Source: Gemmatimonadota bacterium
GTDB taxonomy: Bacteria > 4572-55 > J002
DNA length: 44,729 bases
NCBI GenBank assembly: GCA_003697105.1
Contig: RFFQ01000114.1
Coordinates: forward strand, 1-44,729
Direction: 5' to 3'
A model generated the notes under the pieces. It saw only the letters and a program-made list of their open reading frames with translations. It was not told the origin of the DNA and made no database searches. The translations under genes were made by a program, and so were the position numbers. Positions 1 through 44,729 of the stretch are shown here, piece by piece; position 1 is the stretch's first letter, and each line of letters opens with the position of its first letter.

Positions 1-549
1 GAAATTACAATCCAGAACAACTACTTCATGGGGGGTCGTCGTGCCTTGCGCCTGAATGGCTTGACCCAAGGCATTGTCAGGAACAATACGTTCTGGTGCC
101 CTTCTCGGCATCCCCCGCTCACATGGGAAATGGTGGAAATTGAAAATACAAATATGGATTCCATCACATGGGAGAATAACACGTTTATCAACAATGGACA
201 ATTCGGTTGGATGAAACCCTGGGTTAAAACCGGTTCAAAAACGGATAAGGTCATTAATGGTAAAAATGGTAAACCAACCGGAACACAAATATTCAAACGC
301 GTGAATAAATATGAACCCGATCGAATCCATCTGATCGTGTATAATTGGGATCACTTAGACCGGGTAACGGTTGATCTCGATACACTTCTTGCGCCCGGTG
401 ATACCTACCGGGTGGTGAATGTGGTCGATTTTTTTGGTGACCCTGTTGTGGAAGGTATAGCGGAGAACTCAACCATCACATTACCCATGGGTCGGCACCG
501 CTATGAACCGGAATTTGGCACCTATATTCTCTTCAAAAACAGGGATTAA
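1..549 (+). CDS. C-terminal part of a probable right-handed parallel beta-helix (pectin-lyase-like) protein, 5'-truncated
   Basis: Frame 1 is open from base 1 (EITIQNNYFMGG..). It has repeated Asn-ladder strands (IQNNYF, VRNNTF, WENNTF) and ends in a beta-rich domain (RVNKYEPDRIHLIVYNWD). Confidence 0.55.
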   Translation, partial: EITIQNNYFMGGRRALRLNGLTQGIVRNNTFWCPSRHPPLTWEMVEIENTNMDSITWENNTFINNGQFGWMKPWVKTGSKTDKVINGKNGKPTGTQIFKRVNKYEPDRIHLIVYNWDHLDRVTVDLDTLLAPGDTYRVVNVVDFFGDPVVEGIAENSTITLPMGRHRYEPEFGTYILFKNRD

Positions 550-554
550 CTCGG

Positions 555-2180
555 ATGATGGAACCCACAGCGATTCAATTCGCTCTGATTGGTGCTGGAC
601 AATGGGGTTTAAACCATGCTCGCACCTTGAATCAACTCGTTGGGGATCGATTCGCTTATGTATGTGACCTTGACAAAACAAGAGCCGCGCTGGTTCATCA
701 AATTTCCGATTCCATTGAATTTATTACGGAAGCCCAACCCATTTTAACCGATGAATCGGTTCAAGCTGTAATTATTGCGACTCCGGCGGAAACCCACTAT
801 GCTATCGCCAAAACCTGCTTGGAAGCCGGCAAGCACGTGTTGGTTGAAAAACCCCTCGCGTTGTTTTCGGAGCAGGCAAAAGAGCTGGACCAGTTAGCGA
901 CCGCTCAACAAAAAATCCTGATGGCGGGGCATGTATTACTGTATCATCCGGCGGTGCAGAAGCTCAAGCAGATGATCGATCAGGGTCAATTGGGCAAACT
1001 TCAATATATCTACAGTAACCGGCTCAATTTGGGTACGGTTCGAAAAGAAGAGAATATTTTGTGGTCATTTGCTCCGCATGATATTTCGATTTTGCAGTAC
1101 CTGATCGGAGAGTATCCCGTTGAAGTGAACGCCAAGGGTGCGGTTTTCCTACAGCCGGGTATTCATGATGTTACTTTGACCACGCTCACGTATCCGAATA
1201 ACATCCACGCCCATATTCATGTTTCGTGGTTGCATCCCTTTAAGGAACAGCGCTTGGTGGCCATTGGGGATAGGTCAATGGCGGTCTTAGAGGATTCCCG
1301 GAAAGAGGATAAGCTCATTCTCTATCCCAAAGGGATCGACTGGATTAACGGCGAACCACAAAAGCGCGAAGGGGAGTATCAGGTGATTGACCACGATTCC
1401 AAATTGCCTCTGACCGCTCAATTAGAACATTTTATCGACTGTATTGAGCACAACAAAACACCTATCACGGATGGCAAAAGTGCCATTACTGTCTTGGAAA
1501 TTTTAGAACAGGCGCAACATCGCCTAGAAGAAAAGCCAGCACCCGATCTTGATATCCCGAAACCTGAATCCAAGCCTGATTATTTTGTGCACCCGCTAGC
1601 AGTTGTGGACGAAGGTTGTGAGATTGGAACGGGTACTAAAATCTGGCATTTTTCGCATGTCCAATCTGGAGCAAAAATCGGTGAGAAATGTGTGCTGGGG
1701 CAGAATGTCAATGTGGGAAATAACGTTACTATCGGCAATTATGTGAAAATTCAGAATAATGTCTCAGTCTATGAAGGGGTTGAATTGGAGGATTATGTCT
1801 TTTGCGGTCCCTCAATGGTCTTTACCAACGTGATCGATCCGCGCTGTGAGTTTCCGCAATCCGGTAGTGCATTTTACCGGCAGACCGTTGTCAAATACGG
1901 CGCATCGATTGGCGCCAATGCGACCATTGTTTGCGGCAATACGCTGGGTCGATTTTCGTTCATCGCCGCGGGTGCGGTGGTAACCAAAGATGTACCCGAT
2001 TATGCTCTGATGGCAGGTGTGCCGGCACGACGCGTCGGCTGGATGTCCCGTCATGGCGCACGACTCCCCGAACCGGACCCACACGGCATCATGATATGCC
2101 CCAAAAGCGGGTGGCGTTACCAAGAAGTGGCCCCGGAGCTTTTGCGGTGCCTCGACCACCCGGAGGACCAGCCCATCTAG
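555..2180 (+). CDS. wbpB/wbpD: Bifunctional Gfo/Idh/MocA oxidoreductase (WbpB/WlbA-like) fused to hexapeptide N-acetyltransferase (WbpD/WlbB-like)
   Basis: N-terminal GAGQWG Rossmann motif, HVLVEKP and WSFAPHDIS; a Pro-rich linker; then from about 1581 a left-handed beta-helix (IGTGTKIWHFSHV, VKIQNNVSVYEGV, VFCGPSMVFTNV). Confidence 0.85.
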   Translation: MMEPTAIQFALIGAGQWGLNHARTLNQLVGDRFAYVCDLDKTRAALVHQISDSIEFITEAQPILTDESVQAVIIATPAETHYAIAKTCLEAGKHVLVEKPLALFSEQAKELDQLATAQQKILMAGHVLLYHPAVQKLKQMIDQGQLGKLQYIYSNRLNLGTVRKEENILWSFAPHDISILQYLIGEYPVEVNAKGAVFLQPGIHDVTLTTLTYPNNIHAHIHVSWLHPFKEQRLVAIGDRSMAVLEDSRKEDKLILYPKGIDWINGEPQKREGEYQVIDHDSKLPLTAQLEHFIDCIEHNKTPITDGKSAITVLEILEQAQHRLEEKPAPDLDIPKPESKPDYFVHPLAVVDEGCEIGTGTKIWHFSHVQSGAKIGEKCVLGQNVNVGNNVTIGNYVKIQNNVSVYEGVELEDYVFCGPSMVFTNVIDPRCEFPQSGSAFYRQTVVKYGASIGANATIVCGNTLGRFSFIAAGAVVTKDVPDYALMAGVPARRVGWMSRHGARLPEPDPHGIMICPKSGWRYQEVAPELLRCLDHPEDQPI

Positions 2181-2273
2181 GAAAAAGTAAGGTCGAATAC
2201 TGCGGATGTACTCGACATTTTTGTCAAAAAACCGATCACCATCTTAACTTACGACCGGTAAGGAATCCATACC

Positions 2274-3407
2274 ATGCAATTTATTGACCTCAAAACTCAG
2301 TATCAACGTATCAAAGATGACGTCAACCGGCGGATCGAAGTGGTGCTCGATCATGCTGCTTTCATTTTAGGACCAGAAGTTCGGGAGGTGGAAACCCGGC
2401 TCGCGGAATATGTTGGAGTGAATCATTGTGTGACCTGCGCCAGCGGTACAGATGCATTACTGATGGCACTCATGGCGTATGATGTGGGTCCCGGGGATGT
2501 GATTTTTACAACCCCCTTTACTTTTATCTCCACGGCAGAAGTAATTTCGTTATTGGGAGCGACGCCGGTCTTTGTCGATATTGACCCGCAAACGTATAAC
2601 CTCGACCCGGCTAAACTGCGCGAAGCAATCCTTGCTTGTAGGGAAAATCGCTGTTTACGTTGTGACCAATCCGATTGCCAACGCCAACCAAAGGGGATCA
2701 TCCCCGTCGATCTGTTTGGCTTGCCTGCTGAATATGATCAAATTGAGAAAATTGCTCAGGAATTCGACCTGTTTGTGCTGGAAGACGCTGCACAGAGTTT
2801 TGGGGCAACCTACCAGGGACGGAAAGCGTGCTCATTCGGTGATGTGGCGGCAACCTCGTTTTTTCCGGCAAAGCCCTTGGGTTGTTACGGCGATGGGGGG
2901 GCGATCTTCTGTAATGACAATGTGTTGGCAGAAAAGTTGCGCTCTATTCGAGTACATGGGCAAGGAACGCATAAATATGATAATACCCGCATTGGTGTAA
3001 ATGGGCGCTTTGACACCCTTCAGGCGGCGGTGATCCTCGCTAAAATGGAAATTTTTGATGAGGAAGTCGAGGCACGGCAACGCATTGCACAACGCTACAC
3101 GGAAGGATTGGTCGAAAAATTCACGACACCTTTTGTTCCTGATTATATCATTAGCGCGTGGGCACAGTACTCCCTTTTGGCGACGGATCGCGATGCAGAA
3201 ATCGCAAAATTGAACGAACAGGGTATTCCGACGGCTATTTATTATCCGAATCCCCTGCATTTGCAAACGGCTTATCAATATTTGGGATACCAACGGGGGG
3301 ATTTTCCGGTCAGCGAACAAACCGCAGACCATATTTTTAGCGTACCCTTTCACCCGTACCTGAGCAACGCTGATCAGGACCGCATCATTGACATCTTACG
3401 GGGATAA
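2274..3407 (+). CDS. wbpE: DegT/DnrJ/EryC1/StrS PLP aminotransferase, WbpE/WlbC-like
   Basis: MQFIDLKTQY start, ASGTDAL, EDAAQSFGA, PLP-lysine motif SFFPAKPLGCYGDGGA and GVNGRFDTLQAA; lies directly after the wbpB/D fusion. Confidence 0.85.
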   Translation: MQFIDLKTQYQRIKDDVNRRIEVVLDHAAFILGPEVREVETRLAEYVGVNHCVTCASGTDALLMALMAYDVGPGDVIFTTPFTFISTAEVISLLGATPVFVDIDPQTYNLDPAKLREAILACRENRCLRCDQSDCQRQPKGIIPVDLFGLPAEYDQIEKIAQEFDLFVLEDAAQSFGATYQGRKACSFGDVAATSFFPAKPLGCYGDGGAIFCNDNVLAEKLRSIRVHGQGTHKYDNTRIGVNGRFDTLQAAVILAKMEIFDEEVEARQRIAQRYTEGLVEKFTTPFVPDYIISAWAQYSLLATDRDAEIAKLNEQGIPTAIYYPNPLHLQTAYQYLGYQRGDFPVSEQTADHIFSVPFHPYLSNADQDRIIDILRG

Positions 3408-3413
3408 TCGAAC

Positions 3414-4601
3414 ATGCGAGAAACCTTTTTGCCCTTTGCTTTACCAGACCTTGACCACACCGAATTTGACCAGATTAAAGAGTCCTTGGAATCCGGTTGG
3501 ATCACAACCGGACCCAAAACCCGGCAATTTGAGGTAGAGTTTGCCACAATGGTTGGAGCAAAACATGCTGTGGCGGTGAACTCCTGTACGGCAGCTATGC
3601 ATCTGGCATTGGAAGCCATCGGGTTACAACGTGGCGATGAAGTTATCACGACCCCATACACGTTTGCGGCGACCGCTGAGGTTATCCGCTATTTTGATGC
3701 CCGTCCGGTCTTTGTCGATGTCGATCCGTTTACGCTGAATATGGATATTTCCCAGATCGAGGCACAGATTACCTCCCAGACCAAAGCGATCATGCCGGTG
3801 GATATTGCCGGACTACCCGTTGATTATGACCCGTTGCTTGATCTGGCTCAGACACATCATTTGACGGTTATTGAAGATGCGGCTCATGCCTTTCCCACCC
3901 GGTACAAAGGGAAAATGATTGGGTCGATCAGTGACATGACGTGTTTTAGTTTTTATGCCACTAAAACGATCACCACCGGTGAGGGTGGAATGATTTGTAC
4001 GGATAACGACGAATGGGCGAACCGCTGCCGAATCATGGCACTGCATGGCATCAGCAAAGATGCATGGAAACGGTACACGGCAGAAGGGTCATGGTATTAT
4101 GAGATTGTTGCCCCCGGCTATAAATATAATTTAACGGATATTGCCGCCGGAATGGGCTTAGCTCAATTGAAAAAGGCAAGGCAGATGCATGCCCGGCGGG
4201 TAGCCATCGCACAGCGATATAATAACGCTTTTCAACATTATCCAGAACTCCAACTACCTGCTCCTGCTTGTAAATCCTCGTGCATCCCTTCCGATTGTGG
4301 TTGCCAACATGCGTGGCACTTGTATCTGATCCGTTTAAATTTCGACCGATTGAACATCGATCGGGCGGGGTTTGTGGATGCGCTCAAACAACGTAATATC
4401 GGAACGAGTGTTCATTTTATCCCGTTGCATATTCACCCGTATTACCGGGAACGGTATCATTTCCAACCGGAAGATTTTCCGGTTGCCTATCAGGAATACC
4501 AACGGGTTATCTCGTTGCCAATCTACAGCAAAATGAGTGATTCTGATGTGGATGATGTCATTGAGGCTGTTGTAACAATTATCGAAACCCATAGGAGTTA
4601 A
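3414..4601 (+). CDS. Second DegT-family aminotransferase (likely nucleotide-4-keto-6-deoxy-sugar C4 aminotransferase)
   Basis: SGWITTGPK, VNSCTAAMHLAL, EDAAHA, SFYATKTITTGEGG and GYKYNLTDIAA motifs. Confidence 0.85.
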   Translation: MRETFLPFALPDLDHTEFDQIKESLESGWITTGPKTRQFEVEFATMVGAKHAVAVNSCTAAMHLALEAIGLQRGDEVITTPYTFAATAEVIRYFDARPVFVDVDPFTLNMDISQIEAQITSQTKAIMPVDIAGLPVDYDPLLDLAQTHHLTVIEDAAHAFPTRYKGKMIGSISDMTCFSFYATKTITTGEGGMICTDNDEWANRCRIMALHGISKDAWKRYTAEGSWYYEIVAPGYKYNLTDIAAGMGLAQLKKARQMHARRVAIAQRYNNAFQHYPELQLPAPACKSSCIPSDCGCQHAWHLYLIRLNFDRLNIDRAGFVDALKQRNIGTSVHFIPLHIHPYYRERYHFQPEDFPVAYQEYQRVISLPIYSKMSDSDVDDVIEAVVTIIETHRS

Positions 4602-5183
4602 ATGGTGCCCCGTTGGCTTGAATTTGTACTCGCGTTCGTGGGTTTGATCGCCTTAAGTCCCCTGTTTCTCTTGATTATTGTGGCAATTAAGCTTGACTCG
4701 AGGGGATCGGCATTTTATCTTGCCAACAGAGTTGGACAAGGGAAAGCACACTTTAAGATGTATAAATTCCGAACAATGACTCCCCAAGCGGATCAAACGG
4801 GTCCCCCAATCACGGTGAATGGGGATAACCGAATTACGCGTGTGGGGCGGTTTCTGCGAAGAACAAAGTTGGATGAACTTCCCCAACTAATCAATATTCT
4901 CAAAGGGGAGATGCGGTTTGTCGGACCACGACCGGAAGACCCAACCGTCGCTGAGAATTATTCGGAATCCCAACAGAATATCTTCCGGTTTAAGCCGGGG
5001 ATTACAAGTCCGGCGAGCATCGCGTACCGTTCTGAAGAAGCCATGATACCACCCGAAGCGTGGGATCAGGTCTATTTTAATCAAATTTTGCCAAAAAAAA
5101 TAGAAACGGACCTGCAATACATGCAACGCGCGACGGTGTTTTCCGATATAATGCTGATATTCAAAACCCTATTCAAGGTATAA
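4602..5183 (+). CDS. Small monotopic priming phosphoglycosyl transferase (Bac_transf, PglC-like)
   Basis: N-terminal hydrophobic helix containing SP, plus FKMYKFRTM, RITRVGRFLRRTKLDELPQLINIL, VGPRPE and KPGITS. Confidence 0.9.
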   Translation: MVPRWLEFVLAFVGLIALSPLFLLIIVAIKLDSRGSAFYLANRVGQGKAHFKMYKFRTMTPQADQTGPPITVNGDNRITRVGRFLRRTKLDELPQLINILKGEMRFVGPRPEDPTVAENYSESQQNIFRFKPGITSPASIAYRSEEAMIPPEAWDQVYFNQILPKKIETDLQYMQRATVFSDIMLIFKTLFKV

Positions 5184-5199
5184 TTTTAGGAGAGACTTA

Positions 5200-7548
5200 A
5201 TGTATTTCGGTAGAATGGTGCCGAGTGATAGCGCACCGAAACTCCAAGCACCTATTTCAACATCAAATGGTGCTTATCACTCTGAAAATCCGATTCATGA
5301 ATATTTTCAGATTATCGTCCGTGGTCGTTGGATTATTTTAGTGGTGTTTACGCTTGTCATGGCTGCCACTATGATTTATGTGCTTCGAAATAAACCTCGA
5401 TTGGTTTATAGTACAACGGCGACAATTGCGTTGAAAAATAAATCTGGTAACTTGAACCCTTACCCCGTATACCGGGACCCTGCGAAAATCAATAATGAAC
5501 TGGTGATTTTGAAATCCCGCCGCTTGGCAGAGACGATTGCCGATAGCCTCCTGAAGCGTGTTTATATTGACCCGGAAACAAAAAATGAAAAGTTGCATAT
5601 TATTCATCGCCGCGTGGAATCCAACGGTCATGTAGATTACGAGCCGCTGAATAAACGGTCCGTTGTTCGACGGTTACAATCTTCTGCCTCCTTTTCGCCG
5701 ATTCCCCAATCCGATATTATCCAAATTTCGGTGAAAAGCACTCATCCTGAAGAGGCAAAGTTAATTGCCAATCTATTCGCCGAAACCTATTACCAATGGA
5801 ATGTAGAACGTAGCCGGACAGAATTGATCGGCACGCGGAAATTTTTGGAAAAACAGCTTGAGCAAAAACGGGAACGTTTATATCAAGCGGAGGATTCTCT
5901 CCGCAAATATATGGAAGCATCAAATGTGATGACAGATGATGCCGGAGCTACGGCGACAATTGAAAAAATCGCCCAGTTGGAAGCGACGCGGAGTGCGCTG
6001 GAAATTGATATTCAGGCATTTGCCGAGAAGATTAAATCCTATGAGGACAAACTGGGTAGTAAAAGCAACGTTAATGTCATCGCGGAGCAGAATGACCCGT
6101 ATATTACCCAGTTGCAGGAGCAAATTGCAAATTTGGAAGTTCAGCGAGATGTGACCATTACCCAAAACCCTGCACTCGCCGGGCAGGAAGCCTATATCGA
6201 AAAAATGGCGGAAATCAATGCCCAGATTGAAGCGCTCCGTAGCAAATTACAACAGCGCACGGAAGAGTATCGTAAATCCATTTTGAAGGACGAAAATTTA
6301 ACGGCATCCGATATTTTGGAGCTTCGGACATCCATTTTTGCCGCTCAAATGGAAATGCAAACGCTAAAGACAAAAAAGGAAATTTTAGATTCAACCATTG
6401 CGGATTATGAGAGGAAAATTAAAACACTTCCCCAGAAAAGCATTGATTATGCCCGGCTTGTCCGCCAGCGGTCGAGTGCCGAGAAACTCTATCTGCTTGT
6501 TGAGCAACACTATAATGAAGCCTCCATTGCCGAACAATCCGAATTTGGAAATGTCGAAATTATTGAATCGGCAGAAACACCAACAAAGCCGATTAATCCG
6601 CCAAAACCTCTCCGAACAGTATTTCTTGGCGGGTTTTTAGGACTTGGGCTGGGGCTGGGGATTGTTTTTGTCCGAGAGTTTTTCAATACCCAAATTCGAA
6701 CGCCGGAAGACATCAAAAAACGGGGATATACCTTGCTGAGTGTGATTCCTTCTATGAGTTTAGATAATGCAAATCGGAAAAAGCGCAAATCAAAGTCAGT
6801 AGCTGAAAATCCTCAACTTCTCACCTTCGCCAATCCCCGATCTACTGTGGCGGAATCCTACCGCCAATTGCGTACCTATGTCCAATTTTCAAAGACTGAT
6901 ACGCCGGTCAAAACCATTATGGTTTCGAGTGCCAATCCGAGTGAAGGAAAAACCACAACGGCTTCCAATATGGCAGTGGCGTTTGCGACCATGGGTAAAA
7001 AAGTGTTATTGATCGATTGTGATATGCGAAAACCACAGTTACACAATCGATTTTCCTTGGATCGGGAGCCCGGGTTGTCGAATATTTTCTTTTATACGGC
7101 AGCTGTTGAAAAAATTTGTCACAAAACCTCAGTAGATAATCTAGACGTGATTTGTAGCGGGATTATTCCACCGAATCCGGCTGAAATCTTAAGCTCAACC
7201 CGAATGATAGAATTTGTGAAAGAGATGCGAGATCAGTATGACCTGATTATTTTTGATACGCCTCCCATTCTGCGTGTAGCGGACCCCTCCATTGTTTCAA
7301 CACTGGTGGATGGCGTTATCTTAGTGGTCGCTTCCGGAAAGACGCCCGCTGGCGGGTTGAATTTTGCTGTTGAAACGTTAGTTAAAGTCAAAGCGAATCT
7401 TTTAGGTATTGTCCTCAATGATTTCGATCCGAAAAAGGCATATGGGGGCTACTATTACGGTAATTACTATAAATATTATTATTATAGTAGCTATTATGGA
7501 TCGGATCGAGACAAGAAAAAGCAAAGATCGATTAAACTTAAATCATAG
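5200..7548 (+). CDS. wzc: Polysaccharide co-polymerase / BY tyrosine autokinase
   Basis: Two TM segments flank a coiled-coil periplasmic region. Walker A SANPSEGKTT, Walker A' LLIDCDMRKP, Walker B IIFDTPP and a C-terminal Tyr cluster are present. RBS AGGAG lies upstream. Confidence 0.93.
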   Translation: MYFGRMVPSDSAPKLQAPISTSNGAYHSENPIHEYFQIIVRGRWIILVVFTLVMAATMIYVLRNKPRLVYSTTATIALKNKSGNLNPYPVYRDPAKINNELVILKSRRLAETIADSLLKRVYIDPETKNEKLHIIHRRVESNGHVDYEPLNKRSVVRRLQSSASFSPIPQSDIIQISVKSTHPEEAKLIANLFAETYYQWNVERSRTELIGTRKFLEKQLEQKRERLYQAEDSLRKYMEASNVMTDDAGATATIEKIAQLEATRSALEIDIQAFAEKIKSYEDKLGSKSNVNVIAEQNDPYITQLQEQIANLEVQRDVTITQNPALAGQEAYIEKMAEINAQIEALRSKLQQRTEEYRKSILKDENLTASDILELRTSIFAAQMEMQTLKTKKEILDSTIADYERKIKTLPQKSIDYARLVRQRSSAEKLYLLVEQHYNEASIAEQSEFGNVEIIESAETPTKPINPPKPLRTVFLGGFLGLGLGLGIVFVREFFNTQIRTPEDIKKRGYTLLSVIPSMSLDNANRKKRKSKSVAENPQLLTFANPRSTVAESYRQLRTYVQFSKTDTPVKTIMVSSANPSEGKTTTASNMAVAFATMGKKVLLIDCDMRKPQLHNRFSLDREPGLSNIFFYTAAVEKICHKTSVDNLDVICSGIIPPNPAEILSSTRMIEFVKEMRDQYDLIIFDTPPILRVADPSIVSTLVDGVILVVASGKTPAGGLNFAVETLVKVKANLLGIVLNDFDPKKAYGGYYYGNYYKYYYYSSYYGSDRDKKKQRSIKLKS

Positions 7549-7556
7549 GATGAAAC

Positions 7557-8072
7557 ATGCGTATTCCAAACAGATGGCAACGCTTTATTACAATCTGGGT
7601 TATTATCGCCTTTATGTCTCCATCATTTGTGATGGCACAACCGGCGTCGGATTTAGGACTCGCCGGAAAAAACCCACTGGTGAATTACTCTTTTGCACGC
7701 CCCGGTGATCTGACGATCTATGTCAATATTTGGGGGGCGATTGCGGCGCCCGGGCGGTATGAAGTCCCCACAAATACCACGTTGCTGGATTTACTCTCCT
7801 TGACCGGTGGACCAAAACCCGGCGTTAAAATGAATAAAATCCGCATTATTCGCATTGTGGAAACCAATCCAGAAGTAAGGCGGGTTGAATTTACGGTGAA
7901 TCTGGAAGATATAACCAAAATCAAGGATCGAGATATCGAACTTTATCCGGGAGATACCATAATTTTGGAAGAAACCTCTTGGCAACGTACTCGCCAAGTC
8001 ATTAGTTCGATCTCCACGGTGGTTTTATTTGCAACTGCCATCATTAACTTGATAAATCTTTCTAATAAATAA
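7557..8072 (+). CDS. Short SLBB-domain protein (minimal Wza/OPX-like export protein)
   Basis: Signal peptide, SLBB motif VNIWGAIAAPGRYEVP..TLLDLLSLTGG, LYPGDTIIL, and a C-terminal hydrophobic helix; located directly after wzc. Confidence 0.7.
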   Translation: MRIPNRWQRFITIWVIIAFMSPSFVMAQPASDLGLAGKNPLVNYSFARPGDLTIYVNIWGAIAAPGRYEVPTNTTLLDLLSLTGGPKPGVKMNKIRIIRIVETNPEVRRVEFTVNLEDITKIKDRDIELYPGDTIILEETSWQRTRQVISSISTVVLFATAIINLINLSNK

Positions 8073-8117
8073 TAACGACACCCGTGAACATTGGTTTCAG
8101 ATAGTAGGTTCTGATCC

Positions 8118-10037
8118 ATGCGTAAACCCTTTAAGCGTATTCCATACCGCTTCCGGACACTTGTCAAGATTATCGCGGATGCCTTTCTAATTTTACTTGC
8201 TTATTTTACGGCATATTTGATCCGCTTTGAGTTTTCCATTCCCCCCACCGAGATGGAAACGATCCTTCGCTCGATCCCCTTAGTATTTATTTCCGGGTCT
8301 ATAGCGATTGCCTTGTTCCGGGTCTATAAAGGACGTTGGGAGTACGCCAGTATCCGCGACCTCATTTCTATTTTTCTAGCGGTGACATGGGGCTGGTTGA
8401 CCTTTATTCTCCTGTTAAATATGTTTCAATTACATGGGAACCCACGCTCCGTTTTAGTTATCTATTGGCTTCTGAGTTTGCTCTTTGTAGGTGGTGTCCG
8501 TTTTTCTTACCGGATTTTCACGGAAATGCGCTCCATGCCGTGGGGGAATGCCTGTTATGTGCTGGTTATTGGCGCCGGAAAAGCGGGAGAAATGATCATC
8601 CGGCAAATTCGGAATGAACCTCGATTGGGATATTATCCGGTCGGTTTGGTGGATGATGACCCGGAAAAGCAACATACTCAGATTCATGGCGTTCCCGTTC
8701 TCGGAACCATTGACGACTTGGAGCACATTCTTCAGGGGCGAAATGTGGATCAGATTATCATTGCCGCTCCGTCTGCCACACCTGCTGAAATGCGCCGCAT
8801 TGTCGAAGCATGTGAGCGCGTTAATTTGGAGTTCAAGACCGTTCCCGGACCTAAAGAATTAGTCAATGGTGATGTCTCGATTAGCCAAATACGCCACGTC
8901 AAGATAGAAGACCTCCTGGATCGGGTGCCGGTGGAGATCGATTTGAATCAAATTCGAGCTTTCATTACGGGGCGGACGATCCTCATTACGGGTGCCGCCG
9001 GTTCTATCGGGTCTGAGTTAGCCCGGCAAATTTTGCAATTTTATCCCGCCAAATTGGTCTGTTTTGACCGCACAGAAAATAGCCTTTTCCATCTCAAAAA
9101 TGATTTGGATGCATACCAACTACCGGTTGATTATGAAGTCTGCGTTGCGGATATTCTTGACTTTGAAAAGGCAAATGATGTCTTTGCGAATGTCCAGCCG
9201 GATGTGGTGTTCCACGCTGCCGCTTACAAGCATGTCCCGCTAATGGAAGCGCATCCTGAAGAAGCCATCCGCAATAATGTCTTTGGTACGATCAATATGA
9301 TACGGTTGGCGGAACGGTACCACGCGGAAAAATTTGTCCTTATTTCAACAGATAAAGCGGTCAATCCGACCTCCATGATGGGGGCTTCCAAGCGATTAGC
9401 GGAATTGGTGGTTCAATCGTATGCCGAGAAATCCGATCTAAAACTTGTTACGGTTCGTTTTGGAAATGTTTTGGGGAGTATGGGTAGCGCGCTACCACTC
9501 TTTCAAAAACAGATTGAAGCCGGCGGTCCGGTAACGATTACCCACCCCGAGATGAAACGCTTTTTTATGACCATCCCTGAAGCGGTTAAATTGATTTTGG
9601 AAGCCGCGAAAATGGGTGAAAATGGTGAGATTTATGTGTTGGATATGGGTGAACCCATCAAAATCGAGGATTTTGCCCGCCATTTGATTCGTCTTTCCGG
9701 TCTGGAACCTGAAAAAGATATTCCGATTACCTATATCGGTATGCGACCCGGTGAAAAGATGGTGGAAGAGCTATGGACTGCCCATGAGCGTGTCCAAGAG
9801 ACGGAACATCGAAAAATCATGCGGGCAAAAGGAACCCAACATAAAACGTGGGAAGCCTTACAGGCAGACCTCAATGACCTGCGGCTTTACATCCGGCTGA
9901 TGGACCGGGCATCGATTTACAAAAAAGTGCAGCAGTTAATCCCAGAATACAAACCCTTTACCGGCGAAATGCCCCAACAGACAAAAACGACCTCTCCCCC
10001 AACAAACCCCAGCCGAGGCAAACAAACCTCCCGCTAA
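8118..10037 (+). CDS. Membrane-bound UDP-GlcNAc 4,6-dehydratase (PglF/WbpM/CapD family)
   Basis: Four N-terminal TM helices, IGAGKAG, ITGAAGSIGSEL, FHAAAYKHVPLME, ISTDKAVNPTSMMGASKR, VRFGNVLGS and GMRPGEK. Confidence 0.92.
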   Translation: MRKPFKRIPYRFRTLVKIIADAFLILLAYFTAYLIRFEFSIPPTEMETILRSIPLVFISGSIAIALFRVYKGRWEYASIRDLISIFLAVTWGWLTFILLLNMFQLHGNPRSVLVIYWLLSLLFVGGVRFSYRIFTEMRSMPWGNACYVLVIGAGKAGEMIIRQIRNEPRLGYYPVGLVDDDPEKQHTQIHGVPVLGTIDDLEHILQGRNVDQIIIAAPSATPAEMRRIVEACERVNLEFKTVPGPKELVNGDVSISQIRHVKIEDLLDRVPVEIDLNQIRAFITGRTILITGAAGSIGSELARQILQFYPAKLVCFDRTENSLFHLKNDLDAYQLPVDYEVCVADILDFEKANDVFANVQPDVVFHAAAYKHVPLMEAHPEEAIRNNVFGTINMIRLAERYHAEKFVLISTDKAVNPTSMMGASKRLAELVVQSYAEKSDLKLVTVRFGNVLGSMGSALPLFQKQIEAGGPVTITHPEMKRFFMTIPEAVKLILEAAKMGENGEIYVLDMGEPIKIEDFARHLIRLSGLEPEKDIPITYIGMRPGEKMVEELWTAHERVQETEHRKIMRAKGTQHKTWEALQADLNDLRLYIRLMDRASIYKKVQQLIPEYKPFTGEMPQQTKTTSPPTNPSRGKQTSR

Positions 10038-10780
10038 CCCCGCAGACACCACCTGTATTTTAGAAATTGGTAGATGAAATAAGTGTTTATCACCGCATAA
10101 CGCTTGAATTTCTTAGGGTCTTGAATTGAGCGATATAGCCATTCAAGACCATTTTTTGTCCACTTTGGTGCCGCTTTTTTCAATCCAGCAACGACCTCAA
10201 AACTGCCACCAACCCCCAGACAAACCGGTACCTGTAATCTGTTGAGATGCCGGTATATCCACAATTCTTGTTTGGGGGAGCCAAGAGCAACAAATAGGAT
10301 ATCCGGTTGTGTCGCGTTAATCTCTTGAATAATCCGGGGAGTTTCCGCCACTGTAAAGTAGCCATCATGCCACCCAGTGGCGTTTAGGTGCGGATAATCC
10401 TGCCGGCAACGCTTCTGCAACTTCTGAAGTACTGCCGGTGTACTCCCTAAAAAATAAAACCGGTAGTCCTGTTGATGACTACCGGCGAGCAATGCTTCCA
10501 TTAGGGTAATTCCGCCTAAATCCTTTTCTTTTAAAGGCTGACCTAACCATTTACAGCCAAAATAAACCGCATTTTCCGGGATAATCCCGCCCGAATGATG
10601 AATCGCTTCCGCAAGTTCGGGAAGGCGATCCATCAAATACATTTTGTTGGCATTGAGTACCGAAATTTGGGTAGGTTTTCTCTGCCGGACCCATCGATCA
10701 ACTTGATCCAGCCATTCGGCTAACGTCAAATCATCTAGCGGGTAGTGTAAAAATTGGCGGCGGTACTCAAGATTAAGCAT
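10034..10780 (-). CDS. wecG: WecG/TagA/CpsF family glycosyltransferase (GT26)
   Basis: FYFLGS, GWHDGYF, PDILFVALGSPKQE, LGVGGSFEV and GLEWLYR motifs. Confidence 0.85.
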   Translation of the reverse strand: MLNLEYRRQFLHYPLDDLTLAEWLDQVDRWVRQRKPTQISVLNANKMYLMDRLPELAEAIHHSGGIIPENAVYFGCKWLGQPLKEKDLGGITLMEALLAGSHQQDYRFYFLGSTPAVLQKLQKRCRQDYPHLNATGWHDGYFTVAETPRIIQEINATQPDILFVALGSPKQELWIYRHLNRLQVPVCLGVGGSFEVVAGLKKAAPKWTKNGLEWLYRSIQDPKKFKRYAVINTYFIYQFLKYRWCLRG

Positions 10781-11870
10781 GATACACGTGATTAATGACC
10801 TTCACAATGCGTTCGGCGGTATGTCCATCCCACAAGGGTGGTATTTGACCTGTTTTGGTGTTCCCTGCTAAAATTTCCTGTACGGCGGCGACAATCGCTC
10901 CCGTCTCCAGCGGAATCAATTGGTTCGTACCCAATGTGATCGTTACCGGACGCTCTGTATTCTCCCGTAAGGTTAAGCAGGGGATGCTCAACGCGGTGGT
11001 TTCCTCCTGAATTCCCCCGGAATCTGTTATGACCACCATCGCGTGTTGCATCGCATTCAGAAAATCCAGATAACCTAACGGCGGTAATAAGCGGAAGTTG
11101 GTAAGGGATTCAATTTGGTTCTGAAACCCAAAATCAATAAGCCGTTGCCGGGTACGAGGATGTACCGGAAAAATTACGGGTAACTGGGGGTCTAATTCCG
11201 AAAACGCGCTCAAGATGGTTTGAAGTGCCGCTTTATCATCCACGTTACTGGGGCGGTGCAGCGTGACGAGAGCATATTCCCAAGGGGAAAGCCCCAGATC
11301 GGTTAAAATCGAGGATTGTCGCGCTTTTTCTTGGTAAAACCGTAAAGAATCGATCATCACATTGCCCACAAAATGGACCTTTTCCGCTGCAATACCTTCT
11401 TGTTTTAGATGATCGAGGCCGCTTTGTTCCGTGACGAACAGTATATCCGAGAGTGCATCCGTGACAATCCGGTTGATTTCCTCCGGCATCCGGCGATCCC
11501 CACTGCGTAGCCCCGCCTCTACATGAATTACCGGTACATGGAGTTTTGTCGCGGTCAACGCACAAGCCACCGTTGAATTAACATCGCCAACGACCAGAAC
11601 GGCATCCGGTTGGTATTGCAGCAAAATATCTTCAAACGCGACCATAATCGCGGCGGTCTGTTTGGCGTGAGACCCCGAACCCACCCCCAAATATACCTCC
11701 GGTTGGGGGAGTTCGAGATCATCAAAAAAAATCTTGGACATCTTTTCATCATAATGCTGCCCAGTATGGACGAGTACCGGCTCTAGCTGGGGATACTGTC
11801 CCATCGCCCGCTGAATCGGGGCAACCTTCATAAAATTCGGGCGTGCCCCCACAACGTTCATAATTCTCAT
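10773..11870 (-). CDS. wecB: Non-hydrolysing UDP-N-acetylhexosamine 2-epimerase (WecB/WbpI family)
   Basis: VVGARPNFMK, VHTGQHYD, HVEAGLRS, MPEEINR, TDSGGIQEE and LRENTERP. I prefer the ATG at 11870 to the TTG at 11882. Confidence 0.9.
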   Translation of the reverse strand: MRIMNVVGARPNFMKVAPIQRAMGQYPQLEPVLVHTGQHYDEKMSKIFFDDLELPQPEVYLGVGSGSHAKQTAAIMVAFEDILLQYQPDAVLVVGDVNSTVACALTATKLHVPVIHVEAGLRSGDRRMPEEINRIVTDALSDILFVTEQSGLDHLKQEGIAAEKVHFVGNVMIDSLRFYQEKARQSSILTDLGLSPWEYALVTLHRPSNVDDKAALQTILSAFSELDPQLPVIFPVHPRTRQRLIDFGFQNQIESLTNFRLLPPLGYLDFLNAMQHAMVVITDSGGIQEETTALSIPCLTLRENTERPVTITLGTNQLIPLETGAIVAAVQEILAGNTKTGQIPPLWDGHTAERIVKVINHVYHA

Positions 11871-11899
11871 AATACGGTTCAACTTTCGACTATAAAAAT

Positions 11900-13198
11900 T
11901 TAGAGGAGTATCACATTGTCGCTACTGATCATCTTTTGGGTCGCATTACGGGTATCCAGAATAACGGTTGACTTTTCCATGATATACTCGTAGTCAAAAC
12001 AACTATGATTGGTGGTGATGACCACACAATCTGCGGATTCTAGCACCGGATCGGTTAATTCCACTTGTGCCATGCGTAAGCCGTGATCATCAAATTGGGG
12101 TAAATAGGGGTCATGATACAAGACATTTGCTCCCAATTCTTGCAAAAATTTGATGATTGGAATGGCTGGTGACTCTCGAATATCAGCCACATCTTTTTTG
12201 TAGGCAACACCTAACAACAAAATGGTTGATCCTTTAATGGACTTCGCGCGATCATTCAAAATGCGCCCAATTTTTTCCACCACATAGCGGGGCATAGAAT
12301 CATTCACTTCGCCCGCCAGCTCAATAAAGCGGGTGTATAAGCCATATTCTTTTGCTTTCCATGAAAGATAAAATGGATCCAGCGGGATACAGTGCCCGCC
12401 TAAACCCGGACCCGGATAAAACGGCATATAGCCAAATGGCTTGGTGGAAGCAGCGCTGATGACTTCCCAAACACTGATTTTCATCTCGTTGCACAATTGA
12501 GTCAACTCATTAACCAGTGCAATATTGACATTACGGAAGGTGTTCTCAAAAACTTTGCACATTTCCGCTACTTTGGGGGATGTTACCGGAAATACATTTT
12601 GTACCGAATTTGTGTAAAACACCACGGCTAATTCCGTACATTTGGGAGTCACGCCACCGATGACTTTCGGAATATTTTCGGTTTTATGCGTTTTATTGCC
12701 CGGGTCAACTCGTTCCGGTGAAAACACCAGAAAAATATCTTCGCCGATCTTCAGTCCGGATTTTTCAAGCTCGGGCTTGAGCAACTCTTCGGTAGTGCCC
12801 GGATACGTTGTGCTTTCCAAGATAATCAATTGATCCGGTTTTAGGTGTTGGGTGGTATCGCGCACCGCACTTTCGATATAACGCATTTCCGGAGTTTTGT
12901 TTGCCGTGAGGGGTGTCGGAACACAAATAATGATAACATCGCATTTCCGAATCACGGAAAAGTCGGTTGTGGCGGAAATCATACCGTTTTCAATAAAGGG
13001 GGAAAGTTCCTCGGAAGAAACATCATTAATATAACTTTTACCACGGTTAATTTCTTCAACTCGCTCCTGCCACGGGTCAATCCCGATTACGGTATAGCCT
13101 GCTTTTGCTTTTGTTACCGCTAGGGGTAAGCCCACGTATCCCAAGCCGAGTACCGCCACCACCGCGGACCGGTCTTTAAGTTTATCATAGAGTGCCAT
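11900..13198 (-). CDS. wbpA: UDP-N-acetyl-D-glucosamine 6-dehydrogenase (WbpA-like)
   Basis: GLGYVGLP, ICVPTP, LESTTYPGTT, FSPERVDPGN, ENTFRNVNIAL, catalytic GGHCIPLDP and GVAYKKDVADIRESP. Confidence 0.9.
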   Translation of the reverse strand: MALYDKLKDRSAVVAVLGLGYVGLPLAVTKAKAGYTVIGIDPWQERVEEINRGKSYINDVSSEELSPFIENGMISATTDFSVIRKCDVIIICVPTPLTANKTPEMRYIESAVRDTTQHLKPDQLIILESTTYPGTTEELLKPELEKSGLKIGEDIFLVFSPERVDPGNKTHKTENIPKVIGGVTPKCTELAVVFYTNSVQNVFPVTSPKVAEMCKVFENTFRNVNIALVNELTQLCNEMKISVWEVISAASTKPFGYMPFYPGPGLGGHCIPLDPFYLSWKAKEYGLYTRFIELAGEVNDSMPRYVVEKIGRILNDRAKSIKGSTILLLGVAYKKDVADIRESPAIPIIKFLQELGANVLYHDPYLPQFDDHGLRMAQVELTDPVLESADCVVITTNHSCFDYEYIMEKSTVILDTRNATQKMISSDNVILL

Positions 13199-13209
13199 AA
13201 ATCCATCCT

Positions 13210-14379
13210 CTAGGAAGTATTAAATGGGTTTAAGTAATATGCCAGTGCATAAAACATCCATGCCTGACTCCAACGAATATAAGGAATTTTATTTGTAAAC
13301 CATTTGGTTTTCTGAAAGTAAAAATACCCCCGCTGGGGGTCTTGCATTTGATCGACCGTCCATTCCAACAGATGTCGGCAAAAGCGTTCAACGTCGAAGT
13401 CACAATATTGTCGCAAGGTGATGAACGTCATGACTGCCTGCGCCGGACAATGCACGTCAATCGGATAAAGTTGGTTATGATAATATGTTGGGGTGTAATC
13501 GTCTAGGAAAAAATGTGTCCGGTAATAACGGAGTCCCTTTAAAAGTGCCGCTTCTCCCGAAAAATCTTGTGCGGCGCTCTGATACGCATGCAGGCACTCC
13601 AAATTATAACCGGTATGGAAGCTATCAATCCATTGTTGATAGGCTAACGGGCTGTAAAACCACGATCCGTCCGGATTTTGATGATCCAGACAAAATCGTA
13701 CTGCTTTTTGAGCGGTCTCGATCAATTCGGAGTCTTGCGTGTGGCAATAAACTCGGCTGAGTAGCCGCACTCCTAACAGCGAGGCATTGAAGACCTGCGA
13801 TTGATCCCGCGGTGAGTACGAAAAACAGAAGGAATCCTCTGTTCCGGTTCGATTCAGATCACGTAAGATAAATTCGCAAGCTCTCCGTGCCAGCGTCAAA
13901 TAAGAGTCCTCACCTAAAATTTTATATGCCAGCAGAAACGCATCACCGACGAAGGATGTCACCACGATATTGGGGGTGTATTTTGGCTGATAAAATGCCC
14001 GTGCTTGCCAGTCAAAATTGTAGCCCCATCCGGCTCCGCACCACCCCATACTTTGACACCGGTGCAACTCGGCGATAAATCGTAGTGATAGTTGCCGGTA
14101 GGTCTCATCCTGAGTGGCTTGATAGCAGTTCAAACAACCGGATAAAAAGAGGGCTAATCCTTTAGGATTATCACCCGTTGGCACCCCCAAAAGGGGTCTT
14201 AAGTTGATCGGGCTTCGCTTCAAAAGTTGAATCCAAGCGAGCCGAATTATCCGGCTGTGGCGAAAGGGGGTCGCCTGAAAAAGCCGGCTGTTTAAGCCAT
14301 CATAGCAATCCCAGCCCTTAAAATCGACCGTGATTAGGTATTGAAAAAGCCGCTCAAATGCCGTTTGGAGTTTGTTCAC
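13210..14379 (-). CDS. Uncharacterised alpha/alpha-barrel protein with QW (prenyltransferase/terpene-cyclase-type) motif; barrel C
   Basis: Mostly helical with HQNPDGSWFY and MQDPQRGYFYF. It is a clear paralogue of 18814..20025 (shared WIDxFHTGYNLxCL, FCFxYxP, PIDxxCxxQA). Confidence 0.6.
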   Translation of the reverse strand: MNKLQTAFERLFQYLITVDFKGWDCYDGLNSRLFQATPFRHSRIIRLAWIQLLKRSPINLRPLLGVPTGDNPKGLALFLSGCLNCYQATQDETYRQLSLRFIAELHRCQSMGWCGAGWGYNFDWQARAFYQPKYTPNIVVTSFVGDAFLLAYKILGEDSYLTLARRACEFILRDLNRTGTEDSFCFSYSPRDQSQVFNASLLGVRLLSRVYCHTQDSELIETAQKAVRFCLDHQNPDGSWFYSPLAYQQWIDSFHTGYNLECLHAYQSAAQDFSGEAALLKGLRYYRTHFFLDDYTPTYYHNQLYPIDVHCPAQAVMTFITLRQYCDFDVERFCRHLLEWTVDQMQDPQRGYFYFQKTKWFTNKIPYIRWSQAWMFYALAYYLNPFNTS

Positions 14380-15464
14380 GGTATCCCTCTCAATTCGGTG
14401 AAGTGGCTAAAATCAGTCCGACCCGACCAGACATATAATAACCAGCCTAAATGATACGAACAGCACTCTGGATGAATGACCCGTTGGGAGGGTGATACAA
14501 GCACATCTTCCGTGCCGCGTATGGTGTGACCCAAGGCACGCACCAATCGCACCGGACGTTGCCACCGCGCTTGTCGCCGGAGTGACCGGTGAATGAAAAA
14601 GGGTTGGGTTTGGATCATCGGGTAGCCCTTAAACCAGTCAAGACTCTTCTGAATTGCCGCTTCTGCACCGGATACGTTCCAATCCTGTGCCGGCAATAGA
14701 AAAAGCAACGCCATCGCATCCTGATGAACACTGTAGATCGGATACCAATCCATGACTTTTGCGGTATAGGCATTGAAGAACCATGCCCATTCCCCCCCAA
14801 CCCCTTGCCGGGCAATCACCCGGTGCATTGCCTGACAACATACGGATCGCACCGGATCATCATCAAATTGGCACGCAAAATGGGCTAATGCGGCTAAAAA
14901 ATAGGCAATTCCGCCAAAGGAAATAAATCCCCCCCGAAATCCCCGGTGATGAAACGGAAAGAACGTTTGTGGATGCATAAACTGGGTAATCAACATCTCG
15001 ATGAGTTCCCGTGCACGTTGATATACCAGCGCCTTACCGGTTTTGACCGCATACGTTGTTGTCCCCCAAGCCGCCCAACTAAGGTCTTGGATGGTGTATT
15101 TCCAGTTGTGCTCTTGATTTCCGAGCCGTTGGAAAAGCCAATCAAACAGGACTGCCGCCTGATCATGTTCTGCTGTTGCTAGTATATGCAGTAACAAACC
15201 TCGATTTGCCACATTTTGATCTCGTTCCAGATGCCGTGCCAAATAGGCTTCGATCAATGTGGATATATCCCACGGGAGTGAATCCCGTGCCGCTACCTGC
15301 TGCAAACCGGCAAGTACATTGATGGTATAGCGATATACCTTCGGATACTGAACCGTGTGTTGGTACTGGTCGCCAACCAACCGGGTTGAGGAGGCAAACA
15401 GATATGTCTGATCATCAAACATGTGGGTTAATAACTCCAACGATTTTTGAATCAGAGGCTTCAT
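14376..15464 (-). CDS. Uncharacterised divergent alpha/alpha-barrel protein; barrel B
   Basis: 362 aa ORF translationally coupled to the next gene (4-bp overlap). It is helical, with the QW-like RQGVGGEWAW plus YPIYSVHQDAM and ECCSYHLGWLLY. Confidence 0.5.
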   Translation of the reverse strand: MKPLIQKSLELLTHMFDDQTYLFASSTRLVGDQYQHTVQYPKVYRYTINVLAGLQQVAARDSLPWDISTLIEAYLARHLERDQNVANRGLLLHILATAEHDQAAVLFDWLFQRLGNQEHNWKYTIQDLSWAAWGTTTYAVKTGKALVYQRARELIEMLITQFMHPQTFFPFHHRGFRGGFISFGGIAYFLAALAHFACQFDDDPVRSVCCQAMHRVIARQGVGGEWAWFFNAYTAKVMDWYPIYSVHQDAMALLFLLPAQDWNVSGAEAAIQKSLDWFKGYPMIQTQPFFIHRSLRRQARWQRPVRLVRALGHTIRGTEDVLVSPSQRVIHPECCSYHLGWLLYVWSGRTDFSHFTELRGIP

Positions 15465-15576
15465 CGGGGGGGACTTTTCGAGGATAGGGTGATATGTAGA
15501 TGAAGAATATGTACCGGCTCTTGAGTACTAGCCGCCGGTAATTCCCCTAAAATAACGTATGTTACACCAATACCTT

Positions 15577-15593
15577 TGCCAAAACGTTGCCAA
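15577..15593 (-). promoter_or_regulatory. Possible sigma54 (-24/-12) promoter
   Basis: The minus strand reads TTGGCAACGTTTTGGCA, with exact GG-N10-GC spacing. It lies in the only large gap (176 bp) of the minus operon. The -12 element is TGGC rather than TTGC. Confidence 0.3.
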
Positions 15594-15640
15594 CGCTTTG
15601 AAATCAATGAGGTAAATCCGTAAAAGCGCGGATACTTATT

Positions 15641-16510
15641 TTACACGGTGTAAATCGTGATCCCTTTTTGGGCATTTTGAATCATGTGATGAAACAACCT
15701 TGCCGCATCTGCCCGAAAAAATGCCATTCCATACCGCTCTATATCCTGACAAATCGTATCGGGAACATGCAATGCCATGTAACGCCGCACGTTGTGATTC
15801 ATTTTGTGCATATTGTGGGCATAGGTTTCTACCCAATGGTCTTGACCCGCCGCATCGATACACTTCACCCGAAACCGGCGTTCATGGTAGGGTTGTACCG
15901 GAAAGTCTGCTTTAAGGGCATCATCGACCGTGTGGACAAATGCCAATCGATTTGTGGAAACACCTACACCAATGATCCGTGCCTGATACGTTACCAACTG
16001 GTAGTACGGACTACATCGATCATACGGGTAGGGTGAATGATGGTGGGTGGCGGTGAGGGCTTCCGCGAGGGGTCCCAGCGCACAAACTGATTTTGCCGGG
16101 TGCAAACTGCGCTTTGCGCCGCGTTGTCGCCGGGCAAATTCAGTCAAAATACCGCTGTACGAGGGGCTTTTCCGGACATCAAACACCGGTTGGGTCAACA
16201 AATGTTTGTAGGAGTCCAATTCCGGGTACGTGGGGAATACAAGCGTGCCTTCTACCCCGACGGCTTCCCGCAACAGTACCAACATGTGGAAAAATGGGAA
16301 ATCCAGATGTAGATGATCCACGGAACTGTGAACAAACAGCACTTCACCCGGTTGTACCTGTAAATCATCCTGTAAAATCTGCCGAAACCGGCTTTTGTTG
16401 AGTGGTGGCAACGCCTTGACCCGTCGTTGTAATTGCCGGTATCGTATCTGTTTTAAGCGGAGTTGCCACCCGCGTGGCAAAACTTCCTTGACGACTTCTG
16501 TAACTCTCAC
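15641..16510 (-). CDS. AAC(3)/YokD (Antibiotic_NAT) family N-acyltransferase
   Basis: LFVHSS, GTLVFPTY, SGILTEFAR, RSLHPAKSVCALG, SPY and FVHTVD motifs. A GTG at 16510 overlaps the upstream TGA (GTGA); the track start at 16561 is probably too long. Confidence 0.8.
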   Translation of the reverse strand: MRVTEVVKEVLPRGWQLRLKQIRYRQLQRRVKALPPLNKSRFRQILQDDLQVQPGEVLFVHSSVDHLHLDFPFFHMLVLLREAVGVEGTLVFPTYPELDSYKHLLTQPVFDVRKSPSYSGILTEFARRQRGAKRSLHPAKSVCALGPLAEALTATHHHSPYPYDRCSPYYQLVTYQARIIGVGVSTNRLAFVHTVDDALKADFPVQPYHERRFRVKCIDAAGQDHWVETYAHNMHKMNHNVRRYMALHVPDTICQDIERYGMAFFRADAARLFHHMIQNAQKGITIYTV

Positions 16511-17856
16511 ACGTGCCTCGTCTTCTTGAAATGGCGGTATTCGGGTTCTGTATCGATCCATTTAATTTTGACCGGAACGTGATGTGGCGGTAAATGTTCC
16601 CGGCAGTGCCGCTTGATGTGCCGGATAAACGCAGGCGGGTCGAGAGGGCGTGCCGCTTGGATGGCGGCACAAACCACGTTCCCCAGTAGTGGATTTTTCT
16701 CCCCGTAAACCGTCACCTCATGCACGCCGTCAATCTCCTGAATCACACGTTCCACCGCCGCCGGATAGACCTTTTCCCCACCCACATTGATGACCTCCGA
16801 GTTTCGTCCTAAAATTTTGAGGTAATCTCCGTGTACTTCAACCCGGTCTCCGGTGATAAACCAGCCATCTGCGGTAAAGGGACTTGGTGCGTTAAGATAG
16901 CCCAACATCGAAGACACCGCCTTAATTTGCAAGATGCCGTTCACCACACGCGTCTGGAACTCTGCCCCGCCCAATTTAACCCAGAGCGAATCTGACCGCT
17001 CCGATTTGGAGCGCAACGTACCGGTTTCGGTAGTACCGTATTTTTGGAGTAGTGTCACGTGCGGAAACCGTGCCGCACACCGTTTTAGGGTACTTTCCGG
17101 CATGACCTCCGCCCCATAGGTGATGTACTTCAAGGATGATAAATCATGGTGTTCATCTGCCCGGCTGAGAAGCAACAGGTTCAAAAAGGTGGGGGAAACC
17201 GGTAATACCTCCACCTGATGCCGCTCAATTGCCCGGCAGATGGTCTGGGGTGACCGGTCTGGTATAGTGACCAGACAACTGCCGTTAGAAAGGGCATAAA
17301 ACAGTGTATCCATCCCGCCAATATGGTCTAGCGGCATAAACGCCAACGTTCGCAGATTGTACCGGCGGGCCCGGTATTTTTCCAGTAAAGTGGTGGCATC
17401 ATGCACCACCGCTTTGCGTTCTCCTGTTGTGCCGGAGGAAAACAGCACCACGCCCGGATGTTGGCGTTTCCACAACTGCCGGTAGAGTGGGTGATCCGGG
17501 CGGTACGGTAGCGGTTGGTAGTGCATGTGATCCGCGCCATCAATCTGAATCCCATATTCCACTTGTGCGGTACGAAACGTCTCGGCGCGTTGCCCGGCAG
17601 CGGGTTGACTCAACATGACTACGATGCACTGTTGAACCAGCAGTGCCAGCAGGGTTGCCACGGACTGCGGCGAAAGGTCTGCCTTCAACGCCACAACACT
17701 GCCGGCAGTTATGTTTCGGTTTTGCAAATCGTTTTGAACGGCGGAACGCCGGCTTAGTAGGTCTTGATACAAAAAGGCACGATCCTGCCAGATCAGCGCT
17801 TCTGCCGTGCTGGCGCCCCGAAAGCGGTTAAAGAGTATCTCAAGGATATCCGTCAC
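16507..17856 (-). CDS. AMP-binding (ANL superfamily) acyl-CoA/acyl-ACP ligase
   Basis: P-loop FSSGTTGERK, YGTTETG, WFITGD, GRNSEVINVGGEKVYP and a C-terminal FKK. Confidence 0.88.
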   Translation of the reverse strand: MTDILEILFNRFRGASTAEALIWQDRAFLYQDLLSRRSAVQNDLQNRNITAGSVVALKADLSPQSVATLLALLVQQCIVVMLSQPAAGQRAETFRTAQVEYGIQIDGADHMHYQPLPYRPDHPLYRQLWKRQHPGVVLFSSGTTGERKAVVHDATTLLEKYRARRYNLRTLAFMPLDHIGGMDTLFYALSNGSCLVTIPDRSPQTICRAIERHQVEVLPVSPTFLNLLLLSRADEHHDLSSLKYITYGAEVMPESTLKRCAARFPHVTLLQKYGTTETGTLRSKSERSDSLWVKLGGAEFQTRVVNGILQIKAVSSMLGYLNAPSPFTADGWFITGDRVEVHGDYLKILGRNSEVINVGGEKVYPAAVERVIQEIDGVHEVTVYGEKNPLLGNVVCAAIQAARPLDPPAFIRHIKRHCREHLPPHHVPVKIKWIDTEPEYRHFKKTRHV

Positions 17857-17859
17857 GAT

Positions 17860-18555
17860 TCAAACCCCTCCCAGATAGAGAATCTGCCCAGTGACAAAGT
17901 CACTTTCCGGACGGATGAAAAAATCGATCACATTGGAAATGTCCCGAAACTCACCGAACCGGTGAATCGCTTGTCGTGCCAGAAGTGCCTGAACTTTCGC
18001 CGGTGGTACGGCACGGATCAGGTCGGTTTGTACCGGTGTGGGACCGATAGCATTGACCGTGATTCCAAATTCGGCAAGTTCCCGTGCTAGGATTCCGGTC
18101 AGGGAGACGACCGCCGCTTTGGAAGCGGCATAAATCGCTTCTCCTTCTAATTTCAAGGGTGTGGCAACCGTCGCAAAATTGACAATCCGGCCATATTGAG
18201 TGCGTTTCATCAGTTTGGCGGCTTCCCGGCAACACAAAAATGTACCGGTGACGTTTGTGTTCAGGATGTGATTAACCGTTTTTACCGGTGTTAGCAACAG
18301 GTGATTCATGGTGGCTATACCCGCATTATTGATCAGGATATCCAATTTGCCGTAGGTCTGGCGAATGGTGGCAAACATCTGTTTCACCGCCATTTCATCG
18401 GTGATGTCCAATTCAAAATGTTGGTAATTCGGGTGGTTTTGGTCAACGGCAGAGCGGCTGCAACCGATTACGGTGAGATTTTGCGCCAGATAATATTCTG
18501 CCAGATACCGTCCGATGCCTTTACGTGTGCCGGTGATGAGCATCACCTGATTCAT
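17860..18555 (-). CDS. SDR oxidoreductase, FabG (3-oxoacyl-ACP reductase)-like
   Basis: TGTRKGIG, LINNAG, catalytic YAASK, GITVNAIGP and FVTGQILYLGG. Confidence 0.88.
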   Translation of the reverse strand: MNQVMLITGTRKGIGRYLAEYYLAQNLTVIGCSRSAVDQNHPNYQHFELDITDEMAVKQMFATIRQTYGKLDILINNAGIATMNHLLLTPVKTVNHILNTNVTGTFLCCREAAKLMKRTQYGRIVNFATVATPLKLEGEAIYAASKAAVVSLTGILARELAEFGITVNAIGPTPVQTDLIRAVPPAKVQALLARQAIHRFGEFRDISNVIDFFIRPESDFVTGQILYLGGV

Positions 18556-18857
18556 GCCGTCTCCTCGTCCAGAATGCGTGCAATATAATCCGCCAGCGCG
18601 CCGGTGGTTTCAAACGGATTGTGGCGTTGTGCCATTGCTCGCTCATCCGCGAGGGAAATTGCCCGCCCGAATGTATCCTCGGCGTACTGTTCCACCAATA
18701 TGATAAAATTCACCAAACCCATCGAATCCAAGTGTGCCTGACTCCCGCCAAATAGGGGTGTATGGGGTGATTTTGCCAAATGCTGGGAGGTTGGTAAGAG
18801 CGTATTGAATTCATCAATCGCCCGGTAAATGGTATGTAGGATGGTCTCCTGTGTCAT
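18552..18857 (-). CDS. Acyl carrier protein (101 aa)
   Basis: MTQETILHTI.. with the phosphopantetheine motif LDSMGLV. The ATG at 18857 follows GAAAGG. The gene overlaps barrel A by 44 nt and the SDR by 4 nt. Confidence 0.82.
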   Translation of the reverse strand: MTQETILHTIYRAIDEFNTLLPTSQHLAKSPHTPLFGGSQAHLDSMGLVNFIILVEQYAEDTFGRAISLADERAMAQRHNPFETTGALADYIARILDEETA

Positions 18858-20025
18858 GATTGGCCTTTCGGGTGTAATAGAGCAGGCTACCCAGTGCGGA
18901 GAGCATTGTTGCCTGCCCCCAGTGGATAGATTCCAGATTATTGACCCACCATCTACCACGCCGGAAGCGAAACGCACCGTTTTTCTTTTGCATCCGGCGG
19001 ATCGTCCACGTCGCCACCTTCCGGGCGAGGACAAGTGAGGAAGGGTCACGGGTGCTGTATTTTGCCAGTGATTCAATGGCTTGTGAGGCACATTGAATAT
19101 CAATGGGGGCTGTCCGGTTGTGATAATATCTCGGTGCGCCATCCTCCCGAAAAAAGTGATCGACCCAAAATTGATATGTTTTTTCGATAATGGGCGTGGG
19201 GATAAGGGTCTCTCCGGCGAGATGGTGGGCGGCAATCAGGCAGTCCAAATTGTAACCGGTGTGAAAATTATCAATCCAGTGATAGTGTGGGTCTGCGCCG
19301 TAATACCAACTGCCATCTTTGTTTTGATGGGCGCATGTCCACCGGATGGCTTCTGCCGCGAGATCAAAATAGCGGGTGTTGTGGGTCAATGCCCATGCCC
19401 GTAAAAGGGTTACGGCACCCAACAGGTTGGCATTGTGAATTCGGTTCAGAATGCCGGGCGCATAGGCAAAACAGAAACCGTTTTTGTCTGGTTGCCGTTC
19501 TAAATTTTCGTAAATAAACTGTGCCGCCTGTAGGGTTACCGCATGGTACTCCGGTTGCTGAAGTTCTTCTGCCGCCAGATGAAAGGCTTCTGCAATATGC
19601 GCGGTCCAGACGATGGTTGGCAGACCCTGGGGGAAGAACCCACCCCGGCTGGCAAAATCAAAGGCGTTGCCCCACGACATCCCGCTGTAATTCCGGCAAT
19701 AGTGCTGTTGGAGCCATTCTAGGTGATCGTGTACCAGCGGCAGAAATTGCTCCTCTCCGGTGGCTAAAAAATGGTATAAATAGCCTTTGATGATGTAGGC
19801 AAATGCTTTGGAACTTTTCAACTTTTTGACACCGATCCACGGACGAATGTTGACGATCAACCGCCGCCCAACCTGGATCGCTACCCGCTGGAGCCATACA
19901 TTGTGCCTCGTGAGTGCCCGGACCAGTGGTGACCCTAAAATATCATCAAATTCGTAGCCGGCAAAATCATTCTGGAGAAGATACTGGTGCAAGGTCTGGA
20001 AAGATTTCTGAATGGGGCAATCCAT
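18814..20025 (-). CDS. Uncharacterised alpha/alpha-barrel protein with QW motifs; barrel A
   Basis: HQNKDGSWYY, MQKKNGAFRF and WIDNFHTGYNLDCL; paralogue of 13210..14379. Confidence 0.6.
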   Translation of the reverse strand: MDCPIQKSFQTLHQYLLQNDFAGYEFDDILGSPLVRALTRHNVWLQRVAIQVGRRLIVNIRPWIGVKKLKSSKAFAYIIKGYLYHFLATGEEQFLPLVHDHLEWLQQHYCRNYSGMSWGNAFDFASRGGFFPQGLPTIVWTAHIAEAFHLAAEELQQPEYHAVTLQAAQFIYENLERQPDKNGFCFAYAPGILNRIHNANLLGAVTLLRAWALTHNTRYFDLAAEAIRWTCAHQNKDGSWYYGADPHYHWIDNFHTGYNLDCLIAAHHLAGETLIPTPIIEKTYQFWVDHFFREDGAPRYYHNRTAPIDIQCASQAIESLAKYSTRDPSSLVLARKVATWTIRRMQKKNGAFRFRRGRWWVNNLESIHWGQATMLSALGSLLYYTRKANHDTGDHPTYHLPGD

Positions 20026-20040
20026 GAGTTCGTTTCTTAT

Positions 20041-21120
20041 TTAAGACGGATTTCGTAGATCGTGATATATCCGTTCCAACCGCCGGACGACGGTGGGGGC
20101 TAAAAAATGGCGCTGGGCATACTGCCGGTTGTAGCGCCCCATTCTCCGCCGGAGGGTCTCATCGTTGATCAAGCGGGTGATATAGGCGGCAAACACTTCT
20201 GGATCGCGGCTTTCCGTGATAAAACCCATCTTACCATCCTCAAAAAAATCCTTTACGCCGCCATCGGGGCGGGTGATGACCGGCACACCGCAGATCAGGG
20301 CTTCTAGCACCGTCACCGGCATCCCCTCACCATAGTACGTGGGGAAGAGGTACACATCCGCCGCCTGAAACAGCCGGTATTTTTCCGCCACATCCGTAAC
20401 CACGTGGGTGAACGTGACCTGTGGAATCCGGTTTTTCTCCACGTAGTGGCGGGCGGGGTCGTATTCACGACCGCCACCAGCAATGGTTAGGTGGACGTGG
20501 GGATGGGTTTGTTGAACGTGACGCACCGCTTCAATGGCTTCGTAAATCCCTTTTGTTTTTTCGAGCCGGGCTAGAAAGAGGACGTCAAATGTTTCAGAAG
20601 ATTTCGGGACGGAATTACATTGATCCAAAATGTAATCATCGACCAAGGTGGTCTCCTGATAAATTTGCCCAGAATAACCCCATCTGCTTAGGGTGGTTTT
20701 AAAATCTGAACACAATACCGCCAACGCGGTTGCATGGAAAAATATCCGCTTGAACATCCCTAATCGAATGCCATTCATCTGCTGTTCTAGGGAGCGTTGC
20801 CACCCGTGAAAATAAACCAACACTTTGATGCCTTGCCGACGGGCAAACCACGCGAAGCATCCATCCCGCAGCAGCGCTTTGGTATTAAACGAGGTATTGA
20901 TATGAACCAGATCATACGCACCGCTTTTTAGGTGACGCTGAAAGCGAAAGATGTCCCGGATTACGCGAAGAAGGGTTTGCCAAAGCGCGGATTCGCCCTG
21001 CCGTTTGCCGACCTCAAAATAGTCCACCGGTAGCTGGAATTGGTTCTGCAATGCGCGGCAGTAACTCACCACGCCACCGGTTTGGGTCAATTCTGGGGTT
21101 GTCATCAAAATGCGATTCAT
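20041..21120 (-). CDS. Glycosyltransferase family 4
   Basis: GGVVSY, FLARLEKTKG and the EX7E motif EGMPVTVLE. The ATG at 21120 overlaps the upstream stop (ATGA). Confidence 0.88.
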   Translation of the reverse strand: MNRILMTTPELTQTGGVVSYCRALQNQFQLPVDYFEVGKRQGESALWQTLLRVIRDIFRFQRHLKSGAYDLVHINTSFNTKALLRDGCFAWFARRQGIKVLVYFHGWQRSLEQQMNGIRLGMFKRIFFHATALAVLCSDFKTTLSRWGYSGQIYQETTLVDDYILDQCNSVPKSSETFDVLFLARLEKTKGIYEAIEAVRHVQQTHPHVHLTIAGGGREYDPARHYVEKNRIPQVTFTHVVTDVAEKYRLFQAADVYLFPTYYGEGMPVTVLEALICGVPVITRPDGGVKDFFEDGKMGFITESRDPEVFAAYITRLINDETLRRRMGRYNRQYAQRHFLAPTVVRRLERIYHDLRNPS

Positions 21121-22334
21121 GAGCTGCCTGTTTTCAATTGCGTTAGGGTCTGATCGATGGTAACCGCCATCTGTTTGAAGGTACGGTGTGTCTGAATCCA
21201 CTCAAACCCCTTTTGGGCGCATGTGATGCGGCGGTGTTCATCTTCAACCAACAGACAAAGTGCTTCGGTAAATTCCGTCCGGTTGTACGCGGTTAAAATC
21301 CCACCCTGACTGGCTTCCAAAATTTTTTTTTGCTCTTCAATTTCTCGATTTGCCACTACCGGCAGTTTCAGTGCCAGATATTCAATGCACTTTGTGGGGG
21401 TAGCGACACGGAAAAGTTCCGAAGGGGGGATGGGAGATAAGCCAATATCGCAGGTGGTGACGATCTCCGGTACGGTTTCATAAGGGACTTTACCCACAAA
21501 ATGGATGGACTCTGCAGAACGCTTTTGGTAGATGTAGCGTTGTAGCGCCGGAATATCCGTTGGATATTCACCCCAACCCAACAAATACAACTGGACGTGG
21601 GGGTGTTCTAACCAGAGGTGATCAAAACAATCAATGATAAACGGGATGTTCCGCCAAGGTCCCAAACTGCCAACGTAGATGAGCGAGACCTGCTCCCGGT
21701 GGGGTTTGTAATCATGGTTGCGCCCGACAGTTAAAAAGGTTTCGCTGGCGCATTCACCAACGGGTAATAACCGGTGGGTGGGGATGTTCAATTCCTGTTC
21801 CAGCAAGTCACCAAGTGCTTTACTAATGGGAAAGACCCGTGCCGCCTGTTGCAACACGACCCGGTAGCCCCATCCACGAAACCGGTTGTAGATGAGTTTG
21901 AGATAGTGCCGCCAGCCGGTGGAATCCGGGGGTTGTTGGACGTGGCGGTGCATTGGAAAGGTGTACCCGTAGGTGTACGGCTGACCAAATATCCGCTTCA
22001 AAAACAGCGCGATGATGCCCTCCTCTACCCCGTCATGGACGTGAACATGATCGATCCGCTCCCGTAACATCAAATACGTGGCAAAAAATCCCTTCCCGAT
22101 CAGGGTGACTGCCAGATTTGCCATTTGAGTTATGCTGTTTTTCGACGGAAATGCCGGCAGAAGGTAAACCCGGCTGCCGTTCCAATTGTGGATGCGTATT
22201 TTCCACGCCGGTTGTTCCGTTTGCATAATCCAGATCAGTTTATGATCGCGGTTTTGTATTTCGTGATTCCACAACTCGATGAGCATCGGGCGAATGGTGG
22301 GGAATTTCTCTTTAACGAGCATCAAAATGGTCAT
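21117..22334 (-). CDS. Glycosyltransferase family 4
   Basis: GT-B C-terminal motifs LIYVGSL, FVGKVPYE, CDIGLSP and PTKCIEYLALKLPVVA. Confidence 0.82.
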   Translation of the reverse strand: MTILMLVKEKFPTIRPMLIELWNHEIQNRDHKLIWIMQTEQPAWKIRIHNWNGSRVYLLPAFPSKNSITQMANLAVTLIGKGFFATYLMLRERIDHVHVHDGVEEGIIALFLKRIFGQPYTYGYTFPMHRHVQQPPDSTGWRHYLKLIYNRFRGWGYRVVLQQAARVFPISKALGDLLEQELNIPTHRLLPVGECASETFLTVGRNHDYKPHREQVSLIYVGSLGPWRNIPFIIDCFDHLWLEHPHVQLYLLGWGEYPTDIPALQRYIYQKRSAESIHFVGKVPYETVPEIVTTCDIGLSPIPPSELFRVATPTKCIEYLALKLPVVANREIEEQKKILEASQGGILTAYNRTEFTEALCLLVEDEHRRITCAQKGFEWIQTHRTFKQMAVTIDQTLTQLKTGSS

Positions 22335-23248
22335 GATAACGGATGCCTAAGACGGAAAAGCGTTCGGAAAAGTGCCTGTTTGACCTGACGTGCCACCATT
22401 TCCCCGCGTGAGAAGCGGAGCGGTGCTAGATGGGATAGCGGCACGGGCTGGGGATGTTGCAACACCCTGATAATGTCCGAAAACCGGGGGTTTCGATTTT
22501 GTGCCCGCCTGACAAACTCAACCAACGCGCGGTCATGAATATCTGGGTAGTAAATTTGTTGGTGCGCCATCTGGGCGGGGTGCGTGTGTTGTGTTAGCTC
22601 GACTTTTGCGGTTTCATAGGTCGCCGTTTGGGGCGCGTACAGATGAATTTTGGCAGACGTGTTACCAAAAAGCGTATGGTGTGTTTTTTCCCAGTAGCGG
22701 TGTTTCCCCTCAAAATAGGGAATATCAAGTTGGTGGCAAAGCTGGGCAAATCGGGTGGAATCGTGGATTAATTCCCGGTATGAGATGGAAATCCAGTGGT
22801 CTATGCTGGTGAAATACGACCGGTGATAGTTGATCCAGTGTTTTTCCCACAGGGCTAACCGGTTTCGTTTTTGGAATGACGCGGCAGAGTCGAGCGGTGT
22901 TTTCCAGATCAACACGTGCTGAACATCCATATTCTGATGTTGCAACCGGACGGTTTGCTCGTGAATCCACGTTGAATTTTTACTGGAATCGACGATGAAA
23001 TTGACCTCTGGAAAGTGGGAAAACAGGGTGTGATATAACCGGTGTTTTCCGGCACGGCGCACATTCTGCCAGAGCGTGCAGGTGGAATCCCCACAACCGC
23101 AGGAGGGCTGGAGATGATGCGGTCGCCATGGCTGAAATAGTGCCTGTACCTCTCCGCAGGAGAAGCCATGCGGATCATTGGCAAGCATCATATCCAGCAA
23201 AGTAGAACCGCTGTAAGACACGCTCCCAATAAAAATAACTTTTTTCAT
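22331..23248 (-). CDS. Sulfotransferase-family protein
   Basis: N-terminal PAPS-binding-like loop IGSVSYSGSTLL, followed by CGEV, CGCG..C.LW and FIVDSSK. Confidence 0.7.
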   Translation of the reverse strand: MKKVIFIGSVSYSGSTLLDMMLANDPHGFSCGEVQALFQPWRPHHLQPSCGCGDSTCTLWQNVRRAGKHRLYHTLFSHFPEVNFIVDSSKNSTWIHEQTVRLQHQNMDVQHVLIWKTPLDSAASFQKRNRLALWEKHWINYHRSYFTSIDHWISISYRELIHDSTRFAQLCHQLDIPYFEGKHRYWEKTHHTLFGNTSAKIHLYAPQTATYETAKVELTQHTHPAQMAHQQIYYPDIHDRALVEFVRRAQNRNPRFSDIIRVLQHPQPVPLSHLAPLRFSRGEMVARQVKQALFRTLFRLRHPLS

Positions 23249-23263
23249 AACTTGTAGCGGGGT

Positions 23264-24562
23264 TCACCCCGGTGTACGGTTCGAGGTGCGGTAAGTCGCA
23301 AGTCTGGCAGCGAATTGTGCCAGCCGGGTTTCAATCTTGTCTTCCCGGATAGTTATTCCGGCAAGTACCCAAAAATAGTAACCCAGTACATCATTTAAAA
23401 TATTGATATTATACACGAAGCCCACGATAAACACGCTAAATACCCCTAAAAACCAGATGCTAAACAGATTTTGGCGGTGTTTCAGGCTATACCGGAACAA
23501 CTTCCCAAACATGATCGCCCAACCCCCTAATCCGAGGATACCCCATTCCCAGATGTGCCGTCCCAGATAGCTGCTATCAATATCAAATTCAACAAATCTG
23601 CGGTAGTAGTCCCCGATGGCGCCGGCAAAAGGGCTATGGGAGGCATTGCCAAGCCCAACACCCCACAACAGGTGGTACGGGTCTGCCGCGATGGAAGCCA
23701 TCGCGAACAACACTTGTGGGATGCGGTTGAGTGTTCCGCTTTTAGTGAACCACCGCCCGTAAATGGCGGTTTCCGGATCGCGGATATATTCCAATACCAG
23801 ATGCTGCGGCAGTTCCCGTCCAGCGTAAAGTATGGCATACACGTTATTGAACAAGATAATGGAGAACAAGGCAACTCCTGCGATGGCTACCTTTTTTTCC
23901 CATCGAATACCCGTCCGAACGAGAATTAGCATGGTACCGAGCATCACCAGAAGAATCAACGTTACTTTCGTTTCGTTCAGCAGGGTCGGAAGGAGCAATA
24001 TCAAGGAAAACAGAGCGAGTTTGGGCAACGAAATTTTACGGGTAAAATAGAGTGCCACAAAAAAGGAAATCGTAAAAAACATAAATTGGCTTAGGTAGCC
24101 GGAAGCATTGGCTCCCAGCGTTCCACCGATAACATCACCGGTTTGTGCGCCTTCAAACGTGATAAAGCGTTGCCACACGGCAACCGGTATCTGGATCAAG
24201 GTGATGATTATAACAACGTAGATAAAATAGAGCCGAAATTGGCGATATTCCTGTATCGGCAACACCTGCGGTAAAAAGAAAAAAGGCAAAAATTTAAAGT
24301 AATTCCGCAACCCGGAAAGATAGATAATGAGCGAAGTCTCTCCTCGCAATAACGGGATGAGTGATAGTCCCAGCAAGAGAAGCAGCAGGTACAAAAAATC
24401 CCATGATTTTTGCCTGCGGAACTGGATCAAGAGATAACCTAGAACAAGGAGAGAGGCCATATCCGGGAACCATGTCAACTGGCGCGGGATGACCCCCATG
24501 ACCTCGGCAAGCCAGCCGGTTGTGTAAATGGAAATAAATGTCAGAAGAAGTAAATAAGGCAT
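23264..24562 (-). CDS. wzy: Wzy-like polymerase / O-antigen-ligase-family integral membrane protein
   Basis: About 10-11 hydrophobic segments, a large loop containing WGVGLGN, and a position inside a wzx/wzc locus. Confidence 0.6.
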   Translation of the reverse strand: MPYLLLLTFISIYTTGWLAEVMGVIPRQLTWFPDMASLLVLGYLLIQFRRQKSWDFLYLLLLLLGLSLIPLLRGETSLIIYLSGLRNYFKFLPFFFLPQVLPIQEYRQFRLYFIYVVIIITLIQIPVAVWQRFITFEGAQTGDVIGGTLGANASGYLSQFMFFTISFFVALYFTRKISLPKLALFSLILLLPTLLNETKVTLILLVMLGTMLILVRTGIRWEKKVAIAGVALFSIILFNNVYAILYAGRELPQHLVLEYIRDPETAIYGRWFTKSGTLNRIPQVLFAMASIAADPYHLLWGVGLGNASHSPFAGAIGDYYRRFVEFDIDSSYLGRHIWEWGILGLGGWAIMFGKLFRYSLKHRQNLFSIWFLGVFSVFIVGFVYNINILNDVLGYYFWVLAGITIREDKIETRLAQFAARLATYRTSNRTPG

Positions 24563-24565
24563 AGT

Positions 24566-25870
24566 TCAGCGGGGACCCGCGTCAGAGTTTGCGGTAAGCA
24601 ATACCGGCTCGATTTGAACATAGCTGAACGTTTGATCGCCGTATTGCCCCGTGTTATTGTGTTCATCCCAAATTTTGGTGCGGATATCCGCAAGACGGGT
24701 TGTACCCCACCAATTATTGGTGGCATTGATGTCCCGTTCCTCTTGATAGGCATCGATGCCGTGGGTGGTTTGTCCGTAGAAAAAGTCGCTGTAAATCCAG
24801 TATGTTCCTTGCAAAAAATTATTTTGATGCACTTCCGGGTAGGAATCAACGGTACACCAGATCGCTTTATCATTTACCACAAACTGGTTAGCGATTATCG
24901 TCACTGCTGCCTCGCGGATTGCCCGCACGTGGATGCCCTGCTCCCCTTGAAATTGATTATGTTCGATCCGCGCGCCGCTATGTTCCAGAAACAGGTTGGT
25001 TGCATTATCAAACTGGTTGTCGGTAATGACTATATTTGAGACCATATCGGTTTGCACTCCAATTCGATTGGCTTCGATCCGGTTTCCCACAATCTGTTGT
25101 CGGGAGATACTCTCGGAGAAGATGCCTTTATCCGAGTAGCGAAGCGTGCTGTGGAACAGATCGATCCCGGCAAAATCACTGTTGATGGCGTTTTTGGCGT
25201 ATTCGACTATGGTATATTCAAGGCGGCTATTCACGGCGGGTGAGGCGGCGTAAATTCCGCGCCATGCGTTCGCGGCAGGGCGTAAGGCCGTTGACGTGAA
25301 CACAATCGGCTGGGTTCGTGTCCCAATGGCGGTTAATGTACCGAGAATATTCAATTCACCGAATGCGGTAAATTGGATTTCTGCGCCGGGCAGGAGGGTC
25401 AAAATGACCCCGGGTTCAATCTTAATCCGGCGGTCAATGCGATAGGGGCTTTCTGCCGCCGTCCAGGTGGTATGGGTGATGAGATGATCGTCAATGGGCG
25501 TGTATTGGCGCAGGAGCAGGTCGCCTACGTGGGTGATTTGCCCGACATTTACGGAGATATTTTCGAGCCGGCGGTTTTCATGGGACTCCCGGTTCGAGGC
25601 GATTTCGAGCCGGTAGGTACCGCTCGTTAAGCCGGTAAACTCAAATTCTCCGGTTGCTGGGGTGGTTTGTTGGGCAACAAGGCTATCGCTCGCCGTGCGT
25701 AAGATCACTTCGACGTCACTTTGAGCCGCGATGCCTTCCAGTTGGATGTGTCCGGTGATGGCGCTCCGCGGAGGCTCTGAACCTTCGTCTCCAGAACAAC
25801 TTACCAGTAGCCATGTTAATAGGATTCCCGCACCGGCAAAAATGTGCCATAACTTCATGAGATGCCTCAC
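24566..25870 (-). CDS. Lipoprotein with a carboxypeptidase-regulatory-like Ig domain and a right-handed beta-helix
   Basis: Lipobox LVSC, GEFEFTGLTSGTYRL, WTAAESPY, GTRTQPIVFTS..WRGI, Asn-ladder strands and DINATNNWWG. Confidence 0.65.
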   Translation of the reverse strand: MRHLMKLWHIFAGAGILLTWLLVSCSGDEGSEPPRSAITGHIQLEGIAAQSDVEVILRTASDSLVAQQTTPATGEFEFTGLTSGTYRLEIASNRESHENRRLENISVNVGQITHVGDLLLRQYTPIDDHLITHTTWTAAESPYRIDRRIKIEPGVILTLLPGAEIQFTAFGELNILGTLTAIGTRTQPIVFTSTALRPAANAWRGIYAASPAVNSRLEYTIVEYAKNAINSDFAGIDLFHSTLRYSDKGIFSESISRQQIVGNRIEANRIGVQTDMVSNIVITDNQFDNATNLFLEHSGARIEHNQFQGEQGIHVRAIREAAVTIIANQFVVNDKAIWCTVDSYPEVHQNNFLQGTYWIYSDFFYGQTTHGIDAYQEERDINATNNWWGTTRLADIRTKIWDEHNNTGQYGDQTFSYVQIEPVLLTANSDAGPR

Positions 25871-26982
25871 GTTTGTTCCATGAGTTCAATTAATCGATCC
25901 ACATGGGATACCGAAAAGGTGTTTTGAGCAAATTGTCGTGCTCGTTGACCCATCTCTTCTCGCCGGCGGGGATCCGCGACTAAACATCGGACATCTTGGA
26001 TGAGTTGATCATAGGTTTGGGCATAAAAACCGATTTTTTGCGAAGTGAGCAGACCATCTGGGTTTACATGCAAACTGACCACCGGTACACCGCGAAGCCA
26101 AGCTTGAATGAATGTGTTGGGGAAGCCCTCAAAGGTGCTGGTATTGACGAGAATATGGGCAGTTTCCAATATCCGGTTAACCTCATCCACCGCTAGCACG
26201 CCTTTATACTCAAAATGGGGATGTTCCACCATGTGTTGGGCAAGCCGCGGTTGCCAGTACGTACCGGCGTTGCCAATCATGATGAATTTTATCCCCGATT
26301 GCGCCGTGAAATGGCGGGCTAGCCGGAGAAACAACTCGGGTTGTTTTGGTCCCTCGATCCGCCCGATCCAGACCACTTGAATGGGGTCACGCTTTGGTGG
26401 TATCACCTCTGGGACGGGATGAACATTCGGCAGGATGATGTCGCAGGAGCGCCCGAACCGGCTTGCTAATATCCGGTTTTGGTAACGTGCCTGCCCGATG
26501 ATGTGATCGGCATGCCGGATACCATAATTCAGGATCACCCGGTCGATTGCGTTTATGACTCGTTTGGGGGGGCTGACCGTCTCCGGTACGGGGGTAATAT
26601 CCCGCTGGGACGCCACATGCCAGATGGTTTTGCACCGGTTTCGGCGGCCATACCACGCCACAAATCCGGTATAGGCACAGCCGACCCGTTGGTAGATCAC
26701 ATCGGGTTTAATACGGTTTAATATACAATTCATCTCCCAAAAATCCAGTACAAATGGTATTTTTTTGCTTTGGTGGGTTAATGTGATAATATTCACCCGC
26801 GAACCGGGTGAGGTACGGGCATAGCGGCAGAGATACCATAATTGATAATCGGGTCGGTGTTCCGCGAGATAATCGGTAATGTATTGAACTTGAAGCTCAG
26901 CACCCCCGATCTGGTAACTCCAGTGGGTCGGTAGTACAAAACAGATTTTTCGAGACACACGTTGGGAGGTGAGTGGTTTCAT
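25867..26982 (-). CDS. Glycosyltransferase family 4
   Basis: GGAELQ, WIGRIEGPKQP and EGFPNTFIQAW..GVPVVS. The ATG at 26982 overlaps the upstream stop (ATGA). Confidence 0.88.
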   Translation of the reverse strand: MKPLTSQRVSRKICFVLPTHWSYQIGGAELQVQYITDYLAEHRPDYQLWYLCRYARTSPGSRVNIITLTHQSKKIPFVLDFWEMNCILNRIKPDVIYQRVGCAYTGFVAWYGRRNRCKTIWHVASQRDITPVPETVSPPKRVINAIDRVILNYGIRHADHIIGQARYQNRILASRFGRSCDIILPNVHPVPEVIPPKRDPIQVVWIGRIEGPKQPELFLRLARHFTAQSGIKFIMIGNAGTYWQPRLAQHMVEHPHFEYKGVLAVDEVNRILETAHILVNTSTFEGFPNTFIQAWLRGVPVVSLHVNPDGLLTSQKIGFYAQTYDQLIQDVRCLVADPRRREEMGQRARQFAQNTFSVSHVDRLIELMEQT

Positions 26983-27839
26983 TGCTGGCAATATAATTCA
27001 ATAAAACTTCCGCTGGGCAACCATAACGCGGTGGTGAACTTCCGGAATGCTTGACGCAGGTAATACCACACCGGGGATAAATCTTCCGGCGGGGTATCCG
27101 GGCGGTGCTGGTTGAACTCCAGAATGTGAAATCCTTTTGCTGTGACCATCTGAGCCAAGGTTTGCGGAGAAAAAAAATAGATGTGATCCATACAAGGTGT
27201 CGGATATTTTTTTTTGGTAGCGGGATAATGAATGATGTCTTGAATTCGTGTGAGCTGGTAGGGTACTTCAATGAGTAAAATTCCGTGTTTATGGATCCGT
27301 GTGGTAATTAAATCCAGCAGTTGGGACGGTGAGGGGACATGCTCCAACACGTGATGGAGATGAATGACGTCAAATTGACCTAATTCATCCTTGATGTGGA
27401 AGACATCTTCATTGATGAGGTCTAAACCGTACAAAGTTTTAGCGTGGTGGCATTGTTCGGTGGAAAGTTCGATCCCGACCGGGTCAAATCCTTCTTGTTT
27501 TGCGAGGTCAACAAAGGTTCCCAAGCCGGCACCGATATCGAGCAGTCGATTGCCGGGGGCGTATTGTTTCAATTTTTTAATTTTATGGGGATAGACGGTG
27601 TCCCGGCGAATCTGCTCCACCCGAAGCCGGTCTTTTTTTTCACTATACTGGGTGTATATCTCTTGAATCATTTGTGGCGTGGGGATGGGATATAACGAGA
27701 CCAAGTGACACCGCGTGCATTTGACAATTTTGAACGTTTCCGCTGGGATATGCACGTTTTTCGGTGCCGGTTTCTGCTCTACGCAGTGGGTTGAGCGGCA
27801 AAAGTCACATTGAAAGCTTGAAATCGCAGTGTTGAACAT
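26979..27839 (-). CDS. Class I SAM-dependent methyltransferase with an N-terminal Cys4 motif
   Basis: CDFC..CTRC, motif I LLDIGAGLG, FDVIHLHHVLEHV and HIYFFS. Confidence 0.85.
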   Translation of the reverse strand: MFNTAISSFQCDFCRSTHCVEQKPAPKNVHIPAETFKIVKCTRCHLVSLYPIPTPQMIQEIYTQYSEKKDRLRVEQIRRDTVYPHKIKKLKQYAPGNRLLDIGAGLGTFVDLAKQEGFDPVGIELSTEQCHHAKTLYGLDLINEDVFHIKDELGQFDVIHLHHVLEHVPSPSQLLDLITTRIHKHGILLIEVPYQLTRIQDIIHYPATKKKYPTPCMDHIYFFSPQTLAQMVTAKGFHILEFNQHRPDTPPEDLSPVWYYLRQAFRKFTTALWLPSGSFIELYCQQ

Positions 27840-27851
27840 ATCATGTTCCGT

Positions 27852-29429
27852 TTACGATGGTCTGCCGGTTCGCCTCACGGGGTTTAACCGGTAGATCGCC
27901 AAAATGATCTGTTTGATGGATTGGGTGAGCGGTGATGCGTCGCCCATCCGGTTGAGCAGGTTGAGGTCTTCGGCGTCAAATCCATGGAACATGATGCACA
28001 TTCCGGCTGAACATACACCAAATAGCAGTGAATACCCCACTAATGAATAGATGGTTGTTATCCCTAAACCCGTCGGGTAGAATATCCCTATTAGCAGAAT
28101 AGCAATATAAATATAATTTTTAAAGTCTTTTAGGGTATACTGGATGTGGATGTGTTTTGATAATCCGATATAGATGAATATCATTTTTAACAGACCGCCG
28201 GTCAGTGTTGCCAAGGCGACTCCCACAATGCCAAAGAACTTCATGGCGTAAATACCGCCGATGATGCTAAACACAACCACCGTTTTACTGTAAAATAAAA
28301 TATCCATGCGCTCCAACAGTTGAGCGGTGAGTCCGAGTGGGTAAAAAATGGCAAACGTGATGTTACCGGTTAAGACAATGGTGGTGACCCAATAGGCATC
28401 CATATATTTTGGATCAAAAATCAAATGGATGACCGGCTTCCCGAATATCAGGAAATAAAGGGCGGGGAAGGCACATACCGGTAGCATGATCTTCACCATA
28501 AAATTGTAAATACGGGTGAATGCCGCTTGATCCATATCGGCACTAAATTTTTGGAAAAAAAGCGGTCTTAAAACGCTTAGAAATTCGTTTACCGGTAAAA
28601 TTTTATAGACAATTTCATAGATTTTATAGGCAAAGGCATACAATCCCACAAAATATTGGGTGGACAGCGCGGAAATGATGTAATAATCGGACGTTTTGCT
28701 GATGATGCCCGCACCTAATTCATTCATTGAAGAATACAAGCCATATTGGATCACCCGGGCTTTGGTCACTGACGTTGAAGGGGTGCGCTTGGGGGATGGG
28801 TTCCGTGTTTGGTAAAAGCGATAGTAGCGCGCCAAGCCGGCGATACCGAAAAAAAATCCTAAGACGGTTTCAATATAAAGTAGGGCGGAAACACTCATCA
28901 CGGGCAAATAGATAAGATAGAGTACCGCCCGTGAAACAGAGACCACTATTTGCAGGATAGATGTTGTTTGGTGAAGCAGTAATGAGGTTAAGATGGCGTT
29001 TGCTAGCCGCACCAACAGTTGGCTGAACACAAACAGCGAAAAGACCGTTAGGTACATGTGGAACTGCGGAACATTAAAAAACGCCGCAAAGGGTTCGTGC
29101 CAACGGTAAAGTAGCCCGAGGATGACTAACGTGCCGCTCATGGAGACGGTGGCACCAAGCCATAACATCCGGTTTAATTTTCCGTATTCTCCATTTTGGA
29201 TGAGTTCTGGGATGTAGCGGTGAAAAACATTGACGATGGCACCTACCGCCAGAATACTAAACAGAATAAAAAGGTTTTGGATGAAATTAAATGTACCGTA
29301 AAGGGCAACATCCAATTTGCGGATCACCAGCACCAGAGTGATCATACCAAATAGCTGGGCACCGGCTTTACCCAGATACACCCATTGGGTATTATGGATG
29401 AACACCTGGAGGCGAGAGGACGATTTCAC
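27852..29429 (-). CDS. wzx: Oligosaccharide flippase
   Basis: Many TM segments (roughly 12-14) and an MOP-type N-terminus (LVIRKLDVALYG); first gene of the minus operon, GTG start. Confidence 0.8.
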   Translation of the reverse strand: MKSSSRLQVFIHNTQWVYLGKAGAQLFGMITLVLVIRKLDVALYGTFNFIQNLFILFSILAVGAIVNVFHRYIPELIQNGEYGKLNRMLWLGATVSMSGTLVILGLLYRWHEPFAAFFNVPQFHMYLTVFSLFVFSQLLVRLANAILTSLLLHQTTSILQIVVSVSRAVLYLIYLPVMSVSALLYIETVLGFFFGIAGLARYYRFYQTRNPSPKRTPSTSVTKARVIQYGLYSSMNELGAGIISKTSDYYIISALSTQYFVGLYAFAYKIYEIVYKILPVNEFLSVLRPLFFQKFSADMDQAAFTRIYNFMVKIMLPVCAFPALYFLIFGKPVIHLIFDPKYMDAYWVTTIVLTGNITFAIFYPLGLTAQLLERMDILFYSKTVVVFSIIGGIYAMKFFGIVGVALATLTGGLLKMIFIYIGLSKHIHIQYTLKDFKNYIYIAILLIGIFYPTGLGITTIYSLVGYSLLFGVCSAGMCIMFHGFDAEDLNLLNRMGDASPLTQSIKQIILAIYRLNPVRRTGRPS

Positions 29430-29491
29430 TCGTTGATTCCTTGTATCGTATTGCTTTTAGAGTCCTTTTGCCTGATGGTAGGCTTCTTTAT

Positions 29492-29531
29492 AAAAAAACC
29501 TTCTGCTTAACGTCATCAAAGCAGAAGGTTT
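29492..29531 (-). terminator. Intrinsic terminator downstream of the REC-kinase gene
   Basis: 13-bp inverted repeat AAACCTTCTGCTT/AAGCAGAAGGTTT with an A7 run on the left, which is a U-tract on the minus strand. Confidence 0.75.
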
Positions 29532-29556
29532 GAGATATTGTGCTCACTTCTTCTAG

Positions 29557-30456
29557 TTATAGTTGGTTGATGTATAACGGCTTATACCCTGAGTACACTT
29601 TTTCATAGTAATTGAACACGATGATCTCGGTCTTTTTACCGACAGCAATATTAATGATGCACCGGTCGAGAATTTTGCGAATCATCAAGGTGCCGCGGCC
29701 GCTAATATCTTCCATTCCCGCGCCACTAATTTGCCGGTCTAGCGCTTCTAACAGCCGTTGTTTAGAGGTAGAGCCGCTGGAGTCAATCACTGAAACCCCA
29801 TATTTTTCATTATCTTTGCCGTAGTTGACTTCTACCACTTCATGATCTTCCAACGTAATATCACTACCCTTTTCATATTTTTGAGAGCCATCTGGATTGA
29901 CCGGTGCATGCCAAATCGCATTGGAAATCAGTTCATCGAGTGCCAACCGGCACAGCATTGGTTTTTCCGGTTGAAGATAGGCTTCGATGGCGTCGATGGT
30001 TTCAAGCATATCCTGATGAGTCCGAATCCGGCGTTTGATAATGGGGGTTCCCTCGGTCAGATAGTTCTCCAACCCAAACACCCGTTCCCCCGTGATCAGG
30101 TTTTCTACGGTGTGGATCACTTCTTCGACATTAAATGGATCGGTTTTGGTAATGATATTTCCAATATCATGTTCTTTTGCCAACCGGATGTAATTTTCGA
30201 CTTCATAGCTGGTCATCAATGCTGTTCGCACATTGGGTACTTGCTTTTTGATTTCCAATAGCGTACTAATCCCATCCCGACCGGGCATGTTGATGTCGCT
30301 AATGACTAAATCCGGCTGAAATTCACCGGCCAGTGCGATGCCTTCATCTCCGGTGCTGGCAGTTTTCACCTCATACTCATCATTTAAAAAATACGCCATC
30401 ATTTCTTGAATGAGTGATGAGTCATCAATGATCAAAATTCGTCCTTTTTTACTCAT
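29557..30456 (-). CDS. Response regulator: REC domain plus RsbW/SpoIIAB-like (anti-sigma-type) HATPase Ser kinase
   Basis: REC motifs ILIIDDS and VISDINMP. The C-terminus has N-box LALDELISNAIWH, VIDSSG and SGRGTLMIR. There is no H-box. Confidence 0.8.
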   Translation of the reverse strand: MSKKGRILIIDDSSLIQEMMAYFLNDEYEVKTASTGDEGIALAGEFQPDLVISDINMPGRDGISTLLEIKKQVPNVRTALMTSYEVENYIRLAKEHDIGNIITKTDPFNVEEVIHTVENLITGERVFGLENYLTEGTPIIKRRIRTHQDMLETIDAIEAYLQPEKPMLCRLALDELISNAIWHAPVNPDGSQKYEKGSDITLEDHEVVEVNYGKDNEKYGVSVIDSSGSTSKQRLLEALDRQISGAGMEDISGRGTLMIRKILDRCIINIAVGKKTEIIVFNYYEKVYSGYKPLYINQL

Positions 30457-30506
30457 AATCCCTCTATCCGGTAAACACTAAATCCCCTCTCGACAATGGA
30501 TTTTAT

Positions 30507-30535
30507 ATTTTAGCATGTTTTTCGTTAAAAGACAA
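30507..30535 (-). promoter_or_regulatory. Sigma70-type promoter for the REC-kinase gene
   Basis: Minus strand TTGTCT-N17-TAAAAT with extended -10 TG, about 50 nt upstream of the ATG. Confidence 0.5.
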
Positions 30536-30666
30536 TTATATTTTTTCAGTAGGAGGCTCGTTTCCCTGAAAATTTATCTGGGTAGCCGGGGAGATACCCT
30601 TATTTACTGGATAGATTTGTCTGGATAATGGGGGTATTACCCTACTGCCTTCTCCATGATTTTATG

Positions 30667-30695
30667 TTGACACGTCTCTCTTTTTATGGTATGGT
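30667..30695 (+). promoter_or_regulatory. Sigma70-type promoter for the SBP-HK-phosphatase operon
   Basis: TTGACA-N17-TATGGT with extended -10 TG. Confidence 0.6.
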
Positions 30696-30766
30696 TATCA
30701 CTGGTTTTGATAGGTACTTACTGTACTTTTCAGCCTGACATCTCCAAAGTTATTAAAGGATATGAA

Positions 30767-31714
30767 ATGCCAGCTAACCCCATCCGAATTCTTCCTGTAT
30801 TTCTATTTTCTATTTGTTTTATTTTCGGTGCGATTCCGGTCAGCGCCGAGGTGGCGGTCATTTTAAGCCGGGATGATTTTGAACCGTATCAGGAAGCGCG
30901 TCAGGGGTTTGAAGAAACATGCACGGCGCCCACAAAAGTGTTTGCCTTTGAAGTAGAAAATCGGGAAACCCGGCAATACAAGCAACGTTCCATTGATGAG
31001 GCGTTAAATTATATCCAAAAGGGAAACCCCGAGCTAATTTGTGCGATAGGTACACAGGCATTTTTAGCCGTGCTTCAGGTTGCTCCCGCACAAATCCCCA
31101 TTGTTGCCGCAATGGTCAAATCCCCAGAGCAGTTAATCCAAGATTCCCTCGCGACGGGTCACACGATTTATGCCGTTGATTTTTTTGTTAGCTCGGATAT
31201 CGTCATGGAAACCATCCGATCGACCTATCCTGAACTGAAATCCATTGGAATCATTTATTATGAAACCTCCCAATCCCTAGTGGATGAACTTCGAGCCGAA
31301 GCGGATACCCGAAATTTGCAGGTGATTGCGGAAGTGGCGGATGGGAATAATCCCTTGCCAGCGCTCCGAAATGTGAGTACCTCCGCCGATTTGTTTTTGA
31401 TTATCGATAATGCTATGATCGGTGGTTCGGCATTTGATGTGTTATTGGGTTTTCAGAAACCGATTATTAGCTTGATTCATAATCCCCGGATGGTGCGGAA
31501 AGGTGCTCTATTTGGGTTTTTACTGCAATCCCGTGAAAACGGGCGTGCGGTGGGTCAAATCGCCAATACCATTTTAGCGGGTGGGAAGGTAACACCCCCT
31601 TTTCCCAAGATGACAAAAGCCGCACTGGCGGTGAATCAAAAAGTTCGTGATTTATTGAATGTTCCAGTACCAAATAATTTTGATATTCTTGAAAAATATA
31701 ACACCATTGAATAG
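30767..31714 (+). CDS. Periplasmic ABC-type substrate-binding-like protein, probably the sensor partner of the HK
   Basis: Signal peptide ending VSA-E, with PELICAIG, LKSIGIIY, VRKGALFG, GRAVGQIA..IL.G and LAVNQKV. RBS AAGGA precedes the ATG at 30767. No permease gene is adjacent. Confidence 0.7.
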   Translation: MPANPIRILPVFLFSICFIFGAIPVSAEVAVILSRDDFEPYQEARQGFEETCTAPTKVFAFEVENRETRQYKQRSIDEALNYIQKGNPELICAIGTQAFLAVLQVAPAQIPIVAAMVKSPEQLIQDSLATGHTIYAVDFFVSSDIVMETIRSTYPELKSIGIIYYETSQSLVDELRAEADTRNLQVIAEVADGNNPLPALRNVSTSADLFLIIDNAMIGGSAFDVLLGFQKPIISLIHNPRMVRKGALFGFLLQSRENGRAVGQIANTILAGGKVTPPFPKMTKAALAVNQKVRDLLNVPVPNNFDILEKYNTIE

Positions 31715-31719
31715 TTCTT

Positions 31720-33378
31720 ATGAATCTCACATTTGAGCAAAAAGTTGTTTTACTCCTGAGTATCACACCGGTTCTGTTCGTCGTGTTTTCAATGATGTAT
31801 GTTGTCAACACGAAATCAACACTCACCCGGCAGGAAGTAGAAAGCGGTAAGATTCTGGCAAAAACCTTTGCAAAAAATGCGACCTTCGGCACCTTGCTGC
31901 AAGAACCCAATAAATTGGAAACCCCTTTTAGGGATTATCTGGAAGAGCCGTCGGTCGTGGCTGTTGCCGTATTCATGGTAGATACGGGCGAACAATTAGC
32001 CGCGGCGATTGATAGCACCTTGTTGCTGTCGCCTTCCGTCCGGGCGGATATTCCCTTCTCTGAGATTGTGGAACGCCTAGAAAGCCGGGTGGATGATGTG
32101 GTCGTTGATGCGTCCGGTTCGGATGTCATCTACTTTTATACACCTATTTTCAACCGGCAGGTGGTCCATGTAACGGAAGATGCGTTTGGGTGGGAAGACG
32201 AACTGAATGTGGAAGAGCAAGAGGTGCTTTTTGCCGTTGCGGAGATGGGTATCACGTTGGACCGGGTGAAGCGTTCCTTTAATCAAAACTTGATCTTTGT
32301 CGCCATAATGACTATTGTGTTTCTTGTTGCGGGGGTTGTCATCATGCGTTATATTTTTGCCCAATGGCGCCAGCGTACCGATGAACTTCAGGAGGCTATT
32401 ACCCGCTCCAAAGAAGCCGAAGACCAAATCCGCAAAGCTTATAAAGAACTTGAACACAAAAGCCGGCAGTTTGAAAAAGCCAACGAAGACCTGTTGCAAG
32501 CCCAATTAGAGACCATTAAACAACGTTCCCAATTAGTCGAAAGTGAACGCTTAGCAACGTTAGGTGAGCTTTCCGGGATGGTTGCTCATGAAATCAATAA
32601 TGCTTTAAGCGGTATCAGTGGTCCCATCGACCATATTCTGAATATGAAACCCATCGACGAGGAAAAAATATGGTACTGCTGGGAATCCGATCAAGATGGA
32701 CACGAACTCCAAGCCTATCTGGAAGAATGGAATCAAAACTGGAATAGCCTGATCGAAGCGGCTCGCCTGATTGAAACTGCCGGAAAACGGGCGCGAACAA
32801 CCGTCAGAAACTTGCAAGGCTTGGTGGGAGGTCGTAGCCGCCAATATGGCACCGTGGATGTATGCGAAGTCTTTCGGGAAAGCTACAGCCTGCAAAAACA
32901 CCGCGAAGAACTTCAGGCGGTAAAACTGATCGAAAAATTTGAAGAAGAGGAGATGAAGATTATCTCCACCAGTGGGGAATTGGGGCAAATTTTTACCAAC
33001 ATGCTAATTAATGCCGGGCACGCCTTAGTGGGTCGTCCCGATCCAACGATAACCGTTGAAATCCGGCATAAAGATAATGGCATCGAGATTTTGTTTAGCG
33101 ATAACGGAAAAGGGATGCCCTTTGAAGTGCGTACGCAAGTTTTTAAACCCTTTTTCACCTATGGTAAGGGCGAAAAAGGCACCGGTTTAGGGCTTTCAAC
33201 CGTGGATCGAATTGTAAAGGCGCATGGCGGTAAAATCCATGTGGAAAGCGAAGAAGGAAAAGGAACGACCTTTATTATGTGGTTTCCGTATGAAAGACCT
33301 AAAAATACAGAAAAAGATGATGCGACTGAAACCAACGTAGAACCCCGTGAGGAAAAGGAGCAGAACATTAATGGCTGA
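31720..33378 (+). CDS. Membrane sensor histidine kinase
   Basis: Two TM helices and a coiled coil; H-box GMVAHEINNAL, N-box QIFTNMLINA, DNGKG, VFKPFFT, GTGLGL and GKGTTF. Confidence 0.92.
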   Translation: MNLTFEQKVVLLLSITPVLFVVFSMMYVVNTKSTLTRQEVESGKILAKTFAKNATFGTLLQEPNKLETPFRDYLEEPSVVAVAVFMVDTGEQLAAAIDSTLLLSPSVRADIPFSEIVERLESRVDDVVVDASGSDVIYFYTPIFNRQVVHVTEDAFGWEDELNVEEQEVLFAVAEMGITLDRVKRSFNQNLIFVAIMTIVFLVAGVVIMRYIFAQWRQRTDELQEAITRSKEAEDQIRKAYKELEHKSRQFEKANEDLLQAQLETIKQRSQLVESERLATLGELSGMVAHEINNALSGISGPIDHILNMKPIDEEKIWYCWESDQDGHELQAYLEEWNQNWNSLIEAARLIETAGKRARTTVRNLQGLVGGRSRQYGTVDVCEVFRESYSLQKHREELQAVKLIEKFEEEEMKIISTSGELGQIFTNMLINAGHALVGRPDPTITVEIRHKDNGIEILFSDNGKGMPFEVRTQVFKPFFTYGKGEKGTGLGLSTVDRIVKAHGGKIHVESEEGKGTTFIMWFPYERPKNTEKDDATETNVEPREEKEQNING

Positions 33379-35110
33379 TGAAGGACGTCGTAGAATACGA
33401 CCCGGACGGGTCCGCCCAAGTGGAGCACCTCAAAGCCGTGGAACTGAATCGCCAACTTCCAAAAAGTTTGGTCAGCGGTTCAGCGATAAAAAATTACCGG
33501 CATATAAGGGTACGGTCTTGCTAGTAGATGATGATGACCTGGTCCGCGGCTCGATGCGAATGTCGTTACAAGGTGAGTATCAGATTCTGGAAGCCAACGA
33601 TGGTTTTCAAGGGCTAGATGTTCTCAAAGAACATCTGGCTCAAATCGATTGTGTGGTGACCGATATTCGGATGCCCGGCTTGAACGGTTCCGAATATATG
33701 TCACGCGCCGCGGAAATCACAAAAGAAGTCTATTTTATTGTGGTAACCGGTCACAAAGGTGAAGTCACAGAATCCAAATTGATCGGTGATGGTGGCGGTC
33801 GCCTGAGCGGTTTTCTGGAAAAACCCGTTACCAGTGATGAACTCAAATATCAAATCGATAAAGCTATTGAACTCACCCGTAACCAGCGGGACCGCATTCG
33901 TGCCAATGATAACGCTCACAAGCTGGTACAAAGCGTGGAAAATATCTATAGCATCAAAAGTTTGGAAGATTTGCTCGCTGCTATCTTTGAAAATGTCGCT
34001 ATTTTTAGCTCGGTGCGGACGGGTTTTCTGGCGTTCTCCAGTGATTCCTCAGAAAATGATTATGTTGTGCGGGGTGGCGTCGGTCGATTTGCGGAAATGA
34101 TCGGCGAATCCATCGTCGAAAATCCAAAACTCAGAAAACACGAAGTCGAACTGCTCGTAAAAGCCGTCAAAGAAGACCGAATCCACGAAACCGATGAGGT
34201 GATGGTGCTTCCCCTGAAACGGGGCGGCTTGCTCCTGATCGGACAACCCTCGGTCGATGAGCGGGATAAAGATTTTATCCGTACCTACGCCCGAAATGCC
34301 GAAAAAGCCATTGAAAATGTCTTTTATTACCATGAATTGGAAGAAAAGAAGCGATTAGAACAAGAACTGAAGATCGCAGCGGAAATTCAGACCTCCTTGT
34401 TGCCGAAAAAACAACCGGAACTAGAAGATATTGAAGTGCTCGGATTTCAACTGCCCGCAAAAGAGGTCGGAGGGGATTACTACGACTTCATTGAGATGGG
34501 TGAAGGCAGCCTCGCGGTGTGTATCGGCGATGTGAGCGGTAAGGGTGTCCCCGCCGGGCTGGTCATGGTCATGGCACGGAGCTACCTGCAAATCCTAATG
34601 GGTAAGGATAGCGAAGGTCATGTGGTAGAAATTCCCTCTCTGGCAACCGTCCTAAACAAAATCAACCGGGTCTTGCATAAAGATGTTGAATCCACCCGGT
34701 TTATGACCATGTTACTTTCCGTGTGGGATGCCCATAAAAAGGTGTTGCGCTATGTCGGCGCCGGGCATGAACGGTTGATCGTTTATCGCGAAGCAACCCG
34801 AACGTGCGAACTCATCAAACCCGGCGGCGTGATGTTGGGAATGCTGGATGATGTGGAAGATTTCCTGACCGATCAGGAACTAGAACTTGCCCCCGGCGAT
34901 ACCGTTGTTCTGTACACGGATGGTGTCACCGAAGCCCGCTCCAAAGCCGATAAACTGTTCGGGATGGATGCGCTGATTGCCTCCATTGAGAAACACGCCA
35001 GCGATAATGTCCACTCACTAATTGAAGGCGTCCGGGAAGACTTGCGGGAGTTCATGCTCGGTGAGATTCAGTACGATGATATTACGCTGGTGGCATTACG
35101 CCGTAAATGA
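33371..35110 (+). CDS. REC - GAF-like - PP2C/SpoIIE (RsbU/RsbP-like) serine phosphatase
   Basis: REC motifs VLLVDDD and VTDIRMP; PP2C motifs GGDYYD, IGDVSGKG, AGHE, LYTDGVTEA and DDIT. RBS AAGGAG precedes the ATG at 33371. Confidence 0.9.
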   Translation: MADEGRRRIRPGRVRPSGAPQSRGTESPTSKKFGQRFSDKKLPAYKGTVLLVDDDDLVRGSMRMSLQGEYQILEANDGFQGLDVLKEHLAQIDCVVTDIRMPGLNGSEYMSRAAEITKEVYFIVVTGHKGEVTESKLIGDGGGRLSGFLEKPVTSDELKYQIDKAIELTRNQRDRIRANDNAHKLVQSVENIYSIKSLEDLLAAIFENVAIFSSVRTGFLAFSSDSSENDYVVRGGVGRFAEMIGESIVENPKLRKHEVELLVKAVKEDRIHETDEVMVLPLKRGGLLLIGQPSVDERDKDFIRTYARNAEKAIENVFYYHELEEKKRLEQELKIAAEIQTSLLPKKQPELEDIEVLGFQLPAKEVGGDYYDFIEMGEGSLAVCIGDVSGKGVPAGLVMVMARSYLQILMGKDSEGHVVEIPSLATVLNKINRVLHKDVESTRFMTMLLSVWDAHKKVLRYVGAGHERLIVYREATRTCELIKPGGVMLGMLDDVEDFLTDQELELAPGDTVVLYTDGVTEARSKADKLFGMDALIASIEKHASDNVHSLIEGVREDLREFMLGEIQYDDITLVALRRK

Positions 35111-35152
35111 TCCACGGTGTACCGGCTACCACTGCAAATTGCACATAACGGG

Positions 35153-35193
35153 AAACCCTTAGGGTCTTAAAAGAACCTAAGGGTTTTGTTTTC
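35153..35193 (+). terminator. Hairpin after the phosphatase gene (terminator and/or REP-like palindrome)
   Basis: AAACCCTTAGG-gtcttaaaagaa-CCTAAGGGTTT followed by TGTTTTC. Confidence 0.55.
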
Positions 35194-35235
35194 AGCGGGT
35201 TATCGTACAACGAACATTTTAATGCGGTAATCATT

Positions 35236-35261
35236 AAAAAAGGCGTCTCGCACGGACGCCT
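35236..35261 (-). terminator. Intrinsic terminator of the small minus-strand gene
   Basis: AGGCGTC/GACGCCT stem with an A6 run on the left, 8 nt past the stop codon. Confidence 0.7.
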
Positions 35262-35269
35262 CTCAAGCT

Positions 35270-35587
35270 TTAGCGCGGATTGACTATCAGTTCCCCATTG
35301 GAAAGCGACGCCGCAAATTTATCCACATTTTTCGGGAGATTTGCCGACGGGACAATTTCCACAATGATTTCTTCCTGATCATTGGTTTTATCCACATACC
35401 ACTTAGCGTTGATTTTCAGGGTCAGGGACGACGGGCGACCGGTGCGCTCCGTGTTTTCGACAATCTCACGAATCCCTTTCACCACAATATCATTCATCAC
35501 TTTCAGAATCTTCTCATCCGAAAGGGTGTGTGAAGGACGTTCTTCTGCCGCCGTTTCCGCGCCAACCGTTACTTTGGTTTCGTCCAT
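35270..35587 (-). CDS. Small hypothetical protein (105 aa)
   Basis: A strong RBS (GGAGGA) precedes the ATG at 35587 and the gene has its own terminator. A possible promoter TTGACC-N18-TATGAT lies at 35647-35676. Confidence 0.7.
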   Translation of the reverse strand: MDETKVTVGAETAAEERPSHTLSDEKILKVMNDIVVKGIREIVENTERTGRPSSLTLKINAKWYVDKTNDQEEIIVEIVPSANLPKNVDKFAASLSNGELIVNPR

Positions 35588-35859
35588 CCTATCCTCCAAG
35601 ACAAAATGTTGAAATAAAATGAATTAATAGCAGGTGACGGGAAAATATCATATTCCCGGCTGAAATTCAAGGTCAAAAATGATAGGACGGTCTGCCCTTT
35701 TTTGCGAAAATGTGCTAACTGGTTGAAAATAAACCAGATCAATACCTGTAAAAATTTACAATATCTATTTACGTTCTACTTGAATAAACACCGTGTTTCC
35801 ATACCCCCGGATCGCGTTTTATGCTCGGCGGTGCCATCTTTAGTTGAAGGAGTTACCCT

Positions 35860-38187
35860 ATGCCTCGTCCCGGGACGAAAGATAATCCATTGCGCGTGGC
35901 CATTATTGGTGCGGGACCCGCCGGTTTTTTCACGGCGGAGCACTTATTTAAACAACCGGATTTGAATGTTGAAATCGATATGTTTGAGCGACTGCCAACC
36001 CCCTATGGGCTGGTGCGTGCGGGTGTTGCTCCTGATCATCAAAAGATCAAATCCATTACCAAAAATTTTGACCGGATTGCCGGAAACCCCAATTTCCGGT
36101 ATTACGGCTACGTGGAATTCGGTAAAGATATTTCCATGGCGGATATTCGCCAGCACTACCATCAAGTGGTGATTGCCACCGGTGCCCAGACAGACCGCCA
36201 GTTGCGAATTCCGGGCGAAGAATTGGAAGGTTGTCACGGTGCGACCGAGTTTGTCGCATGGTACAACGGGCATCCCGATTACCGGGAATGCCGTTTTGAC
36301 CTCTCGCAGGAACGTGTGGCTATAATTGGGGTCGGCAATGTGGCACTGGACGTTGCTCGCATCCTCTGCCGGACTCCAGAAGAATTGGAAGTGACCGACA
36401 TCGCGGATTATGCGCTAGATGCCTTACGCCAAAGCCACGTACGCGAAGTTTACCTACTCGGACGGCGCGGCGTGGCACAAGCGGCATTTACCAATGCCGA
36501 AATTAAAGAGATGGGCGAACTCTCTGATTGTGATGTGCTTGCCCGGACAGATGAAGTTGAACTCGATCCGGCTTCCGCTGCCGCCATTGCAGACGATAAA
36601 AAGGCACTCCGAAAAGTGGAAATTGTGCAAGGCTATGCCCAACAGTCGCCGCGTGGTAAGTCCCGCCGGCTGTTTTTGCGATTTTTGATCTCTCCCGTGG
36701 AAATTTTAGGGGATGAACAGGGGCGGGTTTGTGGAATGCAACTGGTCAGAAATGAACTGTACCAAACCAAAAGTGGGACATTGCATGCCCGTCCCACTGA
36801 CCTGTTTGAGGATTTAGATGTCGGGCTGATTTTCCGTTCGGTGGGTTACCGGGGTGTCCCCTTGCCCGGCGTAGAATTTAACAATAGTTGGGGCACGATT
36901 CCGCATCAAAATGGACGTGTTATCGGGATGTACACCCACCAACCGGTCTTGGGTGTTTATACGACCGGCTGGATCAAACGGGGACCCTCCGGTGTGATCG
37001 GCACCAACAAAGGGGATGCCAAGGAAACCGTCGAGCAGATGATGCAGGATTTGCAAAGTGGGATGGTTTTACAGCCGGAAAAGCCAGACCGGGACGCCGT
37101 CGAAGCCTTAATCCGGGAACGGCAACCCAATGTGTTTACTTACACCGATTGGCTGCGGCTGAACGAAATTGAGGTTGTCAACGGGCAAAAATTGGGACGC
37201 CCGCGCCTCAAATTAACCACGATCCCCACTATGCTCAGTGCCTTAGAGCGCGAGCATGTCAGTGGTGCCCGCAAGAAAATATTGTTACCCACGGATTTTT
37301 CCCGCAGTGCGGAGCAAGCGCTCATTCATGCCGTGCATCTAGCAAAACGGTATGAGGCGGAAATTCATCTGCTGAATGTGATCGTCTTTCATGATGATGA
37401 CCCGTTTCATCCGGGGCAACACATGGAAAACAGCTCCGATATCTTGAACAAATTGAAACAACTGGGCGCGGAAAAACTCGATGAAATATCCACCGCTTAC
37501 ACAGCGCCGGATCAGCGGTATGAACTGAAAAAAGTGCAACAGCGGGGTGATTCTGTGGATGGTACTATCCTAAAATATGCGGAGGAAGAAGATATCGATT
37601 TAATCGTGATGGGCACGCATGGGCGCCGGGGTATAAACCAGTTGGTGATTGGTAGTATTGCCGATAAAATCGTCCGGTTAGCCCCCTGCCCGGTGATGAC
37701 CGTGCTGGAACAGAAAACAATCGCTCATGAAACCATCCGCCAGATTTTAGTACCGATTGATTTTTCCAACTATTCCCGGCTGGCGCTAACCCACGCCAAA
37801 AAAATTGCGGCGGATTATAATGCTCGTCTCCAACTCCTCCATGTGGTGCAGGAGGTGATACGACCCACCTTTTACTATGCTTCGGATCACCCACCCGCAC
37901 TGCAATTTACCCCACAACTGGCGGAACGGGCAACACAAGCCATGCAGGACATGCTGGAAGGTACGGTTGGCATCAATCCAGAAGCGGAATTTTTCGTTAC
38001 GGAGGGACATCCTCGCACCGAAATTCTGGATTTTGCAGACCGGCATCACTCGGATTTGATTGTCATCGCCACTCACGGCTTATCCGGTTTTGAAAATCTA
38101 CTGTTAGGAAGTACCACCGGCATGGTCGTCCGGCGGGCAAAGTGCCCGGTGTTTACGGTGAAGGCGTTTGGTAAACATTTTATCTAG
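35860..38187 (+). CDS. FprA/adrenodoxin-reductase-type NADPH:ferredoxin reductase fused to two universal stress protein domains
   Basis: Reductase motifs IGAGPAG, PTPYGLVRAGVAPDH, IGVGNVALDVAR and GWIKRGPSGVIGTN. From 37273 come two USP domains (KILLPTDFS..DLIVMGTHG..PCPVMTV and QILVPIDFS..DLIVIATHG..KCPVFTV). Confidence 0.88.
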   Translation: MPRPGTKDNPLRVAIIGAGPAGFFTAEHLFKQPDLNVEIDMFERLPTPYGLVRAGVAPDHQKIKSITKNFDRIAGNPNFRYYGYVEFGKDISMADIRQHYHQVVIATGAQTDRQLRIPGEELEGCHGATEFVAWYNGHPDYRECRFDLSQERVAIIGVGNVALDVARILCRTPEELEVTDIADYALDALRQSHVREVYLLGRRGVAQAAFTNAEIKEMGELSDCDVLARTDEVELDPASAAAIADDKKALRKVEIVQGYAQQSPRGKSRRLFLRFLISPVEILGDEQGRVCGMQLVRNELYQTKSGTLHARPTDLFEDLDVGLIFRSVGYRGVPLPGVEFNNSWGTIPHQNGRVIGMYTHQPVLGVYTTGWIKRGPSGVIGTNKGDAKETVEQMMQDLQSGMVLQPEKPDRDAVEALIRERQPNVFTYTDWLRLNEIEVVNGQKLGRPRLKLTTIPTMLSALEREHVSGARKKILLPTDFSRSAEQALIHAVHLAKRYEAEIHLLNVIVFHDDDPFHPGQHMENSSDILNKLKQLGAEKLDEISTAYTAPDQRYELKKVQQRGDSVDGTILKYAEEEDIDLIVMGTHGRRGINQLVIGSIADKIVRLAPCPVMTVLEQKTIAHETIRQILVPIDFSNYSRLALTHAKKIAADYNARLQLLHVVQEVIRPTFYYASDHPPALQFTPQLAERATQAMQDMLEGTVGINPEAEFFVTEGHPRTEILDFADRHHSDLIVIATHGLSGFENLLLGSTTGMVVRRAKCPVFTVKAFGKHFI

Positions 38188-38277
38188 CCGGCTTTTCGGC
38201 TTGATGAAATGAATACGCTATTATATTCTTACTGTTTTTATTCTTCCTTCCATTCTTAGCAGAAAGGGGTTAAACCA

Positions 38278-38649
38278 ATGGCAAATGTAATCAATTGGTT
38301 TGAAATTCCGGTCGATGATCTGGATCGGGCGGCGGCATTTTATGAGGCTATTTTTGAGTACGACTCCATGTACCGCATGGAAATGGGTGGGGGGCAGATG
38401 GCATTTTTCCCGATGGAGGGCGAAGGTGTTGGCGGCGCACTGACCCAACATGAGATGATGCGCCCCTCCCCCCACGGGGTATTGGTGTATCTCAACGCGG
38501 GTGATGACCTCGCCCCGATTTTAGGACGCGTGGAAGATGCCGGTGGGAAAATTGTCATGCCTAAAACACAAGTCACAGAGGAGATTGGTTATATCGCTAT
38601 GTTTATCGATACGGAAGGTAACCGGATCGGGTTACATTCGCCGCATTAA
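38278..38649 (+). CDS. VOC (glyoxalase/bleomycin-resistance) family protein
   Basis: INWFEIPVDDLDRAAAFY, AGGKIVMPKT and FIDTEGNRIGLHS. Confidence 0.9.
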   Translation: MANVINWFEIPVDDLDRAAAFYEAIFEYDSMYRMEMGGGQMAFFPMEGEGVGGALTQHEMMRPSPHGVLVYLNAGDDLAPILGRVEDAGGKIVMPKTQVTEEIGYIAMFIDTEGNRIGLHSPH

Positions 38650-38675
38650 ACAGCACTTTCTCCTCAACGAATAGT

Positions 38676-38711
38676 GCCCGTCCGAGATGATTTTTCTCGG
38701 GCGGGTTTTTT
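38676..38711 (+). terminator. Intrinsic terminator
   Basis: GCCCGTCCGAGA / TCTCGGGCGGGT stem followed by a T run. Confidence 0.8.
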
Positions 38712-38769
38712 CATGCCGACCCTACTAAAATTTTAAGTGTTTTATTTATTTACAGTTTGGAAATAGTGT

Positions 38770-38798
38770 TTGACTTCCCCCCATTCCGTGCGTAAAAT
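38770..38798 (+). promoter_or_regulatory. Sigma70-type promoter for the giant kinase gene
   Basis: TTGACT-N17-TAAAAT, followed by RBS GGAGGAG and the ATG at 38845. Confidence 0.65.
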
Positions 38799-38844
38799 AG
38801 TGTAAATAAATTTATCAATAGCATCTTGGGGAGGAGAGAACCGA

Positions 38845-41800
38845 ATGCTAACGCACATTGATAATCGCTACCGTATTACCAAGTTTCTGGGGGAAGGGGC
38901 GATGGGTAAGGTTTATCTGGTGGAAGATGAACTCAAAGACCATCGCCAAATGGCATTAAAGACCATCCGCACGTCGATTTCCGGCACCGACCTCATCCGT
39001 CACCTAAAAAACGAATTCCAATTGCTGGCACACCTGTGCCATCCTAACCTGTGTGAGGTTTACGATTTTGGTTTTTGGCGCGGGGATGAAGGCTCGTCCG
39101 CCTTTTTGGATGCCGATGATGGGGTCGAAAACGGCATCTATTATTTCACGATGGAATACATCGACGGTTCGGATTTCCTCACCGCGACAGAACATCTCAC
39201 CGAATTTGAGCTGTACCCTCTCATTGTGCAGGTCTGCCAAGCGCTCAGCTATATCCACAGCCGCAATTTTATCCATTATGACATCAAACCGAGTAACGTC
39301 TGGGTCACTCGTGAGGGTAAGATCAAACTCATGGACTTAGGACTTGCCCGCGAGCAAGAAGTTGGTTCCAACATGCGTCTTAGGGGCACGGTCAACTACA
39401 TCGCGCCGGAGATTATTCGCGGCGATCCGGTCGATCCCCGTGCGGATTTGTACTCGCTCGGGGTGATGCTCTATCAGGTGGTTGCCCATGAACTCCCTTT
39501 TTCGGCTCCGTCCTCGGTGGAAGTGTTGAAAAAGCATGTCAGTGAATATCCGGTCAAATTGACCCTTAAAGTGCCGGGAGTCTCCCCAGAGCTTTCCCAA
39601 CTGGTGATGCGCCTGTTGCAAAAACATCCCATGGATCGCTTTACCTCCGCCAATGCGCTCCTGCGTATCCTGTGTGATATGGCGCATATTGACTGCGAGG
39701 AAAGCAGTGTCGAACTGCGCACCTCCTATATTCTCAGTAGTAAATTTGTCGGGCGAGAGGCGGAATTTGATCGCTTAAAAACCGCTTTGGAACAAATTCA
39801 AAACAAAAATATAACCCAGTTTTTCCTGATCAGTGGCGCGGCGGGCATTGGTAAATCTCACCTGATGCGGGAGTTCCGCTACCACACCCAATTAAACGGT
39901 GTGACCCTAATCGAAGGCAATTGCTACACGGAAGGCTCACAAGCGTACCAACCATTCCACGATATTTTGAAAACCCTAGTACGCCAATCTCGCCCCGAAA
40001 CCCTTGGAAAATATGGTTCAGAACTGGTTAAACTGATTCCCGATGTAAAAACCATCATTGAGATAGAACCCTCCCCAGAATTGAATGCGGAAGAGGAGCA
40101 GACCCGGCTGATCCGCGAAATTACCGCCTTTATTTTTGATATTGCGACTCGCAAGCCGCTGGTACTTTATATCAATGATTTACACTGGGCGGATACTTCC
40201 ACGCTCCAATTGGTTCAGGCATTGGTACGCACGGCGGAATTGAAATTGGAAAAAGGGAAAGCACCACATCTGCTGATCTGCGCCTCCTACTGTACCGAAG
40301 GCGCTTCAGATGACCAATTTGATCACTTGTGTGCAGAGTTGCAACGGTCGCCCCACATTTGCCAGCAGATCAACCTGCCGGGACTGCCGGCAGAGGCGGT
40401 GGCGGCAATGGTGGAATCCATGTTTGGCTTTAAGAACCTACCGGCGGTGTTTTTGGAAAAAATCGTGAAGGAGACCGACGGAAATCCCTTTTTTGTGGAA
40501 GAAATGATGAAGTCCATGCTGGAAGTGGGTATTTTGACCCAAGCGGACGATCAATGGCAGGTGGATGTGGCAAAACTGGATCAACTGGAACTCCCCAAGA
40601 CTGTTGCCGCGGCCCTCCAACGGCGGTTAGCCACCCTTTCGCCGGAGAAACGCACCTTCCTAAGCCTCTTCTCCGTAATTGGACGACCGGTTTCGCTACG
40701 CGGAATCGAAATGCTGATGGCGGCATTTGACCCCCATCTCAAAGGGGAACAACTGGCGGAACTGCTGCAATCCTTACAACGCCAAAATCTGATCAAATTT
40801 GGGAATGGCTTTTATTCGATTTCACATCAGCAGATTATGTCCTTGCTGGTAACCGAAATTCCGGCGGCAGAACGCCCCCGCTATCACCGTATCGCCGCCG
40901 AAACTTTGGAAAAATTGCATCCCAACGGTGACGAATTCATCGAGGAGTTGGCGATCCATAGTTACCGCGGCGAACTCTGGGGGCGTGCCCTGCGCTACTC
41001 GATCCTCGCAGGAGATAAAAACCGCGCGATTTACTCCAATCACACCGCCATTGATTTTTACCAGAATGCTTTGGAGATTCTCAAGCGGGATGAGTTTCGG
41101 AATCGGGAGCAGGAACGCCATATCTACCGCCAATTAAGCCATCTATACGATTTAACGGGACAGGTGGACCAGCGGCTACACGTACTAAATGTTTGGCTGG
41201 AAGCCACCTCATCCAATATCGAAAAAGCCGAAATTCTGGAGATGTTGGCAAAATCCTATGAGGTGATCAAGGATGATTACGATCGAGCGCTGAAATATAC
41301 GCAGGAAGGGCTGGAGTGGGTCAAAAATGAACCGGTTTGCCCGGAAATCGCTAATTTGTATCAGCGAATGGGAAGTATCCACCAAACAAAAGGGGACTAT
41401 TCGTCGGCAATTGAATATTTTGAAAAAAGTTTGCGTATCTTTCAGGAATTGGAAGACCAACTCGGTGAAGCCCGGATGTCCCGCAATTTGGGCACCATCT
41501 ACCGCTTAAAAGGCGATTATCCCACCGCCCAAACCTTTTATGAAACCAGTTTGAAAATTGCCGAAGCCTCCGAATCCCTAAAAGAAAAAGAATTAACCTA
41601 CCGCGCATTAGGAACACTCTATTTTTACTGGCAAGATTATGACCGCGCCCTCGGATACTATCACAAAGGGTACAAAATTGTGGAAGATATGGACGATGTG
41701 TACGGTCAAGCCAGCTATTTTAATAATTTGGGAGGTGTCCACCGCGTCAAAGGGGAGCAAGAAAAAGCACTGGAGTACTACCAAAAAAGTTTGGATATTT

Positions 41801-44729
41801 ACAAAGAGATCGGCGTCGCTCGGGGCGTGAGTGTGCTGTACAATAATATAGGACTGCTCTACCTGAACCAAAGCAAGTATGAGCAAGCGTTGGATTATTA
41901 CTTCCGCAGTTTAGAAATTAGCCAGCGGATCGGGCATCTGGAAAGCCAAGCGGCCGCCCTGAATAATGTCGGGATCATTTACCGGGTGCTCAAAAACTAT
42001 GATAAAGCGGTGGAATACTATCAAAAAAGCTTGACCATCAGCACTAAATTGGGTGATCTGCGCAGTGTGAGCGAGCTATACTTTAACATGGCAGAGATGT
42101 ATCACCGGCGAAATCAACTGGATACCGCACGCCAACTCTATGAAAAAGCGTTTGAAGTCGGGAAAGATGTTGATGATTTGCCCACTACCGCCGACTGCCT
42201 GACCAGCATCGCGGGGATTTACCGGACACAAGGCGCCTTTTCCACCGCGATGGAATATGTGGAGCAGGCATTATCGTATCTGGAACACTCCGAAAATTAT
42301 GAAAGTAAGGAATCTTGCCTGAACGAACTGGCACGAATTCATTTGTGGCAAGGGGACTACGCACAGGCTGTTGCCGTGATGGAAAAAGCTCTCAAACTGC
42401 GCCCGGATGCCTCCGATTGGGAACGGACGGAAATTTTTACCGGTGCGGGCGATTTGTACCGGATACTCAATCAGGTGGCAAAAAGCCAATTTTACTACCA
42501 AAAGGCGCTCGATGCCCACCAAGCCGCAAATGAGAAGGAAGGCTCCGGTACATGCTTTGCCGGACTGGGCAAACTCGCCTTATTGCAAAAAAAGTACGAT
42601 CTGGCAGAGGATTTTTACCAAAAAGCCCTCTCACCGGAACTTAGTATTTTAGATGAAGATGAAGAAATTCAGACGAAAATTGATTTAGCTCGATTGTATC
42701 TGGAACAAGATCAATTGGATCAGGCAGACCGGTTACTGGTGGAGACCATGCAACAAACCGATGACCTCACCCCGCCTCGTGTCATTTGCGAAATTTATGT
42801 CCTAAAAAGCCTGATTTTAGCTAAACAGTTGGCTACCGAAGGCATTTTGCTGGATAAAGCCCTGACCCTTAGTTCAGACATCAAATTTGCCGAGGCAAAA
42901 TGGATGCTCTTCCGGGATTTTGCCGTCTATTTTAATGAAAAAGGGGATACGACCTCCACGGATCACTACCTGAATGAAGCGAAAGCCATTATCAAACGCT
43001 TGGGAGCGTCCCTAAATGACCGTGTGGCGGAGAAAACATACTTCAACCAGCGCTACCGGCGAAGTGTGCTGGTGCAACTGATCCGGCAAAAGGCGGATGT
43101 ACCGGATCAGGCTCATTTTACCGAGGGTGAAACCGAAACCCTGAACGAATTTGAACAGGAATTGCAAGATTTACGCGCCTTTTTGCGCAGTGATGCCCCC
43201 TCAGCAGAAACCAAACTCAAATATGTTTCCTCCAAGCTCAGCGTCTGGACCCGCATGACCCGGGCAATTAAAAATATCCAAAACCACTCTGACCGGAACC
43301 CCTATTTTTCCGAACTGATGAAGACCACCCGAATGCTAGTCCGCATGACCGATGATTACAGTAAACTACTGGAAATCATCCAAATTTTAAACAGTAGCCT
43401 GATTTTGGATGATCTGCTCATTAAAATTGTCGATCTGGCGATTGATTTTGCCCAATCGGATAGCGGCTCTATTATGTTGTATAACCCCGATGGGGATTTG
43501 GAAATCCGGGTTGCACGAGACCGCTGGCAACAGCATCTTACCGGTGAAATTTATCCGTTTTCGTGGACGATTGTCGATCAGGTCATCTCCTCTAAAGAAC
43601 CGGTATGTGTGACGGATATAGTTGAAAATAAAGAACTTCAGATGCATGATAGTATTGCTGATATTGGTTTGCAGTCCGTCATGTGTTTGCCTTTACGGCG
43701 ACGCTTGCTCAAGACGAATGATGAAGACCAGACCGGTGAAGTGCAAGATAATCTGCTGGGTGTCCTCTATCTGGACATCTACACCCATCAATTACACGAG
43801 GAAAGCCGTTTTTCCGAGGAAAATATAAATCTACTACAAACTTTGGCAGATCAAGCCTCCATTGCGTTGATCAACGCCAGTTTATACGAAAAAACCAACT
43901 CCGACCGCCTCACCCGCCTCTATTTGCGCCCCTATTTTGAGGAGATGCTCAAGATTGAACTCAATCTAGCCAAGAAGCATGATCAGCCACTATCGATTCT
44001 CAAGATTGATATCAACGGTTCCAAAGCGATGAACCGGATTCACGGGCGAGAAGCCGGAGACCGCGTTTTGGAAGAAATCGCCCAGATTCTCAAACATTCC
44101 GTCTCCTCGACCGATTTGTGTGCCCGCTACGGCGGGGATGAGTTTGCCATCCTATTGCCGAATACGGATCGGGCACAAGCACAACAGGTTGCCAGTAAAA
44201 TTTTGGAGACCATCAAGCATTACGCTTTTTCCTGCCCGGATGTGAGTGTCGGGCTGGGGATTGCCGGTTTTCCCTTCACCGGTACCATTGCCGATCAGTT
44301 GCAGTTACAGGCGGAGCAAGCGATCTTCATCGCTAAAAGCCGGGGGCTCAATCAGATGGCTGTCTGGGAAGAAAGCGCCTTGACCGATTGGAAGGACCAG
44401 GATCATGTCCCTGATATTTTAACCGGAGACCCGATTCGGGATTATCAAAATGTGAAAATGCTTCTTGAAGCCATTGAGGTGGCAAATTCGACGCTGGATA
44501 TGGACAAATTGCTGATCCGGATCGTCGATATTATCTTGAAGATCACCAACGCGGAGCGGTGTATCTTGATGCTGGCGGAGGATGGGCAACCGCTAAAAGT
44601 TCGGGTGGCGCGAAATTTTGAGGGCGAAAATATACAGGTGGAAGGCACTTATAGCTTGAGTATCCCAGAACAAGTTTACCAGCAAGGGGACCCGATCTCA
44701 TTGAATGAGAGCGGTGACATCAGTTTTAC
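38845..44729 (+). CDS. Giant signalling protein, 3'-truncated: Ser/Thr kinase - STAND ATPase - TPR array - GAF - GGDEF - GAF
   Basis: My frame-1 translation is open for 1961 codons to the window end. Kinase: LGEGAMGKVY, ALK, HYDIKPSN, DLG, APE. STAND: FVGRE, GAAGIGKS (39835), NDLHWAD, GNPFF. These are followed by TPRs, a GAF (SVMCLPL..LGVLYLD), RYGGDEF (GGDEF at 44131-44145) and a second GAF from about 44460. Confidence 0.9.
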   Translation, partial: MLTHIDNRYRITKFLGEGAMGKVYLVEDELKDHRQMALKTIRTSISGTDLIRHLKNEFQLLAHLCHPNLCEVYDFGFWRGDEGSSAFLDADDGVENGIYYFTMEYIDGSDFLTATEHLTEFELYPLIVQVCQALSYIHSRNFIHYDIKPSNVWVTREGKIKLMDLGLAREQEVGSNMRLRGTVNYIAPEIIRGDPVDPRADLYSLGVMLYQVVAHELPFSAPSSVEVLKKHVSEYPVKLTLKVPGVSPELSQLVMRLLQKHPMDRFTSANALLRILCDMAHIDCEESSVELRTSYILSSKFVGREAEFDRLKTALEQIQNKNITQFFLISGAAGIGKSHLMREFRYHTQLNGVTLIEGNCYTEGSQAYQPFHDILKTLVRQSRPETLGKYGSELVKLIPDVKTIIEIEPSPELNAEEEQTRLIREITAFIFDIATRKPLVLYINDLHWADTSTLQLVQALVRTAELKLEKGKAPHLLICASYCTEGASDDQFDHLCAELQRSPHICQQINLPGLPAEAVAAMVESMFGFKNLPAVFLEKIVKETDGNPFFVEEMMKSMLEVGILTQADDQWQVDVAKLDQLELPKTVAAALQRRLATLSPEKRTFLSLFSVIGRPVSLRGIEMLMAAFDPHLKGEQLAELLQSLQRQNLIKFGNGFYSISHQQIMSLLVTEIPAAERPRYHRIAAETLEKLHPNGDEFIEELAIHSYRGELWGRALRYSILAGDKNRAIYSNHTAIDFYQNALEILKRDEFRNREQERHIYRQLSHLYDLTGQVDQRLHVLNVWLEATSSNIEKAEILEMLAKSYEVIKDDYDRALKYTQEGLEWVKNEPVCPEIANLYQRMGSIHQTKGDYSSAIEYFEKSLRIFQELEDQLGEARMSRNLGTIYRLKGDYPTAQTFYETSLKIAEASESLKEKELTYRALGTLYFYWQDYDRALGYYHKGYKIVEDMDDVYGQASYFNNLGGVHRVKGEQEKALEYYQKSLDIYKEIGVARGVSVLYNNIGLLYLNQSKYEQALDYYFRSLEISQRIGHLESQAAALNNVGIIYRVLKNYDKAVEYYQKSLTISTKLGDLRSVSELYFNMAEMYHRRNQLDTARQLYEKAFEVGKDVDDLPTTADCLTSIAGIYRTQGAFSTAMEYVEQALSYLEHSENYESKESCLNELARIHLWQGDYAQAVAVMEKALKLRPDASDWERTEIFTGAGDLYRILNQVAKSQFYYQKALDAHQAANEKEGSGTCFAGLGKLALLQKKYDLAEDFYQKALSPELSILDEDEEIQTKIDLARLYLEQDQLDQADRLLVETMQQTDDLTPPRVICEIYVLKSLILAKQLATEGILLDKALTLSSDIKFAEAKWMLFRDFAVYFNEKGDTTSTDHYLNEAKAIIKRLGASLNDRVAEKTYFNQRYRRSVLVQLIRQKADVPDQAHFTEGETETLNEFEQELQDLRAFLRSDAPSAETKLKYVSSKLSVWTRMTRAIKNIQNHSDRNPYFSELMKTTRMLVRMTDDYSKLLEIIQILNSSLILDDLLIKIVDLAIDFAQSDSGSIMLYNPDGDLEIRVARDRWQQHLTGEIYPFSWTIVDQVISSKEPVCVTDIVENKELQMHDSIADIGLQSVMCLPLRRRLLKTNDEDQTGEVQDNLLGVLYLDIYTHQLHEESRFSEENINLLQTLADQASIALINASLYEKTNSDRLTRLYLRPYFEEMLKIELNLAKKHDQPLSILKIDINGSKAMNRIHGREAGDRVLEEIAQILKHSVSSTDLCARYGGDEFAILLPNTDRAQAQQVASKILETIKHYAFSCPDVSVGLGIAGFPFTGTIADQLQLQAEQAIFIAKSRGLNQMAVWEESALTDWKDQDHVPDILTGDPIRDYQNVKMLLEAIEVANSTLDMDKLLIRIVDIILKITNAERCILMLAEDGQPLKVRVARNFEGENIQVEGTYSLSIPEQVYQQGDPISLNESGDISF
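41359..42760 (+). repeat. About 12 tandem ~40-residue TPR repeats (protein level)
   Basis: About 120-nt periodicity of units such as NNLGGVHRVKGEQEKALEYYQKSL and NNIGLLYLNQSKYEQALDYYFRSL; the units are divergent at DNA level. Confidence 0.8.

Follow-up and report, generated by a model that had tools for sequence, protein, structure and literature searches.

Does the run of seven genes transcribed in one direction in a polysaccharide operon of a Gemmatimonadota bacterium encode one pathway, or several activities that happen to be neighbors? The run lies in a window of 44,729 nt (the whole stretch of DNA analyzed). The initial annotation had considered it a single acylation pathway, with an ACP, a ligase, an SDR and an AAC(3)-family protein at its core and three alpha/alpha-barrel proteins (barrels A, B, and C) performing additional steps. 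ORF calls and Pfam matches bear out the gene order barrel A–ACP–SDR–ligase–AAC(3)-like protein–barrel B–barrel C (Table 1). The run is flanked by GT4 genes on one side, as annotated, and by UDP-sugar dehydrogenase, WecB and WecG genes on the other. Identification of the dehydrogenase as WbpA is unsettled, as its score exceeds the cut-off for the general nucleotide-sugar dehydrogenase model only, and is below the cut-offs of the UDP-ManNAc dehydrogenase and TviB models.

Table 1. Coordinates of the seven-gene run and its neighbors in the window.
Feature	Position	Strand	Basis
WecG-family transferase	10034-10780	-	Pfam; TIGR00696 119.4 bits, above cut-off
WecB 2-epimerase	10773-11882	-	Pfam; TIGR00236 322.8 bits, above cut-off
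UDP-sugar 6-dehydrogenase	11900-13198	-	Pfam; TIGR03026 455.9 bits, above cut-off
Barrel C, 389 aa, GTG start	13210-14379	-	ORF call
Barrel B, 362 aa	14376-15464	-	ORF call
Intergenic gap, 176 nt	15465-15640	.	Downstream edge of cassette
Antibiotic_NAT (AAC(3)-fold) protein, 306 aa	15641-16561	-	ORF call, Pfam
AMP-forming (ANL) ligase, 449 aa	16507-17856	-	ORF call, Pfam
FabG-like SDR, 231 aa	17860-18555	-	ORF call, Pfam
ACP-like carrier protein, 101 aa	18552-18857	-	ATG at 18857 inside ORF 18552-19235
Barrel A, 403 aa	18814-20025	-	ORF call
Two GT4 genes	20041-21201; 21117-22334		Pfam

The overlapping or abutting arrangement annotated for these genes is seen at most junctions. By coordinates, barrel A overlaps the ACP gene by 44 nt, while the ACP/SDR and barrel B/barrel C overlaps are 4 nt each; the SDR and ligase genes are separated by 3 nt, and barrel C and the dehydrogenase gene, by 11 nt. 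The ligase and AAC(3)-like genes overlap by 55 nt, or by 4 nt if the latter starts from the GTG codon at 16510, yielding a 289-aa form (P0168). The exception is the junction between the AAC(3)-like gene and barrel B, the sole sizeable gap within the run, around which promoter- and terminator-like sites are no more frequent than in shuffled sequences.

The ACP-like protein has no Pfam or NCBIfam matches, carrier models included. Its profile produces weak matches in PDB (E 0.03–2), mostly to ACPs or D-alanyl carrier proteins, aligned at a serine in an L-D-S-M motif, and this serine is invariant in 26 out of 26 aligned ACP-like homologs encoded beside AAC(3)-like genes. The SDR (Pfam adh_short_C2, 3.5e-46) matches an NCBIfam FabG subfamily with 1.6e-49, yet its 168.6 bits are below the cut-off of 222; the ligase contains AMP-binding (2.4e-37) and AMP-binding_C (1.2e-9) domains. 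Identity to other copies of the cassette is 60–75% for the SDR and 48–58% for the ligase. The best solved relatives of the latter are fatty-acid, 4-chlorobenzoate, MenE, and malonyl-CoA ligases, which offer no clue to its substrate; presumably, it is an acid:ACP ligase. The Antibiotic_NAT protein (1.2e-31) is divergent, and we presume it to be an acyl-ACP:amino-sugar N-acyltransferase. It has 1311 homologs at 47–58% identity, many of them from Acidobacteriota.

In a tblastn survey of 80 metagenome loci centered at AAC(3)-like genes, the ACP-SDR-ligase-AAC(3) cassette was found in the identical order in eight loci on unrelated contigs (L091, L093, L094, L099, L102, L112, L125, and L145), and about 12 further loci contain partial copies cut by contig ends. 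In 38 loci the available sequence extends at least 1400 nt upstream of the AAC(3)-like gene; of these, 28 have a ligase (10) or KAS III (18) gene directly upstream on the same strand, and ten have neither. When the requirement is raised to 2400 nt, 25 loci qualify: seven with ACP-SDR-ligase-AAC(3), 11 with ACP and KAS III-AAC(3), and seven others. The second arrangement is a sister cassette, where a FabH-like KAS III (identified by Pfam in L088, L114, and L129) replaces the SDR and ligase. This comparative evidence supports the annotated grouping of the four cassette proteins into one unit. The recurrence of the unit and the existence of the KAS III form suggest an acyl-ACP donor carrying a short 3-oxo or 3-hydroxyacyl group. 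The earlier argument that the absence of a ketosynthase implies a short acyl group holds in the window, and FabH-type KAS III indicates a short chain in the sister cassette, too. Judging from gene context, the AAC(3)-like enzyme probably uses acyl-ACP, while for the acyl group being a C4 3-hydroxy or 3-oxo acid the chances are somewhat short of even.

To our knowledge, characterized proteins matching Antibiotic_NAT (AAC(3)s and FrbF) all use acetyl-CoA, and the protein considered here could be a plain N-acetyltransferase of this kind, acting on a sugar or conferring aminoglycoside resistance, with the ACP, SDR, and ligase serving another acceptor or another transferase. An example of the latter is the hexapeptide domain of a 541-aa fusion protein (555–2180), whose weak LpxA/LpxD-like matches agree with such a role. 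In addition, no ACP is seen beside more distant Antibiotic_NAT genes adjoining barrel A relatives (6/80 and 2/20 loci of the samples introduced below); these loci, and the ten with neither ligase nor KAS III, mean that the fold alone does not imply an ACP donor. Still, we consider acetyl-CoA an unlikely donor, given the ligase or KAS III immediately upstream in the majority of the subfamily loci, the score far below the cut-offs of all AAC(3) resistance models (e.g., 62.9 bits against 270 for NCBIfam AAC_3), the alignment of the profile to solved AAC(3)s over the N-terminal half only (E about 1e-11), and the polysaccharide operon setting.

The barrels are a different case. AlphaFold2 models of barrels A and B (pLDDT 94.4 and 95.5, respectively) align structurally to (alpha/alpha)6 enzymes over the full length, and barrel C is a paralog of barrel A (34% identity, E 8e-75) retaining its WGxxFD and FHTGYN motifs. 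In agreement with the initial annotation, all three are predicted to be (alpha/alpha)6 barrels, barrel C by its identity to A. Barrel A belongs to a large uncharacterized family, and barrel B, to a second, rarer one, also uncharacterized and unrelated to the first. Barrel B has no Pfam family matches, barrel C weakly matches GH88 (30.1 bits, partial) and C5-epim_C (28.5 bits), and barrel A has weak or partial matches only, with C5-epim_C under the cut-off. Heparan and dermatan C5-epimerases are absent among the structure matches listed for the barrels. No N-terminal hydrophobic segment or signal peptide is present in the barrels, and barrels A and B are cytoplasmic. This is one reason to regard as rather improbable the possibility that the barrels are GH-like or lyase-like six-hairpin enzymes, which would trim, recycle, or proof-read lipid- or nucleotide-linked intermediates, or else act as phosphorylases: polysaccharide-processing hydrolases of such operons are usually exported. 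Moreover, identity to GH families is 6–14%, with no family-level Pfam match across the domain, and the biosynthetic transferases adjacent or fused to the barrels better suit a tailoring step.

These neighbors and fusions were considered in two samples centered at barrel A, one of 80 loci and a diverse one of 20 loci from 16 families. No ACP was found near barrel A relatives in either sample (0/80 and 0/20), and KAS III and the ligase and SDR of the cassette are likewise absent. The barrels are accompanied by genes for WecG, WecB, UDP-sugar dehydrogenase, AsnB-like amidotransferase, and DUF354. Within 8 kb of barrel A in the diverse sample, GT4 is present in 17 loci, AsnB-like protein in 13, DUF354 in nine, an ADH-GFO fusion in eight, and WecG in five. 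UDP-sugar dehydrogenase occurs in 64 of the 80 loci, most of which are acidobacterial and hence interrelated, and in only two of the 20 diverse ones. Barrel B adjoins WecG or WecB in the window, L001/L006, L010, three Rhizobiaceae replicons, and genome G134; no barrel A was found in G134, which is 95% complete, the contig ending 100 nt past barrel B. One barrel A relative carries a fused WecG domain (L203; Pfam Glyco_tran_WecG, 1e-60) and another, GT2 (L077); relatives of barrel B are fused to DUF354 and GT2 (two cases each), a carbamoyltransferase, and a CE4 deacetylase. The barrels thus travel with uronic-acid sugar genes, and not with the ACP cassette.

The co-occurrence of the barrels and the ACP module anticipated in the initial annotation largely fails in the opposite direction as well, as a barrel is present in only three of the 80 AAC(3)-centered loci and missing from 77, leaving the barrels unsupported as steps of an ACP pathway. 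What survives is a link to N-transferases. All nine loci with both barrels A and B have a gene for a small-group N-transferase between or beside them, formyltransferase-like in six and AAC(3)-like in L124, L162, and the window; the order barrel A, formyltransferase-like, barrel B is observed in 6/6 genome loci having barrel B, and in L124 and L162 the AAC(3)-like gene abuts both barrels. Other loci contain barrel A, methyltransferase, and DUF354 (L002, L003, L005, and L007) or barrel A, Antibiotic_NAT, and DUF354 (L214). Barrels A and B may therefore enclose a “decoration slot” of variable content, filled here by the cassette and in relatives by a formyltransferase-like or methyltransferase gene. 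Together with the tight packing and common direction of transcription, the constant presence of formyl- or acyl-type N-transferases, AAC(3)-like ones in L124 and L162 included, could also reflect a single pathway, where all seven genes act together and the barrels modify the ACP-bound acyl group or the newly N-acylated sugar. We find this very unlikely, as, besides the largely mutual absence of barrels and ACP module genes, a methyltransferase may occupy the slot, the barrels are fused to glycosyltransferases rather than to acyl-handling domains, and none of the transferase queries used matched near the rhizobial and G134 barrel B genes, which accompany WecB and WecG.

The same nine loci would fit barrels that expose an acceptor amine for the neighboring N-transferase, e.g., by de-N-acetylation of ManNAc(A). 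This agrees with the fusion of one barrel B relative to a CE4 deacetylase domain, and with aminotransferases not being seen in the scanned stretches of L001, L004, and L010. On the other hand, a DegT gene is found near the barrels of L008 and L011, and the window contains two; relatives whose slot is taken by a methyltransferase and many barrel A loci lacking such a transferase do not fit; and we know of no amidase with a barrel fold. Hence a role in acceptor supply seems quite improbable.

The best overall explanation, to which we assign a probability of about 0.55, is two separable modules acting on a single repeat unit of a Wzx/Wzy-type exopolysaccharide; the two-module architecture as such is highly likely. 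Module 1 (15641–18857) would be a portable N-acylation cassette with its own carrier protein. The ANL ligase would adenylate a short acid and load it onto the dedicated ACP; the FabG-like SDR would set the 3-position, most likely reducing 3-oxoacyl-ACP to 3-hydroxyacyl-ACP, e.g., 3-hydroxybutanoyl; and the AAC(3)-fold enzyme would pass the acyl group from ACP onto an amino sugar, at its free amine. This acceptor would be a nucleotide-linked product of the divergent operon, such as 4-amino-4,6-dideoxy-HexNAc or 3-amino-GlcNAcA. Module 2, barrels A, B, and C, would comprise cytoplasmic tailoring enzymes from two unrelated (alpha/alpha)6 families, working with the WecG-type transferase on a ManNAc(A)-type uronic residue. 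Their likeliest substrate would be an undecaprenyl-diphosphate-linked intermediate prior to flipping, and the likeliest single reaction, C5-epimerization (D-manno to L-gulo), a tentative assignment that we hold with less confidence than the C4 acyl group.

The AAC(3) N-acetyltransferases and FrbF share the Antibiotic_NAT domain with the transferase of module 1, and the chemistry expected is the same, as they N-acylate amines of amino sugars or cyclitols; here, in contrast, the context implies acyl-ACP and a nucleotide sugar instead of acetyl-CoA and an antibiotic. A trio comparable to the ACP, SDR, and ligase is found in a glycan locus of Vibrio cholerae O1, the tetronate genes rfbK-O. Group II flagellar glycosylation islands of Aeromonas carry an ACP, a 3-oxoacyl-ACP reductase, and an AMP-synthetase (orf1-orf3), described as uncharacterized (PMC7874193), and resemble the cassette in having a dedicated ACP, FabG-type reductase, and AMP-ligase in the same order in a sugar-tailoring locus. 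Those loci additionally contain luxE/luxC-type genes, and the passages of the source dealing with them name no AAC(3)-fold transferase (PMC7874193), whereas here the trio is coupled with an Antibiotic_NAT protein, and a sister form with KAS III exists. We found no reconstitution of such ACP trio systems in the literature.

Among the nearest known systems, the AGE superfamily (N-acylglucosamine 2-epimerase, cellobiose and glucose 2-epimerases, mannose isomerase, and YihS) differs from the barrels, with 8–13% identity and no Pfam match to the AGE family; its substrates are free reducing sugars, which are absent from lipid-linked assembly. A closer counterpart makes the earlier statement that the barrels have no described precedent outdated: Agl32 (VNG1058H) from Halobacterium salinarum, assigned to the AglQ family by UniProt, is reported as a D-glucuronyl C5-epimerase of N-glycosylation, a single-domain helical barrel that epimerizes a lipid-linked uronic acid, GlcA (PMC13308652). 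Judged by fold and context, Agl32 appears to be the closest known analog of the barrels, and the two barrel families deserve experimental work. Haloarchaeal replicons do carry barrel A relatives, but with other neighbors, DUF354 on one side and a GT gene on the other. Compared to the single-domain enzyme of Halobacterium acting on GlcA, the window has three barrels from two unrelated families, and the uronic acid would be of the ManNAc(3NAc)A type.

The seven genes are part of a long operon on the minus strand, which runs from 29429 down to 10034 and belongs to an exopolysaccharide locus of the Wzx/Wzy type. The gene order reported in the initial annotation is borne out by ORF coordinates and domain searches: three (alpha/alpha)6-barrel proteins (barrels A, B and C) surround a four-gene cassette encoding an ACP-like protein, a FabG-like SDR, an AMP-forming (ANL) ligase and an AAC(3)-fold protein of the Antibiotic_NAT family. 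Most junctions among these genes overlap or abut; the sole real gap, of 176 nt, separates barrel B from the Antibiotic_NAT gene. Promoter- and terminator-like sites are found at chance level (26 against 25.9 expected, and 23 against 23.3). The G+C content is 0.53-0.54 at 16001-18000, which covers most of the cassette, versus 0.46-0.51 at 13001-16000, where the barrel B and C genes are located; this contrast is compatible with a separate acquisition of the cassette, and is no proof of it.

Features of the polysaccharide locus in the window and related gene sets at other loci
Feature	Coordinates	Strand	Remarks
Wzx-like flippase	27852-29429	-	
Methyltransferase	26979-27839	-	
GT4	25867-26991	-	
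Exported beta-helix protein	24566-25870	-	NosD/Beta_helix and CarboxypepD_reg domains
Polytopic membrane protein	23264-24562	-	432 aa; six hydrophobic segments; without Pfam or NCBIfam family
Weak sulfotransferase-like protein	22331-23248	-	Pfam Sulfotransfer_3, E 1.8e-5, under cut-off
Two GT4 genes	21117-22334; 20041-21201	-	
Barrel A	18814-20025	-	403 aa
ACP-like protein	18552-18857	-	101 aa
FabG-like SDR	17860-18555	-	231 aa
ANL ligase	16507-17856	-	449 aa
Antibiotic_NAT protein	15641-16561	-	306 aa
Barrel B	14376-15464	-	362 aa
Barrel C	13210-14379	-	389 aa
UDP-sugar 6-dehydrogenase	11900-13198	-	
WecB	10773-11882	-	
WecG-family transferase	10034-10780	-	
Divergent operon	555-10037	+	Gfo/Idh/MocA-hexapeptide fusion (WbpB/WbpD-like), two DegT aminotransferases, small PglC-like phosphoglycosyl transferase, Wzc, SLBB protein, PglF-like 4,6-dehydratase
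Flanking regulators	29557-35110; 38845-44727		Response regulator with HATPase_c_2, ABC-type binding protein, histidine kinase, response regulator-SpoIIE phosphatase
Sister cassette, other loci	L088:6639-8930; L114:1505-3800; L129:6430-8930		And 15 further metagenome loci
ADH_zinc_N-Gfo/Idh/MocA fusion, other loci	L001:7768-9927; L002:6513-8657; L005:712-2871; L007:6602-8764		And 8 of 20 diverse barrel A loci

Among the remaining genes of the operon, the polytopic membrane protein is a candidate Wzy polymerase, and the beta-helix protein, whose hydrophobic N-terminus ends in a lipobox-like L-V-S-C, is a candidate lyase or polymer-level epimerase for the same polysaccharide. A Pect-lyase_RHGA_epim protein is encoded close by in L162, a metagenome locus. 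The polymer may be sulfated; at another locus, L011, a Sulfotransfer_1 gene lies about 3 kb away from barrel A. The divergent operon is a likely source of the amine acceptor, and no PglD-type acetyltransferase for a 4-amino sugar is seen in it. From the gene content of both operons, the locus is therefore equipped to make amino sugars and N-acetyl-uronic acids. The flanking regions also encode a protein of more than 1961 aa with Ser/Thr kinase, AAA, TPR, GAF and GGDEF domains, which runs off the window.

The Antibiotic_NAT protein matches PF02522 with 110.5 bits (cut-off 25) over residues 77-284, and solved AAC(3)s align to its N-terminal half only. A role in aminoglycoside resistance was considered and is judged unlikely: the scores are far under the NCBIfam resistance cut-offs (62.9 of 270 for AAC_3, 49.2 of 420 for AAC_3_IV, 43.7 of 480 for AAC_3_II), 28 of 38 related genes have a ligase or a ketoacyl synthase directly upstream, and the setting is a polysaccharide operon. 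The ACP-like protein has no match in Pfam at E<=0.01 or in NCBIfam at E<=0.001. Still, its family has a Ser invariant in 26 of 26 sequences (S45 in alignment A4) within the motif L-(D/E)-S-(L/M/I), and its profile has weak matches to PDB entries (E 0.03-2), most of which are carrier proteins for acyl or D-alanyl groups, with the alignment coinciding at this Ser. The SDR passes the Pfam SDR models, with its best FabG models under their cut-offs (168.6 vs 222 and 163.4 vs 296). The ligase exceeds the cut-offs of both AMP-binding (129.1 bits) and AMP-binding_C (39.4 bits), reaching no NCBIfam equivalog cut-off, and its solved relatives give no pointer to its substrate.

We have analyzed 80 metagenome loci centered on relatives of the Antibiotic_NAT protein (47-58% identity), using tblastn and then iterated profile searches. 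The genes for ACP, SDR, ligase and transferase are found in the same order and orientation in eight of them by tblastn (L091, L093, L094, L099, L102, L112, L125, L145), and about a dozen further contigs carry partial copies ending inside the unit. Where 2400 nt or more are available upstream (25 loci), seven have the complete cassette, eleven have an ACP gene and another gene directly upstream of the transferase, and seven have neither; this other gene is a FabH-type KAS III by Pfam in L088, L114 and L129. This sister cassette comprises an ACP-like protein, the KAS III and an AAC(3)-like protein, with neither SDR nor ligase, and its ACP gene is on the opposite strand in several loci. The sister form is the more common among the sampled loci: among the 38 loci whose upstream stretch reaches 1400 nt or more, the transferase gene is directly preceded by a KAS III in 18, by a ligase in 10, and by neither in 10. 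Among 60 relatives of the window's genome, only two of them from the same class, the transferase has weak, distant matches only. For a 390-aa gene following the transferase in L094, hhalign finds no relation to barrel A or barrel B. Heparinase II/III-like proteins of about 700 aa are encoded beside the cassette or the barrels (L093:2386-4485 and L010:17326-19476), that is, a further toroid-fold family, here in a biosynthetic and not a degradative context.

An acyl-ACP donor for the transferase is supported by comparative genomics. The main argument is that two routes that would load a short acyl group on a dedicated carrier are each welded to one transferase subfamily. The ligase and FabG-type reductase would yield 3-hydroxyacyl-ACP, and the KAS III form, acetoacetyl-ACP; we infer that both forms would converge on a C4 3-oxo or 3-hydroxy acid. 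For Aeromonas flagellar glycosylation islands, a trio of ACP, 3-oxoacyl-ACP reductase and AMP-synthetase genes is described in the same order, with its function unassigned (PMC7874193). We have found no report joining this trio to an AAC(3)-type transferase, none of such a transferase together with an ACP in polysaccharide loci, and no mention of ACP-dependent acylation in the parts searched of a review of E. coli O-antigens.

The barrels have a different distribution. The initial annotation read all seven genes as one acylation pathway and named the barrels' failure to co-occur with the ACP module in other genomes as the result that would speak against it. In 80 genome loci centered on barrel A relatives, mostly from Acidobacteriota and so related rather than independent, profile searches find no ACP or KAS III gene (0/80 each), a distant Antibiotic_NAT gene in six, an ANL ligase in seven (never adjacent), and a UDP-sugar dehydrogenase, mostly directly upstream, in 64. 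A second, more diverse set was composed of 20 loci from 16 families, taken from the 21 positive genomes after two fragmentary G059 matches had been dropped, with neighbors considered within 8 kb. ACP, KAS III, the cassette ligase and the cassette SDR are each absent from all 20, while GT4 is present in 17, an AsnB-like amidotransferase in 13, DUF354 in nine, a methyltransferase in nine, WecG in five and a UDP-sugar dehydrogenase in two. Conversely, only three of the 80 transferase-centered loci (L124, L129, L162) hold a barrel. The one-pathway reading thus fails by its own test, and the barrels are a separate module linked to uronic acids and WecG.

Structure prediction and Foldseek searches, proposed in the initial annotation, confirm the fold of barrels A and B: the AlphaFold2 models, made with family alignments (pLDDT 94.4 and 95.5, respectively), match (alpha/alpha)6 enzymes over their entire length. 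For barrel B, the matches listed after the first one belong to the AGE (N-acylglucosamine 2-epimerase) superfamily, namely glucose-2-epimerase (27.1), cellobiose 2-epimerases (27.0 and 26.0), mannose isomerase (25.7), AGE (24.1) and YihS (24.0), all scoring over GH76 (23.6). Sequence identity to the structure matches is 6-14%, so the fold itself names no reaction; profiles of both proteins yield marginal, repeat-level matches only to PDB sequences. The lack of an N-terminal hydrophobic segment in all three barrels suggests that they are cytoplasmic. The predicted complex of barrels A and B (score 0.00 vs a mark of 0.32) is uninformative.

Barrel C is a paralogue of barrel A (34% identity, E 8e-75). 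A degenerate barrel A copy as the origin of barrel B was considered and rejected, as barrel B has no BLAST similarity to A or C and a conserved family of its own; the profile match of barrel B to A/C has only 49% probability. Residues D123, R127, N198, Y242, D252, H255, Y258 and Q315 are invariant in the barrel A family, as are Y46, Q220, H247, Q248, S336 and Y337 in the barrel B family, where H338 is almost so. The A/C family comprises more than 3425 homologues, the named ones being called "hypothetical", and is present in 21 of 400 other genomes sampled. Some public names in the barrel A family look mistaken: "delta-aminolevulinic acid dehydratase family protein", "antibiotic ABC transporter permease" and [quoted passage not shown]. 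The barrel B family is rarer, with 44 homologues in a word-indexed search, 1202 representative clusters in full HMMER and one of the 400 genomes. ESM Atlas provides automatic names only for the barrels, and no further copies are found in the window's genome.

Neighbors and fusions link both families to glycosyl transfer. Barrel B adjoins WecG and/or WecB in the window, in Kapaibacterium (L001 and L006), in Thermodesulfobacteriota (L010), in three Rhizobiaceae replicons, one of which has the RefSeq order hypothetical protein, WecB/TagA/CpsF-family transferase, WecC, and in genome G134 (barrel B, WecB, WecG, GT4). In G383, one protein combines a barrel A domain with a WecG domain (L203:7992-9929; Pfam Glyco_tran_WecG 1e-60), and in L077:10001-12130 a barrel A domain is fused to GT2. 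Barrel B domains are fused to DUF354 (two cases, in both orders), GT2 (two cases), a carbamoyltransferase and a CE4 deacetylase (proteins P0324, P0357, P0413, P0427, P0360, P0407). DUF354 itself is probably a sugar enzyme of GT-B type, given its weak LpxB-like match and its fusion to WecB in L002. The commonest neighbors of the barrels are AsnB-like amidotransferases, which act on carboxyl groups. Taken together, the neighbors, the fusions and AsnB place both families at glycosyl-transfer steps in uronic-acid-containing polysaccharides. Moreover, a fusion of ADH_zinc_N and Gfo/Idh/MocA domains (about 720 aa) is conserved directly upstream of barrel A relatives, with a second barrel A paralogue inserted between the two in L002, L005 and L007.

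The gene located between the barrels varies. All six genome loci with barrel B have a single gene of 260-290 aa placed after barrel A and before barrel B. This middle gene resembles formyltransferases, with E 5e-13 to 2e-16 for NCBIfam fmt in the three tested and 2e-5 to 4e-11 for Pfam Formyl_trans_N. In the window the entire cassette occupies this place. The AAC(3)-like gene follows barrels A and B in L124 and precedes them in L162; in L002, L003, L005 and L007 barrel A is followed by a methyltransferase, with DUF354 in place of barrel B, and in L214, by an Antibiotic_NAT gene without ACP and then DUF354. Judged by gene order, this may be a decoration slot for methyl, formyl, acetyl or acyl transferases. 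Hence the proposed association of the barrels with the acylation genes holds at the level of the repeat unit, as occupancy of a variable slot, and not at that of the acyl pathway.

As for the reaction, a recently described archaeal enzyme, Agl32 (VNG1058H; UniProt Q9HQQ1) of Halobacterium salinarum, seems to be the best analogue of the barrels. According to two reports, it has 372 aa and a predicted single helical domain, lacks the catalytic residues of GlcE, DSepi1 and AGE enzymes, and converts GlcA to IdoA on a lipid-linked tetrasaccharide prior to flipping; its loss also reduces glycan sulfation (PMC12624080, PMC13308652). Barrels A and B of the window resemble the Agl32/AglQ type in being single (alpha/alpha) barrels of roughly 370 aa, with AGE-superfamily epimerases as the solved folds closest to them. 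This match to the Agl32 description favors C5-epimerization, and by analogy the barrels could tentatively be assigned the conversion of WecG-transferred ManNAc(3NAc)A to an L-gulo aminouronic acid, an assignment we hold to be somewhat less probable than its negation. Against it, the fold fits six-hairpin hydrolases equally well; GlcE-type epimerases and DSepi1 are absent among the Foldseek and VIA matches listed for the barrels; and the signals of Pfam C5-epim_C (PF06662) are marginal, with 19.5 vs 23.3 for barrel A, 28.5 for the whole of barrel C with no single stretch passing, and no match for barrel B, although some barrel relatives carry this label. Barrel A relatives are also present on haloarchaeal and Methanosarcina replicons (35 records, 22-29% identity). 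The Natronorubrum relative is flanked by DUF354 and a glycosyltransferase, no aglB being visible there, and so is not evidently an Agl32 orthologue; no barrel B match is found in this plasmid record. We have found no report of barrels or heparinase-like proteins as epimerases in O-antigen clusters.

Bacterial surface polysaccharides commonly contain non-acetyl N-acyl groups, such as 3-hydroxybutanoyl, as well as L-configured aminouronic acids, and their antigenicity is shaped by both. To our knowledge, the genes installing them are mostly unassigned. The joint reading, to which we give roughly one chance in five, is that the locus combines a carrier-protein-fed AAC(3)-fold branch with two barrel families acting as cytoplasmic C5-epimerases for lipid-linked N-acetyl-uronic acids. 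If so, the AAC(3)-fold branch would take its acyl group from a dedicated carrier and not from CoA, put 3-hydroxyacyl or 3-oxoacyl groups on amino sugars, and be spread through soil bacteria in two forms, one fed by ligase and SDR and the other by KAS III. The barrels would turn ManNAcA-type into L-GulNAcA-type residues jointly with WecG-type transferases, to which some barrel relatives are fused, and their genes would be candidates for the formation of L-gulo and L-ido aminouronic acids where a bacterial polysaccharide lacks an assigned epimerase. The cassette would be a compact, testable N-acylation unit of four (or three) genes. The barrel families are large, called "hypothetical" or misnamed, and repeatedly tied or fused to glycosyltransferases, and a reaction assigned to them would improve the annotation of many bacterial and archaeal polysaccharide loci.

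In comparison with known systems, barrels A and B resemble Agl32 in their size and fold, in the structures nearest to them, in their presumed location in the cytoplasm and in their gene context, and under the joint reading the two unrelated barrel families would be bacterial counterparts of this archaeal enzyme. If the transferase does depend on acyl-ACP, this donor would be added to those used by the AAC(3) fold, which is mainly familiar from antibiotic resistance. As a whole, the locus appears to be a variant of known glycan-tailoring systems, notable for a possible acyl-ACP-dependent AAC(3)-fold branch and for two large barrel families without an assigned reaction that lend themselves to direct tests.
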